Shown in pieces: positions 1 through 64,000 of a DNA stretch of 64,000 nucleotides. The translations under genes and the position numbers were made by a program. The stretch is from the IMG/VR virus record IMGVR_UViG_3300023218_000062; one strand, given 5' to 3'. The notes beneath the pieces were generated by a model. That model was not told the origin of the DNA and ran no database searches. It saw nothing but the letters and a program-made list of their open reading frames with translations. Numbering within the stretch: position 1 is the stretch's first letter; every line of letters begins with the position of its first letter. Source of the stretch: a virus. Taxonomy: Duplodnaviria > Caudoviricetes.

Positions 1-171
1 CTCTACTAAAAAATTTGCAGAGTCATACGCTGGGATTATTATTGAATATCCTTCATTTTTTTTAACATTTATTGTTTTGTTTTTTTGGAGTTTTTTTCTA
101 GCTCTGGCAAGAACTCGAGCGGAAGTAGTTGTCGCACCGCGTTTTTTCATTGTATCATAATATAAGTATAA

Positions 172-891
172 TTAATAGTGTATATATTTATGTTTTCCTT
201 TTAAGTTAAAATAATTATTAAAAGGTCTTCTACTACTAGTAGACGAAGCTATATTCGGCTTACATATTTTAATATTAATAAGTTCCGCTTGTTTCCATAT
301 ACTATAATTCAACGACATTTGATCTCTTTTACTAGGAAGACTCATATAATCATGATACCATTGAGAGAAAAAATTTAAACATTTTTCACTTTTTCTTGAT
401 ATTACTAAAACTCCACTTTCACATAATCCATTATTTATAGGATACCCATTAGCTTTTAATATATCTACATGCTTTTTTATGTTTTCAGGCTTGTCTTTTT
501 TGAGTTTTATTACTTCTTCTGCTTCTTTGTATACACAATCCCTATCAGGGTGTTGTCCTATCATCAAGTCAATTTTAAATGGATCGAATTTAAATTCGTC
601 TAAGAACATATTTAAGTTATTATACACTTCCATGTTCCCATCAATGAATATACATATGTCATATTCATTTGATATATATTTGTAGTATTGCATTACAATA
701 GAGTTAGCTCGTCTTTTTTGACATTCTATATGTTTATCCTGATTATCCATCAGAATTACTTTCCAATTCTTAGATGATGTATTTGGCGTATCTGTAATGC
801 ATATATAATCCCAATCCGGTGTAATTACTCTTGGTTCTATGAGTTTATCATAATTCCCTGTAATATAAGTTACTATACATTTCTTATACAT
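172..891 (-). CDS. DUF616/TOD1-MUCI70-like glycosyltransferase-domain protein
   Basis: Motifs VTYITGNYDKL, IFIDGN, HPDRDCVYKEA and RDQMSLNYSIW match my recollection of the DUF616 family. Confidence 0.75.
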   Translation of the reverse strand: MYKKCIVTYITGNYDKLIEPRVITPDWDYICITDTPNTSSKNWKVILMDNQDKHIECQKRRANSIVMQYYKYISNEYDICIFIDGNMEVYNNLNMFLDEFKFDPFKIDLMIGQHPDRDCVYKEAEEVIKLKKDKPENIKKHVDILKANGYPINNGLCESGVLVISRKSEKCLNFFSQWYHDYMSLPSKRDQMSLNYSIWKQAELINIKICKPNIASSTSSRRPFNNYFNLKGKHKYIHY

Positions 892-900
892 AGAAAGAGT

Positions 901-1101
901 TTATCCCCTCTCTGAAGGAAGGGGCCCTTGCTTTTTTAATAAAGAAGAATTTAACTGTTCTTCCATTTTTTCTATTTCTTCTAAAGATAAACCACAACAT
1001 GTAGCCGCACCTGTTTTTGATATAACTTCTATGAGTCCGCCGTTTTTAAGATGCTCTTTTATATCATCTTCCGTAACTGTATTGCAAACACATGTATACA
1101 T
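901..1101 (-). CDS. Bfd-like (2Fe-2S) ferredoxin domain protein
   Basis: MYTCVCNTVTE...TGAATCCGLS resembles Fer2_BFD (CxC...CxxC); the fourth canonical Cys appears to be Ser. Confidence 0.75.
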   Translation of the reverse strand: MYTCVCNTVTEDDIKEHLKNGGLIEVISKTGAATCCGLSLEEIEKMEEQLNSSLLKKQGPLPSERG

Positions 1102-1121
1102 GTTTATATTAAAAATTAAAT

Positions 1122-1212
1122 TGGAGGAAAGTGGAGGAATCGAACCCCTACCGGCTCCTCACCGATACCCCGGATTTCAAGTCCGGTTGCCAACCATTTA
1201 GCGGCACCTTCC
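1122..1212 (-). tRNA. tRNA-Ser(UGA), non-canonical 8/4 fold
   Basis: Anticodon arm CCGGA-CTTGAAA-TCCGG, long variable arm, T-loop TTCGATT, encoded CCA; 8-bp acceptor GGAAGGTG/CACTTTCC and 4-bp T-stem. Confidence 0.9.
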
Positions 1213-1221
1213 AATATGTAT

Positions 1222-1491
1222 TTAACCATCACGCCTATTCCATTTTGCAGCAACTTCTTCGATAGAATCACCATGTATTTCAGCATCACATCCCCCAGCT
1301 AACTCAGGACATCGTATAAGCCAACAAGGATTATCGGTATCGAATCTCTCATTAGCACCTACATATATTCTACCAACTTCTTCGTGTGAGCGCCAAAATG
1401 TTCCACTGGGATATATTGTATCTCCATCTCTCATATCTGGTACTTTACCACAAAACGGACATGATTTTAAGTTGATATCTTCTTTATTCAT
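1222..1491 (-). CDS. Lar-family restriction alleviation protein
   Basis: N-terminal LKSCPFCG, a second C-x7-C pair and C-terminal AAKWNRR. Confidence 0.7.
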   Translation of the reverse strand: MNKEDINLKSCPFCGKVPDMRDGDTIYPSGTFWRSHEEVGRIYVGANERFDTDNPCWLIRCPELAGGCDAEIHGDSIEEVAAKWNRRDG

Positions 1492-1540
1492 TTAATTTAC
1501 CTGTTGTTTATTTTCATATTCGAAAAATACTGCCCGTTGA

Positions 1541-1660
1541 ATGGTTGGCGTCTCCGTAAATAATTGCGCGCTCTAACTGCTTTAACCGCTCGTCACACCC
1601 ACAAGCTTCGGGTCTTGGCCACACCACTAGCCTCAAGGATTCAGGTTTAGCGCACTCTAC
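1541..1660 (-). ncRNA. candidate structured RNA of unknown class
   Basis: GC-rich intergenic island with closing stem GTGCGCT/AGCGCGC, internal stems GGCTA/TGGCC and ACCC/GGGT, ending ...GACGCCAACCA. Confidence 0.35.
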
Positions 1661-1932
1661 TACAATCCTTTTTTCGAAAAAACTGTATATCATTGCAAGT
1701 TTTATTTTTATAGTATTTCTTTTATTTTTAGTATTTCTTTTATTTTATTTAAACCATCTATCATAGATTCATTCTCAACCTCTTTTTTGATTTCATTTAT
1801 AATATTAGTATCTATATCTTCTCTAAATTTATCTGCTATTGACAAAATGGCATCTCCAAAAGACTCTTTCATTGAAATTTGCCTTTATCTAAATATATGA
1901 TATCACCTTAATATGTGAATGTCAATATTATT

Positions 1933-2009
1933 TGGGGTGTGGGACCGGGGTCGAACCGGCAACTGCTGGAGCCACAATCCAGTGCTTTACCTGTTAAGCT
2001 ACCCACACC
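1933..2009 (-). tRNA. tRNA-His(GUG)
   Basis: Anticodon arm CTGGA-TTGTGGC-TCCAG; G-1:C73 pair; encoded CCA. Confidence 0.95.
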
Positions 2010-2068
2010 ATCATTTATACGCTATAACGTATATTTTCATTTTATACGCTATAACGTATATTTAAAAC

Positions 2069-2144
2069 TGGCAGGTGTGCAAGGATTTGAACCCTGACCA
2101 AGAAATTTGGAGTTTCCTATGCTGCCATATTACACCACACACCT
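2069..2144 (-). tRNA. tRNA-Trp(CCA)
   Basis: Acceptor AGGTGTG/CACACCT, loop CTCCAAA, T-loop TTCAAAT, G73, CCA; D-stem has U11-A24. Confidence 0.95.
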
Positions 2145-2154
2145 ACAATTAATA

Positions 2155-2230
2155 TTCTTGGAAAGTTGAAAAGCTGTTTAGTTGAGTAACCGTCAATTGT
2201 CATAGAAGGATGCTTTTCTATGGCCAAGAA
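2155..2230 (-). ncRNA. structured RNA motif, copy A
   Basis: Terminal stem TTCTTGG/CCAAGAA, conserved GGCCATAG...AAGCATCCTTCTAT and inner pairing GAAAAGC/GCTTTTC; related to 3465-3559 and 2355-2510. Confidence 0.6.
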
Positions 2231-2239
2231 ATTTTAAAA

Positions 2240-2316
2240 TGGTTGCGAGGGCGGGACTTGAACCCGCACATAGAAGGTTATGAGCCTCTCAATCTACCAG
2301 TTGATATTACCTCGCG
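2240..2316 (-). tRNA. tRNA-Met(CAU), initiator-like C1:A72
   Basis: CGCGAGG/CCTCGCA acceptor with C1-A72 mismatch, loop CTCATAA, CCA; only two of the three initiator G-C pairs in the anticodon stem. Confidence 0.9.
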
Positions 2317-2354
2317 TCCGTATAACTATTTATCATTAAATTAAAAAACAGGTA

Positions 2355-2510
2355 ATTTAAACGGAATTTAAAAAGCTTTTTAAATTCCGTTGCTCTACCA
2401 ATTGAGCTACCAGCGAACCAAAATTCATTATTCATAAACTCTTTGGTTCGCTGGGCAGGACTCGAACCTGCAACCCACGGTTGGCATATTATTTTTTATG
2501 GCCGGTAATT
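2355..2510 (-). ncRNA. structured RNA motif, copy B, containing a circularly permuted tRNA domain (2387-2480)
   Basis: Minus-strand order: CCGT-GGGTT-GCAGG TTCGAGT CCTGC-CCAGCGA-A-CCA, a 27-nt spacer, then TCGCTGG-TA-GCTC AATTGGTA GAGC-A-ACGG; the flanks resemble motif copies A and C. Confidence 0.75.
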
Positions 2511-2512
2511 TT

Positions 2513-2520
2513 TATTTATC
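2513..2520 (-). promoter_or_regulatory. T4-like late promoter (GATAAATA) immediately upstream of RNA copy B
   Basis: Same ATAAATA core found 10-45 bp upstream of most structural genes in the window. Confidence 0.45.
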
Positions 2521-2629
2521 TTATCTTATTATGATTCTTTCATGTTGTCAAGTATTTTCTGTTTCTTTCTTGGTAAAATATTTCTTTATTATTGGATTCT
2601 TATCAACAATGTCTTCCATATGAAGCTTC

Positions 2630-2869
2630 CTATTTTGTGATATGTTTTACTGCTCACATCACTGCTTCTTCAATTTTGGTTTTAGCTAGTGATAATTCTC
2701 TAGAGCTACCAACCATATTAATAAGATTATGGAACTCTAAACCGGCATCTTTAATACCCTTCATGAGTTGTTTTTCTTCATCAGAAAGAACTCTGTATTC
2801 ATGACGCATAATATTATTAGTGGTTCTTTCATCTTGCGTAGAATCAATTATTTCATTATCTTTAAACAT
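2630..2869 (-). pseudogene. Acb2/Tad1-family nucleotide-sponge-like gene with in-frame UGA at the conserved Trp
   Basis: SD GAGGA and ATG at 2869; ...RELSLAKTKIEEAVM-[TGA 2654-2656]-AVKHITK-TAG; family motif EEAxMW recalled from Tad1 and T4 Vs.4/Acb2. Confidence 0.7.
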
Positions 2870-2895
2870 TATCTTATCCTCTTGGTTGTAAATGT

Positions 2896-2983
2896 TGGCG
2901 GAAGGGGAGGGGGTCGAACCCTCACCGCTATTACTAACGGGACACCTTTCCAAGGTGCTTGATACACCAGTTTCCGCCCTTCC
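2896..2983 (-). tRNA. tRNA-Ser(GGA)
   Basis: Anticodon arm GCACC-TTGGAAA-GGTGT, long variable arm, G73, CCA; compact D-arm with TGGT loop. Confidence 0.9.
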
Positions 2984-3187
2984 TTTATTAACTCATTCAA
3001 TATCAGCATTTGTAATATTTTTTAATTCCGGTACAGCATATTCACATTCATCTTTTAATGCTACTATTGTAGCAGCATCGATGTTGTCTTGGCATAGTCT
3101 ACAGTGAATGGCAGCGATACTTGCTTTCAATTTTTTATTTTCTTTAACAGAATCTGACATGTTTATTCCTATAGAGAATTTATATGT

Positions 3188-3216
3188 ATAATATAATATT
3201 TACGTTGGTTTGTCAA
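3188..3216 (-). promoter_or_regulatory. sigma70-type promoter
   Basis: TTGACA-17 bp-TATTAT. Confidence 0.55.
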
Positions 3217-3222
3217 GTTATT

Positions 3223-3295
3223 TGGCGCTCCGAGTAGGACTCAAACCTACAAGGCGGGACTTAGGAGGTTCTGCTGCGCTTCTGTCGCCCGGAGC
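3223..3295 (-). tRNA. degenerate tRNA-Arg(CCU), probable pseudo-tRNA
   Basis: Acceptor GCTCCGG/TCGGAGC and CCA intact, loop CTCCTAA; two mismatches in the anticodon stem, T-loop TTTGAGT, poor D-arm. Confidence 0.6.
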
Positions 3296-3464
3296 CAAAA
3301 TTTTTATTAAAGGTAAGTTTATTGATAGTGACACGGCTACTAATAGTTTTATTGTATACTTTCAGTAGAGGTTTCCTATATAGTTACTTTTTCCTTTCGC
3401 CATTTCATCCTATGTTCTTACACTAACACTTGAAAAAGAGTTAGTCAAGCGTTTTTAAATAATA

Positions 3465-3559
3465 TGACCGGGAATTTGGAAAGCTTTAAGGGCCGATTGA
3501 TAATCGGCTTCTTCAGCAGCTAATAGCTAATAGAAGGATGCTTATCCTATGGCCGGTCA
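3465..3559 (-). ncRNA. structured RNA motif, copy C
   Basis: Terminal stem TGACCGG/CCGGTCA, GGCCATAGGATAAGCATCCTTCTAT, insert hairpin GCCGATT/AATCGGC and GCTTTCC partner. Confidence 0.6.
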
Positions 3560-3577
3560 GTTTTTTTACTTTTAAAT

Positions 3578-3654
3578 TGGTGGGTCTGGAGAATTTCGAA
3601 TCCACGACCCTCTGCTTGCAAGGCAGATGCTCTCCCGGACTGAGCTATACCCCC
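3578..3654 (-). tRNA. chimeric/degenerate tRNA-Ala(UGC)
   Basis: Good D and anticodon arms (TCTGC-CTTGCAA-GCAGA), but the acceptor GGGGGTA/CAGACCC has 3 mismatches and no G3:U70. Confidence 0.65.
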
Positions 3655-4076
3655 GAAAATTTTATAAACCACACTAATACAAAAATTATCGTATAGTGTG
3701 TTAAGTGATGAACAGCCTGATCAAATCCTAATGCCATCCAAAATCTTCTATCTTCTATCGTAAAACGCCCCAACATATGTGGTGACGCTTTTATTCTATC
3801 CATTGTAAAATGAATTATTGTATCAAACCAAAACAATATTAATATTAGCCCTAATCCTTTAAATGAAAGAACCCCACTTAATTGTAATACCAACACTGAT
3901 ATAACTATTGTAAAAAATCCATGATCGCTTGCATGCTTTAACAACGGTACAAACCATCCAATTTCGTTGAATTTATCCATTCCATCTTTTCTATATGATT
4001 GAACCACATAGTCAACTATAAAATGCTTAAACTGAAAAATTAATAGTAGAACAAATATTAATATTATTGTATTCAT
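3645..4076 (-). CDS. DUF3307-family membrane protein
   Basis: KHFIVDYVVQ, LLKHASDHG, IIHFTMDRIK and LGFDQAVHH motifs; hydrophobic segments. Confidence 0.75.
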   Translation of the reverse strand: MNTIILIFVLLLIFQFKHFIVDYVVQSYRKDGMDKFNEIGWFVPLLKHASDHGFFTIVISVLVLQLSGVLSFKGLGLILILFWFDTIIHFTMDRIKASPHMLGRFTIEDRRFWMALGFDQAVHHLTHYTIIFVLVWFIKFSGV

Positions 4077-4381
4077 AACACCTCCTTACTTTTTCTGATG
4101 GACTTCTTCATGGTAACATTTTCATATTTCATTATAGTTTGAGATTCTTCAATAACATGAACCTGTTTGCTTATACCAAAAACCTCTGACATATCGACAA
4201 TAGATGTTGTATCCCACATCGTAATATTATCAATATTATCAATATTATCAATAGTACTTGTATCCCACATCGTAATATTATCAATATTATCAATATTATC
4301 AATATTATCAATATTATCAATATTATCAATAGTACTTATGTCAAATACAGGTTCTTCTACTATTTCGTCAGACTTATTCAT
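4073..4381 (-). CDS. small protein with IDN tandem repeat and DUF285-like WDTS..DMS.VF remnant
   Basis: ORF track; repeats visible in protein and DNA. Confidence 0.5.
   Translation of the reverse strand: MNKSDEIVEEPVFDISTIDNIDNIDNIDNIDNIDNITMWDTSTIDNIDNIDNITMWDTTSIVDMSEVFGISKQVHVIEESQTIMKYENVTMKKSIRKSKEVL
4205..4338. repeat. nested VNTR: 9-bp (ATATTATCA)n inside a duplicated larger unit
   Basis: Two copies of TATCCCACATCGTAAT-(ATTATCAAT)n-AGTACTT with different numbers of 9-mers. Confidence 0.9.
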
Positions 4382-4726
4382 TTTTTATTTTTAAATCACA
4401 TCTTTATAGGCTGGCAGAGGAACTAGTTTACCATTTTCGATAGTAAATTTCAAGTCTATATATTCTCCGTCTTCATCTGAAGGACCAGTGCGATATGCTC
4501 TGTCACTGAACGCAGTATATACAATATTATCGCCTTCTCTATCCTTTCCTCTCACTATAAATACGGGTGGGATAGAATGATTGGTAATAGTGACACCAAT
4601 TTTTAATTCTTGTGGTAGACCATGTTGTATATCATACTTCTAATTTTCTGTTAAGATTTTTGCGTCAACTTCATTTTATAACCCTCGTAACTCTATTAAC
4701 TTTCTCAGAGTATTTATCCCAATATG

Positions 4727-5065
4727 TTATTTGTTTTTTTTCCATGGTGGAGTAGTCTCCTTAATCGTAATAGTTATCCCGCTCCAACATCCACAACCCA
4801 AAAATTGATCTATATCGACTTCAGATATTTCATAGTATGTGTCTTCATCATCTTCATTGTGAATGCGAATTGTAGCTGGAACTTGATGTGACATCATATA
4901 TCCCTCTTCATTCCCTTCACGAGTACTACCAATTTCTTTATCTACGTGTTCTAAATATTCTATAAATGTTCTAAGTGTTGGGTGTTTTTGTATCATCATA
5001 TCAACTCCTGAATAGTAATTTGTTGACGCCTTTTTAATTTCCTTATTTCTTAAAATCTCGTCCAT
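4727..5065 (-). CDS. hypothetical protein
   Basis: ORF track; start uncertain because the frame stays open upstream. Confidence 0.45.
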   Translation of the reverse strand: MDEILRNKEIKKASTNYYSGVDMMIQKHPTLRTFIEYLEHVDKEIGSTREGNEEGYMMSHQVPATIRIHNEDDEDTYYEISEVDIDQFLGCGCWSGITITIKETTPPWKKNK

Positions 5066-5108
5066 TATGGAGGGTATCTCTATTATTGCTAATCTAGCGA
5101 CATTAATT

Positions 5109-5181
5109 TGGTTTGTACGACTGGATTTGAGCCAGTGACCCGTCCGAGGCGGGGGACTCTTCCAGACTGAGTTACGTACAG
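5109..5181 (-). tRNA. pseudo-tRNA (Pro/Arg-like, variable region deleted)
   Basis: Acceptor CTGTACG/CGTACAA, D-arm ACTC/GAGT, T-loop CTCAAAT, loop CCTCGGA, 1-nt variable region, CCA. Confidence 0.55.
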
Positions 5182-5188
5182 TTTAATT

Positions 5189-5263
5189 TGGTACCCCCGG
5201 AGAGATTCGAACTCCCACGCTTATGGTTCGTAGCCATATGCTCTTCCATTGAGCTACGGGGGT
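5189..5263 (-). tRNA. tRNA-Arg(ACG)
   Basis: Canonical cloverleaf, TATGG-CTACGAA-CCATA, CCA. Confidence 0.95.
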
Positions 5264-5270
5264 AAATTTC

Positions 5271-5693
5271 TTAATATATTTTTCTCTTTTCTTTTCCACC
5301 ATATAACCCTTTTACACGTTTAGTATCTCTGAGGTATGCGTTGCAATATTTAATTATCATGCGTGCATGTTCTTCATCTACCATGCAACTATTCCAATGA
5401 CCTCTTCGATAATCAACCCCAAATACATATTTAATAGCAACCCATATTCTTTTAAAAAAACCTAGATATGGGGACAATTGCAAATTAAATGTAAGTTCTG
5501 GCAATGGTAGAAATTTATCAGGATCATCCATGTCTTCTTTAGTAAAGAGTGCTATACCGTCATCATAATATGACACCATCATTGCATGTTCTGGATTATA
5601 ACATTCACAAGGTACATAAAAACTTTCAAAAAAATCTCGTGGGGTAGTATACAGTTTAACATTGTCTACATTTTCATTCTTTTCACCATTCAT
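5271..5693 (-). CDS. hypothetical phage protein
   Basis: ORF track; FFKRIWVAIKYVFG...GHWNS motif resembles small phage hypotheticals. Confidence 0.65.
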   Translation of the reverse strand: MNGEKNENVDNVKLYTTPRDFFESFYVPCECYNPEHAMMVSYYDDGIALFTKEDMDDPDKFLPLPELTFNLQLSPYLGFFKRIWVAIKYVFGVDYRRGHWNSCMVDEEHARMIIKYCNAYLRDTKRVKGLYGGKEKRKIY

Positions 5694-5699
5694 AATCGT

Positions 5700-5996
5700 T
5701 TATATTTTTATTTTGGCATTGAGTTCTTTATTTATATTTAATATGTGAGATAATACTCCAGAATTATATGCTGAAATTCTATTTTCACCATGTTTACTAC
5801 AACGGTAAACGCTTCCACTAAATCCATAAAATAATAAGTCATCTCCATCTTTCTCTATTTTAGAAATGCCGCTGTTCACTCTCCAACTATCATTCCCTAG
5901 AAATCCACCAGACCAGCTACTAAATATAAAATATTCTGTCCCCTTCTTAGATGGTACTTATATTATAACCCAACCATCTGGTATATGCTCATTCAT
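5700..5996 (-). pseudogene. conserved-looking phage hypothetical interrupted by TAA at codon 13
   Basis: MNEHIPDGWVII*VPSKK...SWSGGFLGNDSWRVNSGISKIEKDG...GFSGSVYRC; a 99-codon frame with one internal stop at 5958-5960. Confidence 0.7.
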
Positions 5997-5998
5997 TT

Positions 5999-6199
5999 TT
6001 ATTTTTCATCTCTATTGGCGGCGGTAAGTCCTATAATATAACCAATAACAATTGGCCCCCCAAATGATAATAACATCCCCCATTGGGGTATATCAACTCC
6101 TATTCCGACTGCGAATAATATTATTGATAATATTAGACCTATTATGGCCCCTCCAGCTATTCCTGCTACAATTAAAAATCCTGAAAAAAGTGGTTTCAT
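5999..6199 (-). CDS. small two-TM membrane protein
   Basis: ORF track; two hydrophobic helices. Confidence 0.6.
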   Translation of the reverse strand: MKPLFSGFLIVAGIAGGAIIGLILSIILFAVGIGVDIPQWGMLLSFGGPIVIGYIIGLTAANRDEK

Positions 6200-6463
6200 A
6201 ATTTTATCCTTTTCCGTATCCTTAGTTTGTAACCAAGCTCTTTTTTATTGAGCTATGGGGGTATGATTTTTATCCTAAAATTCTTCGTGGAATTCCATAG
6301 GCTTTCGCTATAGCTTTATTAAACTTTTCGATTAAATCGGTATAGTCTTTAGAACCTCTAGTATCATTTATTGTTCTAATATATTTATATTTCATTATCA
6401 TATCTTTATTTGATTCAGAACGATAGCGTCAACGCCATTTGCTCTTCGCCCCTGTCGTTAAAT

Positions 6464-6538
6464 TAGTGGGAACTTCAGGTTTCGCGCCTGCCCCCTGAGG
6501 CTTCAACTCAGCGCTTCCACTAGGTTAGCGTAGTTCCC
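6464..6538 (-). tRNA. tRNA-Phe(GAA), atypical
   Basis: Acceptor GGGAACT/AGTTCCC, CTGAG-TTGAAGC-CTCAG; T-loop CGCGAAA; 3' end ACTA instead of ACCA. Confidence 0.7.
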
Positions 6539-6602
6539 CCATTATTTATTATTTATTATTTTTCATAATAGGCGTTTTTCCACAAGTTTGTATCTAGTTT
6601 TT

Positions 6603-7073
6603 TCATTTTGAAGATTTCAGTAGTTCTTCCACATCATTTATTAGTCTTTTATAATCTTTAAGTTCTACCATAAGAGAATAGATGATGAGTCGTGCAATAT
6701 CATTATCTAATTCTTCACTTAATCTTTCACCTTCATTTAGAAGGAAAGAATGGTCAAAGAAATTATATCCTTTAGCTACATATTCATCAAATAACTCTCC
6801 TATACTTTTTTCAGTTTTTATATTTTCTCCATCCTGTATTTTAGTTAAAGGTATAGAAATTAATTGGGTTGGAACGAATTCTTGTGGGAACATGGTGTTC
6901 TCGTTTTTAGGCCATCCTGTCAACAAAATACTTTCAATTGTGCCATTATTACTTCTAATTATTCGAAGGCTCAAATTATCAAAATTTTTTGAATTATATT
7001 CATTATTAAATAATTTTACTAAATCTTCTATGAATTCTGTCGTAGCTGTAATTTTATATTTCATGAGTGTCAA
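6603..7073 (-). CDS. hypothetical protein
   Basis: ORF track; co-directional with neighbours, AAGGA upstream. Confidence 0.6.
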   Translation of the reverse strand: MTLMKYKITATTEFIEDLVKLFNNEYNSKNFDNLSLRIIRSNNGTIESILLTGWPKNENTMFPQEFVPTQLISIPLTKIQDGENIKTEKSIGELFDEYVAKGYNFFDHSFLLNEGERLSEELDNDIARLIIYSLMVELKDYKRLINDVEELLKSSK

Positions 7074-7142
7074 TCCTTATTTTTATGTTTTGCGGACAAA
7101 TATATCATGTTAGGTATATAATGTCAAACTTCATAATATTCT

Positions 7143-7343
7143 TTATTTGTATAATAATATATAAACAAAAAATGGCAAAAACATTATTGCTCCAATCACC
7201 TGAAAAATTGTTGCAATTGTATATACATTTGTATCGTTGACTCTTAGAATGTATTTTAATAATTGAAAATCTATACCCGGAATCCATACCATGATATATC
7301 CAATTAACATTACGAAAAGCATTATTCCGTCTATCGTATTCAT
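7143..7343 (-). CDS. small membrane protein
   Basis: ORF track; hydrophobic. Confidence 0.5.
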   Translation of the reverse strand: MNTIDGIMLFVMLIGYIMVWIPGIDFQLLKYILRVNDTNVYTIATIFQVIGAIMFLPFFVYILLYK

Positions 7344-7463
7344 TTTTATATCAAATCCTATATATTCAATTCTATAGGTTTGGATTTAGATATTTGTCTT
7401 CCTGTATATCTCCATTTGTAGTGTATAGTTAAAAACTCTATTATATCATTTTCTTTAATTTAT

Positions 7464-7539
7464 TGGCGGTACAGACCGGGTACGATCCGGCATCATCTTC
7501 CGTGACAGGGAAGTATTTTACCAATTAAACTACTGCACC
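7464..7539 (-). tRNA. tRNA-Asp(GUC)
   Basis: CTTCC-CTGTCAC-GGAAG, G73, CCA; T-loop ATCGTAC. Confidence 0.95.
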
Positions 7540-7620
7540 GTACTTATTCCTTCTCTTGTCACACCAACTTCATATATTATTAGTATAATATTCATTTAAA
7601 TGTTCTTTAGCCCATTTTAA

Positions 7621-7692
7621 TTGTGGAGCTACGGGGTAACGATCCCCGCCATCGTGATTGCAAATCACAAGTCTGTCCCATACAGCAGCCCC
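7621..7692 (-). tRNA. tRNA-Ala(UGC), non-canonical D-arm
   Basis: Acceptor GGGGCTG/TAGCTCC with G3:U70 and A73; TGTGA-TTTGCAA-TCACG; T-loop ATCGTTA; 3' ACAA. Confidence 0.75.
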
Positions 7693-7749
7693 ATTACTAT
7701 ATGACAATAATACCTCAACAGTTCAATATTGCCAAGGTGTTTTTAAAAA

Positions 7750-7780
7750 TGGTGTCACTGACACGATTCGAACGCGCATC
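7750..7780 (-). pseudogene. orphan tRNA 3' fragment (T-arm plus acceptor strand)
   Basis: GCGCG-TTCGAAT-CGTGT-CAGTGAC-A-CCA with no matching 5' strand found nearby. Confidence 0.5.
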
Positions 7781-7911
7781 CCGAATATCGTCACCATCCC
7801 ATCTTACATCGTATTTTTCATTCTACAAGAAGAATTCCATCCACGATTCCGCCCATTTATTTTTTATAGTGCTGATGGGGTCTCGTTCCCTCTTGCACTG
7901 TTCTTAAGCAT

Positions 7912-7941
7912 AAAAAAGGCAGCTAAAAAAGCTGTCTTTTT
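7912..7941. terminator. bidirectional intrinsic terminator
   Basis: A-run, GGCAGCT/AGCTGTC hairpin, T-run. Confidence 0.7.
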
Positions 7942-8458
7942 GTCTTTTTATTTTGTAGAATATCTTTTACATTCTACTCCAACCTTCAGACAAAAAGGCA
8001 CTATTAGGCGCTTTCGCATCAAAAAAGCGTTAATTAATATCTCTATAACCTTCGGACGTAATTTCTCTTACGCCTTCACTAATTTTAGTTTTTCATTAAA
8101 TAAAGTCATTTTTATTTCTTTTTTATCCTTGTTATATTTATTTATGTTCATTTTCATTAAATCTGTGTGGGTTTACTTATTTATGATAACACCCGGTTTT
8201 ATAATAGAACCAATTGGTCCATCACCTGTTGGATCTATACTAATCATCCTAACCAGCCCTCTCGGGAGATACCGCCCCATCCTTCATTAGTGGCTCCAAG
8301 ACCTGATCCGTGTTCAATTCCAGCCACGCCGGTGTCATCATTAATGAACTTATGCCCGTCAATAATTATATCTGTACTCATAATTTATCTCCTTTAGTTT
8401 CTTATATCCTATCACGTTTATTTATGGTTGTCAATACTTTTTTACAACTTTTTGAATT

Positions 8459-8534
8459 TGGAGCGGCCAATCGGGCACGATCCGATAACCTGATGCTTGG
8501 AAGGCATCTGCTCTACCAATTGAGCTATAGCCGC
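8459..8534 (-). tRNA. tRNA-Gly(UCC)
   Basis: GATGC-CTTCCAA-GCATC, U73, CCA; T-loop ATCGTGC. Confidence 0.95.
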
Positions 8535-8558
8535 ATTTAAATTTAAATCTATTTATAT

Positions 8559-8587
8559 ACTCTACAATGTTTAAATTGTTTTGTCAA
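8559..8587 (-). promoter_or_regulatory. sigma70-type promoter for the tRNA cluster
   Basis: TTGACA-17 bp-TAGAGT; near-identical copy at 9199-9227. Confidence 0.65.
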
Positions 8588-8595
8588 GTTAATAT

Positions 8596-9192
8596 TCAAT
8601 CGTTAAAGAAAATTGGCCAAGAATTGCCGTCTTCATTTAAACTAGGAAGTGTTCTATCAAACATTTCTAATGTATTATTTGGAGAACCTTCTATTAGTAC
8701 TCTCCAATCGGTTTGTTGAATATTGCTAATTTTATCATTTTTATTTTCATATTCTACCTTTTCACCTGTTTTAATATTTAACCATTGTAACTTAAACCGC
8801 TCTGATTTATTTAACTCATCATACAATGTTTTACCATCTTGAGTTAATGCACCATAATCAATAATGGATGATCCTAGTTTAGTCTTTACAAAAAATAATA
8901 ACCTTTTAACTAGAGATTTTTTTCTATGCTCTGGCAATGTATATGCTACCAATAATATATGGTTGTTATTTTTAACAGTTGTTTGTATAAAAGATAGTAC
9001 TTTAGGTTCCTTGTCCGCAGATAAAAAATAAAATGTAGTGTTTTTGTAAATCGATTTAAACACATAATAACTATCTAAATCTGCTATATATTCATTATTA
9101 TTTTCTAAATGTTTGATGGTATGTGTTATATCTGGAAAATGATTTAACATTAAAGTCATTTCCTTTAAGGATACAAGATCGTTTAGTTTCAT
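8596..9192 (-). CDS. hypothetical protein, possible GNAT-like fold
   Basis: AYTLPEHRKKSLVKRLL and LTQDGKTLY segments loosely resemble an acetyl-CoA-binding motif. Confidence 0.45.
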   Translation of the reverse strand: MKLNDLVSLKEMTLMLNHFPDITHTIKHLENNNEYIADLDSYYVFKSIYKNTTFYFLSADKEPKVLSFIQTTVKNNNHILLVAYTLPEHRKKSLVKRLLFFVKTKLGSSIIDYGALTQDGKTLYDELNKSERFKLQWLNIKTGEKVEYENKNDKISNIQQTDWRVLIEGSPNNTLEMFDRTLPSLNEDGNSWPIFFND

Positions 9193-9198
9193 TATTAT

Positions 9199-9227
9199 AT
9201 CCTACAATGTTTAACTTGTTTTGTCAA
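9199..9227 (-). promoter_or_regulatory. sigma70-type promoter
   Basis: TTGACA-17 bp-TAGGAT. Confidence 0.65.
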
Positions 9228-9805
9228 GTTTTATTCATATGGGGAAAATTAGAATAATTAAGTTCAGGAAAGCTAGAATGTAAAAAGTTTAATAATTTAG
9301 ATGGTTTATCATCGTTTATATGATAGCATAAAAAATTATTTTTATCATTAAAAAATTTAAGTATATTATAATGGTGAGAAAACCATTCCATCTTCCAATA
9401 ATGTTTAACTTCATCATATGTTTCAAAATTTAATACTTTTCGATATCTTTCCATTAAATCGGAATGATTGACTCTGCTGGGTATCCAATCCTCTACATGT
9501 CTGGTATTTAATATATAATAAGAATCTGGATACCATTTATAAATGTAATCAAAATGTTTATACGGTTCAATAATTTCTTTTTCTGAAACAAATATCATGT
9601 CAGAAAATGCTATGATATTACTATAATTCTTGAATGGTTTTTCATTTAATTTTTTATTTTCAATGAAGAATTTGGCTATATTTCCACAATCCCAATGTAC
9701 CGACGATATGTCATTCTTTAGAAAGAATTCGTGAAAACTTGTGGTTCCACATTTGTTAAATCCGACTAAAAATATTTTACGATTTTTGGAATCTTTAACC
9801 AACAT
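9224..9805 (-). CDS. sulfotransferase (P-loop type)
   Basis: KIFLVGFNKCGTTSFHEFF PAPS-binding loop and YYILNTR; start moved to the ATG at 9805. Confidence 0.8.
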   Translation of the reverse strand: MLVKDSKNRKIFLVGFNKCGTTSFHEFFLKNDISSVHWDCGNIAKFFIENKKLNEKPFKNYSNIIAFSDMIFVSEKEIIEPYKHFDYIYKWYPDSYYILNTRHVEDWIPSRVNHSDLMERYRKVLNFETYDEVKHYWKMEWFSHHYNILKFFNDKNNFLCYHINDDKPSKLLNFLHSSFPELNYSNFPHMNKT

Positions 9806-10070
9806 ATTCTGCAAATTTTTCTGCAGACGACTTTGCATCATCTAAATTTTTAATGGTTTTTGTACCATGTTTATTATATGGTGTACTATCGCTACCGTAT
9901 TCAGGATCAAATATTTTATCACCTATTTTAAAACCTGCGACTGCACGATGACTCCATCCATACCATATTCCCTTATCTTCGTCAAGACCAGTAGGTCCTT
10001 TTCCTCTTTTAGTAATATTATATTTTTTTACAATGTCTTTAGTAGACTCAAATAGTTGTTGTAATTTCAT
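9795..10070 (-). CDS. hypothetical protein, possible virion internal protein
   Basis: Begins MKLQQLFE; WYGWSHRA motif. Confidence 0.6.
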   Translation of the reverse strand: MKLQQLFESTKDIVKKYNITKRGKGPTGLDEDKGIWYGWSHRAVAGFKIGDKIFDPEYGSDSTPYNKHGTKTIKNLDDAKSSAEKFAEYVG

Positions 10071-10099
10071 ATTAATCTGCTTCCCATTCACCAAATGAA

Positions 10100-11053
10100 T
10101 TAAACGTTGCCAATCAATGGTGCTTTTCCATCATCGATAATGGTCCATCCTAAATCATTAATTAAATAATTTCTAGCATCTTCAACATTGTCGAATTGCC
10201 CGGATATATTAGAAAATGTTTCTGTGGAATATAAAATACCTTCCGCATTTAACGTTTTACCTGTTACAACACCACCACGATCATATATATTATTTGCCCA
10301 TCCAAGTAGTGTTCTCGCGTAATTTTCGGGCGACATTGCCGACTGAAAGAACATAGTATTAAGAATAGCATTTGGGTTTAATTCCCAATTTTCTAAAGAA
10401 AAATTAAAATCTGACGATTCAAACATTCCTGAAAGAATTATTACTGTTGAAACATCCCATTCAGAGACTGATTTCATGGCCGACTCTTGCCAATTAGTTG
10501 TATTTGAAAACATTTCCTCTGCCGATATGGGCATATTTGGGGGGAGCGCCTCAAAATCCTCAATGTTTAAAAGGCTTCTTCCCTTGAATACATCAGTTGC
10601 AAATACAAACTCAGAATACATTAATTCCCCAAATTTAAACGAAGTAATACGTTCAGAAAGACTATCTGATAATATTTTAACAAAAGATAGTATATTATCC
10701 GACGAAATTTTTATTATGTATTGGCCGGATTCATTATAACTATGGTTTCTAGATACGGCATTACCTGACAAAATTTCAACGTTCCCATCCCCCCAGTCAA
10801 TCTCAAATTCAGTATTACCACCAAATCCCATAATAAGACCGCCGATTTCCAAATCATTAGTTAGTGTTGTATCAATATGTATGGACATTGGAATTAGTTC
10901 TTCATGAAACTCACTTTCATTCCCTCGTATTCTGGAAGGTCTTAAATTATCATGAAAGTAGATAAAATTTTCAGAATCACCGACTGCATCTATAAAAGTT
11001 ATAACAGGTCTATTAGAGTCATTAGGATTATTGGGGCTATATACAATAGTCAC
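10100..11053 (-). CDS. PKD-like plus DUF285/BspA-like repeat protein
   Basis: IDWGDG...HSY...GQYIIKI and WDVSTV..SGMF..S.FN..LENW repeats; TATAAATA upstream at 11079-11086. Confidence 0.75.
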   Translation of the reverse strand: MTIVYSPNNPNDSNRPVITFIDAVGDSENFIYFHDNLRPSRIRGNESEFHEELIPMSIHIDTTLTNDLEIGGLIMGFGGNTEFEIDWGDGNVEILSGNAVSRNHSYNESGQYIIKISSDNILSFVKILSDSLSERITSFKFGELMYSEFVFATDVFKGRSLLNIEDFEALPPNMPISAEEMFSNTTNWQESAMKSVSEWDVSTVIILSGMFESSDFNFSLENWELNPNAILNTMFFQSAMSPENYARTLLGWANNIYDRGGVVTGKTLNAEGILYSTETFSNISGQFDNVEDARNYLINDLGWTIIDDGKAPLIGNV

Positions 11054-11321
11054 ATTTATATACGCAATATTTTACATATATTTATATAAACCTAAACTTA
11101 TTTAAAAATGTTTTGACATAAGGAGGGGATATTCTTAAATAGTCATATATCGAAAATATTAATATAATCTCTTGTGGGCAAATATGTATCATTTTTTAAC
11201 CTCTTCGTTATTTGTTTTGTATAAAGATCTTATGGCGCTTACTGCAGAAATTGTTATTTTTTCCAGATTTCATTTTCTTTATAATTTTCATATGTCCATG
11301 GATGAAACTTAAACATCGGAA

Positions 11322-11619
11322 CTATTTGGTCAATTTTTCTATCAACCATGCTTCTAATAAGATACATAAACAATTCAGGACACCGCACGAATACTCGCAA
11401 AAATTTACAATATCTCGGCCATACATTTTTATATTGTCAATTGCAGTCAATAGTCTAATACCTCTAAGATCTACGTCGTCAACCAATTGAGTAGGATTAA
11501 TTTTATCATTTTCAACATCTATCTATTAAACATGTTAGTGTGTGTACTGCCTCTGGATTATTATCTGATAATTTCACTATAGCGGATGTTTCTGTATCTT
11601 TTGCCATTAATCTATGCAT
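11322..11619 (-). pseudogene. frameshifted phage hypothetical
   Basis: MHRLMAKD...KLSDNNPEA..TL.CLID continues in another frame as DVEND...LLTAIDNIKMYG; an ATAG duplication at 11517-11524 explains the shift. Confidence 0.55.
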
Positions 11620-11661
11620 TTTTTTAATTTCCTTATACTTAAAAATTCAATTCTGGTTATT

Positions 11662-11910
11662 CTATTTGACTTCATAATAATAAGGATGAACTCTATCATC
11701 ACACATCATACATTCAATTTCATTTATGGGAATTGCTTGTACATTTAAAACGTTATCGGTATTATTACCTAAAAATAACTTGTATCCTTCCAATGTTATA
11801 TTGGTTACTTCAAATTTTTGTTTATTACTCTTAAGAGAAAATCCACCAGTTTCATTTGGAAATGGTTTTACAGAAAATGATTGTGGTCGAAATTGTATTT
11901 TGTTATTCAT
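11662..11910 (-). CDS. hypothetical protein
   Basis: ORF track; start overlaps the upstream stop. Confidence 0.6.
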   Translation of the reverse strand: MNNKIQFRPQSFSVKPFPNETGGFSLKSNKQKFEVTNITLEGYKLFLGNNTDNVLNVQAIPINEIECMMCDDRVHPYYYEVK

Positions 11911-12214
11911 GGCTGGGTTCCTTTTGTTTGTAATCTTTTAAAACTGCTACGTTTGAGTCCAAACCCTTTCGTTCTTTTTTGAATTCATGGGTGGTATTTT
12001 TTTTAGTTCTCTCATTATTTATTTCTTTTTTACTCGTTATCATTTTTCCGATTTCTTTTTTGTGTTCTGCTACAAAATCTGGCAGATCATCTTCAGATAT
12101 TGCCAACATTATAGCAATGGCATATGGTTCTAAAGCTTGAGTTAAGGAAATAATTTGTTTCTTATCTAATGCAAGTTTACTCCCATTGTCAAATTCTATC
12201 AAATGTTTAATCAT
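11903..12214 (-). CDS. hypothetical protein
   Basis: ORF track; coupled to neighbours. Confidence 0.6.
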   Translation of the reverse strand: MIKHLIEFDNGSKLALDKKQIISLTQALEPYAIAIMLAISEDDLPDFVAEHKKEIGKMITSKKEINNERTKKNTTHEFKKERKGLDSNVAVLKDYKQKEPSHE

Positions 12215-13038
12215 AATAATTGACTTTCCTTTTTAAAATTTTCTAAAACAATACTGTTTACGTTTTTTATGACTTGATGTACATCCATTCCATACCACCC
12301 AGCACATGAAAATGAATTCAATTCAATTATTTTAGGGCCATTATCTGTCATTGCAATATCCATCGTATATAAATCATCTGGAGTCCAAGTAGTATGATTT
12401 ATTATATCTTTTGCAAACATGATGGCAGATGTGTCGGTGTTTTTATCTTGGACCATATTGTCATCAACCATATATCTTGAATAGTCTATTATTTCATTAT
12501 TTCCTATAAGAAATCTTGATTCTTCATATATTTTTTTGGGTGTAGATATGAGTATCATAGATTCAGGTGCTAAATTATATAAATTATTCATAACATTTAT
12601 GTCTGTATCAATGGACCTTTTTGGAATCACATTTCCGGTAAAAGATTTTATACCATCTAACGGTCTAAAGAATAAACTATCTTTTTGAAATAAATCGTAA
12701 TAATATATGGGGTCTGAAATAATATTTGAAAAGGTAGAGTATACATGATCATCATTCAAATACATACTGGAATCTCCAAAGAGAGACATATATACGTTTG
12801 TCTTAAAATTAAATTCATTAAAGTAGCAACCATAAAAACTTCTTAAGTTCCTAACAGCATTGACCGTCCCATACACTACTACTGGTTCAGTTGGTGAAAA
12901 TGGAATATCTTCTGAGCCACCTTGCATAAATGGTATATATTCAAATTCGAACAAATCTGTTTCTAATTTTTCAAATTCTTTTCTAGGTATTTTATTATTT
13001 TTGAATATGTGTTTATCGACTATCCACTTGACTTCCAT
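12211..13038 (-). CDS. ATP-grasp protein (DUF4343/R2K-like)
   Basis: FFRPLDGIKSFTG, ESRF, YTMDIA..GPKIIELN...AGWY motifs. Confidence 0.8.
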   Translation of the reverse strand: MEVKWIVDKHIFKNNKIPRKEFEKLETDLFEFEYIPFMQGGSEDIPFSPTEPVVVYGTVNAVRNLRSFYGCYFNEFNFKTNVYMSLFGDSSMYLNDDHVYSTFSNIISDPIYYYDLFQKDSLFFRPLDGIKSFTGNVIPKRSIDTDINVMNNLYNLAPESMILISTPKKIYEESRFLIGNNEIIDYSRYMVDDNMVQDKNTDTSAIMFAKDIINHTTWTPDDLYTMDIAMTDNGPKIIELNSFSCAGWYGMDVHQVIKNVNSIVLENFKKESQLL

Positions 13039-13066
13039 TATAATATTCCTTTAATAATATTGACTC

Positions 13067-13095
13067 ATTCTAATCTCATATTAGTTGAATGTCAA
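13067..13095 (-). promoter_or_regulatory. sigma70-type promoter
   Basis: TTGACA-17 bp-TAGAAT. Confidence 0.6.
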
Positions 13096-13098
13096 CTA

Positions 13099-13596
13099 TC
13101 ATGTAGAAGCTTGGGCTAAATATTTCCAAAAATTATCGGGTTCATGATCTAAGTATATATATTTTTTTCTAACTCGTACCCAAAATGAGCGGTGTCCGTC
13201 CCTGAAATCAATATCTAAGTGCATCATGGGGCCGGGCTGGTTTCTATTTCTGATAGTGTCTAAATATACACCTATTCCTCCCCAATTGGGATTTTCGACA
13301 GCTTTTAACCAACAATCTCTAACATCCCCCCGTGGAAATACATCGGTAGCTTGGCCTAGTTCACCAGTATTAAAATTTATAAAATGTCTACTAGTTATAG
13401 AACCATCGGTACGTACCAGTCCTCTTGGGTGTTGTGAAGGAATAATAGGTTTACCATATGTTTCTCTTAAATCATCCAAATTTGATATGACTCTATAATC
13501 TACATATTTAAGTTCTTCTGGATTGGGCCATTCATTTATTGAAAAGTATTCAGCATAGCCTTTTTCAATAAATTCATATGCATTATTGTAATTCAT
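13099..13596 (-). CDS. peptidase M15A-like Zn metallopeptidase (possible endolysin)
   Basis: SRH...ATD...GIGVY...MHLD zinc-ligand pattern. Confidence 0.7.
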   Translation of the reverse strand: MNYNNAYEFIEKGYAEYFSINEWPNPEELKYVDYRVISNLDDLRETYGKPIIPSQHPRGLVRTDGSITSRHFINFNTGELGQATDVFPRGDVRDCWLKAVENPNWGGIGVYLDTIRNRNQPGPMMHLDIDFRDGHRSFWVRVRKKYIYLDHEPDNFWKYLAQAST

Positions 13597-13792
13597 TTAT
13601 TACCTGCGTGTCGTTGTTAATTCTTAGCTTTACTTCACTCATCTTCTCTTTTCTATCATCGTCACTATAACTAGACCATTTAATTATTTCTTCTTTGGTT
13701 CTTTTGCATTCTGAACAAATGCCATCTACTAGATGGCATTCTGAACAAATGCCATCTACTAGATGGCATTTTCTTATACACGGAGATATCAT
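13583..13792 (-). CDS. DUF1289-like Cys-rich protein with an internal 10-aa duplication
   Basis: SPC...C...C.RT.EEI..W; CHLVDGICSE occurs twice. Confidence 0.7.
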   Translation of the reverse strand: MISPCIRKCHLVDGICSECHLVDGICSECKRTKEEIIKWSSYSDDDRKEKMSEVKLRINNDTQVINELQ

Positions 13793-16092
13793 TAGATATC
13801 ACAACCTTTTGTTCCGACGCATGCTTGTGATGCAAGGGTATCGGCATCTGTATAAACCTGATGTTCTTCGACTACATTTTCCCAATCTATCTCTTCATAT
13901 TCTCTAGTTAAATCACACCATGTTTTCCACAATGATACATGTTTCAAACAATGAGTCATTTTTCTTATATTACCGTCGAAATATCGTTGAGCAAATTGTT
14001 TAGCTCTTCTCACCCAATCTCGTTTGGCGAACCACTCATCATATTCTTCTTTTTTAGTATAAAATTCGGCTACACTCTTACTTGTGGCTTTATTGGGAAA
14101 TGTGGGAACTTCATGTATCTCTTTTAAATCTTCACCAAAACCTAATGTAGTATCGCATGCCTTCCAGAGATTATTTCCAAACGCTGCCAGCCCATCTACA
14201 ATTAACCCGGATGCAAACACCGAAGCATTTCCATATTCTTTGAATAATTCATTTGGATTTAATACTGTGGCGAAAGGTGCTTGTGGATAGTCAAGATCTC
14301 CCGCTGCTGCGAGCAATGATATTCCTGTAAAATATGCACGGTTTTTGTATATATAATCACACACTTCATCCCATTCATCATCCTGCACCGTTATCGTGTT
14401 TGATACATTATGAGTAACGGTTTCATTTAAAGCTCTTTCAGGCATATTACCGGCAAGAACCCAATGCTTTTGAGCAGTCTTAACACTATCTAGAAGGCTT
14501 GTTGCGCTGATCTGGTTTTTAACAATGGACCCAGCCGGAACCTCGCATAAGAACGATATTACCTCATCAGTTTGATTGGCACTCCATACTGATTCTTCAA
14601 CTGCAATAGGATTGACTTCTTTAAATTTCTGTATAGGAAACTCTTGTTTGTTACCTTGAACTCTACGGATATATCTTTTTGCGTGGTGTGGGTGAATTCC
14701 TGATGCAGTTTTTAGAACACAACTGGTGCTTCCCGCTGGCTTACTGCAAGTTAGCCTAGCTGCAGGGTTTATTCCTATCATTTTGGCAATTTCTTCGTTC
14801 TTTTTCTTTATCTCTTTGGCACCCTTCTCTAATATTTTTTTATCAAACAATATATCCGGGTTATCCATCCAGCCTGTTATACTGCACCCTAATAATGCCT
14901 CATGCTTAACTATTTCTTCAGTCGTTTTCCCTAAATATGGGAAATCATTATAACCTGCTTGCAACGTGCCAATTATAGCGGAAGCTCGGCATGCCTCTAG
15001 AAATTTTTCTTCATCCGTACACCATTTACCATTTATTTCTGTAAGATTGCAGAAATTTACTCCACTATCTCCGTTTGGAAGTACTGGCCAGAATCCTATT
15101 TCGCAACATGGGTTGGTCGTTGTAGCGTAGTCATCGTCAACAAAGAAAAATCCGGGTTCACCGCATTGTTTTATGCTTTCAAATATTTCTTTGAATTCTG
15201 TTTTAGTAACATCCGACCTTTTAAGCACTACGGAGTTATTGCTCCTGCCTCGCTGCGGATTTGTTATGAACCAATCGCCAGTCTTAGCGTTCATCATTTG
15301 TTTGTCATCCTTGGAAAACAAACATATAGTCGCACTTCTTCTAAGACCGCCTGATATAACAAAATCGGATGCATGCATTAAAATGTCGTAACAATCTATG
15401 GGATTGAGTGGTATAGGGCCATCGGCATCTGCTAATCTAGACTCTATTAATTTTTTAATTTTTTCTAATCCTCTCTGTAATGGTTCAGGACCGGGGGCCT
15501 TGAATTGTCCTGCAATTAGGGATCCCTTTGGACGGATTTCGTCAAAATTAAATTGTACTGTTTTTCCGCTATATTCTGAGAATTCGCCACCATCTACAAA
15601 GTATGATGACAATAATACTCCAACAGCATCAGCCCACCCCTCACAAGAGTCTGGTACTGTAAAAGTTTTTATTGATTTTGCTTTATTATTTTTGAATATT
15701 TTTGGGAGTTTACGTATGTGATGTTTCTGAACAGAAAACCCTACTCCACATCCTGCCAAGAGCAACCACACAACTTGCTGGAAAGATCTAGGTTTATCAA
15801 CTAATAGAGAGCTACAGTTATATATTCTTTCATTGCGCTTGAGTATGTGTTCCCCACCGTATTGAAGGGCTCGTTGAGCCCCCAAAACCCGTTTCTTTTT
15901 AACTTGACCTTCTGCAAACTCTAATTCTTTTTGTAATTCTGGACTTTTTATTAATATGTCAGAATATTTTTCCCTATGCATTTCGAAAACTCTATCTACT
16001 GCTTCTGTCCATGTTTCTCGTCTTTGTTTCTCTGGAAGGTAATTGGCGTATTTGGCATAAAAAGTGTAATCTGATAGGGCTTTAACTGACAT
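13792..16092 (-). CDS. nrdJ: class II (adenosylcobalamin-dependent) ribonucleotide reductase
   Basis: ETW.EAVDRV, RRSA, TNPCCEI, CNLTE and KPAGSTS motifs; no beta subunit adjacent. Confidence 0.9.
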   Translation of the reverse strand: MSVKALSDYTFYAKYANYLPEKQRRETWTEAVDRVFEMHREKYSDILIKSPELQKELEFAEGQVKKKRVLGAQRALQYGGEHILKRNERIYNCSSLLVDKPRSFQQVVWLLLAGCGVGFSVQKHHIRKLPKIFKNNKAKSIKTFTVPDSCEGWADAVGVLLSSYFVDGGEFSEYSGKTVQFNFDEIRPKGSLIAGQFKAPGPEPLQRGLEKIKKLIESRLADADGPIPLNPIDCYDILMHASDFVISGGLRRSATICLFSKDDKQMMNAKTGDWFITNPQRGRSNNSVVLKRSDVTKTEFKEIFESIKQCGEPGFFFVDDDYATTTNPCCEIGFWPVLPNGDSGVNFCNLTEINGKWCTDEEKFLEACRASAIIGTLQAGYNDFPYLGKTTEEIVKHEALLGCSITGWMDNPDILFDKKILEKGAKEIKKKNEEIAKMIGINPAARLTCSKPAGSTSCVLKTASGIHPHHAKRYIRRVQGNKQEFPIQKFKEVNPIAVEESVWSANQTDEVISFLCEVPAGSIVKNQISATSLLDSVKTAQKHWVLAGNMPERALNETVTHNVSNTITVQDDEWDEVCDYIYKNRAYFTGISLLAAAGDLDYPQAPFATVLNPNELFKEYGNASVFASGLIVDGLAAFGNNLWKACDTTLGFGEDLKEIHEVPTFPNKATSKSVAEFYTKKEEYDEWFAKRDWVRRAKQFAQRYFDGNIRKMTHCLKHVSLWKTWCDLTREYEEIDWENVVEEHQVYTDADTLASQACVGTKGCDI

Positions 16093-16198
16093 GAAAAATC
16101 TCCTTATTTTTGTCTATATATTTGCTGGGTAAGGTTTATTTATTTTCTATAAAACGTAAAGCTAAAATACTTTAATAAACATACCTTTAGTTTTGCAA

Positions 16199-16744
16199 TT
16201 AACTTGACGCGATTATTTTTAACAATTCTGTATAGTCTGGATGTTTACTTTTTTTAACGGCATAATAGTACGGTATATTATAAAATATAATTTCATTTCC
16301 AGAAAACAGAGCGTCCTCTAACTTATGCTCGTTTTGTTTATATGAGTACTCGATCATATCTTTGAATGTAATTTTTGCACTAGTGCCATCCATCGTCGTC
16401 TGTAAATTATCGTATATTTTAGAATATTCTCGATAGTAATCTATATCCGGATTATACAAAAATTTATATCCGGTTATCGGAAATACATAAAAAGCCTCTT
16501 TATCTGGATTTTCTTCAGCATGTGGTCCGTTACAGAAAATCGACCTGCCATGAATTTCTTTATATTCATTTTCAAACGCTTCATCAAAGAGTTGTGAAAA
16601 GTTGTCTTTAGTTTTCTTCTTTCGAACTTTTACCTTTTTTATAAAACGACCGTCAAAGAATAGATTTTTTTGGGCGTAGTTTCCCTTTGATTCCGAAATG
16701 AAATCGTTACATTCGGTTTTTATTTTATATAAAATATTGCTCAT
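16199..16744 (-). CDS. hypothetical protein
   Basis: ORF track. Confidence 0.7.
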   Translation of the reverse strand: MSNILYKIKTECNDFISESKGNYAQKNLFFDGRFIKKVKVRKKKTKDNFSQLFDEAFENEYKEIHGRSIFCNGPHAEENPDKEAFYVFPITGYKFLYNPDIDYYREYSKIYDNLQTTMDGTSAKITFKDMIEYSYKQNEHKLEDALFSGNEIIFYNIPYYYAVKKSKHPDYTELLKIIASS

Positions 16745-16794
16745 ATATTAACTATAAATAACCTTACTCATCATATTGTGAATATTATACCAGC

Positions 16795-17430
16795 ATGACA
16801 CAGACAATTAAAGACTTTGAACAAGATGTTTCTGGAAAAGATATTTATCTTATTGGTGGTGGAACATCATTTAAACCAGAAAAGTATATCCCCTTGCTCC
16901 CTAAATCACAAGTCATTTGCATAAATTCAGCGCTAGAAGATTTTGATAATTGTCTTGCTGCTACATGGTTTGACGATACATGGATGAAAAGTAACATTAA
17001 ATTATTAAAAGAAAAAAGGCATAAACATGGAATTAAATTTACTAAAGGTGAAAAACGACTAGAAACTAATAAGGGTCGAGATTATTTGTCTATTCACAAT
17101 GCTAGTACCAAGGATTTTAGCGTAAACAAAGAAAAATATGATGTATGTGGAAACAATACAGGATCCTGTACTATTCATCTTCTTGATCAATTAGGTGTAA
17201 ATACAATTTATCTGCTGGGATTTGACTGTCGTGAAGAAAATGGTAGATCTCATTATCACAATAGATATAACAAATATGTCAAACAACAATCATACAATAG
17301 AAGTTTTTTACCTAATTTCGAACAATTATCTAAGCATATAAAAAATTCTACAGTTGTGAATTTATCTGAAAATACAAAAATTAAAAGTTTCAAAAGAGCT
17401 AGAATAGAAAGTATTTTAACATATAAATAG
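16795..17430 (+). CDS. DUF115/MAF_flag10-like glycosyltransferase-fold protein
   Basis: IYLIGGGTSF, ICINSA, GNNTG..TIHL...GVNTIYLLGFDC; TATAAATA upstream at 16753-16760. Confidence 0.7.
   Translation: MTQTIKDFEQDVSGKDIYLIGGGTSFKPEKYIPLLPKSQVICINSALEDFDNCLAATWFDDTWMKSNIKLLKEKRHKHGIKFTKGEKRLETNKGRDYLSIHNASTKDFSVNKEKYDVCGNNTGSCTIHLLDQLGVNTIYLLGFDCREENGRSHYHNRYNKYVKQQSYNRSFLPNFEQLSKHIKNSTVVNLSENTKIKSFKRARIESILTYK
17422..17429 (+). promoter_or_regulatory. T4-like late promoter TATAAATA
   Basis: Exact consensus about 24 bp upstream of the ATG at 17453. Confidence 0.55.
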
Positions 17431-17452
17431 TTAAATTAGAGATTTTAAATTG

Positions 17453-19426
17453 ATGGCAACTATAAGATATAAATGCGATGCCTGTTTGCGAGAAGTAGAG
17501 CTTTTAGAGAACAAAACAGGGTTAACTACTCTATCAAATTGTATTATTACAGAGAATTGTAGGGGGTCATTATTCAAAATAAGAAGAAATAATCGTTCTC
17601 GTGTCAGCTTTGGTGAGGAAGATATTGATTTGAATAACAACCTTATGAATCGTAAGGAACGAAAAGTATTTTTTCCCTTTTCCAAAGATATTCCATCAAA
17701 ACGCTGGGTTGTTCGACATAACTTAGGTTCCTTTCCGGCTATTTCTGTCTTTATTGAAACTGATGATGGGATTAATATACGAGAAGCAAATAAGTCAGAA
17801 TATACTAGAAGAGATATCGACAAAAATACTTTAGAAGTTGTATTCAATGCAAACCAGACTGGTAAAGTTCATGCAATATCTAGAAGTATATCTGATCAGG
17901 ATATACCTCAATCTACGCTCGTAGAAAATACAATAAACATATCTCCTAATGGCACTCTTTCTATTGCAGTATTATCCAAAGCATTCGGGGAATCTTCTAT
18001 TGATCCTCAAAACCCTATAGATGTTAGATTTGATGTATCATTAAAAGAACCTAATGAAGAAGAAATTTTCTGCGTAGAAGAATTTAAGAATGGGCTTCGT
18101 TCCCCGTGGAGCGATTATCAGGCTATGTCTTTTAGAAAACGTAGAAATTATATTGTCAAAACAGTAAATTTATTGGATCTTAAAGTCATACAAGAAAGAT
18201 ACAATTCTTTAACTGAAATACCCGAATTGACTGAATTTAAGTTTAACAGTATTAGTTATAATGGATCTGTTTTTAAACCCATCCGATCAAAAAATGCTTT
18301 AATTTTGTTATCTTCTCCACCCTATACTAAATCAGATAAAATTATGGATAAAATTATAGATTTAGGTGAGCGAAATGAAGAAACAAGCGGACGAAAATAT
18401 ATTTTTTCTAATGGAAAGTTATTTGCAGTTGAAGATGATATAGAAAGAGTATATCCCCCTATAGAAAAAGATGATATTCTTTTTAAGGTCGATGATTCTT
18501 TTGGAATTGCACCTACACCTACTCCTACACCATCAGTATCTGAGAGTGCTACACCTACACCTACACCTACTCCTACACCATCAGTATCTGAGAGTGCTAC
18601 ACCTACTCCTACACCATCAGTATCTGAGAGTGCTACACCTACACCTACACCTACTCCTACACCATCAGTATCTGAGAGTGCTACACCTACTCCTACTCCT
18701 ACACCATCAGTATCATCAAATCTTTGGAGTCCAGCAGATACAACAACCTCTCTTTGGTTAGAAGGCTCAAATAGTAGTTCTTTTATATTAGATGGGAGTC
18801 TAATTGATTTATGGAAAGACTTATCCACTAACAATAGAGATGCATCACCTCCTTCTGGTAGACCTGCATATGATGCCCAAAATGGCGCTGTTGTATATGA
18901 TGCAAGTGAGCAATTACTAGCTCCACAATTTAATTTCTCGGAAGGTGTTGTTGCAATAGTAGCAGAACAAACGAACCCGTCGTCGACGCAACAAAATACT
19001 ATAATACGAGATGATAGTTCAGGAAATTGGAGACATCTTTTAAGATGGGTAAATCCTTCATCAGCGAGCGACTTTAATGCATTTATACAAACTGATTTAG
19101 CAGAGGGTATTGCTACCGTGACCTTGCCAAATGATCGAATTTTACTTATTGTTCGATGGATGGCAAGTGATGAATTACATATAGTACGAGAATCAGGCAA
19201 TATTATATATAATGAAACCCTAATTGGAAATAACTTATTACCAGCAAATGATATCAGCATTGGATCACACCCTACTGGTATAAATGGATTAAGAGGTAAT
19301 TTACACGAACTTATATATTTCCCAATGGATTCAGATATAGAAAAAGTCGAAGGTTATCTAGCGCACAAGTGGCAACTCACTAATAGATTGCCCACAAGCC
19401 ATCCGTATAAAAACAGTCCGCCTTGA
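17453..19426 (+). CDS. putative virion protein: N-terminal domain, Pro/Thr/Ser linker and LamG-like C-terminal domain
   Basis: [10 protein letters not shown] repeats; the C-terminus [23 protein letters not shown] is paralogous to the end of 47556-48023. Confidence 0.75.
18511..18714 (+). repeat. (TP)nSVSESA coding repeat
   Basis: Unit ACACCATCAGTATCTGAGAGTGCTACACCTAC(T/A)CCT. Confidence 0.95.
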
Positions 19427-19432
19427 CTTTAA

Positions 19433-19477
19433 TTATCAAAAAGTAAAAATCCTTCCTTCAAGGAGAAGAGTTGTCAA
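19433..19477 (-). terminator. terminator-like hairpin after thyA, resembling an IS200/IS605 end
   Basis: Hairpin plus T-tract on the minus strand; similar to 62499-62543. Confidence 0.4.
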
Positions 19478-19488
19478 AAGTGTAGAAC

Positions 19489-20451
19489 TTAAACACTAAA
19501 AGGATATTTTATGGCTGGATCAGGAGTATAATTTTCCAACTTAAAATCATTTATGGTAATATTGTTTTCCACCTCTTCAAGTGAATTAACGTTTGGGACC
19601 TTTAATATAGGAGAGTTTTTTGGGGCTCTATTCATTTGTTCTTCGAAAAGATTTACTTGATTTTCATATATATGAATATCCGACATAAAATGTGTAAACG
19701 TACCTGCCTTCAGACCTGTAATAGATGCAACGATTTTTAACAGTAAGCAATAACTAACAATATTGAACGGTATTCCAATAGGAAAATCACATGACCTTTG
19801 GGTCATTGTTATGTTCAAATAGTCGCCTAATATACTAAACATATAAATCATGTGACAGGGAGGTAGGGCCATTTTATCAAGTTCCCCGGGATTCCAATGA
19901 TTAACAATTAATCTTCTATTATCATTTCTTTTTTTTAATTCTTCAATACAATTTTTAAGTTGGTCAATAGATTTTTCATTTGAGCTTTGCCATTTTCTCG
20001 CTTGAACTCCATAAATTCTGCCTAAATCATCTTTCCCCCTTCTATTAGGATTATTTAACCAGTAATCATTTTCATTAGCATTAGAATCCCAAATTTTGCA
20101 TCCTTCTTTGCGAAAATCTGCTGCATTGTCATAGCCTTTTATGAACCCTAAAAGCTCTGCTATTGCCGGTGTAATATTCATTTTTTTAGTAGTTAATAGA
20201 GGAAACTGGTCGGTGTTACTAAGATTAAATTGCATCATATCCCCGATAATGGTAAGACATTTACTATTTGTTCTATTATTAAATTTCCATTGGCCTTCGT
20301 TTAGTATTTTTTTTCCAACCCGTAGATATTCTTTGTCATATTTTTTCATGCATTTTTCTATATCTGCTTTATAGCCGGTACTGCAATCATAGCATTCTCT
20401 TCCTACTAAGTAATAATCCATCTGTGTAAGACATTTACTTTCTTCTTTCAT
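19489..20451 (-). CDS. thyA: thymidylate synthase
   Basis: FPLLTTKK, DLGRIYG.Q, MALPPCH, QRSCD...PFN and DIHIYENQ; start placed at the ATG at 20451. Confidence 0.95.
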   Translation of the reverse strand: MKEESKCLTQMDYYLVGRECYDCSTGYKADIEKCMKKYDKEYLRVGKKILNEGQWKFNNRTNSKCLTIIGDMMQFNLSNTDQFPLLTTKKMNITPAIAELLGFIKGYDNAADFRKEGCKIWDSNANENDYWLNNPNRRGKDDLGRIYGVQARKWQSSNEKSIDQLKNCIEELKKRNDNRRLIVNHWNPGELDKMALPPCHMIYMFSILGDYLNITMTQRSCDFPIGIPFNIVSYCLLLKIVASITGLKAGTFTHFMSDIHIYENQVNLFEEQMNRAPKNSPILKVPNVNSLEEVENNITINDFKLENYTPDPAIKYPFSV

Positions 20452-20559
20452 AATAAATTTCCTTTTATTTTTAAAATATATATTGATATTATATATGGAT
20501 TTAAAGAACAGCACAAGAGCAATAATATAAATATCATACATATAAAATAACATATCCCC

Positions 20560-22977
20560 ATGAAAGAAGGTTTGAACATAGATTTTAATACTAGAGTTTT
20601 AATAACAGAACACAACATTGACGAAATACATAGTGAAGGAGATGTTCTGCTAGATAAATCAAATGCCATTCATTCACAAAATATGGCTCGGGCTATTTCA
20701 AGAGCATTGTCTAGAGAACCTAATTCTTTTATTCATAGAATAGCTTTCGGAAACGGTGGTAGTTTCACTGATGCAGGAGAAACTACTATAATAAATCTAC
20801 CTAATGATGGTACTAGGGGAGATGGATGGGAATCTAGGCTATACAATGAAACATATTCAGAAATAATAGATGAAAATAATATTTTGGTGGGTACAGATCC
20901 GGGGTCATCTGGACCAAATTCTACTAGAATCGGTGGTGGATCAGTACCCAGTGAAGACCCTGAAGGGACCGGGGTTATATCTCTCGAAGTAGGTAGGAAA
21001 TCTAATATAATCGCTACTATGTTTTTAAATAAAAGTGAGCCTATTAGTCAATTGAGCCAAGGAACGATTGACACGGAGATAATTGCGGAAGAAAAATCTT
21101 TTGAATTTGATGAATTAGGTTTTTATACGACAGGCCAGCCTGCATCGCCTGCTCCAGCATCTTCTGTTATTGATGTTGGGAATAAAACATCGGAAGACCC
21201 TATCCCAACATCCATGTTGGGGAGCCAACTAAGTTTAAGTTATGAGATAAATGGTAATGAAAAGCAAACTGTATTTATAATCCCAAACATAGGTTCCGGG
21301 CCGCAGGGAGAAGTAACTTTCGGAGATTTGGCAGAAGGTATCAACACTGGTTCATGGTTTTCTAATAGTCCCGGCGATGATAGTACCACATTGATTAAAG
21401 TAACAATAACAGATCGTACTCCGGGTGCAGTATATCCAACTATTGCCGGTTCAGAAACGTTTGGGTTTTTGGTTTTTGAAAGTCTAACTGCCGGTGCAGG
21501 TAATACATTAAAACTTAATTGTAATTCAATTGGATCAGATATTTTATTTAATCTTACTGGAAATTGTGCGAAAATTGATGCCTCTATAAATACAGGGGTG
21601 GACGCTGGGGTTGCCAATGATGCGGAAAATCCTCAAAATGAAAGAGAGCGATTACTGACTCATCTTACATTTTCGCCCATTTTGAAAAAAGAAAATAGGG
21701 TATTAAAAATAGTATATACTCTCACCGTTTCAGTTTCACAAACCGGTGATTGTGTTCCAAACATAGAAAATAATATTCCCCCTATATCTCCAACCCCTAC
21801 ACCATCGGTATCTGATAGTGCTACACCTACCCCTACACCATCGGTATCTGAGAGTGCTACACCTACTCCTACACCATCAGTATCTGAGAGTGCTACACCT
21901 ACACCTACACCATCAGTATCTGAGAGTGCTACACCTACACCTACTCCTACACCATCAATGGGAGTAATATCTGAGAGTGCTACACCGACTCCTACACCAT
22001 CAATGGTGGGAGTAATATCTGAGAGTGCTACACCGACTCCTACACCATCAGTATCTGAGAGTGCTACACCTACACCTACACCTACACCTACTCCTACACC
22101 ATCAGTATCTGAGAGTGCTACACCTACACCTACTCCTACACCTAGCCCTAGTGCTGCAGTTCCAATGATATTAACTATGGACACCACCCTAAATCCAACT
22201 GGCACCGATGTAACATTGCCAATGAAAGGGCCGGGGGATGTTAGTGTTGACTGGGGTGATGGTACTGTAGATAGTTTCCAAAATAATACTGTAGACAGCC
22301 TGTTACAGTCCAGTCCACATAGTTATCCAGTTGATGGCGTATATACTATTACAATTACTGGAACATTAACCAAATTTGGTGATTTCGCTATAGATATGAA
22401 TGGAATTACCGGTGTTAATTCTTTCGGAGAATTAGGGATTACTAGCTTAAATGGGGCTCTATATAATTCAATAGAATTAACTACTTTACCAGATAACATT
22501 CCATCCTCTGTTACCGACATGTCATTCATGTTTTTGGTTGATCCAGATAAGCCCAAGAGTTTTAATATTAATATAAATTCATGGGATGTTAGTAATATTG
22601 TCAATATGGCTGGTTTATTCATGGGATGTATTTCGTTTAATCAACCATTAAATAATTGGGTCACCTCAAATGTTACTGATATGTCATTTATGTTTAATGG
22701 CGCAAGTTCCTTTAATGGTGATATTACAACATGGGATACATCATCTGCGAATAACATGACTACTATGTTCCAAAATGCTGAAGTCTTTAATCAAGATATT
22801 TCAAATTGGAATGTTTCTAATGTTACTAACATGGATTTTATGTTCTGGACTGCTTCAGCATTTAATCAAAATTTAAGCGGATGGTGTGTTACTAATATAA
22901 CATCGGAGCCAACTGGATTTAGTGATAATTCCCCCTTATCAACAGGAAATAAACCTGTTTGGGGAACGTGTCCTTAA
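20560..22977 (+). CDS. putative virion protein: tail-associated N-terminal domain, Pro/Thr/Ser linker, PKD-like and DUF285/BspA repeats
   Basis: IHRIAFGNGG, FEFDELG, VDWGDG and WDVSNVTNM..MF repeats; TATAAATA upstream at 20526-20533. Confidence 0.75.
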   Translation: MKEGLNIDFNTRVLITEHNIDEIHSEGDVLLDKSNAIHSQNMARAISRALSREPNSFIHRIAFGNGGSFTDAGETTIINLPNDGTRGDGWESRLYNETYSEIIDENNILVGTDPGSSGPNSTRIGGGSVPSEDPEGTGVISLEVGRKSNIIATMFLNKSEPISQLSQGTIDTEIIAEEKSFEFDELGFYTTGQPASPAPASSVIDVGNKTSEDPIPTSMLGSQLSLSYEINGNEKQTVFIIPNIGSGPQGEVTFGDLAEGINTGSWFSNSPGDDSTTLIKVTITDRTPGAVYPTIAGSETFGFLVFESLTAGAGNTLKLNCNSIGSDILFNLTGNCAKIDASINTGVDAGVANDAENPQNERERLLTHLTFSPILKKENRVLKIVYTLTVSVSQTGDCVPNIENNIPPISPTPTPSVSDSATPTPTPSVSESATPTPTPSVSESATPTPTPSVSESATPTPTPTPSMGVISESATPTPTPSMVGVISESATPTPTPSVSESATPTPTPTPTPTPSVSESATPTPTPTPSPSAAVPMILTMDTTLNPTGTDVTLPMKGPGDVSVDWGDGTVDSFQNNTVDSLLQSSPHSYPVDGVYTITITGTLTKFGDFAIDMNGITGVNSFGELGITSLNGALYNSIELTTLPDNIPSSVTDMSFMFLVDPDKPKSFNININSWDVSNIVNMAGLFMGCISFNQPLNNWVTSNVTDMSFMFNGASSFNGDITTWDTSSANNMTTMFQNAEVFNQDISNWNVSNVTNMDFMFWTASAFNQNLSGWCVTNITSEPTGFSDNSPLSTGNKPVWGTCP
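21790..22150 (+). repeat. (TP)nSVSESA coding repeat
   Basis: Same DNA unit as 18511-18714. Confidence 0.95.
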
Positions 22978-24602
22978 TCGTTATATTTATTTTCTACTCG
23001 TTCATCTTTGCCATAATGTGATATTCTATGGTGGGTGATAGGTGACGCTAATATACATCCAACAGTAAGCTTATTTTCTCTTATTGCAATTTGTGCTTCG
23101 GCCATTAAAGCGCTTTCTGACATTTTTTTATGTGTGTAACAATATTTAATGAATTTATCATTTCCATTTTTACTAAAAAGTATAGGCCAATTACAGTAAT
23201 AATATTCTCCTATATTATATGCTAATCCCCGATAACAATTACTGTAATATAGTTTGGTTCTCATTTCTGGAATATTTTTAAGATATAGAAATTTTTCTTT
23301 TCTGGCGGGGTCTAAATTGTACCATGCCCAATTAGTATGATTGTCACCAAAAAATTCTGAAAAGGTTAATTTTAAGTAATCTAATTCATTTTCTTCTAAT
23401 ATAGAAATTGCTTTGTTAAATAACTGTTTATCATATTTTTTAAAACCTGCATTGCATGTTTCTCCTTCTTTTTCCCTTCCATTAACTAACATATCATCTT
23501 CAAAAAAAATCATATACGAATGTATAGATTTTGCAAAATGTTCGGCTGCATATTGTCTCCCCCCAGTAATTCCTATGTTATTAAATTTATACTCTGTTAA
23601 ATCATATTCTCTTATTATTTTATCATATTCTTTATTAAGTTCTTTATTAGTTGAATTATTTAATAGGTATTTCGGAGATTTTTTGAAAATTTCGGGGAAA
23701 TTTGTTTTAAAAGCAGATAAGCATTTTAATAACTGTTTTGGTGCATTAAAAGTCAAAAAGTATAATGCTAGTTTATTATCATTTTCTTGTTTTCTATTTT
23801 TTACTCTTTCAAAATATGAATTAATTAGTCCATTAGATTCTATCATTTGAACATTAAACAAGTGCTTATGAGTATAACTTATAATAGTGAACACAGACTC
23901 CTCAGTTCCCATGTAGCCCTGTTTTAAACTATCTTCAAGGGTTCGGTAGTATACATCATTAACCTTGTTTACAGCTTCTTTGGTGCCTCCAAAGAATCCT
24001 CCACGACATACATATTTGGTATCTTCACCAGCAAGTTTATTCATTCCTTCTTTTTTAAATCCATGGACTTCATTTTGCCCATTATATGGGAATGCTAGAT
24101 ATAACATTTTGTTCTTTTTAACGTCTTCTATGAGTTTTTTGTCAAATTGATCAACACTAAAATATGATTGTATATTGACGGTATTACTTATTCCTGCATC
24201 TATCCAAAAGAAGTATCTAGAATTAAAAAAGTTGTTTAATACACTATCATTAAGCTTAAATTGCTTTGACATTACTAGTGGGTTATAATATTCTAGTTTT
24301 GCTTGGGGGCTTTGTTCTAGCCACCCTGCCTGTGAATACCAGTTTTTATCATTTCGTATTTTATCTACCTGTTCTTTAAACGGAAAGTGTATATTTCTTA
24401 CAATAACTTTAGTGTTATCTGGCTTTCGATGTTTCCATATAAAATCTGAAACCTCTTTATCACAATAAACCACTAAATTAATATCCTGATCCAGCAATTT
24501 TTTAAACGCTTCGAGGTACTGATTCATAGACCGTTTAAAATTATCTTTTAGATTATCTCGGTTCAAATTATATAATGCAGTAACAAAGGTTATATCATTC
24601 AT
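22974..24602 (-). CDS. HtrL/YibB(WlaTC)-like glycosyltransferase fused to a second GT-like domain
   Basis: TFVTALYNL, FFWIDAG, GGFFGG and GYMGTEESVFT; C-terminal IFFEDD domain. Confidence 0.7.
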   Translation of the reverse strand: MNDITFVTALYNLNRDNLKDNFKRSMNQYLEAFKKLLDQDINLVVYCDKEVSDFIWKHRKPDNTKVIVRNIHFPFKEQVDKIRNDKNWYSQAGWLEQSPQAKLEYYNPLVMSKQFKLNDSVLNNFFNSRYFFWIDAGISNTVNIQSYFSVDQFDKKLIEDVKKNKMLYLAFPYNGQNEVHGFKKEGMNKLAGEDTKYVCRGGFFGGTKEAVNKVNDVYYRTLEDSLKQGYMGTEESVFTIISYTHKHLFNVQMIESNGLINSYFERVKNRKQENDNKLALYFLTFNAPKQLLKCLSAFKTNFPEIFKKSPKYLLNNSTNKELNKEYDKIIREYDLTEYKFNNIGITGGRQYAAEHFAKSIHSYMIFFEDDMLVNGREKEGETCNAGFKKYDKQLFNKAISILEENELDYLKLTFSEFFGDNHTNWAWYNLDPARKEKFLYLKNIPEMRTKLYYSNCYRGLAYNIGEYYYCNWPILFSKNGNDKFIKYCYTHKKMSESALMAEAQIAIRENKLTVGCILASPITHHRISHYGKDERVENKYND

Positions 24603-25393
24603 ATATCAAGTTCCTTGATGATTTTGTTGTACGGTAAATTATAATAATTGTAATAAACACCTATGGCCTCGCCGTTCACAATGTTTTTAGGGTTATTATA
24701 TCCGGCTTTAGCTAATGAAATTCCCAGTTCGTAGCTTTCTCCCCACGGTACACAATCACTTTTTTGTAATATATAATTCAATCTTCTTAGTTCACTTGCA
24801 AACAACTCTATTTTATTATTTTCGTTTTTTAATATAAAAAAATGTTCACTGGGTAACCCTACATTATAGGAATCTGGAGGATTTTCTTTTTTTTCATACA
24901 CTCGTTTTTTATGATTATATATTGAATTTTCTCTATCCCATTCTTGACCTAATGTATCTCCCATTCTTGCACCAACCATATCGTATTCGCCTTTTATAAG
25001 TGTTTCATATATGAAATTTTCGTTTTCGTCTGTTAATTCTAATGCAGAATCGCAATCTATAAAAAAGACGATATCATACTGTTCTATGTTGGGGATATTT
25101 TCAAAACATAGAATTTTTAAAGTGCAATTGAATTTTTTAGGACCATTAATTGCTCTTAAACGTTCTTCATGTTCTGGGATATCAGTAAAAATCTTTAAAT
25201 CTTCTGTGATATTATTACGCGATTTTACTCTGTTTGATTTAATAATATCACCGGGTTTGTTGGTTGATACTAATATATCATGCTTGGTTTTCTGCAATAA
25301 AGATTCTATTAATTGGTTACAATAACTAATATATCTGCCATCAGATTGGTCCACACATAATAGAGTGAACAGTAGTTTACCGTTGGTGTTCAC
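24599..25393 (-). CDS. putative glycosyltransferase
   Basis: VFFIDCD (DxD) and W.DE-like WGES motif; lies in the GT cluster. Confidence 0.5.
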   Translation of the reverse strand: MNTNGKLLFTLLCVDQSDGRYISYCNQLIESLLQKTKHDILVSTNKPGDIIKSNRVKSRNNITEDLKIFTDIPEHEERLRAINGPKKFNCTLKILCFENIPNIEQYDIVFFIDCDSALELTDENENFIYETLIKGEYDMVGARMGDTLGQEWDRENSIYNHKKRVYEKKENPPDSYNVGLPSEHFFILKNENNKIELFASELRRLNYILQKSDCVPWGESYELGISLAKAGYNNPKNIVNGEAIGVYYNYYNLPYNKIIKELDI

Positions 25394-25414
25394 ATTATAA
25401 TCCTGTAAATCAAT

Positions 25415-26062
25415 TTAAAAATCATAATCGAATATATCAATTTCTTTCTGGCAATTTTCTTTAATCATATTATATGTCTCTTCTTCATAATGTTCTCTAT
25501 AGTCTTTTTTGTGTGATAAATCTACTATAGTTTTAATTTCAGTTCGTGTGTGTATTTTTTTGTGTGTCCCGTCTATTCCAAATGTTTTAAGAAAATCTTT
25601 CATTTTATTATAATTATTATAGTTAATATAGTAGTTTATAAGATCTTCTTGTGGATCAAAAATTTTCAATTTTTTATTTTGCGCTCTATACGGTATATAG
25701 GATTTTAATAAAAATCTTTTTAGGCTTACATCTTTTTTTAGCAATTCTTCGCGCGATAATTTTTTAAAGTTTTTAAAATAAAAAAAATTTTCTTTAAAAA
25801 ATCTTTTTTCATCTAATGCATGATAATAATAAGAAATCGCATGTTCCCATGGATTTCTTATTATACAACTTACTAACCAATTATTTATTGAAGGTGCTAT
25901 TAGCTTTTTGTAAATTATTGGGTTGTTTTTTTTCAGAAACTCTATACCAGTATGCATCGGAAAAGTATGATAGTTCATCGTTCCACAATTTACATGGATG
26001 CTACCAGACGCGGTTTTAGGCATTTCAAAATGTAAATGTTTTCGTTGTTCGTTAATAACCAT
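25415..26062 (-). CDS. sulfotransferase family 2
   Basis: HFEMPKTASGSI (5'-PSB) and IIRNPWEHAISYY (3'-PB). Confidence 0.8.
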   Translation of the reverse strand: MVINEQRKHLHFEMPKTASGSIHVNCGTMNYHTFPMHTGIEFLKKNNPIIYKKLIAPSINNWLVSCIIRNPWEHAISYYYHALDEKRFFKENFFYFKNFKKLSREELLKKDVSLKRFLLKSYIPYRAQNKKLKIFDPQEDLINYYINYNNYNKMKDFLKTFGIDGTHKKIHTRTEIKTIVDLSHKKDYREHYEEETYNMIKENCQKEIDIFDYDF

Positions 26063-26873
26063 CTATTATATCTTTCAATGCATCTTTTAACGATACTTTT
26101 TGTTTATCATTCTTCTTATGTATTCCCATATAATCAAAATAACATTTTTTTATTTTATAATTTTTTAATATATGAGTGAATATAGATTCTTCAGTTACTA
26201 ATACATTGTTATCTAATAAGAAATCTAATTCATTATAAAAATGGTTATGGATATTCATGTTGTCTACTTTGAACAATCCCCCTATGGCTGAAGGTTCTTC
26301 AATATAACTAAATTTTGTATCATATATTTTATAATTTTTATTATTTGGACGATTGTGATAGAAAAAAATTGATGAATATTTCGTGTCTAATTTAAGTAAT
26401 TTTTCACCATTGAGAATATCTAAATCTATAAAGTTATTTCTTTCTTTAGTATTTTTAACATTATTCAGGGGAAATACGTCCCCATGTAGCAAACCCGAAT
26501 CGATCCAAAAAGTACATCCATACTCCCTCATCCATATCAACTTTTGATAAATAAGTTCAAAACACCGATTAGATAATCTTACAGGGTTATAGTTTTGTAT
26601 TAATTCTATATTATTTCTAAGATGTTGTATTTTTCTGTGATAATCACTTTTACACAAATCTCTAAATACAAATTCTATATTAAAATTTTTTAAAAGATAT
26701 TCGTGCCCCGACCGTATTAATTCATATGTATGGTGATCTGTGAAACAGTATATGTTTATGTCTGGGCAATACTTGGCGATAATGTTCAACGAACCACAAT
26801 ATCGCGGCAGCCTCCCCAATCTCCCACCTAATTTACTTTTATCGGTGTCATATATACAAGTTGCTATTTTCAT
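26052..26873 (-). CDS. HtrL-like glycosyltransferase
   Basis: FWIDSGL, IGGLF and LVTEESIFT, paralogous to motifs in 22974-24602. Confidence 0.55.
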   Translation of the reverse strand: MKIATCIYDTDKSKLGGRLGRLPRYCGSLNIIAKYCPDINIYCFTDHHTYELIRSGHEYLLKNFNIEFVFRDLCKSDYHRKIQHLRNNIELIQNYNPVRLSNRCFELIYQKLIWMREYGCTFWIDSGLLHGDVFPLNNVKNTKERNNFIDLDILNGEKLLKLDTKYSSIFFYHNRPNNKNYKIYDTKFSYIEEPSAIGGLFKVDNMNIHNHFYNELDFLLDNNVLVTEESIFTHILKNYKIKKCYFDYMGIHKKNDKQKVSLKDALKDIIDGY

Positions 26874-26948
26874 TTCTTATACTCATATATTTTTTACTAG
26901 TCTACGTCCTTTCATTAGGAAATTTTATTTTTATGGGAGTGATATCGT

Positions 26949-27230
26949 TTAATAAGTAATACTTATTAGCAGTACATTATTTCTTTTTAATGTCTTTCTT
27001 ATTTTGTCTAAACAATTTTGCCTTTGTTTATCTGAAAGACTTTTTATTTGTTCTGATTTGGGTTTTAATGTTTTGGTTTTTCGTATGTTTATCAGGTTTC
27101 TGGTTTCAACGCTATTTCCGATTTTTATCAACAAGTCTTGGTGAACACTATTATATTCAGTTGACAAAAGCTTCCCGCCTTTTGATTTTATTATTTTATC
27201 TACTTCATCAATCGTCAACTTTTGGGGCAT
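26949..27230 (-). CDS. homing-endonuclease-type DNA-binding repeat remnant
   Basis: KLTIDEV..II.SKGGKLLSTEY.S..Q.L; no nuclease domain follows. Confidence 0.45.
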   Translation of the reverse strand: MPQKLTIDEVDKIIKSKGGKLLSTEYNSVHQDLLIKIGNSVETRNLINIRKTKTLKPKSEQIKSLSDKQRQNCLDKIRKTLKRNNVLLISITY

Positions 27231-27236
27231 AATTAA

Positions 27237-28640
27237 TCATCCGTCTACGTTTTTAGTAACCTTATCTAACCACCCGCCAGATTTGCTGTGGGGCCATACA
27301 GTATACGTGCTTGGGGCTACACTTGACAAGAAAATGAACCGATAATCAATAAACTCGTTACCGCTGGTCACATATTTCTTGAATTGTGGTCCTGATAAGT
27401 CTTTTCTATGTATTTCATTTCCATCTACATCATGTGCGCCCACAAAACAGAAATCTATGTCATCTAATACTTTACCATTATCAAATGCCGAAGGAAATTC
27501 ATTTTTATGTACACATACTCTTACGTCATTTGATCGCGCAAACGATTCTTTCCATTCTTGTTCATTTGAATATGGTATGTTAACCGGAGGTTCTTTTTGA
27601 TCCAGTGTTGGTTGCTGTACACCCCTATGCTCGAAACTAATTCCTGCATACTCTTCATATTGTCGTAATGTCCTTTCATTACCAAATCCATATTTACCAA
27701 AATCAATCTGATTGGGGTCTTCACCATTCATTCCAAATAAAACCCTATTTCTTTTGTGGGCCATGTTATTTCTTTCCACCCAATCCTTTTCAACTTTTCC
27801 TTTCTTTTTATTTATAGTTGTATGATCATCCCACACTTTAGTTCTACCTTTTCTGGTATATTCATGCCATATCAGTAACTTATGTGGTGTAAACAGATCG
27901 TATCCATGAGTATATGCTCTAGCAGATATTGAGATTTCTTCTCCATGAAAGAAACAGAATTTATCATGTTGTACATCTTCTGCAAACGATCCGTCAGCGA
28001 AACAAAAATGGCCAGAATAAAATCTAGCACGTTGAGGTCTATCACGCTCTTTCCAATTTTTCATTTCAGATGGTATAAAGAACACTGCACCTTCTGGTAT
28101 AAACCTATCAAAGTTTGTTTGCCATGGTATTTGTACTCTTCCATTAGGATCATTTTCAGGATTATACGAAGGTATATAGCCCGTTAAAATAGGTTTTGGA
28201 GTATCCGAAGTTCTAATACTTTCTAACATTTCTATTAATTCTTTATCCCAATATTCTATAAATCTATGATGGGAATCCAACTGTAACGTATATTTTTCTC
28301 CATTATATTGTTGCTGAATTAAATTTCTAGCCCAGCAGGTTCCTTTAGTTTCTGTATAGTTTAGGTCTATTAAATCAACGGATGCTTCATTTTTATTAAG
28401 TTCTATGATATTAACTTCTTTTTTTATATCATCAATATCGATAAATTTATATGTTCTATAACTCCTTACATCAAAATCTGCATCCAAAAAATCATCTATA
28501 CTTTGCTCGTCACCATGCTGCCAATTTACCATTATATGTAAATTTTCTGGATATACACTATTACATATCATATTTTCAAGCGTGGGTATTAACTCGGGGT
28601 CTCTATAGCTTGCTATTTGAACAAATATTGTATCTTCCAT
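27237..28640 (-). CDS. GT60-like GlcNAc transferase (Skp1-hydroxyproline/mucin-type family)
   Basis: IFVQIASYRDPEL, GTCWAR, LQLDSHHRF..WD, FYSGHF.F and GEE...S.RAYT.GYD.F.P; TATAAATA upstream at 28673-28680. Confidence 0.85.
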   Translation of the reverse strand: MEDTIFVQIASYRDPELIPTLENMICNSVYPENLHIMVNWQHGDEQSIDDFLDADFDVRSYRTYKFIDIDDIKKEVNIIELNKNEASVDLIDLNYTETKGTCWARNLIQQQYNGEKYTLQLDSHHRFIEYWDKELIEMLESIRTSDTPKPILTGYIPSYNPENDPNGRVQIPWQTNFDRFIPEGAVFFIPSEMKNWKERDRPQRARFYSGHFCFADGSFAEDVQHDKFCFFHGEEISISARAYTHGYDLFTPHKLLIWHEYTRKGRTKVWDDHTTINKKKGKVEKDWVERNNMAHKRNRVLFGMNGEDPNQIDFGKYGFGNERTLRQYEEYAGISFEHRGVQQPTLDQKEPPVNIPYSNEQEWKESFARSNDVRVCVHKNEFPSAFDNGKVLDDIDFCFVGAHDVDGNEIHRKDLSGPQFKKYVTSGNEFIDYRFIFLSSVAPSTYTVWPHSKSGGWLDKVTKNVDG

Positions 28641-28684
28641 CGTATTAAACGCACCATCTGTATACACCGCTATATTTATATAAG

Positions 28685-28711
28685 AAAAAGGGAGGCGATG
28701 CCTCCCTTTTT
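28685..28711. terminator. bidirectional intrinsic terminator
   Basis: AAAAA-GGGAGGC-GAT-GCCTCCC-TTTTT. Confidence 0.85.
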
Positions 28712-28732
28712 GCGTGTTGACTAAAGTGATCT

Positions 28733-29200
28733 TTAGTCATTTTTTGGTGGCCGTCCCGGTCCACGTTTTGGTTTTTTTGGTGCATTGCCACCTTCAGGTC
28801 TTTTAGCTTCGGGTCTTTTAGCTTCGGGGGCCTGCTGCTGCCTAGGACGTTTCTGTGGTGTCATTGGGTTTGCAGTTTGGCGTAGTCCGCTTCGCGTATC
28901 CGACGGGGAAATAAGCTGACCAGATTTAGTTCTTACTTGGACTAACTGATGAAAATATTGCAATGCGTTCATACCGTTTTTAAGGGTAACTTGGCTCATG
29001 ACATCCCATAGTGGAGTTTTGTTTGCATCCCGTCTATTAAGTATTCTATTCATTCTTTTAATATCTATCTCATCTAGACTTTCTTCTTTTATAAAATAAA
29101 CATCCCCATTTGAGTCTTCTTTTAGTATAACAACGTTATACCCGATTCCGTTTCCATAGATATCCATTGCTCTGTAATGATGATAATTTTGGTCTTTCAT
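28733..29200 (-). CDS. conserved jumbo-phage hypothetical with basic AT-hook-like tail
   Basis: PLWDVMSQVTL.NGMNAL.YFHQLV core; ends KKPKRGPGRPPKND. Confidence 0.7.
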   Translation of the reverse strand: MKDQNYHHYRAMDIYGNGIGYNVVILKEDSNGDVYFIKEESLDEIDIKRMNRILNRRDANKTPLWDVMSQVTLKNGMNALQYFHQLVQVRTKSGQLISPSDTRSGLRQTANPMTPQKRPRQQQAPEAKRPEAKRPEGGNAPKKPKRGPGRPPKND

Positions 29201-29349
29201 TAAAAATCTCCTTTAAATTTGTATTTTTATAGATAATGTTGTATAATATTATCTTTTCTAACATATATTTAGCACTTTCAAAAAAGTGTGATTTATGATA
29301 TACTAGAAGTATTAACATTTATAGAGATATTACAACACAAGGAGAAAAT

Positions 29350-29799
29350 ATGAAAGAAAAAATATATAGAGCAGGAATGATTCCATTTTTTGTGGATGAA
29401 AATAATAATATTGAAATGAAATTCATGGTTCCATCAGACCAAAAGTTTGGTACCAGTGATCCACAATTTGCAAAGGGGAGAATTGAAAAAAATGAAATAC
29501 ACGAAGAGGCGGCCATCCGAGAAGCCAAAGAAGAACTAGGCTTAAGAGAAGATAATGTTAAATGGTTTAACTATCTAGGAGTTTTTTTGGGTAGGACACA
29601 CATATATATTTGTGAGGTTAAGAATAAAGAAGATTTTGACGAACCTCATTATGAGACAGAATCTATACATTGGATGACTTTAGAGGATTTTGAAAAACAT
29701 GGGCGTGAGCTTCATAGGCCCGTAATACGAGAGGCTTATCTAACCTTTAATTTAATTAAAGAAGAAGGGGTCTATGGGGAAGACGGCAAAGAAGAATAA
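29350..29799 (+). CDS. Nudix hydrolase
   Basis: Nudix box GRIEKNEIHEEAAIREAKEELG. Confidence 0.9.
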   Translation: MKEKIYRAGMIPFFVDENNNIEMKFMVPSDQKFGTSDPQFAKGRIEKNEIHEEAAIREAKEELGLREDNVKWFNYLGVFLGRTHIYICEVKNKEDFDEPHYETESIHWMTLEDFEKHGRELHRPVIREAYLTFNLIKEEGVYGEDGKEE

Positions 29800-29803
29800 T
29801 AAT

Positions 29804-30562
29804 CTATATTTTTACTTCATTTAATTCCAACGATATTTCATAAAATATATTTCCGGGATTTTTTATGAAATATTCGTTGGATCTTCCATTTCCAAAAAAT
29901 TGCTCCCCATTTCTTTCTATAATTGAGAGCCAATCAAAATCAGGTTCATGTTTATATAATTTAATTATTTTAAATTCTGAATCCTTTATGATATTATTCG
30001 GTGAAGTATCTACACCAAATATATATATATTTGGGTATTGTGCATCTTGATATCTTCCAATAAAAAAATACTTTTCTGTACTCTGTGCATATTCTATTTT
30101 ATGATGAATTCGTGTGCCTAAAAATTCACTCCATGTAAACCATTCTCCAGTTCGCTGGTAATATACATCAGGTCTTGCTGGTATATCGACGGGTTTATCT
30201 CCTGTTCTACAATATTTATGCCATTGGTTTACTGAAGTAAATCCCAGTTTTCTCGCAAACGCTTTTGCATCTTCATAGGCCCTAAAGTTGGGCCCTTTAC
30301 CCGGCATTTCATTATATGTGCCTAGGAAATATCCCCAACCCCTCCAATCATTCTTATATGCCCTATCCGGGCGCTTAGGAAGCTTTGCAGGGGTATTTAA
30401 AGCATACCATTGGGCATATTCTCTAACAGATCGCAAATTTTCCATGCGGACCTTTTCGACAGCTTCGTCAAATTCATAATTTCGCCTAGGTCTTCCGGGT
30501 GGATTTTTAGGTATATTTTTTTTAGGTTTTTTTGGTCTACCCCTCTTTTTTATATTTCCCAT
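29804..30562 (-). CDS. AT-hook plus integrase-repeat-unit DNA-binding protein
   Basis: KKRGRPKK and PGRPRR; two YE.A...(A/V)R.L...S...W......LP..PD..Y...W.GW..FLG repeats. Confidence 0.7.
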   Translation of the reverse strand: MGNIKKRGRPKKPKKNIPKNPPGRPRRNYEFDEAVEKVRMENLRSVREYAQWYALNTPAKLPKRPDRAYKNDWRGWGYFLGTYNEMPGKGPNFRAYEDAKAFARKLGFTSVNQWHKYCRTGDKPVDIPARPDVYYQRTGEWFTWSEFLGTRIHHKIEYAQSTEKYFFIGRYQDAQYPNIYIFGVDTSPNNIIKDSEFKIIKLYKHEPDFDWLSIIERNGEQFFGNGRSNEYFIKNPGNIFYEISLELNEVKI

Positions 30563-30602
30563 TTTAATAAATAATAATTAGTTTATTGCTGTTTATATTT
30601 AT

Positions 30603-31052
30603 ATGCAAAAAATTAGTGATGTCTTATTAGAAGGGGCTCATATTGTTGATGCATGGAGACTCATACCAAGAGCTATCGTTGCAATGTATGGGTTCATGAT
30701 ATACAAATTATTTGTTTGGTACACTAGCATTCCCACACATGAAGAAACATCTTGCAACAATGCATTAGTACAAACTTTATTGGAAAATAATATTGATATT
30801 GATAAAGCTATGGAATTAGCTTGTACAGTAGTTGATACTGTTGGGGGGCCAACTGGCTCTCAAACTTCTTTTGTAACTGTTATCGTAGGTCTATCTTCTG
30901 CTATGTTTGGATTTTATGTGAATAGTGGAGGTAATTGGAGAAGTGCCGGTGTTGAATCCCACAACTCTACAAAGAAAGGAAGTATTCCGTGGAGAAGAGG
31001 TAGGGGTAATGGAAGAGATGAATCAGTTGAAAGAGACCCCCGTCCAGAATAA
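30603..31052 (+). CDS. two-TM membrane protein (possible holin-like)
   Basis: DAWRLIPR plus two hydrophobic helices; function unverified. Confidence 0.5.
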   Translation: MQKISDVLLEGAHIVDAWRLIPRAIVAMYGFMIYKLFVWYTSIPTHEETSCNNALVQTLLENNIDIDKAMELACTVVDTVGGPTGSQTSFVTVIVGLSSAMFGFYVNSGGNWRSAGVESHNSTKKGSIPWRRGRGNGRDESVERDPRPE

Positions 31053-32018
31053 TTAACTCTGTGGCTTATTATTTAAAAAATCCGTTAATTCGGTTACTCT
31101 AGAACTAATATTCCCCAATGAATTTTTTCCAGCAAATCGAATGAATTTTAATAGATCTAGTTCTTTTTCTTTCCCCATTTCTTTTATTATAGCTTTTTTA
31201 ATTTGTTTTTTTATATATTTTGGTTGTTTATCTAAGCATAAGAGTAATTCATTCTCTTTGAAAATATCCCTAACTCTATACTTTTTTTCTATATATTTTT
31301 TTTCTATATCACAATAAATTGTTTCCTCAAATTCATGGTTCATTATGTTACTTTTTTTCACATCATCATAATATGCTTCTACAAGTTTATTTTTCCTAAG
31401 TCTGGGGTAGCTTGAACGGACATTATCTTTTGAATCTCCGCGAATACATTTTTCAAAAATCATCAGCCCCGCGTCATTATTCCACTCTTCTAAGTTTCTA
31501 TCTAATCCGTATTTAAGGGGGTTAATAATCTTTACATTATCATATTTTAATAGTTGTAAGTAATCTTTATCACTTGAACACAAAACTACTTCAACTCCGG
31601 GCTCATTACTATACATATCACAGATAGCACCAGCAAAATCATCAGCCTCTATTAACGGCTCTTGTAAAACATACAATTTGGTATGTTTGAAAAGATTAAC
31701 CATTTCATCTATTTTTTGGTTTAAATACTTTTTAGCTTCTAATTCTTTTTTAGTTTTCTTTTCTTTCCTATTAGCTTTATATACTTTATTGGTTAAAGAT
31801 TCGGGTGACTTAGTGTATTTTTCTCTCCATGTAATACCAGAATCGAACCCTATTATAGTTGTATGTGGTTTAATTTTATCATACATATATTTGAATTCTA
31901 ATATAGTTTTGGATATTGAATAATCAATAGAGCTAATATAATCCCCACCATTTTTCTTTTCGGTGTGATAATTTTTATGTGCTATATTATTTCCATCTAT
32001 GAAGAGAATTGTTTCCAT
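31053..32018 (-). CDS. rnh: T4 RNase H-like 5'-3' exonuclease
   Basis: FIDGNN, FDSG..WR, YKANR, EADD, SSDKDYLQL and GDSKDNV. Confidence 0.9.
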   Translation of the reverse strand: METILFIDGNNIAHKNYHTEKKNGGDYISSIDYSISKTILEFKYMYDKIKPHTTIIGFDSGITWREKYTKSPESLTNKVYKANRKEKKTKKELEAKKYLNQKIDEMVNLFKHTKLYVLQEPLIEADDFAGAICDMYSNEPGVEVVLCSSDKDYLQLLKYDNVKIINPLKYGLDRNLEEWNNDAGLMIFEKCIRGDSKDNVRSSYPRLRKNKLVEAYYDDVKKSNIMNHEFEETIYCDIEKKYIEKKYRVRDIFKENELLLCLDKQPKYIKKQIKKAIIKEMGKEKELDLLKFIRFAGKNSLGNISSRVTELTDFLNNKPQS

Positions 32019-32019
32019 G

Positions 32020-32436
32020 TCATTCCATATACTTTTTAGCTTCTTTTTCTGTCAATTCGGTTCCGGTTTCTCTAACTAGAGAGGCAAAATAGATCGACAC
32101 CATATCCTCTTCGGACGATGCATTTATACCCTGTTTTTTAAGCTCGTTTATAAAATGTTTATTCCAATCCATTTTAACACCGACTCGACCATCATCTTCT
32201 ACAAAAACTTCAAAATCTGCCCAAGGCTCGTTGCTCTCTTTGAGGATTTCTTTTTCAGTTTTATAATTTTTATAACCATCCATTTCTTCCTCTATAGAAG
32301 ATATTCTATCATTTATTTCTTTAAATGACTCATTTGCACCATCCGAAATTATTTTTGTATAATTTTCTACTCGTTGTTTTACTTCTTCTAAATCACTTTT
32401 TAATTTTTGGATTTTCTTTTTGTTAAATATGTCCAT
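32020..32436 (-). CDS. conserved T4-like hypothetical
   Basis: MDWNKHFINELKKQG...EEDMVSIYF. Confidence 0.65.
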   Translation of the reverse strand: MDIFNKKKIQKLKSDLEEVKQRVENYTKIISDGANESFKEINDRISSIEEEMDGYKNYKTEKEILKESNEPWADFEVFVEDDGRVGVKMDWNKHFINELKKQGINASSEEDMVSIYFASLVRETGTELTEKEAKKYME

Positions 32437-32448
32437 AATTAATACCCT

Positions 32449-33189
32449 TTATTCTTCACTTTCCGGAAATATATACATACTAAGACCATTAATCTTCAAC
32501 AGCATAATACCCTTTCTACTTATTTTTATACATATACTATCCTTTCTTTTTCCTGCTTCATTTAACAGAGGAGATATAATTTTAAATTTATATTTCACAC
32601 AAAATGAATCAGGTGAATCTGCATCTAGATTTTTATACGAGTCTGCCAACGATTGTGTAAGTATATCTTTTTCTATATCTGTTATATCACAATTAACTTC
32701 ACCATTATCTTTAGTGTATATTTTAAACTCTTCAGCGCCCATCGCAGAAATGCCTTCTTTCAAGATTTTAAGATCTTTTGATTTTATATCAAAAGAATGG
32801 TATAGAGGATCTCTGAGCTTTCTAGGTAATCCTTTTTCTGTCAACATCGAAGTGTTGAAGTTTACCGAAGTACGATCCGCCTTAATTTTTAATTTGGATA
32901 CTACATTAGAGCCATCCTCTAAAGCTTTCACGTCAGCATATATTTCATATGGGAGTTTTGCTTTTGAAAACATATCTAACCTAGGGGATAATGATTGTAC
33001 CCTATTAGTATAGAGCGAATCGAATTCTAGAAAACTGAAATCTCCGGGCTCTATTAAATATACCGCTTTTTCATCCTGTTTAGCTCTGATGCCAGATTTA
33101 TCGATCATTAAAGATTTTATGTCCACTAGGGAACAATATTTTACTGCAAACGTTATTATATCTTTACTTGCTTCAGACAGTTTAATCAT
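32449..33189 (-). CDS. probable sliding clamp (gp45/PCNA-like)
   Basis: About 246 aa, beta-rich, directly downstream of the DNA polymerase; based on size and position. Confidence 0.5.
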   Translation of the reverse strand: MIKLSEASKDIITFAVKYCSLVDIKSLMIDKSGIRAKQDEKAVYLIEPGDFSFLEFDSLYTNRVQSLSPRLDMFSKAKLPYEIYADVKALEDGSNVVSKLKIKADRTSVNFNTSMLTEKGLPRKLRDPLYHSFDIKSKDLKILKEGISAMGAEEFKIYTKDNGEVNCDITDIEKDILTQSLADSYKNLDADSPDSFCVKYKFKIISPLLNEAGKRKDSICIKISRKGIMLLKINGLSMYIFPESEE

Positions 33190-33229
33190 AACTATTTTTA
33201 TACTCTTATATCCAATATATTATACATGC

Positions 33230-35830
33230 TTAATCGTCAAATTCCAAGAGTTCATCAGCTAAAATATTTTTTTCATTTGGAACTGCTTCACCAATAGCAT
33301 CTAATATGGTTTTAATTGGTTTATCTATCAAGCTCAAAAGCTGTCTATTAACATCGACATATGGTTCAAGATTCCTCCACCAATCAGGTATTAATTGTAG
33401 ATCTACAGGAATTGCTATAGCATTAAAATTTCCGAATTTTTTCTTCTTATAAAAATAGAATTTTTTGACTTTTTCACCAGAGCGTATCTTATAAGATTCA
33501 CCATCATTGTATTTTTCTAAACATATGTTGTAGAAAATGCTAGCTTTGGCCATGTGTGGAATGTATGCATCTTTATCTAGATTGTATGCACTGGTGTATT
33601 TTTCTATAGAATTTACCCCTGAAGGTACTCCTAGATCCAATACATTGCGTTTCTTCAAACTTTTCTTTAGTTCTACAATATCTTTCTTTACGAATTTCCA
33701 ATCTTCACCTTTTAAGAACCTTTCAAAAAAACTGGTAAGGGTTTGACGTATGTATTTTGGAAGATTAGTTTTTTTTATCTGGAGTCCCATAACTTTCATC
33801 TTATCGACTTCTTTCCCATCCAGACTAACTAAATGTAGCAAGTAATGTTTTTTAGCAACAAATATACCTTTATCGGATATCACTTCCTGTTCGGCTAGTA
33901 TGTAATTTTCTCTTCCATTAATACAATGAAATGCTTTTTTCATAAACTCAGGGTAACTATTATTTACTAATTTACATACTGCTCCCGCAACCGAACTGGC
34001 ATCTTCTTCATTTTCTGTCCCTGTAGCAAAAAAAATAGAATCTGTATCACCATAAACTATTGAATCTGAAGGGAATTTGTATTCTCCATCTAATACCTTT
34101 GCAATTCTCTTGGCCATATGTAAAAGAATTTCTTTACCTGTCTTGGTTGTAGATTCTGCCATTCGTACATCGAAGAACCTAAAATACTTGTTTCCAAACA
34201 CCCCATACATGGAATTTAACTGAATCTTTTTAAGATATTGGATGTTATCATAATATTCTTGCTTCTTTTTATATGCTGGATCTCCAGTTTCTTCATATTT
34301 TTTCCCCATTTCAGTTTTCAATTTCTGGTATTTTATTCTATCTTCAAACCAACTTGTCAGAATAGATGGTATTATTCCATCTTCTGATTGATCAAATATC
34401 GTGCCATGAGCAGATATGCTCCACTTATTCTGTTCAAGATATTCATTCCATTCTGCGGCTGTCATTGTAGCGTCATAGCCATTCTCGTACAGCGCAGTAA
34501 GCTCTATGTCGTTTTTATCCATTATGTGCTCATACGCTTTGTCATTCTCAAAAAATTGCCCCACAAGCATTTCAGGAGATATGTTCACTGCTCTCATTGC
34601 AGATGGATATAGAGATTTAATGTCTACTGAAGATATCCACTCGTGTAATCCTACTTGAGGATTTAGGACAAATGCACCTTCAAATTTTTTACCATGATCG
34701 TTTACCATATATGGGGCATCTGGTAATGCTACGCGTTCCGGTAGCTCATGTTTGCAAAAATTTAAAATGGCAGTGTCTGATATACTAACTGTGGTTAATA
34801 CAGATGAAATTCTATTTGTTACCATATGTGAAAAGTTTATGGCTAAGTTCATATATTTAAATTTTGCGTCCAAGCCTTTTAGAATTTCAGTATCTCTAAT
34901 GTTGTATTTTACAAATTGATCAAAATCCTCACGATATAGACGGTGTAGACTCTTTCCATAGTCCAGCTTTTCCATATCATCAAGCTCCTCTTCAGCCACG
35001 GCTTCTAATGAATATGAAGAACGCTGAGCAGCGTCAAACTTTTTAACCATTTGCATGAAATCTATCCAAACTCTTCCAATCGGTTGAACGTTTATTTGTG
35101 TGGACCCATACTGTTCGACTTCTATAACACCTACATCCTGATCTACTTCAGGGAAATTCATCATTCTTGTAGCATCTTTGCCAAATGCTTTCATTAATCG
35201 AAAGTAAATATATGGGGAATCAAAAAAATCACTGTTCCAACCGCTGATAATATCTGTACCATATATTTCTTCTACGAATCTAGTTAATAGCTCTTTCTCA
35301 TTTTTGAATATGTATATGTCTGCTTTATGCCCTAAGTGTTCTAGGTCTTTTGCCGTACAATTCTTCCATTTACCTTCTTTTGGTGGTACTGCCAAAACTA
35401 TAGATCTGTCAGTATGCTTATGATATAAAGCTATAGAATTTATTGGGGCATAAGGATTAGAGCTTCCGGCGTGGCCTTTAGCTGGGGCATAATCAACCTC
35501 AATATCAAAAAATGTTATATTTAAATCCTCAATAGGGCGTTTATAATATTTGTCTGAAAGTATTTTTAATTCTGGGGATATATCAGATTCGTATAATTGG
35601 ACCCCATGCTCCCTAAGTCGTTTGCGTTCTTTAAAAAATTCAAAAGGATCATCATATTCTATTTTTGTCAGTTTAGCCCCTTTAACTGACCTGTATTTTT
35701 CTTTTGACTCATAATCTTCTACAAAATAATTATAAGGTGCATCATATGTTACTAAAACCCTACCATTTGGGGTTCTTTCCCATACGTATACGTTTTTTTT
35801 ATCATTTGATGTTGCGGTGGAAATATACAT
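33230..35830 (-). CDS. family B DNA polymerase
   Basis: Exonuclease motifs DIEVD, WNSDFFD and YNIRD; polymerase motifs DIKSLYPS, KIQLNSMYG and YGDTDS; no intein. Confidence 0.97.
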   Translation of the reverse strand: MYISTATSNDKKNVYVWERTPNGRVLVTYDAPYNYFVEDYESKEKYRSVKGAKLTKIEYDDPFEFFKERKRLREHGVQLYESDISPELKILSDKYYKRPIEDLNITFFDIEVDYAPAKGHAGSSNPYAPINSIALYHKHTDRSIVLAVPPKEGKWKNCTAKDLEHLGHKADIYIFKNEKELLTRFVEEIYGTDIISGWNSDFFDSPYIYFRLMKAFGKDATRMMNFPEVDQDVGVIEVEQYGSTQINVQPIGRVWIDFMQMVKKFDAAQRSSYSLEAVAEEELDDMEKLDYGKSLHRLYREDFDQFVKYNIRDTEILKGLDAKFKYMNLAINFSHMVTNRISSVLTTVSISDTAILNFCKHELPERVALPDAPYMVNDHGKKFEGAFVLNPQVGLHEWISSVDIKSLYPSAMRAVNISPEMLVGQFFENDKAYEHIMDKNDIELTALYENGYDATMTAAEWNEYLEQNKWSISAHGTIFDQSEDGIIPSILTSWFEDRIKYQKLKTEMGKKYEETGDPAYKKKQEYYDNIQYLKKIQLNSMYGVFGNKYFRFFDVRMAESTTKTGKEILLHMAKRIAKVLDGEYKFPSDSIVYGDTDSIFFATGTENEEDASSVAGAVCKLVNNSYPEFMKKAFHCINGRENYILAEQEVISDKGIFVAKKHYLLHLVSLDGKEVDKMKVMGLQIKKTNLPKYIRQTLTSFFERFLKGEDWKFVKKDIVELKKSLKKRNVLDLGVPSGVNSIEKYTSAYNLDKDAYIPHMAKASIFYNICLEKYNDGESYKIRSGEKVKKFYFYKKKKFGNFNAIAIPVDLQLIPDWWRNLEPYVDVNRQLLSLIDKPIKTILDAIGEAVPNEKNILADELLEFDD

Positions 35831-35893
35831 TAAACTTTTATAATCAAGGTTATTTTGTCTTTAGATTATATAGGTTTAAAAGACTATCGTCAA

Positions 35894-36514
35894 TTACAAT
35901 TTCCAGTTATCAGGATTCATCTCGAATCTTTTTGGGTCAAATTCGTATGGTTTTGTAGAACGGATTTGTAATCTCACTTGGGTTAAGGACCCAATATTTA
36001 TAGGAGCTATGCTATTTGCAAAATTGGGTGCAGTTGGGAATATCACTAATGTCCCGCGCCGTGGTCGGAAATTTATATCAAATGCCGGAAATTCTAGATT
36101 TCCACCATTGACTTCAAAATAAGGATCAAAATCTGGTTTATCATTATAATCATTTAACCATAAGATTCCAGTAAAATCTATTAAATTGTATCTAACCCAG
36201 CCTTTTTCCCTAGATTGCACATATCCATCAGTCTTGAGTTGTGTTGGTTCGTAGTTTGGAGGATACCATTCAAACATTAAATTATGGGTCCCCATATAAA
36301 TAGTATCAAATTTTTTTTCTAATTCATTTGTAATATGGTCAAATGTTTTCATTATTCTATTGCTGTTCAATCGACTGGCTAATATTGTTACTTTGGGTTT
36401 CCCATCTTGGCCTATCATTGGGACTGCTTTATCTACTCGTAAATCATCTAAAATACGTTCACATAGAAGGGGGGATATGAACTCCTTGATGATTAAAAAC
36501 GGTGTTTCTTTCAT
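35894..36514 (-). CDS. 2OG-Fe(II) oxygenase-fold protein (metal ligands appear degenerate)
   Basis: FISPLLCE, GILWLND, GGNLEF and PRRGTLVIFP; no HxD motif or distal His. Confidence 0.7.
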   Translation of the reverse strand: MKETPFLIIKEFISPLLCERILDDLRVDKAVPMIGQDGKPKVTILASRLNSNRIMKTFDHITNELEKKFDTIYMGTHNLMFEWYPPNYEPTQLKTDGYVQSREKGWVRYNLIDFTGILWLNDYNDKPDFDPYFEVNGGNLEFPAFDINFRPRRGTLVIFPTAPNFANSIAPINIGSLTQVRLQIRSTKPYEFDPKRFEMNPDNWKL

Positions 36515-36558
36515 ATTATTATATTTAATTTGATGTGCAAATATTTATATTGAAAAAA

Positions 36559-37449
36559 TTAATCTGACAGTATATTTTGTTCTAGAACTATTCCTTCTGA
36601 GCTTATACCATTAGATTTTCGTACAATAAATTCTTTTAATTGTTCTTTTCCGGTATTTCCAATATCTACGTTTAATGATATTTTACTAACACCATTTTCT
36701 GTACATATTCCCGCATAAATTTCTCTACCCATAAATTTGAGTTTGCCCATCATACATGAGTCATCTATTTTTTCAAAATCTTCAACAATTATTTTATCTT
36801 CATCTCCCATGGTGTACTTTATAGTGGGTTTATCACTGAATGTTTTAATAGTTATCATGTTTTCTAGTTTTGCAGATTCGTTTACTTTTTCTTTCTTTTT
36901 TTCTTTAGAATCATCCTCGGAATTATCGTCTTCTTTTGTGTCTTCCTTATCAGGTTCTTGGTCTATTCCTATAATTTCCTTTAACGAATCCTTAAGTTCA
37001 TCCATATTTTCTGCTACCGGAATATCTTTACGATAACACACAATATCTACATGGCCCTTTCTATAAAACTCTTTAGGGCAATATACTATAACTGCTTTGT
37101 CACTTTCAACCACTTTTCCTAATTCTAATAAAGTTATTGGGGCTTTGCTATCTTCAGAAAAATACACAAGAACTACGTCTGCTTTTTCTATATTATCTAA
37201 TTCCCATGTTACCTGATCATAGAACTGTGTATTATCTATTGATTGTTCCCATACGCAATCCCAATCGTCTCTACGGGGGTTGTATATTGTTATTTTATGT
37301 TCATCTGAACTACATTCTTCTAAAAATTTTGTTACGACTGCTTGCCAGTCCTCGGCACCCCCCATATCGATGCTACCTAAAAATATTCTGATCGATTCTG
37401 ATAAGGAGCTTTCTCTACTAGGGGCTTTAATAATCTTTATATTACTCAT
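36559..37449 (-). CDS. nucleoside 2-deoxyribosyltransferase-like domain plus acidic linker and C-terminal domain
   Basis: IFLGSIDMG..DWQ, YNPRRDDWD, QVTWEL..IE.AD and APITLLELG. Confidence 0.8.
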   Translation of the reverse strand: MSNIKIIKAPSRESSLSESIRIFLGSIDMGGAEDWQAVVTKFLEECSSDEHKITIYNPRRDDWDCVWEQSIDNTQFYDQVTWELDNIEKADVVLVYFSEDSKAPITLLELGKVVESDKAVIVYCPKEFYRKGHVDIVCYRKDIPVAENMDELKDSLKEIIGIDQEPDKEDTKEDDNSEDDSKEKKKEKVNESAKLENMITIKTFSDKPTIKYTMGDEDKIIVEDFEKIDDSCMMGKLKFMGREIYAGICTENGVSKISLNVDIGNTGKEQLKEFIVRKSNGISSEGIVLEQNILSD

Positions 37450-37823
37450 TATTTACTAGCGCCTCTTAATCGTTTGTTAAACTGTTGTAGTCTTTCAGTC
37501 GGCGCTCTTCTTTTCGCTAGTTTAGTATGTCTTACCCTTTGACCTTTTTTATATCTAGATGCTTTCTTTCCAGCCCGTACTTGTTTTGGATCCTTTTTTA
37601 GTCCGCACTTCTGCGGATTTTTTACCAATCTTCCTTTACGCGGCCCTGACATACATCTAAACTGTCGAGCTAATTTATTACCATATCTTTTAAATTGTCT
37701 GGTAACACTACGCCTTTCTTTTCCACGAGAAATAGTTGGGGTCATAGATCCTTGTTTTTCTTCTAAGGCTATAAGTTCACCCGCTATATGTTCTACATAT
37801 TTAAATACTTCGTCTATTCTCAC
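37449..37823 (-). CDS. basic hypothetical (possible virion protein)
   Basis: RQFRCMSGPRKGRLV; very Lys/Arg-rich. Confidence 0.65.
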   Translation of the reverse strand: MRIDEVFKYVEHIAGELIALEEKQGSMTPTISRGKERRSVTRQFKRYGNKLARQFRCMSGPRKGRLVKNPQKCGLKKDPKQVRAGKKASRYKKGQRVRHTKLAKRRAPTERLQQFNKRLRGASK

Positions 37824-39124
37824 GGCAGCATCCCCCCGCTTCTTCTGTTTGGGGAACCTGTTGCGTTCGGGCCTTCTTGTCCTCGTCTATTTGAAATTAT
37901 AGATTTATTTTCGTCTGGTTCATCATTCTGTTCTTCTCTTTTTTTATTTTGGGCCATGCGTATTTGAGCGTTTAACTCGCGTTGTTTTAATGCTCTTTCT
38001 TGTGGGTCTTGGATGCTGCTTATTTCTCTTCGTTGTCGTCTAAGAGATGCTGCATCTACTTCACCTTCTAATATATTTGTCATAAACTCTCCGAATCCTT
38101 TTACCACTGATTCAGATACACTTCCGCGCATTTTGAATTTCGCAAGGTCTGCCAATTTTTTCGCTTCTTTTTCTTTTTCTTTTTGTTGTTTCATTTCTTG
38201 TTCCATTCTAGCAAGCTCTTCATGGTTTTTCATTTCTTCTTGCGCAGCTTTCATTGAATATTTGGCCTGTAGTGCTCTTGACTTTTCTGCTTCTGCTTCA
38301 TATTGCGCCCGGCGAGCTTCCGCTTCGGACGACAGCATTCCTATAATCTTTTTAAGCATGCTTTCTTCTTCATCTTCATCCCCGAATTCCATGCCCACAT
38401 CCTTGCCATCTTCTAAATCCTTATTTTCTGAATCTTCTTCACCAAAATCAACATTTTCTAAATCTTCCCCTCCGGCGTCATCTTTAAAAACCCCAAAACC
38501 TTCCTCTCCGGCTAAATCGTCTTCTGGGCTTTGCTCAGGTTTTGGCGATAATGTTGCATCCATTTCGTCAGGCTCCGATACTTTATCGGCGTTATAAATC
38601 TTGTCTTTGGGTATTTCAGGAAATTCTACGTTTACTATATCAAAGTTCTGCTTCAAATTATAAAGAACTTCTGCCATTGATACATTTCCACCATGGCCAC
38701 TTCGTCCTGTCATCTTATATTCTTCTATCTCAGCTAATTCTTGTGCTAGAGCAGTTTCAAATTCTTCTTGTTGGTCCCCTCTAACCGTAAGTTTCATCAA
38801 ATTACCTTCATCATCTTCGACACCATATGTCTGAGTGTTATCCTCATGCATCCTAGACTGGTTCTGAATGCCACTCAATTTAGAATATATTTGATCCAAT
38901 GAAACATTTTCTTTCAATGAAATCGAAAAGGGTGTTTTGATTTCTTTCATGTTAAGACCATTGGCAATCTTTCTGTTGTTTCTTTGTAGGAATTTAAGTA
39001 GTCCAACGTCTCTTTTTTTTGTAGGATAATCTTCTCTGCCTCTGTTGTCAGTTCGTACTGCGACTGCTCCTGCGCTTACTGATCCCCCCGCCGCTGATTC
39101 TTGTATTACTTTTTTATTCGTCAT
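37820..39124 (-). CDS. acidic coiled-coil protein, possible prohead core/internal protein
   Basis: IQESAAGGSVSAGAVA N-terminus, acidic middle, coiled coil; GATAAATA upstream. Confidence 0.6.
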   Translation of the reverse strand: MTNKKVIQESAAGGSVSAGAVAVRTDNRGREDYPTKKRDVGLLKFLQRNNRKIANGLNMKEIKTPFSISLKENVSLDQIYSKLSGIQNQSRMHEDNTQTYGVEDDEGNLMKLTVRGDQQEEFETALAQELAEIEEYKMTGRSGHGGNVSMAEVLYNLKQNFDIVNVEFPEIPKDKIYNADKVSEPDEMDATLSPKPEQSPEDDLAGEEGFGVFKDDAGGEDLENVDFGEEDSENKDLEDGKDVGMEFGDEDEEESMLKKIIGMLSSEAEARRAQYEAEAEKSRALQAKYSMKAAQEEMKNHEELARMEQEMKQQKEKEKEAKKLADLAKFKMRGSVSESVVKGFGEFMTNILEGEVDAASLRRQRREISSIQDPQERALKQRELNAQIRMAQNKKREEQNDEPDENKSIISNRRGQEGPNATGSPNRRSGGMLP

Positions 39125-39157
39125 TTTATAAAACGCTTGGTGTTGTGTAATTATTTA

Positions 39158-39604
39158 TCAAAAAAACTGATTTTTTTCTGTCAACACTCGAAATTCTATT
39201 CCTTTACTTTTACACCATTTCTCTGCCGCATCCCATTTATGTTGATTAACAATATAAGTATATTGTTCTTGCATGCGCCTAGACGATTTCTTGGCTTTAC
39301 TTGGTTGTGATTGCTTAAATGGTTTAATTTCTATGAGGTGCTTATGATATTTTCCATTTTTATCTTTTAATACTAAAAAAATATCTGGATAATATATTGA
39401 AGACACCAAATTTCCTGTTCTTGGATCAGGTTTGTAATATTGAATAGGTATTTCCTCGGATGCCCACTTTATGATATTTGGATTATTATCACAGAATTCA
39501 AAAAACTCTAACTCCCACGAAGACATATATCGTATAGCAGAAAGGTCACCTAAATATTTGTCAGGTTTTTTAGGTGTATACAATCCTTGTATCCAACCAG
39601 CCAT
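39158..39604 (-). CDS. head completion nuclease (T4 gp4-like, TnsA-type)
   Basis: YMSSWE..F..FCDNNP.I.KWASE, YYPD, IEIKP and NQHKWDAA. Confidence 0.9.
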   Translation of the reverse strand: MAGWIQGLYTPKKPDKYLGDLSAIRYMSSWELEFFEFCDNNPNIIKWASEEIPIQYYKPDPRTGNLVSSIYYPDIFLVLKDKNGKYHKHLIEIKPFKQSQPSKAKKSSRRMQEQYTYIVNQHKWDAAEKWCKSKGIEFRVLTEKNQFF

Positions 39605-39607
39605 TCG

Positions 39608-39886
39608 TTATAATATAACGCCCATAATATCACTATGGCGAAGCATTAAAAGTGTTTCATCATCAAATTCTATATATTTTCCGGTGCCATTTGCAAAAAA
39701 GATTATATCGCCAGTATCAACTTCGAGCCCTTTTTCTTTTTTACCACGTACTATTCGAGTTCCCTTAGATACAACTTCACCTTTCATACAGACTTTGGCA
39801 CTTTCTGGTATTATTAAACCAGAAGAAGTATTTTTTTTAATTATGGGTCTCACGAATATTTCATCTCTTAAAGCTTTCTTTTTCAT
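39608..39886 (-). CDS. groES: co-chaperonin GroES
   Basis: TSSGLIIP mobile loop, GEVVSKG, VDTGD.I.F....G. Confidence 0.85.
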   Translation of the reverse strand: MKKKALRDEIFVRPIIKKNTSSGLIIPESAKVCMKGEVVSKGTRIVRGKKEKGLEVDTGDIIFFANGTGKYIEFDDETLLMLRHSDIMGVIL

Positions 39887-39945
39887 TGTTTAATCCTATT
39901 TAGACGGTCAGATATATTTATGTTAAGAGTTAATATGTGTAGTTT

Positions 39946-40722
39946 TTAGGACAATATTGGGCCTTGTGGCCCACCAGTCCCCGGTAATCCTATATCTATA
40001 CCAGTATCAAAATCTCCTATATCTGGTAGAGGGCCATTTATAGATGAATCTATAGGTGTTACCTCTGGCTTATCCGTTTTTTCTACACTATATGCGTCAT
40101 AAGTAAAAGTCATAGAAATAGTATTGACATCAGATATTGTCATATCTAAGTCATCTGTATTAATTGTTGTAATTTTAGGATTGGCGTAGCGATATTTAGT
40201 TAATGTGTTCACTCCTTCATGTACTATTTCTATTTTATCAATTATTCCTAGTTCACTTCCATTTCTTAATGCTCCAATGGTCTGGCGCTCTTCCAAAAAA
40301 TTCTTACTTGACCCAGTAACATTAGCCAGTTGGCCAGTGTTCACTAATGGACTCACGGCTTCCATATAGGCATCAATAATAGTGTGGGAACGATTAGAAG
40401 AATCATCATAAAATGTAAGAGTTAAATCACCAAATTCGGTTTTAGTTGCTACTTTAGTACGATATCCATAAAAATTCACGTCTTTGTACTCTATATTAGG
40501 ATTTATCCTAGTAGCATGCTTTATTGCAAGAAGATTTGTTACTAAGTTTAATCCTCCCCCTCTGCTGCTGCTATGCACTGCTTCTCCATCACTTCTGAAT
40601 TCGAATCTAACAAAAAAATTAAATTTTAATTTTGGGGACTCTGATTCTGCAAATTTGTCCATGATGTCTGATGCACCGGGACCAGTACCATTATAAAGAC
40701 TTGGAAACGGAAATTTGCCCAT
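39946..40722 (-). CDS. tail tube-like/baseplate tube protein
   Basis: PKLKFNFFVRF, LTFYDDS and TISMTFTYD resemble gp19/gp54-type folds. Confidence 0.65.
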   Translation of the reverse strand: MGKFPFPSLYNGTGPGASDIMDKFAESESPKLKFNFFVRFEFRSDGEAVHSSSRGGGLNLVTNLLAIKHATRINPNIEYKDVNFYGYRTKVATKTEFGDLTLTFYDDSSNRSHTIIDAYMEAVSPLVNTGQLANVTGSSKNFLEERQTIGALRNGSELGIIDKIEIVHEGVNTLTKYRYANPKITTINTDDLDMTISDVNTISMTFTYDAYSVEKTDKPEVTPIDSSINGPLPDIGDFDTGIDIGLPGTGGPQGPILS

Positions 40723-41255
40723 TATTGTTGTACCTGTCTATTATCTATCTTTTCTTCTAATTTGCATTTAATAGTACAATTTATTAAATATGGCATTAGT
40801 GCTCTGTGGTTACTCCTGCGAAAGGATCCATCACTAACTCTGTCATATATATCTGCCATGACTTTGTTAAAAATTTCATATCTTTCTGGGAATTGTTGTT
40901 TTAAAGTTTCTTCTAGCTTCTCTATTCCTAAACATTTAATTGTTACCTTTGGCTTGTCTTCTTCACGTATATTTTTATTATTTATAAAGCTAGTTAAAGG
41001 CGTATCATTTGGTAATTTTAGTAATTGTAAAGCAGAAGGATTATTTCTTCTTATGCACGATGATATCAATTCTAACAATATCATACCCTTGGATATAATA
41101 CCATTCCCTGTATCATTTAAAATATCATTGAAAAAATCTTCTTTTTTAATTTTATTACGGTCAGTAGTATTAAACAACCCGCAAAATACATCAAAAAGGC
41201 ATTCTATGTTTCGGAATGTATCCTTATTTGAATCTTTTTGTTTCTCAATATTCAT
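40722..41255 (-). CDS. hypothetical protein
   Basis: ORF track; TATAAATA upstream at 41284-41291. Confidence 0.65.
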   Translation of the reverse strand: MNIEKQKDSNKDTFRNIECLFDVFCGLFNTTDRNKIKKEDFFNDILNDTGNGIISKGMILLELISSCIRRNNPSALQLLKLPNDTPLTSFINNKNIREEDKPKVTIKCLGIEKLEETLKQQFPERYEIFNKVMADIYDRVSDGSFRRSNHRALMPYLINCTIKCKLEEKIDNRQVQQ

Positions 41256-41290
41256 CCTTTGATGCTATTTCATCATATGAAGGTATTTAT

Positions 41291-41322
41291 AAAAAAGCCC
41301 GAAATAAAATTGCGGGCTTTTT
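41291..41322 (-). terminator. intrinsic terminator
   Basis: AAGCCCG...CGGGCTT hairpin with A/T runs on both sides, downstream of the tail tube gene. Confidence 0.7.
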
Positions 41323-41344
41323 ATTAATTGCGACTAGTAAATTT

Positions 41345-41941
41345 TTATCTATTAGCGCCGCCTGTTGCCTTGTCGGCAAAGTTAGTACCCGGCAATAGAT
41401 AGGCGTGATCATATCTTATTTGAAGAGTTGTTTTTACCGTTTCAGATGTTTGGTAATCTATATTACCAAAATCTGCATTATTTATAGCACAACCCTCAAG
41501 TTTCCATGTTTCAAGAGTAATTTCTGTTGGGTTATGATCCCCATCTAACATGTCCATATCTAACGCAAACTTATAAGCTTCACCTGATCTGGCTTGCCCT
41601 AAAAATGCACCAGATGTTGGTCCAATCAATCTCTGTTGCCGTTCCATTTGATCCACTATAGCCTGATGTACTAATCCACCAATATCTGGTTCTAATGTTA
41701 TACTTATTGGTTGAAAGGTATATTTTCCTTGTAAATACGCACGAGAATTATAACGATCTAATATTATTTCGTCATATTCTACTTTCGGTCGTTCGGCATT
41801 AATCGCCATTGAGGTCAACCCTCTAACTCCGGCAGAAAACCCGTCAAACTTAAATTCGATTCTCCAGCGATTTTTATAAAAGGGTTGTAAAATTCCGCTA
41901 CTTTCACCACCCGGTATACCCATGTCTGATATAGTTGCCAT
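41345..41941 (-). CDS. tail tube protein (T4 gp19-like)
   Basis: KNRWRIEF, RPKVEYDEI, LETWKLEGC and L.IRYD.A. Confidence 0.85.
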   Translation of the reverse strand: MATISDMGIPGGESSGILQPFYKNRWRIEFKFDGFSAGVRGLTSMAINAERPKVEYDEIILDRYNSRAYLQGKYTFQPISITLEPDIGGLVHQAIVDQMERQQRLIGPTSGAFLGQARSGEAYKFALDMDMLDGDHNPTEITLETWKLEGCAINNADFGNIDYQTSETVKTTLQIRYDHAYLLPGTNFADKATGGANR

Positions 41942-42051
41942 ACTTATTAACTCCTAAATAACTTTTTAATAATATTATGTCTCATTATTATTTATTAAAA
42001 TGCTTATAATAAAATTCATAAATATTCTAAAGTAAATTATAAGGTTTGTTC

Positions 42052-42786
42052 ATGAGCAAATATACAAAATATAATCAGGCTGCACTGTTATTCCATGCTG
42101 TAATAGATAATCTCGATAATAGTCATTTCGTTTATGATGAAAAATTGGGTGAGTTAAAGTTCAATGTGGGAAAAGTTGCTAGAAATGCATCATTTTCTCA
42201 TATCAATATATATGTAATTGGAACAAATGACAAGGAACAATATATCAAGCCAGCTAAATTAAAAAATGGTTCTGGTGAGTTCGCCGTAGTGGTTAGGGAC
42301 AAAGACTTTCCATCATCAATTAAAGAGGTTGATAAATTCTTAGAATCTTCTAATAGAAGTATGGATATTATCAAAGCCCTTGCCGAAATCATTAGAGTAT
42401 CTCCAGCAAATGATACTGCAACTGGTTCATCTTCTACAAAAACGGAATATGAAAAAGAAAAATATTATAATGATAGAGATACCTTTGAGAAAATGTATCA
42501 ACTGGGTGTCAAGAAGATGCAAGAGAAAATAGAATCATTCAAATCATCTTCTAAAGAGCTTGAGGATAAAATAGAAAATACTGGAATATCATCACGAAAG
42601 GCTACCTATAAAATGGCTATAAAAAATCTCAAAAATGATATTATAGGTGATGGTATTAGCAAATTTAAATCTAATTTTATAAAAGTATTGGATGAAATTG
42701 ACCCTGATTTTAAAGATCACCTAAATTCAGATAATAAGAAAAGATTGAATTCTAGGATAGCACAGTTTTATTCAGAGATTGCGTAA
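42052..42786 (+). CDS. hypothetical protein
   Basis: ORF track (ATG at 42052); CATAAATA upstream. Confidence 0.7.
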   Translation: MSKYTKYNQAALLFHAVIDNLDNSHFVYDEKLGELKFNVGKVARNASFSHINIYVIGTNDKEQYIKPAKLKNGSGEFAVVVRDKDFPSSIKEVDKFLESSNRSMDIIKALAEIIRVSPANDTATGSSSTKTEYEKEKYYNDRDTFEKMYQLGVKKMQEKIESFKSSSKELEDKIENTGISSRKATYKMAIKNLKNDIIGDGISKFKSNFIKVLDEIDPDFKDHLNSDNKKRLNSRIAQFYSEIA

Positions 42787-42827
42787 AATCTATTAACCCT
42801 ATATAATATATCAAAAAGTGTTTAATT

Positions 42828-44507
42828 ATGCCTGTAACGTGTAAGATATGTAACAGAGAATTTGCTACACAAATAACAAATACACATCTTAAAACCCATG
42901 GTGTCACAACAGAACAGTACAAAGAGCGTTTTGGGGTAGATTCTCTTTCGTCTAAAGAATATATAAAACAACGTTCGCTTAAATGTCGAGGAACCAATAA
43001 CCCTATGTATGGCAAGAATCATTCAGCCATTTCTAAGACACAAATGTCTAATAATCGAAGAAATAAACCCGGCAGAACTGGTCCTATTTCTGATATCGGG
43101 AAACAAAATATAATGCTTGGCGTGGAGAAGAGAGAAGAAAAATATTCCAGCGGAGAGCTTCAGAGGACGAGTCATAATTTTACCGAAAATGACCGAAAAA
43201 AAATATCAAATTCTGTGAAATCTTATGCCAAAGATCATCCAAATGAGTTATCTGCACGAGGGTCAAAAGCATACAAAACCGCGTTAAAAAATGATAATTG
43301 GATGGCGCCCATGACCCGACTTAAAGCTGATGACCCGGTTAAATATTATTATTTGCGGAAGCAGTCATCAGAATCAATCAAAAAGGCCAATGATCTGAGA
43401 TCAAAAAGGCTTAATGAGAAGATACTTAATAATATATCAAAATCTAATTTTAGTGTATTAGGGGATATACTATCTGAAAAAACTGGACTTCATACATATA
43501 ATTTGATGTGCAATGTATGTAAAACCAAGTTTTCATACACTCGCCAATATTTTACTGATTCCAAGTTTAATCCTGAGTGCTGCCCAGCTTGTTTTCCTAG
43601 AGATCGTAGTACTAGTATTGCAGAGGATGAAATTGCAGAATATATAAGCGCATTTCCTGTAAAAGTAGTACGAAACGACCGAACAATATTAGATGGGGGT
43701 CGTGAAATTGATATGTATTTGCCAAATATAAATCTGGCGATTGAATATAATGGATTATATTGGCACTCCCAAAAAACTCTTGAAAGTGCTAATCGAGATA
43801 AACACGCGGATTATTATAAGTATTTGGAATTACACGCCAAGGGGGTACAACTGATTTCTATCTATGAAGATGAATGGATAAAATCAAAGAATATAGTTAA
43901 AAGTATTCTTAGATATAAGCTAGGCATGGTAAGTAATAAAATACATGCAAGAAAATGTGCTGTACGAGAAATAACCACAGATGCTGCGCGGGCGTTTTTA
44001 AATCAAAACCACATTCAAGGATATAATAAATCTAAAGTTAAATTAGGATTATATTTTAACGGCAATATTGTGGCAGTTATGACCTTCTCCAAAGGAAACC
44101 TATCTAGAAAGTCATCTGCGTGGGAAATAGATCGGTTTGCATCATTATTAGACACATCCGTAATAGGTGGAGCCAACAAATTGTGGAATCATTTTCAGAA
44201 AACGTATGATCCTACTGTGGTTGTTTCATATGCCGACAATAGATGGTCAAATGGGAAGTTGTATGATATATTGGGGTTTTCTTTTCAAAAAAACACCGTT
44301 CCGAATTATTGGTATTTTAAACCGAATGAATTAAGGAGGGTACACCGTTTTACGTTACGCAAAAACTCTTCTGATTATAAAAATTTAACCGAATATGAAA
44401 ATAGATTATTACAAGGATATCTACGGATATGGGACTGCGGAAGCTCTAAGTGGATATGGGAAAAATCACATCCTGAAAAACCCCCTGTTAAAGGGGGTTT
44501 GTTTTAG
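42828..44507 (+). mobile_element. free-standing homing-endonuclease-like gene (Zn finger, NUMOD3-like, PD-(D/E)xK/DUF559-like and GNAT-like C-terminal domain)
   Basis: CKIC...H...H, NNPMYGKNHS, EIDMYLP...AIEYNGLYWHS, FLNQNHIQG, VSYADNRWS and IWDCG; antisense to the tail operon. Confidence 0.75.
44478..44500 (-). terminator. intrinsic terminator of the sheath gene
   Basis: AAACCCCC-TGTTAAA-GGGGGTTT, inside the 3' end of the convergent endonuclease gene. Confidence 0.7.
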
Positions 44508-46639
44508 GCAGTTGGCACACTTTCGATGCTACCAACCTCTCCCACATCAGCACTCTGCAACACAACTCTTATTGGTACAAAAATAAATTCTACCGCTAGA
44601 GTAGGCTTAAGAGCAACGTCAATCCATAGTTCTTTTCGTTGTACTCTATCTGGAGTATTATTTGTAGAGTCACTTAGAGTAGCAAAGTCTTGTAAAGCTC
44701 TGGTATTCAATAATCCGTTTAGAAAATTGTCCACGACAGCTTTTGCCTGATTTCTAGTTATCTGGTCATTAGGTTCAAATAAGAATGGGAAGACTGCACG
44801 TCTAACTTCTCTCTTAACAAATCTCAGCATACGCTCGACATTTATCGATTCTCTTGAAGATACAGCAGGCGCAGCGGTTTTTTGTCCCATAACCAGAATC
44901 CCTCTTCCATTAATTCTCGCGATAGGATTAATGTTTTTCGGAAATTCGTATAGTGAATCACGTTTTCCGCGATCTAAGTTTTCTACTACGAATGTAGTTG
45001 GAGTTCCTAAAACACCAGAAACATATCCCGTATCTGTCAAATGCGGGCATGTTCCTCTTGAAGACCCTGCAGGGGCAAACCACAGTTCACTTTCTCGGTC
45101 ATTAAATGCGATTACTCGTAAAGCCGTAGCTGCAGAGGTAGTCAAAATATCTTTACCATCTATGTTAGATGATATTCCATGGCCATACCAGTATGCCAAA
45201 CCAACATCTGTATTACGTGATGATACCGCCCAGTTAATTATGCTATTTAAGCCAGAAGGTGGTTTGTCAAATGGAGTTTCCCCTATTACAAATACTTCGT
45301 CTAGCATATCATCTGCTAGTCGTACTAGTTCATCAACTACTTCTGGATATCCCGGACATGCTAACAGATTAAAGTTAAATGCATCAGGATTTCTAAGACC
45401 TAAATCTGGATCATTAACGGCCGCTTGTAGGCGTTCTACGATTTCTGCCTTCCGCTCTTCATTAGTTGTACCTAACTGCGTGAATTTTCTAAATTCCCAT
45501 GTTAGCTCATATTCATCTGCTGCAGTTTCTACAATTGAACAAACTTGTTCAGAAGTATATTCTGTTGTATCATCTATTGCAGCAAACAATCCTTCAAATT
45601 GCCCAGTCGCCGGTTGGCTAAACCCATCCGGAAACATGGGGAGAGGGTTGGGACCCTGACCCGAAACGGGGTCTGCAAATGAAGAAAACAGATTTAGTTC
45701 ACTAAACAATCCTTCTACGCCAGATATATCTTCAGTAATTTCTACAGATGATGTTACTCCCTCAAGTGCAGATGTTATTCTAAGTCTTCCAGCATTAAAG
45801 CCAATAGTTGCGTTTCCACTTAGCTCTAAATTGATATTATCAATCAATTCACCAAATGTTTGTATTTGAGATCCCACTAATGATATTGCTTGTGGTGTTC
45901 CATTAATAATGAAATTAGCAGCGAATACACTATTATCATTTGACAGCCCTGTTACGTCAGATCGTGTAAGAAATCCGCCTGATGTATCAAATATAACTTC
46001 TTGATAACCAGCAACGTCTCCGGTGTGATCATTTAAAAACGCATCTCGAAAAAGATTATTATTTCCAGTTCGTCCCTTAGAAGAGAAAGAATAGCAATCA
46101 AATACTTCTTGTAGTGATTCTTCCAGCAAAAGTTTTACGTCAGCACCATTTATAGTAGTTTCTATATTTTGTCCATTAAGATCATTTTCTGCATTAAACT
46201 CATCAAGATAATCTGCGAAAAGTTCATCAAAAAAATTGCAGGATTCTGAAATCTTTTTATTAAAAAGGGTTCTTATTGCTTCAATGTTATCATTTGTATT
46301 AACATTTGCTCTAACTACTATGGCTCTGTTCCCGATTTCAAGAAATTTATTTAAGGCGTCCAAGCCATATTCATTTCTAGCATCTCCGTGGAATGGTTCT
46401 CCTTCGGCACTTTCTAAATATCTAGGAATACCATAAAGACGTAAACTTTCACTTATAGATGTTACTTCTCTATATACACCATGTTCATACGTTCCCAATG
46501 CTGGTGTTACGCCGTCGGGTTGAGTTTTTTGCTCTTCAGTTGCTATGAAAATAACGGGAAGTGCTGTTGCTCTACCCGGTGCGAAAAAACTCTCGTCTAC
46601 TATAGTTACACTAGTGCCCGGACTAATTAAATCTGCCAT
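44504..46639 (-). CDS. tail sheath protein (T4 gp18-like)
   Basis: LISPGTSVTIVDES, LWFAPAG..RG, INP and INVERML; EFIFVPI end. Confidence 0.95.
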   Translation of the reverse strand: MADLISPGTSVTIVDESFFAPGRATALPVIFIATEEQKTQPDGVTPALGTYEHGVYREVTSISESLRLYGIPRYLESAEGEPFHGDARNEYGLDALNKFLEIGNRAIVVRANVNTNDNIEAIRTLFNKKISESCNFFDELFADYLDEFNAENDLNGQNIETTINGADVKLLLEESLQEVFDCYSFSSKGRTGNNNLFRDAFLNDHTGDVAGYQEVIFDTSGGFLTRSDVTGLSNDNSVFAANFIINGTPQAISLVGSQIQTFGELIDNINLELSGNATIGFNAGRLRITSALEGVTSSVEITEDISGVEGLFSELNLFSSFADPVSGQGPNPLPMFPDGFSQPATGQFEGLFAAIDDTTEYTSEQVCSIVETAADEYELTWEFRKFTQLGTTNEERKAEIVERLQAAVNDPDLGLRNPDAFNFNLLACPGYPEVVDELVRLADDMLDEVFVIGETPFDKPPSGLNSIINWAVSSRNTDVGLAYWYGHGISSNIDGKDILTTSAATALRVIAFNDRESELWFAPAGSSRGTCPHLTDTGYVSGVLGTPTTFVVENLDRGKRDSLYEFPKNINPIARINGRGILVMGQKTAAPAVSSRESINVERMLRFVKREVRRAVFPFLFEPNDQITRNQAKAVVDNFLNGLLNTRALQDFATLSDSTNNTPDRVQRKELWIDVALKPTLAVEFIFVPIRVVLQSADVGEVGSIESVPTA

Positions 46640-46710
46640 GTTCTCATACTCCTATAAAAATATGTTATTATAATCTTATTTATTATCTATGTAATAGATT
46701 TTCCGAAAAA

Positions 46711-47511
46711 TTAACGTTCGGGTGGATCTAAATCATCAACATCGAATAATGTTTTATACCCATCTTCCGCATCACCACCCCTAGCTGCAGCAGATTCTTT
46801 AAGCTCTTGTACGGAAGATATATCTAATTGTTCTAGAGTTTGTATCCTTGTTTTTATTTTTTGGATTATATTTTCTCGTATTAACACCGGAGCAGACATC
46901 CATGCCAAAAATTGAAATGTTAAAGTTGTTGATAATATTCTAGAATCATTTCCTGCTGGATAGTTTTCTTCTAGAGATATACCATTTAACCGAACATAAT
47001 TTAGCGCGGTCCAATCATCTGGATCATCAGATGTATTAAACTGTAATTCTGGCCGAAACATTAAAAATATTTGTTCAAGCAATTCGTACTTTTGATAAAT
47101 GTTGGATGCTAATATGTTAAGTTCCACACCAAAATAATATGGTATTGGCATCAATTTTGTAACAGTTTTTAAATCATCTGGAAATACTCCGCCGCGCGGG
47201 AATGTGACATGAGTATGAGTAGTTCCTTGTCCTTTCATTCTATCTGTGGCCATCTCTATGGCAGTTATGTGGGCTGCTATTGATGGTAATTTTACTGGAG
47301 TATTGGGATTATTATCGGCTAATATATGAGCTACTACACGATCTTTTGATCCGTGTACGACTGGTACTCGTATAAGGTTAGAATTTGATCCACTTTCGTT
47401 TTTTCCTGTTGAGACTTGAACCCCAGAAAATATAGCCATGAATTGAACAAGATATTTTTCTATTTGTGCTTGAAAATAATAATCGTTTAAGCTTGAGTTT
47501 TCAGTTGTCAT
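46711..47511 (-). CDS. tail terminator/sheath stabiliser (T4 gp15-like)
   Basis: YYFQAQIEKYLVQF.AIFS, RVPVVHG, LP.I, P.PY and Q.YELLEQI...F.P. Confidence 0.75.
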   Translation of the reverse strand: MTTENSSLNDYYFQAQIEKYLVQFMAIFSGVQVSTGKNESGSNSNLIRVPVVHGSKDRVVAHILADNNPNTPVKLPSIAAHITAIEMATDRMKGQGTTHTHVTFPRGGVFPDDLKTVTKLMPIPYYFGVELNILASNIYQKYELLEQIFLMFRPELQFNTSDDPDDWTALNYVRLNGISLEENYPAGNDSRILSTTLTFQFLAWMSAPVLIRENIIQKIKTRIQTLEQLDISSVQELKESAAARGGDAEDGYKTLFDVDDLDPPER

Positions 47512-47555
47512 GTTTAATATACGTTATATTGATATTATTTATGTGATTTTATTTT

Positions 47556-49747
47556 TTACGGTGGTGCATTTTTATATGGGTGGCCAGTAGGTAGTAGATT
47601 TTCTAAATTAAGCTTGTGCAGAGCCCACCCCTCCAACTTCTGGCGATCTGATTCACTCGGTGCTTGTGCTAGATAACCTCGCATTGCTATGTGGCCACTG
47701 AACCTGATGTTCCCCGATCCTAAATCAGCAGCGGCCGAACCATTTTGATTTTCAGTGTTGGCGGTTGTTTCCGCTCCACCATTGAGCCTAAGTCTTATAA
47801 GACCATCACTATACTCTTGGCCAGCCATCACCCACTGTGATAAAAGTATAGATTGTTCAGTAAACCTTGCGGATCCATCCCAATGATACGCAATAACATT
47901 CGGTCCTGAGCCTGTATCCCTCATCATCAAGTTGTGCCATCCAGCACTGTTGTCCCCAGATATGGCGGCATTAAACCATAACGTACCAAGATCAGATGCA
48001 TTCGTTGGCAAAAAACCGCCCAATCGTAGTAGCTGCCATCTATCGCGCCAACATCAAAACCGTTATCAAAATTCCCGGACATAGGAGTCCCAGTAGAAAA
48101 CTCAGCAACGTCGCCAACAGTCGAGTCATTGACAAGCGCTACGCCGGAGGATGCACCGAACGTAAATGAACCACCATTAACATCTTGTAGTTGTGTCAGA
48201 TTTGTACCATCGTCGGTTCTAAAGTTTTGTTCAGTGGTATCGAACCATATAGAACCAGATATATCGGCAGGTGTCCATGTGCCACCCACGACACTCTCAG
48301 ATACTGATGGTGTAGGTGTAGGCGTAGCACTCTCAGATACTGATGGTGTAGGAGTTGGTGTAGCACTCTCAGATACTCATGGTGTAGGTGTAGCACTCTC
48401 AGATACTGATGGTGTAGGAGTTGGTGTAGGTATTACGTTTACATCCGACCCGATTTGGAAATATTCTTTCCCATCTTGTATTATACTAAGTTGATCTGAA
48501 CTAGGATCTTCTATAGGAAAACTTATTATAGTCGATGTGGGATCTGTATCATCATATGTAAATGTTTCATCCCATTGACGTATTTTAAGTGCTTGTGCTA
48601 TACGATCTATTCTACATGCAAAAGCATTTATTGCATCTTGACTGCCTGCAAATGCTAGCCCAACTATTTTTTTAACACCATTAAATTCTGCTATTAGTGC
48701 AGATCCAGAATCTCCACCATCAATTATGCCATCACTCCCGTCAGAATGTTGGTAATGTATTATATCCCCGAATGGAATTGAAAAACTCCCATTATCAAAT
48801 CCCACATTTATATTAACGCTCAATCCTACCGCTTCTATTGTGCAGGCAGGATCTGTTCCCCATCCCTTTGGTCCTGTTGTTCGTCCCACAGAAAACATTT
48901 TCGGTTTGGGAGAATCTAATAAACTGTCTATTTCTAACGTAGATGCAAATGGTAAAAATTCGTTGGATTCAGTCACTCCCGAAGGATGGTGTATTTTGAA
49001 CGAATCAGTTTCACTTATATTTTGTGGATTCATTATAAGCAGTGCAACATCTACATAATTCATTCCACCGTCATTGCGAATAGGGTGATATCTTTTAATA
49101 TCAGATGATACACTAATAATGTTATCTGCGAATCCAGTTCCGCTTCTTGCTCTCGCAGACGAAGAGTATGGTTGGCCATCCACAGGCCAATTAAATTCTT
49201 TTTTTGTATTATATGGATTATTACTTTCTTCATTTTTATCTCGATTTGAAGTAAATAATAATTTATCTACTACAACATGGGCATTAGTTACACCTACAAT
49301 TTTATCATCTATATTATCCACTCCAAAAAATCCTAAAGTCCCAAGACTGAAACCCGTCGGCGCTCCTGAAGAATTAACTGCCCAATCAAGCGGAAACTTT
49401 ATTATTTCTTGGCCGCCCTTTAACGGTGTAATTAATGATGGGTTTCCTCGTAATTTCAGTATATCTGGGTCATTAGGGTCAGAAAAACATCCCATGAATT
49501 TTATATCGGCTATTTCTTTAACATCAGTTTTAATTCTCATTCCGTCGATTTCGAGTTCTTCGGGAACTATTTCAGAAGGTGATAGTTGATTTAGAGGTTT
49601 TTTTTCAGAAACACTTACTCTTATACATATCTCTTCTGTTTTTTCCCCATTTTTTTCTTTTCTGGAGATTGATATAGATTTACAATTGTATTTATTTTCT
49701 TTAAAGAGTTTTTCTATTCTGTTTTTTATGTTTTTATTGATATCCAT
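47556..49747 (-). pseudogene. trypsin-like serine protease, Pro/Thr/Ser linker and LamG-like domain, split by a TGA and a frameshift
   Basis: Triad TNAHV/DVAL/GDSGS in 48377-49747; a TCA>TGA change in one repeat copy (48377-48379) is in frame with 47927-48289; a shift at the A6 run near 48010-48015 leads into 47556-48023. Confidence 0.75.
48290..48431 (-). repeat. (TP)nSVSESA coding repeat
   Basis: Same DNA unit on the minus strand. Confidence 0.9.
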
Positions 49748-49750
49748 TTT

Positions 49751-52700
49751 TTAATTCTCCCATGTTATAAAAATAGTAGAGATTCCACTTAAATTTGATG
49801 GTGTAGGTGTAGGTGTCGGTGTCGTGGGTGTAGCACTGTTAGATATTGATGGTGTTGGAGTAGGAGTAGGAGTTGTGCTCTCAGATACTGATGGTGTCGG
49901 AGTTGGTGTGGCACTCTCAGATACTGATGGTGTTGGCGTTACTGTTGGCGTAGGGCTGAAGCCACTGCTTTGTGTAGGCGTGGGTGTAGGAGTTGGCGTA
50001 GTAGGTGACAGTAATGGTGTTGAACTTGGGTTTGGCAACATTACGCTGTTATTTTCACCACATTCAAATTCTGATGCAAATACTTGTAATATATCTTCAT
50101 CGTTTGATTCATTTAAAGACACACGATTTGATACATCAATGGATACCCAAGATGTTTTAAATATATCAGGATGCTTCTTATTAAGTGAAACTGAACGTTC
50201 TAATAATTCAAAGAATATATCATTTATTTCTGATGGTGTAAATGATTCATATATAGATTTATAAAAATCTCTAATGTCTTCAATTCTTTCTAAATCAAAT
50301 TTATCTACAAATTCTTCGATATCAACTTGCTGCCATTCTCTTGAAGGATCAAATAATATATCCATAGTCAAATTTATAATTTCAGATTTATCCATAAGAA
50401 CTCTACCATTATACATTCCAACTCTAGTAGTGGCACCATCTACTAAAGTGTCAAAGCGAATTCTGCTTTCGCTAGGAAGAAGAGATTCCATATCAATATC
50501 AAAGTCATCATTAAGTACGACTCTTTCAGTAGAAGCTTCTATAACTTTTTTCCATAATAATCTATCTACCCTAGATGATTGGTTTTTCCTAATTAATTTC
50601 CATGACCAATGTTTGTTACTTAATTTGAGATTTTTATTGTTCATTCTATCGCGTAGAGTATAGTCTTTACTAAGACGCAATATATAATTATTATTATCTT
50701 TTACTGTTCTGCTAAGACCTTTAATTGTAACTAAAGAGAATCTTGTGGGTAATGTGTTATCCTCTGGATCATATGTACTTCCAAATAATACGCCATACCC
50801 AGTTCCTTCATCTCTAAATCCGTGTATTATAGCGAACGGCTCTGACATTATTTTATATTCTCGTTCCGCATCAAATAATGTTAACGCTGTATCTTCTAAC
50901 AACTTTTCTGAGCGCATGTCAGATACCCAATAAAAATATACATACTCTTCTTCTAACGAGTTTACATTAAATTTTCTAACTCTAGTGTGTGGATATATTA
51001 TAATATATTTTTGTTCTTCTATTTCTTCATCAGTTGGCTCATGCGGCTCTTTAACAAGAGTTAACATGTCTTTTTGTTGTATATTTCCATCAGTTATTTC
51101 ATCATTTATCATACCTTCTAAAACTGTTGGAGTATCATATATTATTTGCTGAAAAAATTTTCCGTTAACATATACATCTAGCACATCTCCGGATGAGAAC
51201 ATATGTGTATCGCGAGTTTCTTCATATCCTGTTATCGGAAATTTACTAACTACTGTAATCTCTTCTTTCCATATGGGTTCTTGTAACGTTCCGATATTCT
51301 TATAGACTATTCTTCTAGGAGATCCAGTAATCTTTTCCGATAGTTCTATTCTTCTATTTTCATCTTCTTTAACCCGTTCTACATATTCTTCGGGTGAAAG
51401 ACTTGTGCTTATCCATTTGTAAAAAGTCACATCGCCAAAATCTTCTAATTGGCCCCATACTAAGCTTCTTTCATCCTCTGTTAAATAAATATTTTCGTCA
51501 AAATATGGTTTATAAAATTTTCTAGATGTATCTGCCCATACTTTTCCAACTTGTTTTGTATTCCAGTGGTTTTGTGACACTCGATCTTCATTTAGGTCAT
51601 TTGTATATTTTGCCGGGTCAGTTGGTCTCTCTATATCTATTGGAAACTCTCCAAGGGGGTTATGTTGGTCTAACGCTGGGTTCCATATCGGGATTTCTTT
51701 CAATACCTTTTCAGGTCTAGTAGTTTCAATTAAACGCAATGGATTTTCTTCCTCATATGCATATGTTAGTGTTATTATTGTAACATTTTCCCATTGGTCG
51801 AAATCATCGGCTATAAACTCTAAAATTGTAGAATTTATAAATCTAAATGATAAACCTTCACTAGCATTTTTTTCTTTTCCATCCAAAATATAGGTTACTA
51901 TAGCTCCATATGCTGGTTTTGATAATTCTACAGATTTATACCCTGTACCTCTTTGGAACGGCGTAAATTTCGCAATACTCTCGGCGTTAAATATAATTTC
52001 TTGTTCTTTGGCATCGAAAAAATATCCATTATGTGGCTTCATTAATTCAATTACATCTGGGAGATTATTCCACCTATCTACGTCATTTAATCTGATGGCA
52101 ACCGCATTTCTGGTTAATAGACCACCTGTTGGTGGGGCAAATTCAAGTCGTAGTTCTTTTTTAACTACATCGTCAGTTTTTAGTTTTATTTCCGGATAGG
52201 CTTTTCTCTTGGAATCACCAAATTCACATAGTCTATATGCCCAATATTCATCTACACTGACATTATCTAATAGTCTATGTCCGGTAAATGCTGATAAAGA
52301 GTTGTTTGTCCCTTTATTTTGTATAAATGATTTCCAAAATATAAACTGAGATTTTTCATCTATTCCAAGATCAAACATAAATTGATCTGGCCCGCCATAC
52401 CCAACAGACTCTTTTGCTTTTATAGCCGTTTTATCCGTTTCTATTGATTTGTATGGATCATAATAATATCGTATATCTTCTATAGATTTTTCTATACTAT
52501 CTATTAAAGATTCATTATTTAATACTAATCCTCCAACGCTGGGTCTTCCGGTTTTATTTTTAGGTTTTAAATATTCTAACAGAACTCTAGGTGTTGCTAT
52601 ACCTAAAAACGAATCATATATTAATTTACCGCCGGTAGTATATGAGTCAAAATTGCATATATGTCCAACATCAAATAACGATATGCTCCCGCCGCCTATA

Positions 52701-55700
52701 TTTTTATCGGTTTCCTCAGTTACCATTATTTTTGATTTGGTATCTTTTCGATACAGTAAAACATCTTCTAAATCTAAGCGTATTAGATTTGTATCAAACA
52801 AAGAATGCTTTTGGAAAATATTGGATGATGTGTTTGATTGCGTATAAGACTCTAAAATTCCTGTTTCGTGTTTTACAGAAAATTGATTTTTATATGGGTT
52901 TAATATCCTATTAGGGAACTTTTTATTTTTTCTGAATATGCTAATCGTTATATTTCCACTGCCACTATTAAATTTTATATTTTTACCACTGAGAGCATCT
53001 CTTTCAGTAAATGCTAGCTGAATATTTCCACTATTTGTGATTATTACATAGTATGGGATAAAACTATTAAATGGTGATTTTAATTCATTCGGAACCACTC
53101 CGGTACCATTATTACTTTCATTAATAGAAACTCTATCGCCGGTTGAATATATAATTTCGGTTCTTGGTATAAAAGAATCAGTATTAACGTCTACGTCAGC
53201 TTCTATAGATGGCGTAGAATTCAAATTTGCCAATAATAGTTTGTTAGCCCATGATATATATTTTTCTACCTCTACTTGCCAACTGTTTCCTCTACCGGTT
53301 TCTTCATCTATATTGTCTTGTCTTTGGTTTTCTGATATTACACCGATATATTCGAGATAGTCATTATAGCCTAGGATGAAATCCACTAAGTTTTGTAATC
53401 TGGATATTATGATATTACCAGTATATTCATGCACGGTTCTAGTGTCTGGTTCATAGTGTCTGAAGGGTACGTCTGGATCCCCGCCCAGAGGTCTGAATGT
53501 TCTCAAGAGATTTCCGATCCAAAAGCTTCCAGCGCCGGTAGATAAATTTTTCAATGATTCATTATCCAGAGCTTTATTTTGCGTCTCTGCAATACGAAAA
53601 GTAAAATCATTTAATTTAATAATATAATATGGTTTATTTTTATCCAATGCACCGGGCAACACTCCATCAGTATCCAAATATACTTCTTGGCCTGTTTCCC
53701 ATGGAATGGTAATAGAATTTTCTGGTATTATTATTCCATCAATAATGTCAGAAGAAAGCATTACATTTTCTTCTACTCGTATAGAGGTTGTAATATTGTC
53801 TCTAGAAAACAATACCGACTCTACGGTATATGTTCCATTGAAGTTTTGAGAGTTTTGTATTTCTATGGTATCTCCCACTTTGAAGTATCTAGTTTGGTTT
53901 CCTTGTAACACAAATACTTTTTTAAATTCTAATGGTGCTAATCCTGAAGTTGAGGCAAAACCCCCTTTTATGTTTGAAAAAAGCGTATCTGATGCAACAG
54001 AAATGCTTGACACATTGGGGTCAGTGTTATTACTTTCTATTACAATAGACCCACTTTCTAAAAAGACAATAGCATTTTCAAGCTGGTTGTTCAGTGATTC
54101 GATTACTGTTTTAATATCAGGTGGATTTTGAGAATTACCTGCCACAAATACAGTGGTAGATATTTGTCCATCTATTTCTATTTCAGCGTGATAATTTGAT
54201 GTTAAATTTGTTATAGTATTAAAAGACAAGGCATCGCTATAAGTAGCTCTCCAGAATCCTTTGGTACTAGATATTTCAGCATCCTGTAATACATATGATG
54301 AAATTCCAAAATTTGAATCAGTTAGTTGTCTGAATTCATAATTTTGTGGATGAAATGTTTCAAGAGACGTACCTTTTCTAGGTGTTTTTGCTTCTAATTC
54401 AAATACCCAATTACTACTGTCATATACTGACCTTATAGCTCTAGAAGGGATTTTTCTTATAGAAGCTTTTATGGAAGAAAATATTTTATTTTCTTTGGTA
54501 TTATCTGTTATTATATCAACTGAAAAATCTTTATTAGTTATATCAATTGGATCACCCTGAACTTTTAATGTAGTATCATTAATGAAAGTATTAAACAAAT
54601 GTGATAATCTAGGTTCCCATGTTCTCCATATAGTTCTGTATAGAGAAGAAGCCCCATCCAACTCGTTAAATCTATTATGGTGTACAATCCACTGTTGAAT
54701 ACCATGTAATACCTGTGGTACCCCCTTATATTGTTCACCATGAAATATAGTATTTTTATGAGACTCTATTTGATGTGTTTTGGTATCTACCATTAAACAA
54801 TCTACTGATTGAAGTTGATTTCCATAAGATTTACTAAAAAATCTTATGGGGTCTAATTTATATGAAATTTTTATTCTAGAATATAAGTAATTTATAGAAT
54901 TTTTCCATTCCCACTCTTTATGACCATCTTGGCCAAATAAAAAATCTGCATTAGGGGTTTTTATAAATTCTTGACTTGACTTATCGAATATGGGCTTAAA
55001 TTTTGGTTCATTGGACAATGAACCATCCCAATATGGTGGTATGAGTTGATCTGGTAATATTTCATTAATAATATCGTTAGTTATATTTACTGGGACATAT
55101 GAATAAGCATATTCAGCTTCTCCAGAATTTCCGCTCGAAATATTTCCATTTGGTAGCTTTTCACCTGTTGGTACTACTCCAGATAAAACATTTTCCCACA
55201 TGAAACGGTTCCATTTAGCTAAAGATAAGGGTTCTACATTTAAATATACCGAATCCCACCACGAAGGTTTATTATCATAGCCTTGCATTCTCCATGGCTC
55301 CATGTTAGGGAATGGAGTATTAAATAATTTTTCGTATAGTGCTTGCCAAGAACCTTTTGATGTTGTAGAAGCCTCTCCCAAAACTGGATGATTTTCTACA
55401 GTATTGTTTACGTAATTCCATGTGAACGGATCAGAGCTATCAAATATATCATTTTGTAAAGCCTGTTCTCCACAAAAATAATTCAAAAATTCTTTTCTTT
55501 CTAAATTGAAGAATTTTTCTGTTCCTTTAACCCAACTGATATCATATTGTTTGTTTACAGTTTCAGATATTTTTTTAGATACTTCATATAATTTATTTTC
55601 TACTTCTAATATATAATCAGCTATTAGCCTTTCTAAGTCTATAAAATTCCATGATGCGTTCTCAACAACATATAAATCAACCGCGTTTTCTATTGAATTC

Positions 55701-58700
55701 CCTCTTATTAAAAAATCCCCCTCAGAGAAATTTAAAATATTAGGAAATGGATCATTAACTGACGTGATTTTTTGTTTATTCTTTGTCAGTTTTTGGAAAG
55801 TTCTTATTTTTTCAGAAAGATTAAGTTTTACTATGGCTCTATGCCCATCATGGTGTAATATAGACCATGAATCTCTAATCTTGTATAATTGTGGCTCATA
55901 GAAGTTAGTTAGACGTATTACACTAGATGTAGCAATAATATTTGCTATGCCACTTTCATCGAAATAAGATGTTGAATCACCAAAAATCCTATCTAATCTA
56001 AAATCATTTTTGATGTATTCTATTATAGTAGATGGTGTGATATTTTTTTCTAGGATTTCTGGTAATATATCTAATACCCTGTTTTCTATTGCAAATAATA
56101 TATTTTGATATTGAGAACCTGCAAAATCTATAACATCGTTTACACTCACATTTCCTGAAGTTAATGCCGAAATTAATAAATCCCAATTTCCATTATGTTC
56201 TTTTATGGTCCCACCGATTCCCTCATTTATGTATGCTAACGCATGAAATATATTTTGAGAATTTCCGATAAGCATCGGATCACTTTGCACCAATTCTATT
56301 GTTCTAAAATGTCGGAAAACATCTATTAAACTAATTTCTTTTTCCAGCTTATGTTCTATATTGTAAAACCACGGATTAGGGATGTCCCAATCGGGTCCTA
56401 CCTTCTGTGGAACATATTGTTCATTTTTTCTGCCACGCCTCCAAATAGATTTTATTACACCATCTGTCAAATCTTTATAGCAAAGAAGGGTGCCATCTTC
56501 TTCTATTAATCCATGCTCAAATATAAAATCACTAGAATTTCTTTTTGTGGCTAATCTCCTAAAAACATAATTGTTTATAATAGCGTCATTTGATTCCTTA
56601 AACCAAAATATAGAATTGGATTTCTTTAGTGGATTTCCAAATATATCATACAATTTAAATTGTGGATATTGATTAATCTGCGTTTTGTTTTGTTCTACTC
56701 TACGATCATCTGAAATATTATAAGCATCTATTCCATAATCGGTTAGAACATTTACATCTTTTTTACCTATATCCTCTTTAAAATATTCTCCTAATTCGAT
56801 CCTAATTCTATCATCAGGCCCAGTTATTATATTTTCATCCAATTCTATATGGGTAGTATATTTACTATTAATACTTCCTTCATTAAAACGATCAAATATT
56901 CTTTCACCATTGATGTATACTCGTAAGTCTCCTTCTTGAAAATCTTCAAATAAACATATATTATGTAAACTCGGGTCAAATTCTAATCGCAGTCCTGCAT
57001 ATTCATTTATTGGATTAAACTCTTGGAAATTTAGTCCAATTATGCTTTCATATTCTTCTCCATTAGTATTTGTTGCAGTATACGAATTTATTACTTCAAA
57101 TAGCATAGGGTTAATTTCTTTATCTACGCTGCTCGAAGTTATTTCTTTAACGCCATTAAATATCCAATGATCATGATTGGGGTCAAACACATCTCCTTTA
57201 CTAGTGCGGCTGGGATAAATCAATGCCCCGGCTGGAGAATCTGAAAGATTAAAAAAAGATCCTAATATTTCAATTTCAGTGACATATCTTTGGTTAGGTT
57301 CAGGTTGTATGAATCTAACATCTTCTACTATGTACGTCGCATTATTATTATCAAATCCGGCAAATACTATCTTATCTCCGGAAGTAATATGTGATTCCAT
57401 GTTACCATATTTTTCTGGTAATCTAACTGTACTTGGCCCTGTATAGTCTAATTTATTGTCATTGTCTAATTCTATATTAGCTATTTCAAAAAGGGTTGGA
57501 CCTTCTTCAGTTGCTATATGAGTTTCGGATACAGAAGGTGAATATTTCCAATTATATGAAAAACTAGAAAACGCTGATAACTCAAGATATGATTCATATT
57601 CAATAATTGGCATTGCTGCTTGACGACTCAGTGATAAAGTACTTAGCTGATTTTTATGTGCCCAGTGATTATTTCGCGTCCAATCATTTTCTTCTAAATC
57701 GTTTATATTATCACTAAAATTTAATAATATAGAAAAATTTAAAATTTTATTTATCCACTGCCCTTCTACATATTGTTTTAATATATCATTAGAGTTGGTA
57801 TCATGCCAAAAATCATTTTCTGCAACTGTTGTTTTTTCTTCTAAATCAATTTCCCTAAAAATTGTAAATTCTTGATTATGTGCTGTAAAAAAATCCATGT
57901 TCCCATTAATGGTTATGCTGTTACTAGTATAAGAGTTTATTGTATAGGTACCTTTATTAGGCCCAGTTTCTATACTTATTTTATAAGATAAATTTGGGTC
58001 TAATACTGTAGTCAAATCTATATTATTTTGAATTATTGTGGATGCCCCTAAAACAGTATCTCCAGAAGTTGATAGTATTTTATTTTTCTTTATCCATATA
58101 GCTTTACCTATATCAAACACATCACTTTCTTGCACGGTAATTGCACGATTAGAATTTTTTAGATGTAAATATTTTTCTAATTCAAACGTAATTATAGGAT
58201 GTAATGAAATTTTTAAATAATTTTGTCCAATTAAATCATCTGAAAATACTAATGTTGTTATATTTGTTGTCGTATCGAAAAATACTTCTTTTACAATAGC
58301 AAGCTCTTGTATACTATTTTCAGTTGAATATAATGCAATAATCTGCCCTTCATTTATTTCTTGTAGATCTGAGCCTATTACAGAAACACTATTATTAGAA
58401 ATTGTGTGTATTGAAAAATCTAATTTAACATATTCAAAAAATCCAGAAAACTCTGGAACTATATTGTCATCTACTCTAGTAAGAGTTGTATCACTTTTTC
58501 TCACTAAGGTTCTTGTATTTTTATTAGTATCAAATACTATAAACAATCCGTCATCTTCATTGGCAATAATAGTATAAATGGAATTTGCGGATTTCGTATT
58601 TTGAACAACATTGAAAATTGAATTCTTCAATTGTTCAAAACGACCTTTTGAGTTATTTTTTTCGCTTTTGATGGTTATATATTCTGGAGAAGAATTTTGA

Positions 58701-59119
58701 TCTGTCCAATAATAATCTTGAAAGTTTATTATTTTATCAATATCAATAGGTGGATAAAAATTGAATTGAAGTGTTTTCCCCCATTCTTCAAAAGTGTCTA
58801 TATTAATACCTTCATTTTCTAGGGTCCTCATGAATTGTTCAAATGTTAAAAATTCAGAGTTATTTCCGGTTTTCTTTTTTATAACTGGTTGTAATTGATT
58901 TTTCTTAAGAAATTCTCTATTTTCGGGTATTTTGTTTAATATTGCATTCTGCTTTTCGCGACCTACATAACCGGTTACCTTCTCAAAATTTCTCTTAGTG
59001 AAAAATCTATTGAATATATTATCTGATATACCTTCTAATACATCAGTTCTAATATGTTCTGGTATAAGAGACGTAGCATCTACTACTTCTCCGGTTTTGT
59101 AATCATTATTTCTTGGCAT
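49751..59119 (-). CDS. giant (3122 aa) baseplate/virion structural protein with Pro/Thr/Ser tail
   Basis: Lies next to gp6- and gp25-like genes; [14 protein letters not shown] and [14 protein letters not shown] segments; function inferred from synteny. Confidence 0.7.
49797..50010 (-). repeat. Pro/Thr/Ser coding repeat (more diverged copy)
   Basis: [14 protein letters not shown] units at the C-terminus of the giant protein. Confidence 0.85.
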
Positions 59120-59161
59120 TATTTCTTGACGTTACTTTTAATTGTATTGTAGATTTATTTA

Positions 59162-62092
59162 TCACAGCCGTTGTTTTATGGTTTTAGAGTCTAATTTTTG
59201 CACTAACTCTACATCATCTACACTTATACTAGGTTGCAAAATTTCACTTTCTTTAGCGACTATCTCAAATAAATCCCCGAAATTATTATCCGGAGATTTT
59301 GGTACTAGTACGACTGATTCTATTTCAGACGATAATTCATTGTGTATAGCTGACGCCAATTCTGTAAAATAGAATGGCTGCCCAAAATTCCAAGCATTTA
59401 TGTTGAAAAACCTATTGACAACAGTAACTATATCGTTTTTTATTCTATTGTTACTTGATACACTATTAGGTGATTTTACTACTTTTATTATGGCTTGTAG
59501 TTCTCGGTTGGCTTTGGAGCCTATTATGGCTTTTATTTTTCCGGGATGTAATATAAGACTATCAGATATCATTTTATTTTCTATAAGATCCCCAAAAGAA
59601 GATTTCAGTTCAAATGAGGATGGTGGTATTGGTTCATTTTCTATTCTTCCATTGAGCCATTCTCTTACATTGCTATAGTAGCCGCGAGTTATAATGAATG
59701 AATCTATTATATTGGTTGCGGTTGGATCTATTAAATGATATCTAGGAGTCCTATGTAGCCATAAGAAATTTAAACCTTCTACACCCCTTTCTCGTTTCCA
59801 CAAACGATCCTCTGATGGTTTGCTCTGTTCTTCTTGCCATTCTTCCACTATACCTTCCCTAAATGGTACAAACTGCCATGGAGAATTGATATTCTCTCTA
59901 GAAAAATATACGTATGATGTTTCTGTCAATATATAATCTAATGATACTGAATCAGGTATACCATTTTCATCTTCATCTGTGGGGAGAATACTCAAACTAC
60001 TAAAGTCACATACTCCAGTATTTACACCTTTGTCAAATCTCTTTCCTTGGATTACAAAAAATCTTTTATTCTCTGAAAGGGTATTTCCATCTGACCCGAC
60101 ATTGGCTTTTAATATAACAATATTATCCTTATTGGAATTCAATGTATCATATGTTATTACTCTTTTCTCACCATTGGTAGAAGTAAATATTATTTCTTCA
60201 CTATGCGCGGTTAAATCTTTTGTTCTAAACGTTACTAACCAACTGTTGTCTGATTGTGATTCTATTGAAATACTCCAATCAGTTGGTTCAGTTGCTATTT
60301 GAAAGCTCCATCTATTATCAGATTGATCATTTTGGATATTCAATCTCATATATATGGTATTTGGTGCTGATATTATTATATTATTTAATGCTGCTGATAA
60401 TTCCACTAACTCTTCTTCAGAAAAATTGAATTTGATAAATTCGGGAGAAACTCCATTTAATATCATAGAATTATAAAAGTCTTGTCTTCTGAATATGGGT
60501 TCTATATGGTTAGATATGATGGAGTTAATTAATGGAATATTTAGTCCTCCATCTTCGGCAGGTAATTCATCAGACGTTATATTAAATGTTTTTTCTTGTG
60601 TATCAAAGAATAATACTAAATCGTCACCAAAAAGTTTTACATTTTCATAATATTCTTTGGGATCATGCCAGCCTATGAATTTTGAATCTCCCGCAAATGT
60701 TCTATTAATGGCTCTTAATTTCAGAATGCTATTATTCTGAAGCATAAATTCATTATAGTCTCTCCCGTTTACCATACGATCTTGTGTATAGTATACTGAG
60801 GGGGCAACTTCCCTAATTCTTTCTATTGACTCTGTTGGGGCAGAATTTTGTATGGGTGAAAATAAACTAAATGTAAATGTAAAGGATTCCAATCTACCTT
60901 CATCGCCAGTATAGCCAAACCCACCTGATTTATTCTGGATAGCATTTCTAGGAATTGCTAGTGATGAGTTTTCACTATCAAACTCGGTCACTCGATACCA
61001 TACATCAAATTTACCCGACGGAATGTTTGCAAAATTTCCATCGCCGAATAGAAGTTTTACGCCATCATTTGCGAGTGTTTCAATTTCATACTTATTTCTA
61101 TTCGGTGAGGTATTAAATAAAATATTTTGGGAATTAGCAACATCAACTTGTTGCCATTCTCCTTGTCTGGGTTCATTATATCGCTCTCCCCCTGATATTA
61201 TTTCATTAGTCTCGCTGTCTATATTGTTAACCCAAACGTCAGTTTCATTTATTGATGTAGCATCTATAATTTTTTCTTGGTTAGGTAATATCCCATCAAA
61301 TTCAAATGTTTGTCGCTGTAAGTTTCCTTGTTTGGTTAAAAAGAAAAATCCAGTGTTGTTCGATGAATCGCCTAGCCCATCGCTAGCGTATAAAATGTTC
61401 ATTTTCTGGTTTCGTTCTGGGCGCTTTTCTTTAGGACCAAATTCCGACAATTCTGCACTTACTAGTTCCATATTATGTGTTACGTTAGAAACTGTTATAT
61501 TATAACCAATGGTTTCATTTCTCAATGGATTATTTGTAAGGGTATATAATTCGAATAAAACATCTTGGACTTGAACTCTGTCAGACGGAAGAACTGTTCC
61601 AAATTTTTGTTCCATAACCTTTTCCATGACCGATATGAATTGTTCTTTCCAATTTGGATTATTTGGATCATTCCATAGTATAGTGGTATTGGTTAAATTA
61701 TTACCATTACTGTCGAAAACGTTTTCTGTAGTACTTATAGACGTTATCTTTACTAGACCTCTTGCAGGTATTAATCTTGATGGGTTATAAGATATATACT
61801 TGGCTAATCTTAATACGGATTCTTTTCGTTCTGCCGTTGATAAAAAATTTTCGTGTGTATTAAGGTCTATTCGATATGCTAATAATTCTCCAAGATAAGC
61901 AAACAATTCTATTATTGCTATCATATCAGAGGTTTCAATGTAGTCGTTAAAGTCTTCTGGATAATATAATTTCAGATAATCAACCATAGATTGTTTTATG
62001 GTTTCATAATCCCAAGCCTTAAAGTTTATTTCTTGAAAGGCATCGTATGCTCTTTCCCAGTTTTCTGCAATGTTTGGTTGTCTCTTATCCAT
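59162..62092 (-). CDS. baseplate wedge protein (T4 gp6-like)
   Basis: YPEDFNDY, IELFAYLGE, ESVLRLA..I.Y.P and QDRMVNGRDY. Confidence 0.9.
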   Translation of the reverse strand: MDKRQPNIAENWERAYDAFQEINFKAWDYETIKQSMVDYLKLYYPEDFNDYIETSDMIAIIELFAYLGELLAYRIDLNTHENFLSTAERKESVLRLAKYISYNPSRLIPARGLVKITSISTTENVFDSNGNNLTNTTILWNDPNNPNWKEQFISVMEKVMEQKFGTVLPSDRVQVQDVLFELYTLTNNPLRNETIGYNITVSNVTHNMELVSAELSEFGPKEKRPERNQKMNILYASDGLGDSSNNTGFFFLTKQGNLQRQTFEFDGILPNQEKIIDATSINETDVWVNNIDSETNEIISGGERYNEPRQGEWQQVDVANSQNILFNTSPNRNKYEIETLANDGVKLLFGDGNFANIPSGKFDVWYRVTEFDSENSSLAIPRNAIQNKSGGFGYTGDEGRLESFTFTFSLFSPIQNSAPTESIERIREVAPSVYYTQDRMVNGRDYNEFMLQNNSILKLRAINRTFAGDSKFIGWHDPKEYYENVKLFGDDLVLFFDTQEKTFNITSDELPAEDGGLNIPLINSIISNHIEPIFRRQDFYNSMILNGVSPEFIKFNFSEEELVELSAALNNIIISAPNTIYMRLNIQNDQSDNRWSFQIATEPTDWSISIESQSDNSWLVTFRTKDLTAHSEEIIFTSTNGEKRVITYDTLNSNKDNIVILKANVGSDGNTLSENKRFFVIQGKRFDKGVNTGVCDFSSLSILPTDEDENGIPDSVSLDYILTETSYVYFSRENINSPWQFVPFREGIVEEWQEEQSKPSEDRLWKRERGVEGLNFLWLHRTPRYHLIDPTATNIIDSFIITRGYYSNVREWLNGRIENEPIPPSSFELKSSFGDLIENKMISDSLILHPGKIKAIIGSKANRELQAIIKVVKSPNSVSSNNRIKNDIVTVVNRFFNINAWNFGQPFYFTELASAIHNELSSEIESVVLVPKSPDNNFGDLFEIVAKESEILQPSISVDDVELVQKLDSKTIKQRL

Positions 62093-62096
62093 TTAG

Positions 62097-62471
62097 TTAT
62101 CCAAAAAAGTTCAATTTTATATCTAGTGTATCATTAAAATTAAGTTCTAAGTATAAAAACTCTATTCGTATATTTACAGTTTTAGCATCAGCCTCTGGTT
62201 CTATTGAAAAATTTATAGGTTGTATTCTAGGATCAAAATTCAAAATTTCTATGACATCTTCTTCTATAATAGATAGTGTTGTATCATCTAAGGGTTCAAA
62301 TAAAAGATCTGGTATTCTAGAACCAAACCGAGGCATCATTACTCTTTCCCCGCGTTTAGTAAAAATATAATTTAATAAATCTTGTTTTACCAAATCGGAA
62401 TCTTTAAGCATAATACTTTTATTTTTTTGATACTGATTAAAGGAAATTCCTTTATAAAAAACTTGGTCCAT
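62097..62471 (-). CDS. baseplate wedge subunit (gp25-like)
   Basis: LVKQDLLN..FTKRGERVMMP.FG..I..LLFEP and DPRI. Confidence 0.92.
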   Translation of the reverse strand: MDQVFYKGISFNQYQKNKSIMLKDSDLVKQDLLNYIFTKRGERVMMPRFGSRIPDLLFEPLDDTTLSIIEEDVIEILNFDPRIQPINFSIEPEADAKTVNIRIEFLYLELNFNDTLDIKLNFFG

Positions 62472-62498
62472 TGTTATACTTATTTAAGTTAATTATAT

Positions 62499-62543
62499 TT
62501 ATCAAAAAGCAAAGAGCCCCGTCCTTCAGAGCGGGGTTGACAA
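62499..62543 (-). terminator. hairpin resembling an IS200/IS605 end, followed by a T-tract and a late promoter
   Basis: Minus strand GTCAACCCCGCTCTGAAGGACGGGGCTCTTTGCTTTTTGATAAATA. Confidence 0.45.
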
Positions 62544-62548
62544 GAGAA

Positions 62549-62899
62549 TCATCTTCTCCAGAATGGACCTCTATCATTAACATCATCTCCTTCAATTCTA
62601 CCAATGGGTTCTGTATTCCTTTTTTCGCCATCATTGGTATATTGATCTATCCAGTCTACATTGTTTTTATATCCATCATTTTCTTCATTTTGTTTATCAT
62701 CCTCTACGTCACCTTGATCTATTTTCATAACTCTAGGCCACGGTTCATGCATAGGTACCCTGTTAGTCCATGGTGAAATTTCTGTTAAAGATACTTTTGA
62801 TTCCATGGCTATAGGAGGCTGTGCAGATTCAAATAAAGGTGCGAAATTTTCAAATTCTCGTACCACTTCTTCATTTATAGTCCATTCATTAGTATTCAT
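62549..62899 (-). CDS. small baseplate-region protein (spike C-terminal-like)
   Basis: WTNRVPMHEPWPRVM motif; ATGA overlap with the upstream gene. Confidence 0.55.
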   Translation of the reverse strand: MNTNEWTINEEVVREFENFAPLFESAQPPIAMESKVSLTEISPWTNRVPMHEPWPRVMKIDQGDVEDDKQNEENDGYKNNVDWIDQYTNDGEKRNTEPIGRIEGDDVNDRGPFWRR

Positions 62900-64000
62900 A
62901 CGATTTGATTCAATCCATTTAAAAATTCTTGGTAAATTACAGCAGTAGCTGTTAATTCACTATAATCGAAGTTGTTTACCTGACCTTGGTCATCTTGTAC
63001 TAGTTTATTTAAACTATTAATTGTTCTAGAATGATCTGCAAGTTCATTTTGTAGCTCTACTAATGGTTCTAAATCTTCAAAACCTATATTAGCATTATGT
63101 GAATCTACTAAACCATTATATTCTTTTATCTCATCCCGAAAACTATTTATATTTAGAGTATATCTCTCTATTTCGGCTCCATTATCTGTTACTGTTGCAC
63201 TCGCTAAATTAGACAATGCAAAGTTGATTTCTTCAATTATGTCTTTAATTTGATCAACTGCAGATTCAAATGCATTTTCGCCTGTAGCAACCCCGGAGGT
63301 TAAATTGTTTAATGATCTATCTAGTTTATCTTTATGCCGCTCTGCCCAATCTTTGAAATTATTAAGTGTCCAACCACCTAGATCTGCATTTATAGTACCA
63401 AATAAATTTGTTGGTATGGGATTGAAACTGTCTATGTTTAATGGGTCTGCAACATTAATACAAAAATCAAAATTAAATTCAGGTAGATTAATTGCAGAAA
63501 GTTGTAAGCTAGGTGGTTGTGGAAACTGTGGAAGCGATGGTATAACAAAACCATCTGGTAAAGGGTTAAGCCATTTATCTACCATAGTTTGTAGACTCTG
63601 TTGAGTAGTAAACATGAAATCATTCACATTAGTTTCTATTTGTTCTAAGCTCTTGTTAATGTCGGAAATACGGGTGTCTAATTTTCCTGTTGTGTCGCTT
63701 ATTCCATTTTGTACTTTCATTAACATTTCATTAACAGCATCCATTTTTATTTCACTCTCATCAAAAGACACATTCACACCACCATCTATTCTTAAGCATT
63801 GGCTGGAGAGCAGTTCTCCATCAATGCCCGGTTCTCCATCTATTACTTCGAACCCTGTATACACTTGTTGTGCTATTTCTTTGCTACTCTGCATTACCGC
63901 TTGTCCAACGGTAAATATGTTTATGGCGGGGTTCCTCATTGTTATCTGATTCTGTCCCGCATTAGATTTTAGTTTCATATTCTTCTCTAGAGCTTCTAAT
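62896..64000 (-). CDS. 5'-partial baseplate-region structural protein (possible hub/spike)
   Basis: Frame is open to the window edge (LEALEKN-MKLKSN...); assignment from synteny only. Confidence 0.55.
   Translation of the reverse strand, partial: LEALEKNMKLKSNAGQNQITMRNPAINIFTVGQAVMQSSKEIAQQVYTGFEVIDGEPGIDGELLSSQCLRIDGGVNVSFDESEIKMDAVNEMLMKVQNGISDTTGKLDTRISDINKSLEQIETNVNDFMFTTQQSLQTMVDKWLNPLPDGFVIPSLPQFPQPPSLQLSAINLPEFNFDFCINVADPLNIDSFNPIPTNLFGTINADLGGWTLNNFKDWAERHKDKLDRSLNNLTSGVATGENAFESAVDQIKDIIEEINFALSNLASATVTDNGAEIERYTLNINSFRDEIKEYNGLVDSHNANIGFEDLEPLVELQNELADHSRTINSLNKLVQDDQGQVNNFDYSELTATAVIYQEFLNGLNQIV

What the first reader, a model, noticed from the sequence alone, without database searches (positions are those of the whole stretch)
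2155..3559. Three-copy family of structured RNAs embedded among the tRNAs
Minus-strand copies: A (2155-2230) TTCTTGG-CCATAGAAAAGCATCCTTCTATG-[insert]-CTAAACAGCTTTTCAACTTT-CCAAGAA; C (3465-3559) TGACCGG-CCATAGGATAAGCATCCTTCTATT-[insert]-CTTAAAGCTTTCCAAATTC-CCGGTCA; B (about 2355-2510) ACCGG-CCATAAAAAAT..TATG-[permuted tRNA]-TTTAAAAAGCTTTTTAAATTCCG. The terminal stems differ completely in sequence yet pair in A and C (weak in B). The inner helix covaries (GAAAAGC/GCTTTTC, GGA.AAGC/GCTTTCC, AAAAA/TTTTT) and the central insert is variable. This is the pattern of a conserved RNA scaffold carrying exchangeable modules. I do not recognise the family; a Y-RNA-like protein-binding stem, ribozyme or tRNA-processing element are inferences.
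Basis: partly seen in the sequence, partly recalled or inferred. Interest (0 to 1): 0.8.

Follow-up and report, generated by a model that had tools for sequence, protein, structure and literature searches.

The report
Phage Y-like RNAs with Ro60-like partner
The three elements are real small structured RNAs from a very widespread RNA family, found in neither Rfam 15 nor the papers I could search, that sits beside a Ro60-like/TerD protein gene in phages and bacteria; this makes a new branch of the Ro60/Y-RNA particle world testable.

Summary

**Copies A and C.**
- a 7-bp closing stem ending in GG/CC;
- an asymmetric internal loop, CCAUA opposite AAYUUY;
- a 7-bp helix, followed by AUCCUUCUA and a variable module.

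**Copy D and the partner gene.** A fourth copy, D, lies about 6.8 kb beyond the window's left edge. It has its own promoter and sits 84 nt upstream of a 691-aa gene. That protein has a TerD C-terminal domain. Its N-terminal helical ring is most similar to Ro60, and this rests on predicted structure only.

**Family evidence.**
- A covariance model built from A, C and D found 176 matches in 80 phage contigs that carry homologues of the protein. All were on the gene's strand; the 150 best, which I mapped, lie within 1.9 kb of the gene.
- A family model found 127 more matches in 77 of 80 bacterial-assembly loci.
- About 93-94% of pair cells form standard pairs and covariation is massive. UCCUUCU is invariant in the phage-contig set and 95-100% conserved in the bacterial set.
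- In RNA-seq of a Paenibacillus relative, the homologous copies are roughly 1000-fold more abundant than the neighbouring mRNA.

**Copy B.** B carries a permuted tRNA-like module (Rfam YrlA 50.4 bits, below the 69-bit cut-off). It shares both scaffold ends with A and C but has lost the UCCUUCUA core.

**Context.** Neither Rfam 15 nor the literature I could search describes this family. Earlier notes of this scan report it on other DNA.

The parts
2152..2233 (-). Copy A. Scaffold RNA, about 76 nt core at 2155-2230: closing stem UUCUUGG/CCAAGAA, loop CCAUA/AACUUU, helix GAAAAGC/GCUUUUC, then AUCCUUCUA and a roughly 30-nt unstructured module.
   Evidence: Family model R2 72.6 bits, E 3e-15. Model R1 94.9 bits. 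The minimum-energy fold matches the model, z -2.3. It lies about 9-10 nt from a tRNA on each side.
3462..3562 (-). Copy C. Scaffold RNA, core 3465-3559: closing stem UGACCGG/CCGGUCA, loop CCAUA/AAAUUC, helix GGA(U)AAGC/GCUUUCC, then AUCCUUCUA and a module of two hairpins.
   Evidence: R2 57.5 bits, E 2e-11. The minimum-energy fold equals the centroid fold, -32.9 kcal/mol, z -4.9. It starts about 18 nt after the tRNA at 3581-3654.
2355..2515 (-). Copy B. A permuted tRNA-like RNA between relics of the scaffold ends. In order: 5' CCGGCCAUA; anticodon-like stem CCGU/ACGG; variable loop; T arm; 7-bp acceptor stem UCGCUGG/CCAGCGA with A73 and an encoded CCA, extended and capped by a hairpin; D arm; 3' palindromic hairpin containing GCUUUUUAAAUUCC.
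   Evidence: Rfam YrlA RF02553 gives a full-length alignment (model positions 1-114) at 50.4 bits, E 3e-9, below the gathering score of 69. RNAfold z -6.3. Not found by R1 or R2. The 3' motif matches with one mismatch.
2523..2551 (-). Sigma-70-like promoter (TTGACA, 17 nt, TAAGAT) directly upstream of B.
   Evidence: 10 of 12 consensus positions match. This is a consensus match only.
2243..2316 (-). tRNA (CAU anticodon) immediately upstream of A. It probably supplies A's 5' processing site.
   Evidence: Rfam tRNA 43.5 bits. ARAGORN missed it.
2069..2144 (-). tRNA-Trp about 10 nt downstream of A. RNase P cleavage at its 5' end would release A's 3' end (inference).
3581..3654 (-). tRNA (GCA anticodon) immediately upstream of C.
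   Evidence: Rfam tRNA 42 bits. ARAGORN missed it.

Best explanation
A and C, with copy D outside the window, are genes for small stable non-coding RNAs. They belong to a large family absent from Rfam 15 and from the papers I could search, and I read them as Y-RNA-like partners of a Ro60-like/TerD protein.

**The partner gene.** It encodes 691 aa and lies on the same strand, 7-9 kb beyond the window's left edge. D sits in its leader.

**The two parts of each RNA.**
1. An invariant scaffold: closing stem ending in GG/CC, internal loop C(U/C)AU opposite RMUUU, a helix of fixed 7-bp length, then single-stranded UUCCUUCUA. I infer that this is the protein-binding platform, by analogy with the bulged helix of Y RNAs that binds Ro60.
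2. A variable module in the apical position. It is unstructured in A, two hairpins in C, and a permuted tRNA in some relatives. I infer that it recruits or mimics different host RNAs or enzymes, as the modules of YrlA/YrlB and Yrn1 do.

**Release of A and C.** They are transcribed within the tRNA operon and are probably released by the tRNA-end processing enzymes.

**Copy B.** It descends from a tRNA-bearing member but has lost UCCUUCUA. Its 3' scaffold strand now pairs with an adjacent complementary segment. It probably acts as a free-standing tRNA mimic with its own promoter, or binds the protein differently.

**Biological role (inferred).** The likely role is manipulation of host RNA metabolism or anti-defence. 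A Ro60-like protein of phage Bas63 counters the Ppl defence system, and this tRNA cluster also holds Acb2/Tad1-like and Tad6-like genes.

**Shown here:** structure, covariation, family membership, genomic linkage to the protein, and high abundance of homologues as short RNAs.

**Inferred:** physical binding, the role of each motif, processing, and the biological role.
For: - **Folds.** The folds of A and C match the proposed model.
- **Copy D.** D has a TTGACA-17-TAGGAT promoter and lies 84 nt upstream of the 691-aa ORF.
- **Phage contigs.** Model R1, built only from A, C and D, found 176 matches at E<=1 in 80 IMG/VR loci chosen solely for encoding a homologue of the protein. All 176 are on the gene's strand; the 150 best lie within 1.9 kb of the gene although 6 kb was searched on each side, and they cover 70 of 80 loci.
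- **Independent set.** In 80 bacterial-assembly loci there were 127 matches at E<=0.01, all on the gene's strand, in 77 of 80 loci.
- **Covariation.** 93.1% and 94.1% of pair cells form standard pairs. Covariation scores are 0.856 and 0.948, against about 0.17 for shuffles and 0.10-0.22 for slid partners. 12 of 14 pairs change on both sides.
- **RNA rather than DNA.** G-U/U-G pairs number 78 against 29 A-C/C-A, which is specific to the sense strand.
- **Conserved motifs.** UCCUUCU and the GG/CC pairs are invariant or nearly so in 130 and 124 distinct sequences.
- **Cultured phages.** XacN1 has 3 copies, Xoo-sp13 has 2 and Rhodococcus phage Weasels2 has 3, all in unannotated gaps next to the homologue.
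- **Protein.** The AF2 model has pLDDT 93.8. TerD 3ibz gives Z 16.8 over residues 462-630. D. radiodurans Rsr 2nvo gives Z 11.2 over 313 residues, and the next unrelated row is Z 6.0. With the N-domain alone against 48,161 chains, phage phiLo Ro60 9l5y ranks first (Z 8.6, 233 aligned) and Rsr third (Z 8.4, 277 aligned); these are the only long-coverage matches.
- **Expression.** In RNA-seq contigs of a Paenibacillus relative, summed depth is about 2.5-6.4e5 over the two RNA copies. It is about 50-300 over the adjacent gene and at most 54 upstream. The pieces are 60-88 nt and some run into sequencing adapters.
- **Precedents.** Chen 2014 (PMC4201824); phiLo Ro60 with Yrl1/2 (PMC12135203); Bas63 gp130 (bioRxiv 10.1101/2024.10.10.617714).
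Against:
- The Ro60 likeness rests on predicted structure only, and the Z values are modest for helical repeats. Pfam TROVE does not hit. A profile comparison with a phage TROVE protein gives nothing. The vWA domain of Ro60 is replaced by TerD.
- The RNA lacks the GNCGAAN0-1G / GGUCCGA Ro-binding motif.
- A, B and C lie 9-10.5 kb from the gene. Most homologues lie within 0.5 kb.
- No RNA data exist for this phage itself.
- The read laying depths are per-contig k-mer depths, which the tool warns are a poor measure of expression. They come from a distant bacterial homologue, not this phage.
- The pair counts were made on alignments fitted to the model, which inflates the percentage paired.
Confidence: 0.68

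Rival explanations
1. The RNAs are a real, stable family but act independently of the neighbouring protein. For example, the invariant pyrimidine tract UUCCUUCUA might base-pair with purine-rich, Shine-Dalgarno-like targets, or the RNAs might be decoys or sponges for a host nuclease or RNA-binding protein. The gene linkage would then reflect co-regulation only.
For: The invariant single-stranded tract is complementary to UAGAAGGAA-type sequences (read directly). A, B and C sit 9-10 kb from the gene among tRNAs and anti-defence genes. RNA abundance far exceeds that of the mRNA.
Against: Strand-locked adjacency holds across phages and bacteria whose proteins are only 35-50% identical: 147 of 160 loci. 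That is far tighter than co-regulation needs. The fixed 7-bp spacing between conserved loops looks like a protein footprint. The protein's best structural match is an RNA-binding ring.
Confidence: 0.14
2. They are cis-acting elements rather than trans-acting RNAs: autoregulatory leaders or attenuators of the protein gene, or processing and punctuation signals of the tRNA operon.
For: D lies in the 5' leader of the gene. Many homologues lie directly upstream of the gene. A and C are sandwiched between tRNAs.
Against: There are up to 6 tandem copies per locus, and 62 of the 150 best matches lie downstream of the gene. Copies are dispersed 9-10 kb away. The variable apical modules include whole tRNA mimics. 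In RNA-seq contigs, short pieces are about 1000-fold more abundant than the mRNA.
Confidence: 0.08
3. They are ordinary YrlA/YrlB Y RNAs that serve a canonical Ro60/Rsr (TROVE plus vWA), encoded elsewhere in the phage or by the host.
For: B aligns full-length to Rfam YrlA. A related jumbo phage, RsoM2USA, encodes a canonical TROVE protein. Known Y RNA loci pair one tRNA-like RNA with shorter partners (PMC4201824).
Against: B is below the gathering score and lacks GNCGAAN0-1G. A and C have no Rfam match at E<=10. No TROVE was found in the window or in the 20 kb of flank that I fetched. The family model finds nothing in the about 3.7 kb fetched around the canonical TROVE gene of RsoM2USA. It tracks the TerD-fusion protein instead.
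Confidence: 0.05
4. They are self-cleaving ribozymes, or DNA-level repeats such as recombination sites or miniature mobile elements.
For: They are multi-copy, and the terminal inverted sequences resemble element ends. They sit in phage tRNA regions, where ribozymes are common.
Against: There is no match to any Rfam ribozyme. The terminal stems covary instead of being conserved, unlike transposon ends. Wobble pairs exceed A-C/C-A mismatches, 78 to 29, which points to RNA of one strand. Orientation is always that of the gene.
Confidence: 0.03

Closest known systems
Bacterial and actinophage YrlA/YrlB Y RNAs with Rsr (Ro60) (Rfam RF02553; Chen et al. 2014, PMC4201824)
   Same: - Several small RNAs per locus, on the strand of a ring-protein gene.
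- The 5' and 3' ends pair into a stem interrupted by a conserved loop.
- One paralogue carries a permuted tRNA-like domain (T arm, closed acceptor, D arm).
- Others are short hairpin-type RNAs, some with pyrimidine-rich loops.
- B aligns over the whole YrlA model.
   Different: - The conserved motifs differ: C(U/C)AU, UCCUUCUA and RMUUU instead of GNCGAAN0-1G.
- All tRNA-bearing members tested score only 35-51 bits, below the 69-bit cut-off.
- The partner protein has no Pfam TROVE hit and carries TerD instead of vWA.
- A, B and C are 9-10 kb from the gene, not within 4 kb.
Thermus phage phiLo Ro60 with Yrl1/Yrl2 (PMC12135203; PDB 9L5Y, 9KOP)
   Same: A phage-encoded ring protein with two adjacent stem-bulge-stem RNAs. 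phiLo Ro60 is the top structural match of the N-terminal domain. An anti-defence role was proposed for it.
   Different: phiLo Ro60 is a canonical HEAT-ring plus vWA protein, and its Yrl RNAs carry the CGAA motif. There is no detectable sequence similarity to the 691-aa protein.
Bas63 gp130, a Ro60-like protein of a Felix O1-type phage that counters the Ppl defence system (bioRxiv 10.1101/2024.10.10.617714)
   Same: The protein was recognised as Ro60-like by structure only. Its gene lies next to a tRNA cluster. The authors guessed that some of the 'tRNA genes' may be Y RNAs.
   Different: No RNA was defined there. I did not test whether gp130 belongs to the same protein family: tblastn from the 691-aa protein did not reach Felix O1-type phages.
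MXAN_6230/SCO0854 family RING domain-containing protein (NCBIfam NF041916)
   Same: It is homologous to the 691-aa protein over residues 291-660 and beyond (E 4e-106). The whole-length fold matches at TM 0.88.
   Different: The bacterial proteins carry an extra C-terminal Prok-RING domain that is absent here. Their function is unknown, and I found no paper on them.
Permuted tRNA genes (for example in Cyanidioschyzon merolae; from my own knowledge)
   Same: B has the 3' half of a tRNA before the 5' half, with matching acceptor strands and an encoded CCA.
   Different: B has no anticodon loop and no bulge-helix-bulge motif for circularisation. It therefore cannot mature into a decoding tRNA. The YrlA design fits it better.

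Membership tests
Rfam YrlA (RF02553) | Score at or above the curated gathering threshold (69 bits) | tested here: not met
   B scores 50.4 bits (E 3e-9, full-length alignment). A and C have no match at E<=10. D has none.
Rfam YrlA (RF02553) | tRNA-like domain: T arm, closed acceptor-like stem-loop and D arm, in permuted order | tested here: met
   Met for B only. It has GCAGG-UUCGAGU-CCUGC, a 7-bp acceptor stem plus ACCA capped by a hairpin, and GCUC-AAUUGGUA-GAGC. A and C have no such domain.
Rfam YrlA (RF02553) | GNCGAAN0-1G motif near the 5' end (Chen 2014) | tested here: not met
   A and C have GGCCAUAG, B has GGCCAUAA and D has GGCUAUAA.
Rfam YrlA (RF02553) | Encoded within about 4 kb of a Ro60/TROVE orthologue, on the same strand | tested here: not met
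   No TROVE was found in the window or in about 20 kb of left flank. The partner is a Ro60-like/TerD gene 9-10.5 kb away on the same strand. The rest of the phage genome could not be searched.
   With R2, A scores 72.6 bits, C 57.5 and D 75.0 (E 1e-11 to 1e-16). B is not detected at E<=10.
   A, C and D have all of them. B keeps GG-CCAUA and AAAUU-CC but lacks UCCUUCUA and the C-G pair.
   D lies 84 nt upstream of the gene. A, B and C are on the same strand but 9-10.5 kb upstream, inside the tRNA cluster. That is atypical: the median distance in relatives is 172-308 nt.
Ro60/TROVE protein family (for the partner protein) | Pfam TROVE (PF05731) signature | tested here: not met
   No Pfam hit at E<=1 in the query or in 10 homologues, apart from TerD in one of them. 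hhalign against a phage TROVE protein gives probability 0.1%.
Ro60/TROVE protein family (for the partner protein) | Ring of HEAT-like helical repeats superimposable on Ro60 | tested here: inconclusive
   Rsr 2nvo gives Z 11.2 over 313 aligned residues, with the next unrelated match at Z 6. phiLo Ro60 gives Z 8.6 and Rsr Z 8.4; they rank 1 and 3 of 48,161 chains and are the only long-coverage matches. The Z values are within the range the tool calls ambiguous for helical repeats.
Ro60/TROVE protein family (for the partner protein) | C-terminal von Willebrand factor A domain with a MIDAS site | tested here: not met
   The C-terminal domain is TerD: 3ibz Z 16.8, and Swiss-Prot TerZ/TerD E 3e-8 to 1e-5.
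Y RNA in the functional sense (an RNA bound by a Ro-type ring) | Physical binding to the ring protein, and stabilisation by it | not testable with these tools
   No RNA-protein prediction or experiment was available. I have only genomic linkage and abundance of homologues.

The most novel reading that the evidence does not exclude
The Ro60-like/TerD ring and its RNAs form an RNA-programmed hub. One protein is loaded with interchangeable adapter RNAs: up to six per locus, including tRNA mimics. Their variable modules direct it to different host RNAs or enzymes, and phages use this as a general counter-defence or RNA-hijacking device. The invariant UUCCUUCUA tract would thread into or dock on the ring as the universal handle. 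In B, the 3' scaffold strand can pair either with the 5' scaffold strand or with the adjacent complementary segment. This could make B a switch between a protein-bound and a free tRNA-mimic form.
Probability: 0.22. Interest if true: 0.85.

Novelty: new variant of a known kind. Interest (0 to 1): 0.72.

Why it matters
Ro60/Y-RNA particles are conserved from bacteria to humans, yet their function is still poorly understood. Bacterial Y RNAs are known only next to canonical Rsr.

This work gives the following:
- A distinct RNA family with different conserved motifs, defined by a covariance model that recovers hundreds of copies.
- A tight link between that family and a very large uncharacterised protein family: 2877 clusters at 50% identity, annotated at best as 'TerD family' or 'hypothetical'.
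- Tractable systems for testing it: Xanthomonas phages XacN1 and Xoo-sp13, Rhodococcus phage Weasels2, and Brevibacillus, Paenibacillus and Niallia strains.

If the pairing is physical, several things follow. It assigns a function class to that protein family. It explains unannotated gaps in many phage tRNA clusters. It offers a natural series of modular RNAs for asking what Y-RNA modules do, and it may identify a widespread phage counter-defence device.

It also shows that the Rfam YrlA model misses all the tRNA-bearing members tested here, because they score below its threshold.

Tried and rejected
- **Loose DNA pattern.** GGCCATAN{3,6}AAGCATCC in viral contigs gave 119 loci, all chance matches. 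The stricter pattern with CCTTCTAT gave none.
- **Nearby relatives.** Megablast of the tRNA region against GenBank phages found no match. A relative search with the neighbouring 198-aa ORF found none. A PolB search gave one 64%-identical contig without the RNAs.
- **Canonical Ro60.** No whole genome is held for this window. None of the ten window ORFs of 434-866 aa that I scanned hits TROVE; the 976- and 3122-aa ORFs were not scanned. tblastn with the RsoM2USA TROVE protein found nothing in the window (one search used the wrong ORF by my error). About 20 kb of left flank has no TROVE. Walking right failed because the protein is not on record. The metagenome record could not be searched as a whole.
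- **Weak YrlA hits in XacN1 and RsoM2USA.** These are juxtaposed halves of neighbouring tRNAs, so they are false positives.
- **Family model near RsoM2USA's canonical TROVE gene.** No hit.
- **Sequence-level link of the protein to solved structures or to TROVE.** None. The Foldseek Swiss-Prot search was dominated by TerD and did not list Ro60.
- **Literature.** I found no description of a TROVE/TerD fusion or of SCO0854.
- **RNA runs for the window itself.** None.
- **Other GC-rich segments.** 3218-3300, 1545-1690 and 6415-6545 (minus strand) do not fold better than shuffles.
- **Complex prediction** was not used, because it does not take RNA.
Full report
**1. What is in the sequence**

The window is part of an AT-rich jumbo-phage-like contig from freshwater metagenomes.
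- It encodes a tail sheath, a PolB and a ribonucleotide reductase. It also has a 3122-aa ORF.
- Its closest cultured relatives by PolB, at 43-45% identity, are Xanthomonas phages Xoo-sp13 and XacN1 and Stenotrophomonas phages CM1 and RAS14.
- The sequencing runs that hold the stretch are DNA metagenomes, mostly of lake water.

Coordinates 1100-8550 hold a minus-strand tRNA cluster: 8 tRNAs by ARAGORN, plus two that only Rfam sees, at 2243-2316 and 3581-3654.

- For A and C, RNAfold's minimum-energy structure is exactly the proposed one. It has a 7-bp closing stem, an internal loop of CCAUA opposite AACUUU (A) or AAAUUC (C), and a 7-bp inner helix. Z-scores are -2.3 and -4.9.
- Between A and C, four of the seven closing pairs and one inner pair are changed on both sides and still pair.
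- The degenerate 3' motif occurs only in A, B and C in the 64 kb, where 0.32 matches are expected by chance.

**2. Copy B**

B is a circularly permuted tRNA-like RNA. In order it has:
- CCGU, a variable loop and a canonical T arm;
- the acceptor 3' strand, then A73 and CCA;
- a capping hairpin and the acceptor 5' strand;
- a canonical D arm and ACGG.

Rfam's YrlA model aligns to it end to end at 50.4 bits (E 3e-9), below the curated 69 bits. A sigma-70-like promoter lies just upstream, matching 10 of 12 consensus positions.

B shares 9 of 9 bases of the 5' CCGGCCAUA with C, and 14 of 16 bases of the 3' motif. It differs from A and C in three ways:
- It lacks AUCCUUCUA.
- Its 3' scaffold strand is paired to an adjacent, perfectly complementary segment.
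- Neither family model finds it.

I read B as a descendant of a tRNA-bearing member that has partly left the scaffold.

**3. A fourth copy and a partner gene outside the window**

An exact-protein look-up gave the same contig for another 20 kb to the left. I confirmed it at L136:17697-17778.

That copy has every scaffold feature, with new compensatory changes (inner helix AAAGAGC/GCUCUUU). It has its own TTGACA-17-TAGGAT promoter and lies 84 nt upstream of a 691-aa ORF on the same strand.

The ORF has these properties:
- It has no Pfam hit and falls in an unknown-function PHROG.
- It matches NCBIfam RING_SCO0854 below that family's cut-off.
- It belongs to a very large family: 2877 clusters at 50% identity with E<=0.001.
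- One homologue hits Pfam TerD.

A confident AF2 model (pLDDT 93.8) gave these structural matches:

| Query | Match | Z | Aligned residues |
|---|---|---|---|
| Whole model, residues 462-630 | TerD 3ibz | 16.8 | 152 |
| Whole model | D. radiodurans Rsr 2nvo (only broad match; next unrelated row Z 6.0) | 11.2 | 313 |
| N-terminal 455 residues, against 48,161 chains | phage phiLo Ro60 9l5y (rank 1) | 8.6 | 233 |
| N-terminal 455 residues, against 48,161 chains | Rsr 2nvo (rank 3) | 8.4 | 277 |
| N-terminal 455 residues, against 48,161 chains | generic HEAT proteins | similar | about 100 |

No sequence-level link to TROVE was detectable. I therefore call the protein Ro60-like by predicted structure, with TerD in place of the vWA domain, and I mark homology as probable but not proven.

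**4. The RNA family**

*Phage contigs.*
- A covariance model built only from A, C and D (R1; 14 base pairs) was run on 80 IMG/VR loci. They were chosen solely because they encode a homologue of the protein, and each had 6 kb of flank on both sides.
- It found 176 matches at E<=1, every one on the gene's strand.
- The 150 best lie in 70 of the 80 loci. All are within 1.9 kb of the gene, at a median of 172 nt upstream or 308 nt downstream, with up to 6 copies per locus.

*Conservation and covariation.*
- On the resulting alignment, 93.1% of pair cells are standard pairs. The covariation score is 0.856 against 0.166 for shuffles and about 0.12 for slid partners, and 12 of 14 pairs change on both sides.
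- G-U/U-G pairs outnumber A-C/C-A mismatches, 78 to 29, as expected for RNA of this strand.
- The GG/CC pairs next to the loop and the tract UCCUUCU are invariant or nearly so in 130 distinct sequences.
- The loop strands are C(U/C)AU and RMUUU.
- The helix between the loop and the tract is always 7 bp.
- The apical module varies from 13 to 94 nt.

*Independent test.*
- A family model (R2) scored A at 72.6 bits, C at 57.5 and D at 75.0.
- I then tested it on sequences it had never seen: 80 loci from bacterial and archaeal genome assemblies that encode the protein.
- It gave 127 matches at E<=0.01, all on the gene's strand, in 77 of 80 loci. 94.1% of pair cells are standard pairs and the covariation score is 0.948.
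- The three loci without matches lack upstream flank.

*Cultured carriers.*
- Phages: XacN1 (3 copies upstream of ORF396), Xoo-sp13 (2 copies) and Rhodococcus phage Weasels2 (3 copies downstream of gp266), all in unannotated gaps.
- Bacteria: Brevibacillus, Paenibacillus, Niallia, Heyndrickxia and Priestia strains.

*tRNA-bearing members and Rfam.*
- About 8 of 130 members carry a permuted tRNA in the apical position while keeping UCCUUCUA.
- These score 35-51 bits against YrlA, like B, so Rfam annotation never reports them.
- A, C and D match no Rfam 15 family at E<=10.
- The family model finds nothing in the about 3.7 kb fetched around the canonical TROVE gene of phage RsoM2USA.

**5. Expression evidence, indirect**

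No RNA run holds the window. For the homologous locus of Paenibacillus thiaminolyticus, RNA-seq runs of a close relative hold only a small share of a 601-nt stretch.

When laid on that stretch, the contigs behave as follows:
- They pile up on 2813-2950, which is the first RNA copy and most of the second (model matches at 2822-2895 and 2905-2976).
- Summed depths there are 2.5-6.4e5. They are about 50-300 on the adjacent gene and at most 54 upstream.
- The pieces are 60-88 nt, and some run into Illumina adapters.

The tool warns that contig depths are a poor measure of expression and show no ends. I take this result as support for abundant short RNAs in a distant homologue. It is not proof for this phage.

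**6. How it most likely works**

*Shown:* a conserved, covarying two-helix scaffold with three invariant single-stranded patches at fixed spacing; a variable apical module; a strand-locked linkage to one protein family.

*Inferred:*
- The scaffold is the handle by which the ring protein holds the RNA, as Ro60 holds the bulged helix of Y RNAs.
- The apical modules give each paralogue a different client.
- A and C are co-transcribed with tRNAs, about 9-18 nt from their ends, and are freed by tRNA-end processing.
- The particle acts on host RNA metabolism or on a defence system.

The last inference rests on context. The same tRNA cluster holds Acb2/Tad1-like and Tad6-like ORFs (precomputed Pfam hits). 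A structurally Ro60-like protein of phage Bas63 counters Ppl (bioRxiv 10.1101/2024.10.10.617714). Phage phiLo Ro60 with its Yrl RNAs captures host PNPase (PMC12135203). Iyer et al. note ROT/TROVE proteins with tRNA-like partners in some jumbo phages (PMC7824862).

**7. Comparison and novelty**

The elements work like Y RNAs but fail the membership tests for YrlA: score, motif, and a nearby TROVE gene. The protein fails the Pfam TROVE and vWA tests.

I found no paper describing the RNA family or the TerD fusion. The searchable library is incomplete, however.

Earlier notes of this scan describe the same kind of RNA-plus-Ro60-like-protein pairing in Felix O1-type and other phages, and in this genome. 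So the scan has found this before on other DNA. I tested the same-genome claim myself, and tested the general claim through the two 80-locus sets.

I rate it a new variant of a known kind.

Noticed in passing
window 2654-2869 (-) and 9795-10070 (-): Two small ORFs inside the tRNA cluster carry precomputed Pfam hits to anti-defence sponge families. One is Acb2_Tad1_hairpin (71 aa, between tRNA-Ser and B's promoter). The other is Tad6 (91 aa). This suggests the tRNA cluster doubles as an anti-defence island.
   Followed up: no
window 2243-2316 (-) and 3581-3654 (-): Two tRNA genes, with CAU and GCA anticodons, are found by Rfam (43.5 and 42 bits) but missed by ARAGORN. They directly precede RNA copies A and C.
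   Followed up: partly
window 3222-3296 (-): A tRNA-like remnant with an acceptor-like stem ending in GCCA and a T-arm-like hairpin, but no D arm or anticodon arm recognised. There is no Rfam hit, and it does not fold better than shuffles (z +0.15).
   Followed up: partly
window about 4225-4335 (-), inside ORF 4073-4381: A run of the 9-nt unit ATTGATAAT in two blocks within a small ORF, giving a repetitive IDNIDN peptide. Read directly.
   Followed up: no
L158:13097-13410 (+): A related phage contig that carries the protein and RNA copies also encodes a permuted tmRNA (Rfam RF04321, 106 bits).
   Followed up: no
Ralstonia phage RsoM2USA MG752970.1, about 44269-44955 (-): This jumbo phage, a distant PolB relative of the window, encodes a canonical TROVE-domain protein of 491 aa. 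The new RNA family is not detected in the about 3.7 kb fetched around it.
   Followed up: partly
L223 (Rhodococcus phage Weasels2), L221/L222 (XacN1, Xoo-sp13), L224 (RcXuper): In cultured phages the homologous protein gene lies near tRNA clusters, a nucleotidyltransferase gene (possibly CCA-adding) and, in Weasels2, RtcB RNA ligase. This echoes the rsr-yrlA-rtcB neighbourhood of bacteria.
   Followed up: no
L304:2813-2950 (+) (Paenibacillus thiaminolyticus locus): RNA-seq contigs of a close relative show a summed depth about 1000-fold higher over the two RNA copies than over the adjacent protein gene. The pieces are short and some end in sequencing adapters.
   Followed up: yes

What the first reader, a model, noticed from the sequence alone, without database searches (positions are those of the whole stretch)
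2351..2511. Circularly permuted tRNA domain (T-arm, closed acceptor, D-arm) with no anticodon loop
Seen: the 3' half (CCGT, variable GGGTT, canonical T-arm, acceptor strand CCAGCGA-A-CCA; 2480-2444) precedes the 5' half (TCGCTGG, canonical D-arm, ACGG; 2416-2387). A 27-nt spacer pairs with ACCAAA and extends the acceptor stem. The anticodon stem ACGG/CCGT opens into the scaffold shared with copies A and C. Both arms are undecayed while several neighbouring tRNAs are eroded, the element has its own GATAAATA box, and it is flanked by 8-bp direct repeats GGTAATTT (2351-2358, 2504-2511). Established: bacterial YrlA Y RNAs have this arm order, and two-piece tmRNA genes have similar CCA-pairing spacers. 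Inference: RNase P and 3' trimming could yield a two-piece CCA-ended tRNA mimic acting as a decoy, adaptor or anti-defence RNA.
Basis: partly seen in the sequence, partly recalled or inferred. Interest (0 to 1): 0.9.

Follow-up and report, generated by a model that had tools for sequence, protein, structure and literature searches.

The report
Phage tRNA-mimic on Y-RNA-like scaffold
This is a real back-to-front tRNA look-alike of the known YrlA (bacterial Y RNA) type, carried by a giant phage on a small-RNA scaffold that always sits beside one Ro60-like/TerD protein gene; the kind is known, but this branch, its built-in CCA end and this copy's missing signature motif are new details.

Summary
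Window 2356-2510 (minus strand) is a circularly permuted tRNA-like module: variable loop, T-arm, closed 7-bp acceptor stem, D-arm, 4-bp anticodon stem, no anticodon loop. Published work describes YrlA Y RNAs in just these terms.

- **Scores.** Rfam YrlA gives 50.4 bits (E 4e-9, below its cut-off of 69). A covariance model I built from 22 relatives without this sequence gives 80.6 bits (E 3e-17).
- **Family.** The relatives lie beside, and on the same strand as, homologues of a 691-aa protein encoded about 9.3 kb away. Its C-terminus has a TerD fold and its N-terminus is weakly Ro60-like. All carry a covarying two-stem "handle" and an invariant UCCUUCU(A) motif. Rfam does not hold this handle.
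- **CCA.** N-CCA after the acceptor strand recurs in 8 of 40 distinct modules. *M. smegmatis* YrlA is cut by RNase P and gains CCA in vivo, so the two-piece idea has a precedent but is untested here.
- **This copy.** It lacks the invariant motif through a 12-nt deletion that a co-occurring strain does not have. A 30-nt palindrome out-competes its handle fold.

No RNA data exist. This scan noted the same protein-RNA family on other DNA before. Verdict: a new variant of a known kind.

The parts
2523..2551 (-). Sigma-70-like promoter: TTGACA 2551-2546, 17-nt spacer, TAAGAT 2528-2523
   Evidence: Consensus scan, 10 of 12 matches. A consensus match only; no transcript data.
2513..2520 (-). GATAAATA box, resembling a T4-type late promoter TATAAATA
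   Evidence: Read from the sequence. Function not tested.
2356..2510 (-). Whole RNA as delimited by the family covariance model R1: handle plus permuted tRNA-like module (copy B)
   Evidence: R1, built from 22 relatives without this sequence: 80.6 bits, E 3e-17, model positions 1-142 of 142. Rfam YrlA RF02553: 50.4 bits, E 4e-9, at 2365-2499.
2481..2510 (-). 5' strand of the handle: stem 1 (CCGG region), internal loop CCAUA, weakened stem 2. The family's invariant UCCUUCU(A) motif is missing here.
   Evidence: The R1 alignment shows a 12-position deletion and mismatches in stems 1 and 2. A co-occurring strain has 12 extra nt after + strand 2492, which reads GGCAUCCUUCUA in the RNA.
2472..2480 (-). 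Anticodon-stem strand CCGU (tRNA positions 40-43) and variable loop GGGUU (44-48)
   Evidence: Sequence. The matching helix covaries in relatives: 85.5% of cells paired, all 5 pairs with changes on both sides.
2455..2471 (-). T-arm: GCAGG, UUCGAGU, CCUGC
   Evidence: In relatives 100% of cells are paired, with compensatory changes.
2444..2454 (-). Acceptor 3' strand CCAGCGA, then encoded discriminator A2447 and CCA 2446-2444
   Evidence: Sequence. N-CCA at this position occurs in 8 of 40 distinct family modules.
2417..2443 (-). 27-nt spacer closing the acceptor stem. UUUGGU pairs with ACCAAA; an 8-bp hairpin has loop GAAUA.
   Evidence: Fold. A strain variant in run X4 adds two U next to 2420, which can pair with the bulged A2443 and A2442, and changes loop base 2432. 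Both changes keep the helix.
2387..2416 (-). Acceptor 5' strand UCGCUGG (2416-2410), U8 A9, D-arm (2407-2392), A26, anticodon-stem strand ACGG (2390-2387)
   Evidence: Acceptor and D helices covary in relatives.
2361..2390 (-). Perfect 30-nt palindrome. It contains ACGG and the 3' strands of stem 2 and stem 1, and forms a 13-14-bp hairpin that competes with the anticodon stem and the handle.
   Evidence: Sequence. The minimum-energy fold with the hairpin is -57.4 kcal/mol, against -40.1 when the handle and anticodon stem are forced. In 10 of 10 relatives the minimum-energy fold forms the handle.
2354..2364 (-). 11-nt stretch absent from a co-occurring strain. It looks like a duplicated 3' end of the handle (AAAUUCCGUUU then AAAUUACC) and creates the downstream GGTAATTT repeat.
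   Evidence: Laid contigs.
2153..2232 (-). Paralogue A: handle with AUCCUUCUA but no tRNA-like module
   Evidence: R1 44.5 bits, E 2e-8; fold.
3463..3561 (-). Paralogue C: handle with AUCCUUCUA but no tRNA-like module
   Evidence: R1 35.8 bits, E 3e-6; fold z = -4.2.

Best explanation
The element is the tRNA-mimic (YrlA-class) member of a family of small Y-RNA-like RNAs encoded by this jumbo myophage.

**Shown**
- The family has a two-stem handle with internal loop C(C/U)AUA opposite AA(C/A)UU, and normally a single-stranded (A/U)UCCUUCU(A) motif.
- In about 40 relatives the handle carries a permuted tRNA module: variable loop, T-arm, closed acceptor stem, D-arm, short anticodon stem.
- These RNAs lie next to, and on the same strand as, the gene of one conserved protein of about 690 aa. 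That protein has a helical N-terminal domain whose best structural match is Ro60, and a TerD C-terminal domain.
- In this phage the gene lies about 9.3 kb from copy B. Handle copy D lies directly in front of the gene, and copies A and C lie among the tRNA genes.

**Inferred, by analogy with Ro60-Y RNA particles**
- The handle docks on the protein.
- The tRNA-shaped module recruits or occupies a tRNA-binding factor, such as a processing, repair or degradation enzyme, as part of phage control of tRNA or RNA integrity.

**Inferred for the acceptor arm**
- The stem is 7 bp and is followed by an encoded A-CCA.
- As in *M. smegmatis* YrlA, RNase P could cut before U2416 and 3' trimming could stop at CCA2444. 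That would leave a two-piece, CCA-ended mimic.
- The 19-21-bp extension could first be opened by RNase III.

**This allele**
The copy in the window is an unusual allele. A 12-nt deletion removes the invariant motif, and a 30-nt palindrome out-competes the handle. It probably binds the protein poorly. It then acts either as a free tRNA-like RNA or is on its way to being lost.
For: - **Identity.** Rfam YrlA matches full length at 50.4 bits, E 4e-9. R1, built without the window, gives 80.6 bits, E 3e-17.
- **Structure in 22 relatives.** 88% of cells pair against 40-44% with slid partners. The covariation score is 0.69 against about 0.13. No shuffle of 500 reaches the observed values.
- **Link to the protein gene.** All 163 R1 hits in 83 loci fetched around homologues are on the gene's strand. 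Most listed hits lie just upstream or within about 4 kb downstream of the gene. The protein family has over 2000 homologues.
- **Protein fold.** The TerD domain scores Z 12.7. With the N-terminal domain alone, the best of 48,161 chains is Thermus phage Ro60 (Z 8.0, 233 residues aligned). *D. radiodurans* Rsr scores Z 7.2 over 262 residues. These are the only hits covering most of the domain.
- **CCA.** N-CCA occurs in 8 of 40 distinct modules. On the first set it was 7 of 25, binomial tail 4e-7, uncorrected for shared ancestry. The acceptor stems of those members all differ.
- **Precedent.** RNase P cleavage and a CCA end in *M. smegmatis* YrlA (PMC4201824).
- **Spacer.** The spacer variant in run X4 keeps the helix.
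- **RNA repair context.** An RNA ligase gene (PF09414) lies directly downstream of the orthologous RNA in L034 and about 1.3 kb downstream in L033.
Against: - No transcript, end-mapping or binding data exist; no RNA run holds the stretch.
- The Rfam score is below the gathering cut-off. The YrlA motif GNCGAAN0-1G is absent.
- No Pfam TROVE domain was found in P0001 or in the 20 largest window ORFs.
- Ro60 likeness is only Z 7-8, a range common for helical repeats, and Foldseek finds nothing significant.
- The window allele lacks the invariant motif. Its handle fold is 17 kcal/mol worse than the fold with the palindrome.
- A-CCA is base-paired to the 5' leader, which is unfavourable for RNase P.
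- Acceptor stems vary freely and lack G3-U70, so no aminoacylation identity is visible.
- No RNA ligase homologue was found in the window or L022.
Confidence: 0.7

Rival explanations
1. Copy B in this strain is a decaying, non-functional paralogue. The phage keeps three intact handle RNAs (A, C, D). B lost the invariant motif and its handle fold and persists only as a relic.
For: - A 12-nt deletion removes GGCAUCCUUCUA, a motif whose core UCCUUC is invariant in 22 of 22 aligned relatives and present in A, C and D.
- A co-occurring strain still has it.
- The handle fold is disfavoured by 17 kcal/mol, while 10 of 10 relatives fold into the handle.
- R1 gives 80.6 bits, near the bottom of the 74-130 range of full-length members.
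Against: - The T-arm, D-arm, all tertiary-pair positions and the 7-bp acceptor stem have no mismatch.
- A promoter-like site is intact.
- The deletion allele is the only one detected in the contigs of two of four samples and the commoner one in a third.
- Natural variation in the spacer preserves the helix.
Confidence: 0.22
2. It is a free-standing tRNA decoy or anti-defence RNA that works without the TerD/Ro60-like protein, for example by occupying a host factor that recognises the tRNA elbow or the acceptor-CCA end.
For: - In this allele the tRNA-like part folds on its own while the handle does not.
- It has its own promoter-like site.
- It lies directly downstream of an Acb2/Tad1-hairpin anti-defence gene, an arrangement also seen in L033.
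Against: - In every relative the module is embedded in the handle beside the protein gene.
- Without an anticodon loop it cannot decoy anticodon nucleases.
- No target is known.
Confidence: 0.1
3. It is the gene of a two-piece (circularly permuted) tmRNA.
For: - The order T-arm, acceptor 3' strand, CCA, intervening segment, acceptor 5' strand matches. There is a local 27-bit hit to beta_tmRNA over exactly that part.
- A related jumbo-phage contig does carry a permuted tmRNA (L026, RF04321, 81.7 bits).
Against: - ARAGORN finds no tmRNA, and RF04321 has no hit at this site.
- Position 3-70 is G-C, not G-U.
- Only about 70 nt follow the D-arm before the next tRNA gene, with no tag frame or pseudoknots.
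- The flanks match the handle family instead.
Confidence: 0.01
4. It is a circularly permuted tRNA gene that matures into an ordinary tRNA through a circular intermediate, as in the red alga *Cyanidioschyzon merolae*; or it is a chance or misassembled junction of two tRNA fragments.
For: The arm order is the same. Wang et al. 2018 raise this possibility for some YrlAs.
Against: - No anticodon loop could form: the 4-bp stem runs into a conserved handle, not a bulge-helix-bulge splice site.
- According to Wang et al. 2018, no bacterial equivalent of the splicing endonuclease has been reported.
- About 40 relatives keep the same permuted, anticodon-less form with covariation.
- Separate assemblies span the junction.
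Confidence: 0.02

Closest known systems
YrlA Y RNAs (Rfam RF02553; Chen et al. 2014, PMC4201824; Wang et al. 2018, 10.1101/312249), especially M. smegmatis YrlA
   Same: - A permuted tRNA-like module (variable loop, T-arm, closed acceptor stem, D-arm, anticodon stem without a loop) on a stem formed by the RNA's two ends.
- All tRNA tertiary-pair positions are present.
- It is found in phages, among tRNA genes.
- It has paralogues that lack the tRNA module, as YrlB does.
- Like *M. smegmatis* YrlA, it has a 7-bp acceptor stem. That RNA is cut by RNase P and ends in CCA.
   Different: - The score is below Rfam's cut-off (50.4 against 69; relatives 38-42, core only).
- There is no GNCGAAN0-1G motif. 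The handle has its own conserved loop and the UCCUUCU(A) motif.
- The neighbouring protein has a TerD domain where Ro60 has vWA, and no Pfam TROVE hit.
- CCA is encoded rather than added, and here it is buried in a helix extended by a 27-nt spacer.
Two-piece (permuted) tmRNA genes (Rfam RF04321, RF01849, RF01850)
   Same: The gene order is T-arm, acceptor 3' strand, CCA, excised spacer, acceptor 5' strand. The spacer pairs around the CCA.
   Different: There is no G3-U70, no tag reading frame and no pseudoknots. A full D-arm and variable loop are present. ARAGORN and RF04321 are negative at this site.
Circularly permuted tRNA genes of Cyanidioschyzon merolae (Soma et al. 2007, as cited in 10.1101/312249)
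   Same: The 3' half comes before the 5' half, and the acceptor stem is closed by a loop in the precursor.
   Different: Those mature into real tRNAs with anticodons. Here no anticodon loop exists in any of about 40 relatives.
TerD-like protein with partner small RNA, noted earlier in this scan on other DNA (e1-4591429, e1-5350679, e1-5376583). The protein is related to NCBIfam NF041916, the MXAN_6230/SCO0854 RING-domain family.
   Same: The same protein family (NF041916 partial hit, 356 bits, below its 600 cut-off). The same handle RNA with GGC(C/U)AU and UCCUUCUA beside the gene.
   Different: Those notes concern the handle RNAs and the protein. This finding is the tRNA-module-bearing member, here in an allele without the motif. 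I found no paper in the held library that describes the pairing.

Membership tests
YrlA (Rfam RF02553; Chen et al. 2014) | tRNA-like domain in the order variable loop, T-arm, closed acceptor-like stem, D-arm, anticodon-like stem | tested here: met
   Full-length Rfam alignment, my own module parser and the sequence.
YrlA (Rfam RF02553; Chen et al. 2014) | Score at or above Rfam's gathering cut-off (69 bits) | tested here: not met
   50.4 bits, E 4e-9. Four relatives score 38-42 bits, three of them over the tRNA-like core only and one (L157) full length.
YrlA (Rfam RF02553; Chen et al. 2014) | GNCGAAN0-1G motif near the 5' end, the proposed Ro60 contact | tested here: not met
   The 5' strand reads CCGGCCAUAAAAA. 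The family consensus is GGC(C/U)AU.
YrlA (Rfam RF02553; Chen et al. 2014) | Within 4 kb of a Ro60 (TROVE) gene and on the same strand | tested here: not met
   No Pfam TROVE hit in P0001 or in the 20 largest window ORFs. The candidate partner P0001 is on the same strand but about 9.3 kb away. Its Ro60 likeness is only structural, Z 7-8. The rest of the genome could not be searched.
YrlA (Rfam RF02553; Chen et al. 2014) | Bound by Rsr/Ro60; modified by TruB and DusA | not testable with these tools
   Needs immunoprecipitation and modification mapping.
   80.6 bits, E 3e-17, positions 1-142 of 142.
   12 positions are deleted in the window allele. A co-occurring strain has them.
   The window fold with the handle is -40.1 kcal/mol against a minimum of -57.4. 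In 10 of 10 relatives the minimum-energy fold forms the handle.
   The strand is the same, but the distance is about 9.3 kb. Most R1 hits in the relatives' loci lie within about 4 kb. Copy D lies directly upstream of the gene.
Two-piece tmRNA | G3-U70 alanine identity, tag reading frame, pseudoknots | tested here: not met
   Position 3-70 is G-C. ARAGORN finds no tmRNA. RF04321 has no hit at this site.
Ro60 / TROVE proteins (for partner P0001) | HEAT-repeat ring of the TROVE type | tested here: inconclusive
   VIA-align on the N-terminal model: best hit is 9l5y_B (phage Ro60), Z 8.0, rmsd 3.9, 233 residues aligned; 2nvo_A gives Z 7.2 over 262 residues. On the full model, three Ro60 chains align over 305-318 residues at Z 6.7-7.2. 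Foldseek is not significant and Pfam TROVE is absent.

The most novel reading that the evidence does not exclude
In a subset of this RNA family, those with a 7-bp acceptor stem, an encoded N-CCA and a loop of 7 nt or more, the closing loop is excised. The phage would then make a two-piece, CCA-ended, anticodon-less tRNA mimic. Such an RNA could be a substrate or decoy for enzymes that act on tRNA 3' ends, such as the CCA-adding enzyme, acceptor-end-modifying toxins or an aminoacyl-tRNA synthetase. It could also carry that end to the Ro60-like/TerD protein. The motif-less allele in this window would be a version released from the protein.
Probability: 0.12. Interest if true: 0.8.

Novelty: new variant of a known kind. 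Interest (0 to 1): 0.5.

Why it matters
Y RNAs with tRNA-like modules are known, but what the tRNA mimic is for is still open.

This locus belongs to a large branch, mostly from big phages, in which the mimic sits on a different handle and beside a different protein: TerD in place of vWA, with over 2000 homologues. I found no description of this branch in Rfam or in the held literature.

The recurrent encoded CCA, together with the 7-bp acceptor stems, makes a concrete prediction. RNase P and 3' trimming should open the acceptor stem, as in *M. smegmatis* YrlA. This can be tested in vitro with a transcript of about 160 nt.

The natural pair of alleles, with and without the invariant motif, offers a ready-made test of what the motif and the handle do.

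Tried and rejected
- **Whole genome.** None is held for this window, so Ro60, RtcB or ligase genes elsewhere in the phage could not be excluded or found.
- **Phage records.** Megablast found nothing, and blastn found only tRNA pieces.
- **The window's contig.** It is not in viral contigs.
- **Pattern AUCCUUCUA...GGTTCRA in viral contigs.** Almost only chance hits; one true member, L043.
- **Two metagenome scans for the motif-bearing allele.** They failed. The first found nothing. The second found only an unrelated tRNA-like sequence that shares 25 nt. The full sequence of that allele is therefore unknown; I know only the differences listed by read laying.
- **The closest relative** (L031, protein 85% identical). 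Its contig ends before the tRNA region.
- **Sequence searches of P0001.** Searches against PDB and Pfam gave nothing useful.
- **RNA ligase.** tblastn with the L033 and L034 ligases found no homologue in the window or L022.
- **RNA runs.** None were found.
- **Rejected readings.** tmRNA, a permuted true tRNA gene, a dimeric-tRNA artefact, and target-site duplication by the 8-bp repeats.

Full report
**What the window is**

The window is 33% G+C and encodes a family B DNA polymerase, a tail sheath and a baseplate wedge. The polymerase is 43-45% identical to those of the Xanthomonas jumbo phages Xoo-sp13 and XacN1. The window is therefore part of a large myophage. It is identical to a JGI metagenome contig of 82.7 kb. 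Locus L022 is the reverse complement of window 1-10891 plus 9.8 kb beyond the window's start. Window 1-9000 is a tRNA region on the minus strand.

**Checking the observation**

On the minus strand the order is:

- CCGU, variable loop GGGUU, a canonical T-arm;
- acceptor 3' strand CCAGCGA, then A and CCA;
- a 27-nt spacer;
- acceptor 5' strand UCGCUGG, then UA;
- a canonical D-arm, A, and ACGG.

The acceptor strands pair 7 of 7. ACCAAA pairs with UUUGGU, and the rest of the spacer forms an 8-bp hairpin. The stretch folds far better than shuffles do (z = -6.2). By standard tRNA numbering the nucleotides for the elbow and core tertiary contacts are all present.

ARAGORN calls no tRNA or tmRNA here. 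A TTGACA-17-TAAGAT promoter-like site and the GATAAATA box lie just upstream. The GGTAATTT repeats exist, but the 8-mer is no more frequent than chance.

**What it is**

With relaxed thresholds, Rfam's YrlA model matches 2365-2499 over its full length at 50.4 bits, E 4e-9. That is below the family's cut-off of 69. The tRNA-like core aligns well; the outer stems do not.

Wang et al. [quoted passage not shown] Chen et al. (PMC4201824) found them in 254 bacteria and 22 phages.

**The family and its protein**

I fetched it (L022:17863-19938, P0001). It has over 2000 homologues, which sources name "TerD family protein" where they name it at all. It has no Pfam hit at E below 0.01, and a partial NCBIfam NF041916 hit.

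I fetched 79 viral loci around homologues. Many carry, next to the gene and on its strand, RNAs with the same architecture:

- stem 1;
- internal loop C(C/U)AUA opposite AA(C/A)UU;
- stem 2;
- (A/U)UCCUUCU(A), whose core UCCUUC is invariant in all 22 aligned relatives;
- often a permuted tRNA module.

In an alignment of 22 non-redundant members, a six-helix structure has 88% of cells paired, against 40-44% when the partners are slid. Its covariation score is 0.69 against about 0.13. No shuffle of 500 reaches the observed values.

I built covariance model R1 from these 22 sequences, without any window sequence. Its scores are:

| Copy | Position | R1 bits | Match |
|---|---|---|---|
| B (this finding) | window 2356-2510 | 80.6 (E 3e-17) | full length |
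| A | window 2153-2232 | 44.5 | handle only |
| D | L022:17698-17777, directly upstream of the protein gene | 40.2 | handle only |
| C | window 3463-3561 | 35.8 | handle only |

Across 83 loci all 163 R1 hits lie on the gene's strand, and most listed hits lie within about 4 kb of the gene. Rfam's YrlA model sees the relatives only at 38-42 bits, mostly through the tRNA core. No Rfam family matches the handle. This is a YrlA-like branch with its own handle.

**Is the protein Ro60-like?**

The full model (pLDDT 85) has a clear TerD fold at residues 458-631 (Z 12.7). Three Ro60 structures are the only hits that align over 305-318 residues across both domains (Z 6.7-7.2).

With the N-terminal 450 residues folded alone, the best of 48,161 chains is Thermus phage phiLo Ro60 (Z 8.0, 233 residues aligned). 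*D. radiodurans* Rsr follows at Z 7.2 over 262 residues. All other hits cover only about 100 residues of helical repeat.

Foldseek finds nothing significant, and Z 7-8 is a common value for helical repeats. I call the Ro60 likeness plausible, not shown.

**The CCA and the two-piece idea**

Among 25 distinct closing loops from the first set, 7 begin with N-CCA (binomial tail 4e-7, uncorrected for shared ancestry). In the wider set from the model search it is 8 of 40, and 6 of the 19 loops of 7 nt or more. The acceptor stems of these members all differ in sequence. Several short loops begin ACA or ACC.

The module therefore probably descends from a tRNA gene with an encoded CCA, and in part of the family the CCA is kept.

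Chen et al. showed that *M. smegmatis* YrlA is cut by RNase P in vitro and in vivo and carries CCA, with both halves remaining on Rsr. It was the only one of the three YrlAs they studied that has a 7-bp acceptor stem.

Two points count against easy processing here. The A-CCA is paired with the 5' leader in a helix of 19-21 bp. No relative has such an extension; their loops are 3-17 nt.

**Natural variation**

Logan contigs of four runs from one study were laid on window 1900-3700. Separate assemblies span the permuted junction.

- A co-occurring strain is a minority in run X3 and about half of X4. It has 12 extra nt after + strand 2492, reading GGCAUCCUUCUA in the RNA. This is exactly the motif that R1 reports as deleted. 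The same strain lacks 11 nt at 2354-2364.
- In run X4 the spacer has two extra U next to 2420 and a change at loop base 2432. The two U can pair with the bulged A2443 and A2442, which would make the helix continuous.

The window's copy is therefore a deletion allele of a motif-bearing RNA, and the extended acceptor helix is maintained.

**Fold of this allele**

The 3' part contains a perfect 30-nt palindrome (2361-2390). It sequesters ACGG and the 3' strands of both handle stems. The minimum-energy fold uses it (-57.4 kcal/mol). Forcing the anticodon stem and the handle gives -40.1 kcal/mol. In 10 of 10 relatives the minimum-energy fold closes the handle. The tRNA-like arms form in both folds. 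This allele probably presents a free tRNA-like body with a poor handle.

**Context**

- An Acb2/Tad1-hairpin gene lies directly upstream of B, and its homologue lies upstream of the orthologous RNA in L033.
- An RNA ligase gene (PF09414) follows the orthologous RNA directly in L034 and at about 1.3 kb in L033. None was found in the window or L022.
- No RNA sequencing run holds the stretch.

**Verdict**

The element is a YrlA-class tRNA mimic on a Y-RNA-like handle that goes with a TerD/Ro60-like protein. The kind is known; the branch, the encoded CCA and the motif-less allele are new details. Function and processing remain inferred. This scan has noted the same protein-RNA family on other DNA before.

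Noticed in passing
window 2654-2869 (-); L033:1061-1489: A 71-aa Acb2/Tad1 hairpin-domain protein (Pfam PF24729, 54 bits), a family of phage anti-CBASS/anti-Thoeris sponges, lies directly upstream of copy B. A homologue 64% identical over 77 residues lies just upstream of the orthologous tRNA-mimic RNA in L033.
   Followed up: partly
L026:2124-2349 (+): A related jumbo-phage contig (293 kb) carries a permuted (two-piece) tmRNA gene: Rfam RF04321, 81.7 bits, above its cut-off. It lies in the tRNA region about 8 kb upstream of that contig's TerD-like protein gene.
   Followed up: no
L034:7375-8028; L033:3281-3934: An RNA ligase gene (Pfam PF09414) follows the tRNA-mimic handle RNA directly in L034 and at about 1.3 kb in L033. 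This echoes the link between Ro60/Y RNA and RNA repair. tblastn found no homologue in the window or L022.
   Followed up: partly
window 2203-2211 and 3531-3539 (-); L022:17719-17727; all relatives: The handle RNAs carry a single-stranded (A/U)UCCUUCU(A) motif, whose core UCCUUC is invariant in all 22 aligned relatives. It is complementary to a purine-rich, Shine-Dalgarno-like UAGAAGGA. Its role is unknown.
   Followed up: no
window 2243-2316 (-) and 3581-3654 (-): Two tRNA-like genes score only 42-43 bits with Rfam's tRNA model, have stem mismatches and are not called by ARAGORN.
   Followed up: no
L226:738-762; L227:1356-1380: Two metagenome contigs share an exact 25-nt stretch (T-loop, T-stem, acceptor 3' strand, ACCA) with the window's module. 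It lies in a tRNA-like sequence of about 118 nt that starts with the same acceptor 5' strand. ARAGORN does not call it.
   Followed up: partly
window 2361-2390: Logan contigs of runs X1 and X2 break at the 30-nt palindrome, with pieces ending at 2389 and starting at 2362. Continuity across it rests on the JGI contig and on a variant contig in X3.
   Followed up: partly
window 4200-4330 (-), inside ORF 4073-4381: A run of tandem 9-nt repeats (ATTATCAAT on the + strand) lies inside a small ORF.
   Followed up: no
L022:14346-14415 (+), outside the window: R1 hits a further tRNA-core-like stretch (25.7 bits, model positions 47-107 only) between the window's start and the TerD-like gene.
   Followed up: no

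Follow-up and report, generated by a model that had tools for sequence, protein, structure and literature searches.

A TGA stop at the invariant tryptophan codon of an Acb2-family sponge gene in an uncultivated jumbo phage

Does an in-frame TGA, eight codons before the place where its relatives end, mark a sponge gene that has been switched off, or one whose product is completed by reading the stop as tryptophan? The question is raised by a short gene in a 64,000-nt stretch of an environmental Caudoviricetes genome (IMG/VR record IMGVR_UViG_3300023218_000062), hereafter the window. The initial annotation described an anti-CBASS/Thoeris-type sponge gene with the TGA exactly at a conserved tryptophan. 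It offered two alternatives, a recent TGG>TGA knock-out or a gene made full length only by tryptophan read-through, possibly with the help of the phage tRNA-Trp.

Layout, family and fold of the gene

The gene lies on the minus strand between two tRNA genes, and the features on which the argument depends are the following.

2630..2869, minus strand: Acb2-family sponge gene, with ATG at 2869, an in-frame TGA at codon 72 and the ancestral stop TAG at 2632-2630
2654..2656, minus strand: TGA replacing the invariant Trp codon TGG, codon 72, one G>A transition from TGG
2630..2653, minus strand: undecayed codons AVKHITK (n=7) and TAG, the former C-terminus, last two turns of helix 2
2877..2883, minus strand: Shine-Dalgarno sequence AAGAGGA, 7 nt before ATG 2869, read directly from the sequence
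2896..2983, minus strand: tRNA-Ser(GGA), 26 nt upstream of the Acb2-family gene, found by ARAGORN
2069..2144, minus strand: phage tRNA-Trp(CCA), about 490 nt downstream of the Acb2-family gene, found by ARAGORN, candidate UGA reader

The product has 71 amino acids under translation table 11 and ends at M71 (P0003), and it has 79 when the TGA is read as tryptophan (P0001). On the minus strand the 3' end of the gene reads GAA GAA GCA GTG ATG TGA GCA GTA AAA CAT ATC ACA AAA TAG, the last triplet at 2632-2630, so that KTKIEEAVM is followed by TGA, AVKHITK and TAG. The true start is ATG 2869 with its Shine-Dalgarno sequence. The mechanical list of open reading frames gave 2654..2953 instead, beginning at TTG 2953, which lies inside tRNA-Ser(GGA) and is a false start, as the initial annotation had recognized.

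Several small features were observed in the surroundings of the gene. A 23-aa open reading frame (MEDIVDKNPIIKKYFTKKETENT, 2548-2619, minus strand) begins with an ATG 7 nt after an AGGAAG that overlaps the TAG of the Acb2 gene, and a promoter-like TTGACA-17-TAAGAT (2551-2523) stands after it. An 89-aa protein encoded at 1222-1491 (minus strand) resembles the Lar restriction-alleviation family, at a score below threshold (26 bits, with a cut-off of 28.6); this Lar-like protein and Acb2 suggest a small anti-defence cluster within the tRNA array. The tRNA gene at 2243-2316 (minus strand; Rfam, 43.5 bits) was missed by ARAGORN. Its anticodon is CAU, C1 and A72 are apparently mismatched, as they are in the initiator tRNA-fMet of bacteria, and its anticodon stem is without the usual three G-C pairs. 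Two genes resemble tRNA-Ala(UGC), one at 3581-3654 (minus strand), seen by Rfam only, and one at 7623-7693 (minus strand), which is 71 nt long, with an odd T arm and no encoded CCA. For the two genes that ARAGORN missed, the anticodons CAU (2243-2316) and UGC (3581-3654) were read by eye, and neither gene is a suppressor.

The sole Pfam match of P0001 was to PF24729, Acb2_Tad1_hairpin (E = 1.7e-20; 73.4 bits, with a cut-off of 27 bits). It spans residues 25-79, equivalent to profile positions 2-58 of 58, and thus crosses the TGA and reaches the end of the profile; the truncated P0003 also has a precomputed match to PF24729. PHROGs gave matches solely to families of unknown function. More than 4000 homologues of the protein were found in metagenomes, and an alignment of 40 sequences (A1) contains 29 invariant columns, with W72, V74, K75, H76 and T78 of the tail among them. 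An AlphaFold2 model built on A1 predicts a two-helix hairpin with helices at 30-53 and 57-78, where pLDDT exceeds 94, and a disordered N-terminus. The best Foldseek matches to this model were T4 Vs.4 (7uq2) and PaMx33 Acb2 (8h2x and 8h2j), with a probability of about 1.0 for 8h2x_E and 8h2j_A and with E-values that are weak (0.1-0.4) for a fold of this small size. The hairpin-domain search that the initial annotation had suggested and the structural matches both uphold its assignment of the gene to the Acb2/Vs.4/Tad1 sponges.

Among the characterized proteins, Acb2 of the Pseudomonas phages PaMx33 and JBD67 (8h2j, 8h2x) has the same Pfam domain and the same helical hairpin, at an rmsd of about 1.5 A (1.4-1.5 A over 78 columns in the Foldseek superpositions on 8h2x_E and 8h2j_A). 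Identity to PaMx33 Acb2 is about 26%, the lengths are 79 and 94 amino acids, and PaMx33 has an alanine at the subfamily's invariant tryptophan. Sequence and profile alignments place Y25 and K40 opposite PaMx33 Y11 and K26 (T4 Y8 and K23), and R57 and T64 opposite PaMx33 R67 and T74; all four residues are invariant in A1. In PaMx33 Acb2, Y11 and K26 belong to the dinucleotide pocket and R67 and T74 to the cA3 pocket (PMC10312549). All four mapped ligand residues precede the TGA.

T4 Acb2 (Vs.4, 7uq2) shares the ...AKTK.EEA.MW... helix, in T4 with the motif ...EASMW..., and has its tryptophan at the same position (W76). Its Y8 and K23 are conserved here, while T4 has no equivalent of R67 (D61 in that place). 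Identity is 40% over 53 columns aligned by hhalign, with insertions in T4, and 21-22% over the whole fold by Foldseek. Tad1 (CbTad1, 7uav, 8kbe) has the PF24729 hairpin domain in common with the protein, but is larger (about 125-140 aa) and carries an extra gcADPR-binding domain. Its profile and fold similarity is weak (46-54 columns), and it ranks lower in Foldseek with a partial match only, far weaker than that to Acb2. On the evidence of the profile, the alignments and the predicted fold, the gene at 2869..2630 is an Acb2-type sponge gene by descent, closer to Acb2 than to Tad1. It is nevertheless an interrupted member of the family, because with TGA at codon 72 the product ends at M71 and the C-terminal helix is not completed from an unbroken frame.

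The TGA codon among relatives and contigs

All 160 relatives that were fetched (80 IMG/VR and 80 metagenome loci) have TGG at the position of codon 72, which agrees with the invariance of W72 in A1 and confirms that the UGA falls exactly at the conserved tryptophan. After the TGG these relatives continue with AVKH[ILV]T[KRAG] and then stop at the same place, extensions being rare; none of the 160 ends early, one of them being cut by a contig end. Among full-length relatives P0002, encoded on a 270,653-nt contig, is the nearest at 89% identity, followed by P0004 at 81%. The two proteins finish with ...EEAVMWAVKHITK, and their tail AVKHITK, which is among the commonest in the family, is identical to the one encoded here after the TGA. 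Judged against these sequences, the match of the seven post-TGA codons to the family tail is exact and far beyond chance. The frame after the TGA, with its stop at the family's usual place, is the former C-terminus, in line with the initial annotation, to which it looked like a natural one.

No decay was found: upstream of the TGA every invariant residue is retained, and downstream of it the tail and the TAG are intact. Relative to P0002 and P0004, the protein has about three to five private changes (I20, N51, M52, perhaps Q12 and S55), which fall at variable or conservative positions; P0002 has as many private changes or more, and the terminal branch of the protein described here is not accelerated. 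At the sequence level this undecayed state fits a very recent mutation and would fit equally well a truncated or read-through product that is still under selection.

Six recorded contigs, drawn from JGI/IMG and Logan and up to 246,638 nt long, encode exactly the 71-aa P0003, and the version with tryptophan, P0001, was absent among about 15 billion proteins. The flanking 143-aa and 89-aa proteins are also found on six contigs each. The adjacent 55-aa protein is found on five, with a three-residue variant on a 2,777-nt contig, and genes 2-6 kb away are found on four, with variants of one or two residues on a 32,878-nt contig. There is therefore probably microdiversity in the flanking genes around an invariant truncated allele, with more than one strain sampled. 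The most economical reading of these contig counts, some of which may include re-assemblies of the same samples, is that the TGA is common to every sampled genome of this phage, one or more slightly diverged strains among them. In the neighbouring proteins P0158, P0161, P0164 and P0167 the variants on the 2,777-nt and 32,878-nt contigs, with one to three residues different per protein, mark at least one sister strain.

Other searches for close relatives returned little. An exact 32-mer with TGR at codon 72 had no match in the viral and genome contig collections, a metagenome search gave no sister strain among the matches listed, which were distant relatives, and a neighbour-gene scan of viral contigs gave no match. 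No GenBank phage matched the window at the DNA level, and the ribonucleotide reductase of the window has at most 50% identity to that of any isolate. No second Acb2 copy is present in the window.

Consequences of the truncation and rival readings of the TGA

The best explanation, which we consider probable though well short of certain, is that the Acb2 sponge gene of the window carries a nonsense mutation that is real, fixed, confined to this lineage and still open to reversion, and that leaves the gene naturally off or weakened. With the normal code of the phage, translation would end at the TGG>TGA change at the invariant Trp72, and the 71-aa product would lack WAVKHITK, the final two turns of helix 2. 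T4 vs.4 was located in NC_000866 by the Pfam model and then aligned, which gave Y25=Y8, K40=K23, T64=T68, W72=W76 and I77=V81. By ungapped extension of this alignment T78, which is not aromatic, lies opposite T4 F82, and the lost WAVKHITK corresponds to T4 W76-Q83, F82 included. In T4 Acb2, F82 base-stacks on the bound cyclic dinucleotide, and the escaper F82C has diminished binding and no longer triggers Panoptes (PMC12657218). Since this part of T4 Acb2 contacts the ligand and is the counterpart of the lost tail, of whose eight residues five are invariant in the subfamily (W72, V74, K75, H76 and T78), the 71-aa product has probably lost its activity or much of it, at least towards dinucleotides. 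By homology to T4 the tail would lie beside the cyclic-dinucleotide pocket. Such an off state would cost the phage its evasion of CBASS and would spare it from defences that sense sponges, such as Panoptes.

Lesions of this kind have precedents. In wild-type PaMx41, acb2 (orf24) is interrupted by a TAG at codon 37, and CBASS selects TAG>CAG revertants, at 3.7e-5, in which the 94-aa protein is restored (10.1101/2022.03.30.486325). Fourteen of 15 T4 escapers from Panoptes have acb2 loss-of-function alleles (frameshifts, premature stops and deletions), and T2 is reported to have a natural mutation that probably disrupts the dinucleotide site only (PMC12657218). The same authors regard the natural acb2 lesions of T2 and PaMx41 as signs of conflict with Panoptes in the wild (PMC12657218; reviewed in PMC13712596). 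We liken the TGA allele to the PaMx41 stop because it is present on every contig on record, is undecayed and is one transition away from reversion. Both are natural premature stops with an intact downstream frame that one base change would restore, but the PaMx41 TAG, at codon 37 of 94, costs the greater part of the protein, whereas the TGA at codon 72 of 79 costs only the last eight residues. The T4 alleles, which Panoptes selected, were derived in the laboratory, whereas the present one comes from environmental assemblies. By analogy with these phages we infer that avoidance of Panoptes may be the selective reason for the loss.

It is rather unlikely, in our judgement, that the truncation instead separates two functions, i.e. 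that the 71-aa protein folds, assembles and keeps its trinucleotide pocket (R57 and T64) and loses the dinucleotide pocket only. A phage with such a protein could go on blocking cA3-type CBASS without tripping a system that uses dinucleotide decoys. Such an outcome is favoured by the position of the four mapped ligand residues, all before the stop, by the retention of every invariant residue in the upstream 71 codons, and by the model, in which R57 and T64 lie close to the turn of the hairpin and the lost tail belongs to the other, open end. The two pockets of PaMx33 Acb2 are independent (PMC10312549), and the T2 mutation would be a natural case in which the dinucleotide site alone is affected. 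However, eight of the 22 residues of helix 2 are lost, including an invariant tryptophan of the buried type, which may destabilize the hairpin or the hexamer, and the lack of an early end among the fetched relatives speaks against a truncated form that works. Moreover, Type II Panoptes senses the sequestration of cA3 as well (PMC13712596).

Under table 11 the coding density of the window is 91%, with open reading frames of up to 3122 amino acids, and TGA terminates 20 of its 65 genes (about 31%), including genes of 976, 658, 476, 456 and 434 amino acids. Several of the genes that end in TGA have 41-149 open codons past it, and no Pfam domain was found to extend across three other TGAs with long open extensions. 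A tandem back-up stop within three codons was seen in 10 of 20 TGA genes and in 11 of 38 TAA genes, small samples from which we draw no conclusion. Ten tRNA genes were found in the window, none with a UCA anticodon.

In the tRNA-Trp(CCA) of the phage U11 pairs with A24, position 9 is G, and G27.U43 is the top pair of the anticodon stem. The fetched loci contain four other tRNA-Trp genes, which represent two distinct sequences (L092, L095 and L129 are identical; L121 differs) and have C11-G24. The changes G24A and A9C promote UGA read-through (PMC13092985). The phage tRNA is like the Hirsh suppressor (E. coli G24A) in having A24, here paired with U11, and its anticodon stem has the normal 5 bp. 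A24 is also the natural state in many tRNA-Trp. Because of the U11-A24 pair, some insertion of tryptophan at the UGA is plausible, and low-level read-through may be possible on this analogy. UGA is read as tryptophan in this way when the A1 protein of Q-beta is made.

That such read-through is functional, with the A24 tRNA-Trp(CCA) providing a regulated low dose of full-length sponge, we regard as improbable. In its favour, the tryptophan inserted would be the very residue that stood there ancestrally, with a complete tail after it, the tRNA gene is only 490 nt away with its U11-A24 and a weak G27.U43 top pair, and two other distinct phage tRNA-Trp have G24, the base whose change to A promotes read-through. 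No leaky context or stimulatory structure was found at the TGA, however: the next base is G, which in E. coli makes for comparatively good termination, and the local 8-bp hairpin, at whose edge the UGA lies, does not fold significantly better than shuffled sequence (z = -1.4, equalled by 18 of 200 shuffles). The absence of the TGA from all the fetched relatives means that there is no conserved family design, in which it differs from a programmed site, and efficient suppression would be costly to a phage that ends so many of its genes with TGA, some with long open frames beyond. A sponge also acts stoichiometrically, by mass action, and full-length subunits at a few percent would have little effect; and A24, as noted, occurs naturally in many tRNA-Trp. 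The read-through part of the initial annotation thus found no positive support beyond the A24 of the tRNA-Trp. Of its two alternatives the recent TGG>TGA knock-out is favoured, by the six contigs, the uniqueness of the change to this lineage, its undecayed state and the precedents of PaMx41 and T4.

A second gene of the window also contains an in-frame TGA with homology on both sides, which could count in favour of read-through. It lies at 47556-49747 (minus strand), and its TGA at 48379-48377 replaces the TCA of a repeated linker of 12 residues. A paralogue at 17450-19426 can be aligned on both sides of that TGA (48520-48179), after which the similarity moves to a different frame (47972-47559). 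By this alignment the gene is broken twice, by the TGA and by a frameshift near a T run at about 48010-48015, and reading through the stop would not suffice without a frameshift as well. Its 456-aa truncated product is found on four contigs. The broken accessory genes suggest a lineage that is accumulating lesions, which would favour plain mutation over design.

A dosage valve, in which the UGA is kept and read by the A24 tRNA-Trp at a moderate rate, would yield mostly inactive 71-aa subunits with a small, tRNA-dependent dose of full-length protein; we think it quite improbable. If it were true, the phage would blunt CBASS and would not drain the decoy nucleotides that Panoptes-like, sponge-sensing systems monitor.

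A sequencing or assembly error, with G (TGG) as the real base, is very improbable: the change is a one-base difference in a metagenome-derived genome, but two independent assembly sources and pipelines give the same truncated product and the tryptophan form has no record, so that the TGA is not the error that the initial annotation had thought reads might reveal. A change of code, with TGA meaning tryptophan in phage or host, is a negligible prospect, since the frame is indeed open and conserved across the TGA but the dense coding under table 11 and the ordinary use of TGA as a stop, which rules out genome-wide recoding, stand against it, as do the lack of a UCA-anticodon tRNA in the window and the restriction of homology across a TGA to the Acb2-family gene and the one doubly broken gene. 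Selenocysteine was rejected as well: no suitable SECIS hairpin lies downstream, and the ancestral residue is tryptophan.

An acb2 allele in the wild

Acb2 aids phages against CBASS, and some homologues aid them against Thoeris, but it triggers Panoptes; phages are therefore expected to toggle acb2. Natural off alleles have so far come from a few cultured phages, PaMx41 and T2, and the present one belongs to a jumbo phage that is known from the environment and has not been cultivated. It is a minimal lesion that removes only the tail, which would stand next to the dinucleotide pocket, and it may therefore serve as a clean natural test of the role of the tail. It also bears on whether wild populations carry both acb2 states. 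Most likely it is a natural off allele that one step would revert, of a kind already known in other phages.

Follow-up and report, generated by a model that had tools for sequence, protein, structure and literature searches.

A GT60/HtrL glycosyltransferase cassette with a variable tailoring slot in a jumbo phage related to XacN1 and in other viruses: predicted O-glycosylation of TP-rich virion proteins

Introduction

Che8-type mycobacteriophages reportedly glycosylate their virions and encode at least two glycosyltransferases (GTs) beside their capsid genes. Closer to the phage considered here, the virions of Xanthomonas phage XacN1 contain at least two proteins that are positive in periodate-Schiff (PAS) staining, and its authors proposed ORF334 and ORF328 as responsible (PMC5852040). 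The known members of the GT60 family act on polypeptides; the characterised enzymes initiate mucin-type O-glycans on Ser/Thr-rich domains, and a bifunctional GT then continues the chain (PMC8724618). HtrL_YibB proteins, which are encoded in LPS and LOS outer-core loci, have been described as uncharacterised (PMC4172580).

We analysed a 64-kb stretch of DNA (the window) from a metagenomic jumbo myophage that is a relative of XacN1, in which GT60-like and HtrL-type genes stand with a sulfotransferase gene in a cassette of six genes (22974-28667), all co-oriented on the minus strand. The GT60 and HtrL enzymes form a conserved viral core, and the genes between them occupy a swappable slot.

Results

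Layout of the locus

From 28667 downwards the cassette encodes a GT60-like protein, a 93-aa ORF, an HtrL-like protein, a sulfotransferase, a GT6-like GT-A protein and a two-domain HtrL+GT2 protein (Table 1). The sequence-only reading had described a co-oriented cluster of a GT60-like enzyme, two HtrL-like GTs, a DxD GT and a sulfotransferase, and all of these genes are present with each family call backed by the searches below; the Pro/Thr/Ser-repeat protein that it placed beside them is also real, and its gene meets the cassette tail-to-tail with a 4-nt overlap with the 542-aa gene. The surrounding genes are replication genes (PolB, RNase H, NUDIX and ThyA) without late genes, a setting that counts against a virion target. 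Every cassette protein lacks a hydrophobic segment (maximum KD19 ≤0.97), in keeping with soluble enzymes of the cytoplasm such as the Skp1-type GT60 enzymes (PMC8724618), and Pfam and hydrophobicity scans of the cassette turned up neither a priming phosphoglycosyltransferase nor a flippase, polymerase or membrane segment.

Table 1. Coordinates of the cassette genes, candidate acceptor genes and other predicted glycan-related genes in the window
Feature	Coordinates	Strand	Basis or remarks
TOD1/MUCI70-like predicted glycosyltransferase, 239 aa	172..891	-	PF04765 E 5.6e-9; phrog_26101 glycosyltransferase E 8e-21
Second sulfotransferase, 205 aa	9224..9841	-	PF17784 Sulfotransfer_4 E 9.3e-7, 29.3 bits vs cut-off 22.8
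Sialyltransferase-like (DUF115/MptE-like) predicted glycosyltransferase, 211 aa	16795..17430	+	phrog_4603
Second protein with the TP repeat of the 805-aa protein, 657 aa	17450..19426	+	Repeats at DNA 18510-18702
Candidate acceptor protein, 805 aa	20560..22977	+	N-domain 1-400, TP repeats, DUF285 C-terminal domain
Two-domain predicted glycosyltransferase, 542 aa	22974..24602	-	HtrL_YibB N-terminal half, GT2-like C-terminal half
GT-A fold, GT6-like predicted glycosyltransferase with DxD, 264 aa	24599..25393	-	AlphaFold model and Foldseek
Sulfotransfer_2-type sulfotransferase, 215 aa, predicted PAPS-dependent sugar O-sulfotransferase	25415..26062	-	Homologue profile
HtrL-like predicted glycosyltransferase, 273 aa	26052..26873	-	hhalign against HtrL-domain profile
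Small ORF, 93 aa	26949..27230	-	Between GT60 and HtrL-like gene
GT60-like glycosyltransferase, predicted initiating polypeptide HexNAc transferase	27237..28667	-	PF11397, phrog_24687
TP-repeat protein next to tail-sheath stabiliser gene	47927..49747	-	Split 456/149 aa
Virion structural protein, 3122 aa, further candidate acceptor	49751..59119	-	TP repeat near C-terminus, DNA ~49869-49940

The predicted initiating and extending enzymes

The GT60-like protein, which probably begins at the ATG at 28640, matches PF11397 over profile positions 1-351 of 352 (E 8e-75, 252.9 bits vs a cut-off of 21) and phrog_24687 with E 1.8e-161, and is 58% identical to XacN1 ORF334. Its GT-A metal-binding DxD/DxH motif is QLDSHHRF, whose D, S and H do not vary across 31 viral homologues, and residues ~350-476 make up a C-terminal extension of ~120 aa that is conserved in the viral proteins. 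Searches of solved structures with phmmer and a 31-sequence profile gave no PDB chain for the viral family at E values up to 1 (the Skp1 GlcNAc transferase structure is possibly absent from that PDB copy), and because of this its closeness to the characterised GT60 enzymes is given by the Pfam model only. The 93-aa ORF that follows had no family match in profile searches including Pfam; over its first 22 residues it shares 50% identity with a small ORF that comes after GT60 in locus L084.

The N-terminal half of the 542-aa protein matches PF09612 HtrL_YibB (E 5.4e-14, 52.9 bits vs 24.1, residues 3-252), as do all 17 of 17 orthologues, seven of which also match Glycos_transf_2 in the C-terminal half (best E 3.9e-8), where an EDD motif is invariant; a gene of this HtrL-GT2 type adjoins GT60 in more than 35 viral loci. 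The 273-aa protein has no Pfam match, and its HtrL membership was found by hhalign only (probability 91.6, E 8.3e-7, 215 columns, with the WIDxG and TEESIFT motifs in common); tblastn additionally matches it, weakly, to XacN1 ORF332 and many viral loci. An AlphaFold model of the 264-aa GT (pLDDT 83.6) was matched by Foldseek to PDB structures of GT6 blood-group and alpha-1,3-Gal transferases (E 4e-8, probability 1.0, TM 0.45-0.53), D113-x-D115 is invariant, and homologues are found in cassettes L012 and L051. By sequence this protein does not belong to CAZy GT6, having no Pfam match at E 10 and ~10% identity in the structural alignments, and it is, as judged from the model, a GT-A fold, GT6-like protein outside GT6 proper.

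The sulfotransferase

The 215-aa sulfotransferase itself has no Pfam match, even at E 10. HMMER found 36 homologues, and 21 of the 32 that were aligned match PF03567 Sulfotransfer_2 (best E 1.2e-27); when the family profile was compared with the PDB the significant matches were sulfotransferases, as were 15 of the 16 matches up to E = 1. The 5'-phosphosulfate loop (PKxGxxS/T, with the catalytic Lys) is present as HFEMPKTASGS, in which K16 is invariant (PKTxxxS), and the 3'-phosphate motif (R...S) as IIRNPWEHAISYY, in which R69, N70, P71 and S77 are invariant; both motifs align to sulfotransferase 5x2b in the profile. Six of the seven homologues whose surroundings were checked are embedded in GT60/HtrL cassettes, and the sulfotransferase thus belongs to the cassette. 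No PAPS-synthesis gene was seen within the 64-kb window, which counts against sulfation of the virion in this phage.

TP-rich proteins and other glycan-related genes of the window

The TP repeats of the 805-aa protein occupy residues ~405-530 (DNA 21796-22144) and are followed by the DUF285 domain (E 1.1e-49); the N-domain, which is conserved among jumbo phages, is 47% identical to XacN1 ORF329, which lies in the same convergent position, and its fold partially matches tail-sheath outer domains (Z 9.1). The C-terminal part of the 657-aa protein matches phrog_10356 "virion structural protein" (E 8e-14) and the 3122-aa protein matches phrog_10938 virion structural protein (E 7.9e-75), while in the TP-repeat gene beside the tail-sheath stabiliser gene an in-frame TGA (48377-48379) inside the repeat splits the ORF. 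Two further GT-like genes (at 172 and 16795) and a second sulfotransferase gene (at 9224) had also been called from the sequence, and all three calls are borne out by family matches, to TOD1/MUCI70, an alpha-2,3-sialyltransferase PHROG (E 3.1e-24, with a weak match to PF01973) and Sulfotransfer_4, respectively; the sialyltransferase-like gene is kept beside ThyA in L007-L009.

Spread of the cassette and its variable slot

We found the GT60+HtrL(+HtrL-GT2) core in 59 contigs from viruses. Its internal slot varies by lineage and can hold a sulfotransferase, a carbamoyltransferase (in XacN1), a pyruvyltransferase (in the closest relatives), a UDP-Galp mutase or a fucosyltransferase, with matches in the other lineages to PS_pyruv_trans (E 1e-9), GLF (2e-74) and GT10 (1e-15), and GT25-like genes are also among the slot genes. 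Because the slot carries sugar-tailoring or sugar-supply enzymes in other lineages, we regard the cassette as a glycan-building and glycan-tailoring unit. LPS and capsule pathways, too, typically include HtrL, GT25, GLF and pyruvyltransferases, and this counts against a virion target.

Association with TP-rich proteins

A TP-rich ORF lies immediately beside GT60 in 8 of 44 dereplicated lineages vs 2.1 expected (P=0.0002), and at a coarser 60% dereplication in 3 of 14 vs 0.6 expected (P=0.012). Several of the TP-rich proteins near GT60 genes fall in virion structural PHROGs, and one bears a crAss muzzle domain. At the level of whole genomes, GT60-bearing XacN1, Xoo-sp13 and CM1 have 30, 21 and 20 (TP)4-coding sites, respectively (counts that are not independent, since the three form one clade), whereas the count is zero in four jumbo phages that lack GT60, among them the sister phage RsoM2USA and one Xanthomonas phage. 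Co-occurrence of cluster and repeats across phages had been proposed as a check on the sequence-only reading, and its outcome is favourable, with excess adjacency at P=0.0002, (TP)4 tracts abundant in three of the four GT60-bearing genomes and none in the four without GT60.

Many cassette-bearing contigs have no TP-rich ORFs nearby. The 16 loci with tandem GT60 genes in the T4-like group have no TP-rich ORF within 10 kb, and the complete GT60-bearing genome of L010 has just two (TP)4 sites; both observations count against a virion role.

Discussion

What does the cassette build, and on what? The cassette recurs in many viruses beside TP-rich virion proteins, and most likely it therefore covers proteins of the virus particle itself with tailored sugars that are probably sulfated. 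The explanation that we favour, with somewhat better than even confidence, is a cytoplasmic O-glycosylation of TP-rich virion proteins whose glycans would be sulfated in this phage. We infer every enzymatic activity, acceptor and biological role of the cassette. The GT60-like enzyme would start the glycan on Thr/Ser of the TP-rich linkers in the 805-aa, 657-aa, 3122-aa and split 456/149-aa proteins with a HexNAc, probably GlcNAc taken from the UDP-GlcNAc of the host; the HtrL-like, GT6-like and HtrL-GT2 enzymes might then add up to about four more sugars; and the Sulfotransfer_2-type enzyme would sulfate one sugar with host PAPS. Decoration from the slot would differ by lineage (sulfate here, carbamoyl in XacN1 and a pyruvate ketal in the closest relatives), and since the slot is swappable, related phages would display differently decorated glycans. 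Possible roles of such glycans include protease-resistant extended linkers, masking or adhesion. The sequence-only reading had proposed extended, possibly sulfated O-glycans on TP-rich stalks that would form a virion glycocalyx, and this gains partial support from the slot genes that mark a glycan building and tailoring unit, from the sulfotransferase within the cassette and from the TP linkage in both adjacency and co-occurrence. The virion structural PHROGs of several TP-rich proteins agree with it too, as do, more indirectly, the PAS-positive virion proteins of XacN1 and the cleavage of its DNA by restriction enzymes.

The cassette could instead remodel a host envelope glycan (LPS/LOS core, O-antigen or capsule) during infection, with the added sugars and sulfate leading to receptor loss for superinfecting phages or a changed cell surface. 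We consider this unlikely, although LPS and LOS outer-core loci are known to encode HtrL_YibB proteins (PMC4172580), the GT25-like, GLF, GT10, PS_pyruv_trans and carbamoyltransferase slot genes are classic polysaccharide enzymes, a position among early/replication genes suits an early-acting function, and Iyer and colleagues interpret the glycosyltransferase clusters of jumbo cyanophages in this way (PMC7824862). Against it, known members of the initiator's family act on polypeptides (PMC8724618), the priming, export, polymerisation and membrane functions listed above are absent from the cassette, glycoproteins are present in XacN1 virions themselves (PMC5852040), and envelope remodelling leaves both the adjacency to TP-rich virion proteins and the genome-level co-occurrence unexplained. 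It is less probable still that the cassette glycosylates other targets, such as the 400-aa neighbour domain, proteins of phage or host outside the virion or a small soluble glycoconjugate, and that the TP linkers are bystanders common in fibre genes. The convergent 400-aa neighbour, whose family has more than 800 members, is indeed kept beside the cassette in every jumbo-clade member, TP repeats or not, and the many contigs without TP-rich ORFs close by agree with such targets; however, the adjacency excess and the genome-level contrast favour a link to TP tracts, and outside the jumbo clade cassettes lack the 400-aa neighbour, yet TP-rich neighbours recur there.

Hypermodification of phage DNA with an oligosaccharide, comparable to T-even glucosylation or the ~1-kDa thymidine adduct of YerA41, is in our judgement very improbable. 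The neighbouring PolB, RNase H, NUDIX and ThyA homologue genes would suit it, as would weak matches of the 542-aa family to the DNA glycosyltransferase families phrog_842 (E 0.0024) and TAGT (2 of 17 orthologues, E 9e-4), and a phage carbamoyltransferase reportedly acts on 5hmC. Oligosaccharide DNA adducts do exist, as in YerA41 (PMC9023294). The GT2 matches of the 542-aa orthologues are, however, far stronger than their TAGT matches, neither a pyrimidine hydroxymethylase nor a TET/JBP gene turned up, and the ThyA homologue retains the dUMP-specifying Asn and a ThyA-type C-terminus, while its Trp80-to-Ala change is paralleled (as Gly) in a T5-like thymidylate synthase beside DHFR. In addition, BssHII, NaeI and SpeI all digest XacN1 DNA, and its sequencing went normally (PMC5852040).

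Returning to O-glycosylation of virion proteins, we tentatively propose, at somewhat less than even confidence, that these loci may be a widespread, modular viral O-glycan factory, in which a GT60-like initiator and HtrL-type extenders are fixed and a hot-swappable tailoring slot, with Galf supply among its options, gives a lineage-specific, often anionic, mucin-like coat on TP-rich fibres and other virion proteins. If so, this phage would provide the first case of a bacterial virus producing a sulfated glycoprotein.

Comparison with known systems

In Che8-type mycobacteriophages, too, phage-encoded GTs reportedly modify virion proteins in the host cytoplasm, but the enzyme families are said to be unrelated, the hosts Gram-positive and the glycans on capsid and tail-tube C-termini, with no sulfotransferase. 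Chlorovirus PBCV-1, as far as it is described by way of PMC5852040, likewise encodes several GTs along with tailoring enzymes and glycosylates a structural protein with them independently of the ER, but it is a eukaryotic virus with atypical N-linked capsid-protein glycans and other GT families. T-even hmC glucosylation and the modified thymidine of YerA41 (PMC9023294) share with this locus phage GT-A enzymes among replication genes; they differ in needing a hydroxymethylated base, and no enzyme that would make one is seen here; XacN1 DNA is restriction-sensitive.

Protist Skp1 and mucin-type O-GlcNAc initiation by the GT60 pp-alpha-GlcNAc transferases of Dictyostelium and Trypanosoma cruzi resembles the predicted first step in PF11397, in the ppGalNAc-T-type DxH and in the soluble enzyme, and the known enzymes act on mucin-like repeats rich in Thr, Ser and Pro, with the next steps taken by a bifunctional two-domain GT (PMC8724618). 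The viral proteins differ in their extra C-terminal domain, the extenders are GT2/GT74/GT77 in the Skp1 pathway and HtrL/GT2/GT6-like in the phage, and the Skp1 pathway is without sulfation.

The nearest counterpart is XacN1 ORF329-ORF334, which has the GT60-like gene, the convergent 400-aa neighbour, an HtrL-like gene and an orthologous HtrL-GT2 gene (546 aa, 47% identity), and is likewise downstream of PolB, RNase H and NUDIX; related loci are Xoo-sp13_299-304 and those of Stenotrophomonas phages CM1 and RAS14. Its slot holds a 765-aa carbamoyltransferase and ORF331, whereas that of the window holds the sulfotransferase, the GT6-like GT and the 93-aa ORF, and the window's neighbour protein is extended by TP repeats and the DUF285 domain. 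The novelty first claimed for this locus must be narrowed, since the XacN1 authors had already proposed virion glycosylation by the orthologue ORF334; that paper describes neither the cassette as one unit nor how widely it occurs nor the variability of its slot (PMC5852040). What is new here is the spread of the cassette, its variable slot, the embedding of the sulfotransferase and the TP-rich linkage.

The Cassette and Its Source Phage

Among the genes of the 64-kb window (G+C ~33%) are those for a T4-type PolB and an RNase H and, on the structural side, for a baseplate wedge, a tail sheath, its gp15-like stabiliser and a 3122-aa structural protein. Comparison of PolB places it closest, among deposited phages, to the Xanthomonas phages Xoo-sp13 and XacN1 and the Stenotrophomonas phages CM1 and RAS14 (43–45% identity), followed by Ralstonia phage RsoM2USA. 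The window sequence was found in metagenome assemblies, in which the longest contig is 246 kb; a search of sequencing runs placed the stretch in four DNA metagenome runs, all from one study, and listed no RNA run that holds it.

The sequence-only reading described a co-oriented cluster of a GT60-like gene, two HtrL-like genes, a DxD glycosyltransferase and a sulfotransferase, and each of these family calls is now backed. The GT60-like gene matches PF11397 over the whole profile (E = 8e-75), and a DSH motif is invariant in its family. The N-terminal half of the 542-aa protein matches HtrL_YibB (E = 5.4e-14), and its C-terminal half, in which EDD is invariant, matches Glycos_transf_2 in 7 of 17 orthologues. 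Profile comparison makes the 273-aa protein HtrL-like (probability 91.6, E = 8e-7), and the model of the 264-aa protein, whose family has an invariant DxD, contains a GT-A domain (pLDDT 83.6) closest to GT6 enzymes (E = 4e-8). Searches of Pfam, NCBIfam and PHROGs with the 215-, 264-, 273- and 93-aa proteins themselves gave no match, and no relevant structure came up in PDB sequence searches, whether the query was the GT60 protein, its profile or that of the 542-aa family. All six proteins lack a membrane-like segment. Two further glycosyltransferase-like genes that had been proposed, at 172 and 16795, are also supported, as is a second sulfotransferase at 9224.

Features of the window and occupants of the variable slot in related loci
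Feature	Window position, or phage/locus	Strand	Remark
Cassette, six co-oriented ORFs	22974–28667	minus	
805-aa repeat protein		plus	3' end 4 nt inside the 542-aa gene
N-domain, residues 1–400 of the 805-aa protein	20560–21760		phrog_11259
Thymidylate synthase homologue	19489–20553	minus	Ala at E. coli ThyA Trp80 (GVQARKW)
Second sulfotransferase	9224–9841		
Another DUF285 protein	10100–11053		
559-aa ORF	42828–44507	plus	
In-frame TGA	48377–48379, within 47927–49747	minus	
Slot: sulfotransferase + GT6-like glycosyltransferase	window		
Slot: polysaccharide pyruvyltransferase	L007–9		closest relatives of the window (GT60 67% identity)
Slot: carbamoyltransferase	XacN1, Xoo-sp13, L010, L011, L016–19, L022		
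Slot: UDP-galactopyranose mutase, GT10 fucosyltransferase or GT25-like genes	other lineages		

Membership of the Sulfotransferase in the Cassette

A word-indexed homologue search with the 215-aa protein found only itself, and an exhaustive HMMER search gave 36 relatives. Sulfotransfer_2 is matched by 21 of the 32 relatives aligned, the Lys, Arg and Ser that bind PAPS do not vary within the family, and the significant matches of the family profile in the PDB are sulfotransferases, as are 15 of the 16 matches up to E = 1. When seven distinct homologues (27–47% identity) were looked up, six lay on contigs with a GT60 gene, a 542-aa type gene or both adjacent; in one of these (L084) the GT60 is 77% and the sulfotransferase 42% identical to that of the window. 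Judged by these neighbourhoods, the predicted sulfotransferase is a member of the cassette. The window's two sulfotransferases show no similarity to each other by BLASTP. The second one lies close to another DUF285 protein, an arrangement reminiscent of the cassette and its neighbour, the 805-aa protein that ends in a DUF285 domain.

Spread of the Cassette and Its Variable Slot

Of 50,697 phage records on deposit, only 4 have the GT60 gene. As a query for related loci, the GT60 protein by itself gave no match; a three-sequence alignment was needed, and it recovered 59 viral metagenome contigs with full-length homologues. More than 35 of the 59 have a 542-aa type gene beside GT60, often with a short HtrL-like gene as well, and the contigs span at least six gene contexts, among them that of a T4-like group in which GT60 paralogues stand in tandem beside PolB. 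In that group (L034–L051) the two paralogues, ~36–42% identical to the GT60 of the window, lie between a UvsX/RecA-like gene and PolB and are followed by HtrL and HtrL-GT2 genes and sometimes a GT10 fucosyltransferase gene.

In XacN1 and Xoo-sp13 the cassette occupies the same position as in the window, downstream of PolB, RNase H and NUDIX. The GT60 orthologue comes first and is followed by genes for a carbamoyltransferase and an HtrL-like protein, one further ORF and the HtrL-GT2 gene (546 aa); a 402-aa homologue of the window's N-domain then lies in convergent orientation. The variable slot is between the GT60 and HtrL genes. Its occupants (Table) all tailor or supply sugars, which argues for an elaborated glycan whose decoration varies by lineage.

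Association with TP-Rich Proteins

That the cassette abuts a Pro/Thr/Ser-repeat protein, as had been noted, holds for the 805-aa gene, whose overlapping 3' end makes it convergent with the 542-aa gene. Its conserved N-domain is followed by a ~125-residue stretch of [12 protein letters not shown] repeats and then by a DUF285 domain. Three independent assemblies of the same phage (L003–L005) all end inside this gene, at window ~22700–22980, which is consistent with near-identical repeat DNA in five genes confusing assemblers. The window has at least four more occurrences of the same TP repeat: in the 657-aa protein, in the 3122-aa protein, and in both pieces (456 and 149 aa) of a split gene that adjoins tail genes. 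PHROG assigns two of these further repeat proteins to "virion structural protein" families. The split gene has an in-frame TGA ([quoted passage not shown]). The frame is unbroken past the TGA, so a ~605-aa tail-region protein is split in two; the TGA could be a nonsense mutation, a repeat assembly error or a site of read-through.

Dereplication at 90% GT60 identity left 44 loci. Of these, 12 have a TP-rich ORF (at least 70% S/T/P within a 40-residue window), and in 8 of those 12 it is the immediate neighbour of GT60; 2.1 would be expected if the ORFs were placed at random within these loci (P = 0.0002). Dereplication at 60% gives adjacency in 3 of 14 loci against 0.6 expected (P = 0.012). Several of these neighbours are PHROG virion structural proteins or carry a crAss muzzle domain. 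XacN1, Xoo-sp13 and CM1, which form one clade, have 30, 21 and 20 (TP)4-coding sites, respectively (controls 0–1), and RsoM2USA, SCTP-2, Hallingskeid and XbC2, all without GT60, have none. The complete genome behind L010 has just two such sites, and the tandem-GT60 group has no TP-rich ORF within 10 kb.

What Does the Cassette Modify?

The sequence-only reading is borne out in part: the comparative evidence favours O-glycosylation of TP-rich virion proteins, with the chemical steps all predicted. We lean modestly towards a cassette that would O-glycosylate these proteins, with sulfation as the predicted tailoring step of this lineage. Remodelling of host LPS or capsule would fit the HtrL, GT25, GLF and pyruvyltransferase families (PMC4172580; PMC7824862), but it leaves the polypeptide-type initiator, the absence of priming and export genes and the TP association unexplained, and we consider it unlikely. 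Another protein could instead be the acceptor, which we also consider unlikely, and the candidate is the N-domain of the 805-aa protein. It belongs to a very conserved jumbo-phage family (>800 members, 45–70% identical) that in the XacN1-like clade is always convergent to the cassette. Its central domain gives only partial, moderate fold matches to tail-sheath outer domains (Z 9.1 and 8.8) and to FliD D2-D3 (Z 6–7); with matches to baseplate or fibre proteins in BFVD (E around 1e-4), these modelled folds are a weak hint of a virion part.

Hypermodification of phage DNA by the cassette is suggested by the replication-gene context and by weak matches between the 542-aa family and families of DNA glycosyltransferases, and YerA41 is a precedent for DNA that carries oligosaccharide adducts. 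Arguing against it, neither a hydroxymethylase nor a TET/JBP gene turned up, and XacN1 DNA is digested by BssHII, NaeI and SpeI (PMC5852040). Nor does the unusual Ala of the window's thymidylate synthase homologue lend it support. The corresponding residue is Ala in L007, Gly in L010 and one or the other across the clade, and since Gly is also found in a T5-like thymidylate synthase beside DHFR, the change looks like a subfamily trait rather than the sign of a hydroxymethylase. With that Gly, and with the ThyA-type Asn and C-terminus of the window's homologue, we rejected a dUMP hydroxymethylase. Translation of this ORF, as listed, probably does not cover its long N-terminal extension. We regard DNA hypermodification as very improbable. 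Elsewhere in the window, the 559-aa ORF has weak ROS/MucR, NUMOD3 and Mom-family matches (Mom E = 3e-5, below the cut-off) and might be a DNA-modification or homing-type gene; it is unrelated to the cassette.

Relation to Known Virion Glycosylation

XacN1 virions contain at least two Schiff-positive proteins, for which ORF334, the GT60 orthologue, and ORF328 were proposed to be responsible (PMC5852040). The general idea is thus already in print for a relative, as a proposal, and the earlier claim of novelty must be narrowed. In the searchable literature we found no such pathway described, whether we looked for GT60 in phages or for phage sulfotransferases in connection with virion glycans. Cultures of XacN1, Xoo-sp13, CM1 and RAS14 exist and XacN1 virion proteomics data (PXD008065) are public, which opens the idea to direct testing.

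Virion glycosylation affects immune recognition, stability and adsorption, and to our knowledge it is known from very few phage systems. If the O-glycosylation reading is right, one recognisable cassette would flag virion glycosylation across many uncultured phages, marine and other, and in four jumbo phages that are in culture. The slot would then be nature's own experiment in diversifying glycans, with host defences, proteases or adhesion to polysaccharide matrices as possible drivers. Sulfation of protein glycans is, as far as we know, uncommon in bacteria, and a dedicated subfamily of viral sulfotransferases would therefore add new enzymology. What is new in the predicted system relative to known phage virion glycosylation is its distinct enzyme set, its swappable tailoring slot and its dedicated sulfotransferase subfamily.
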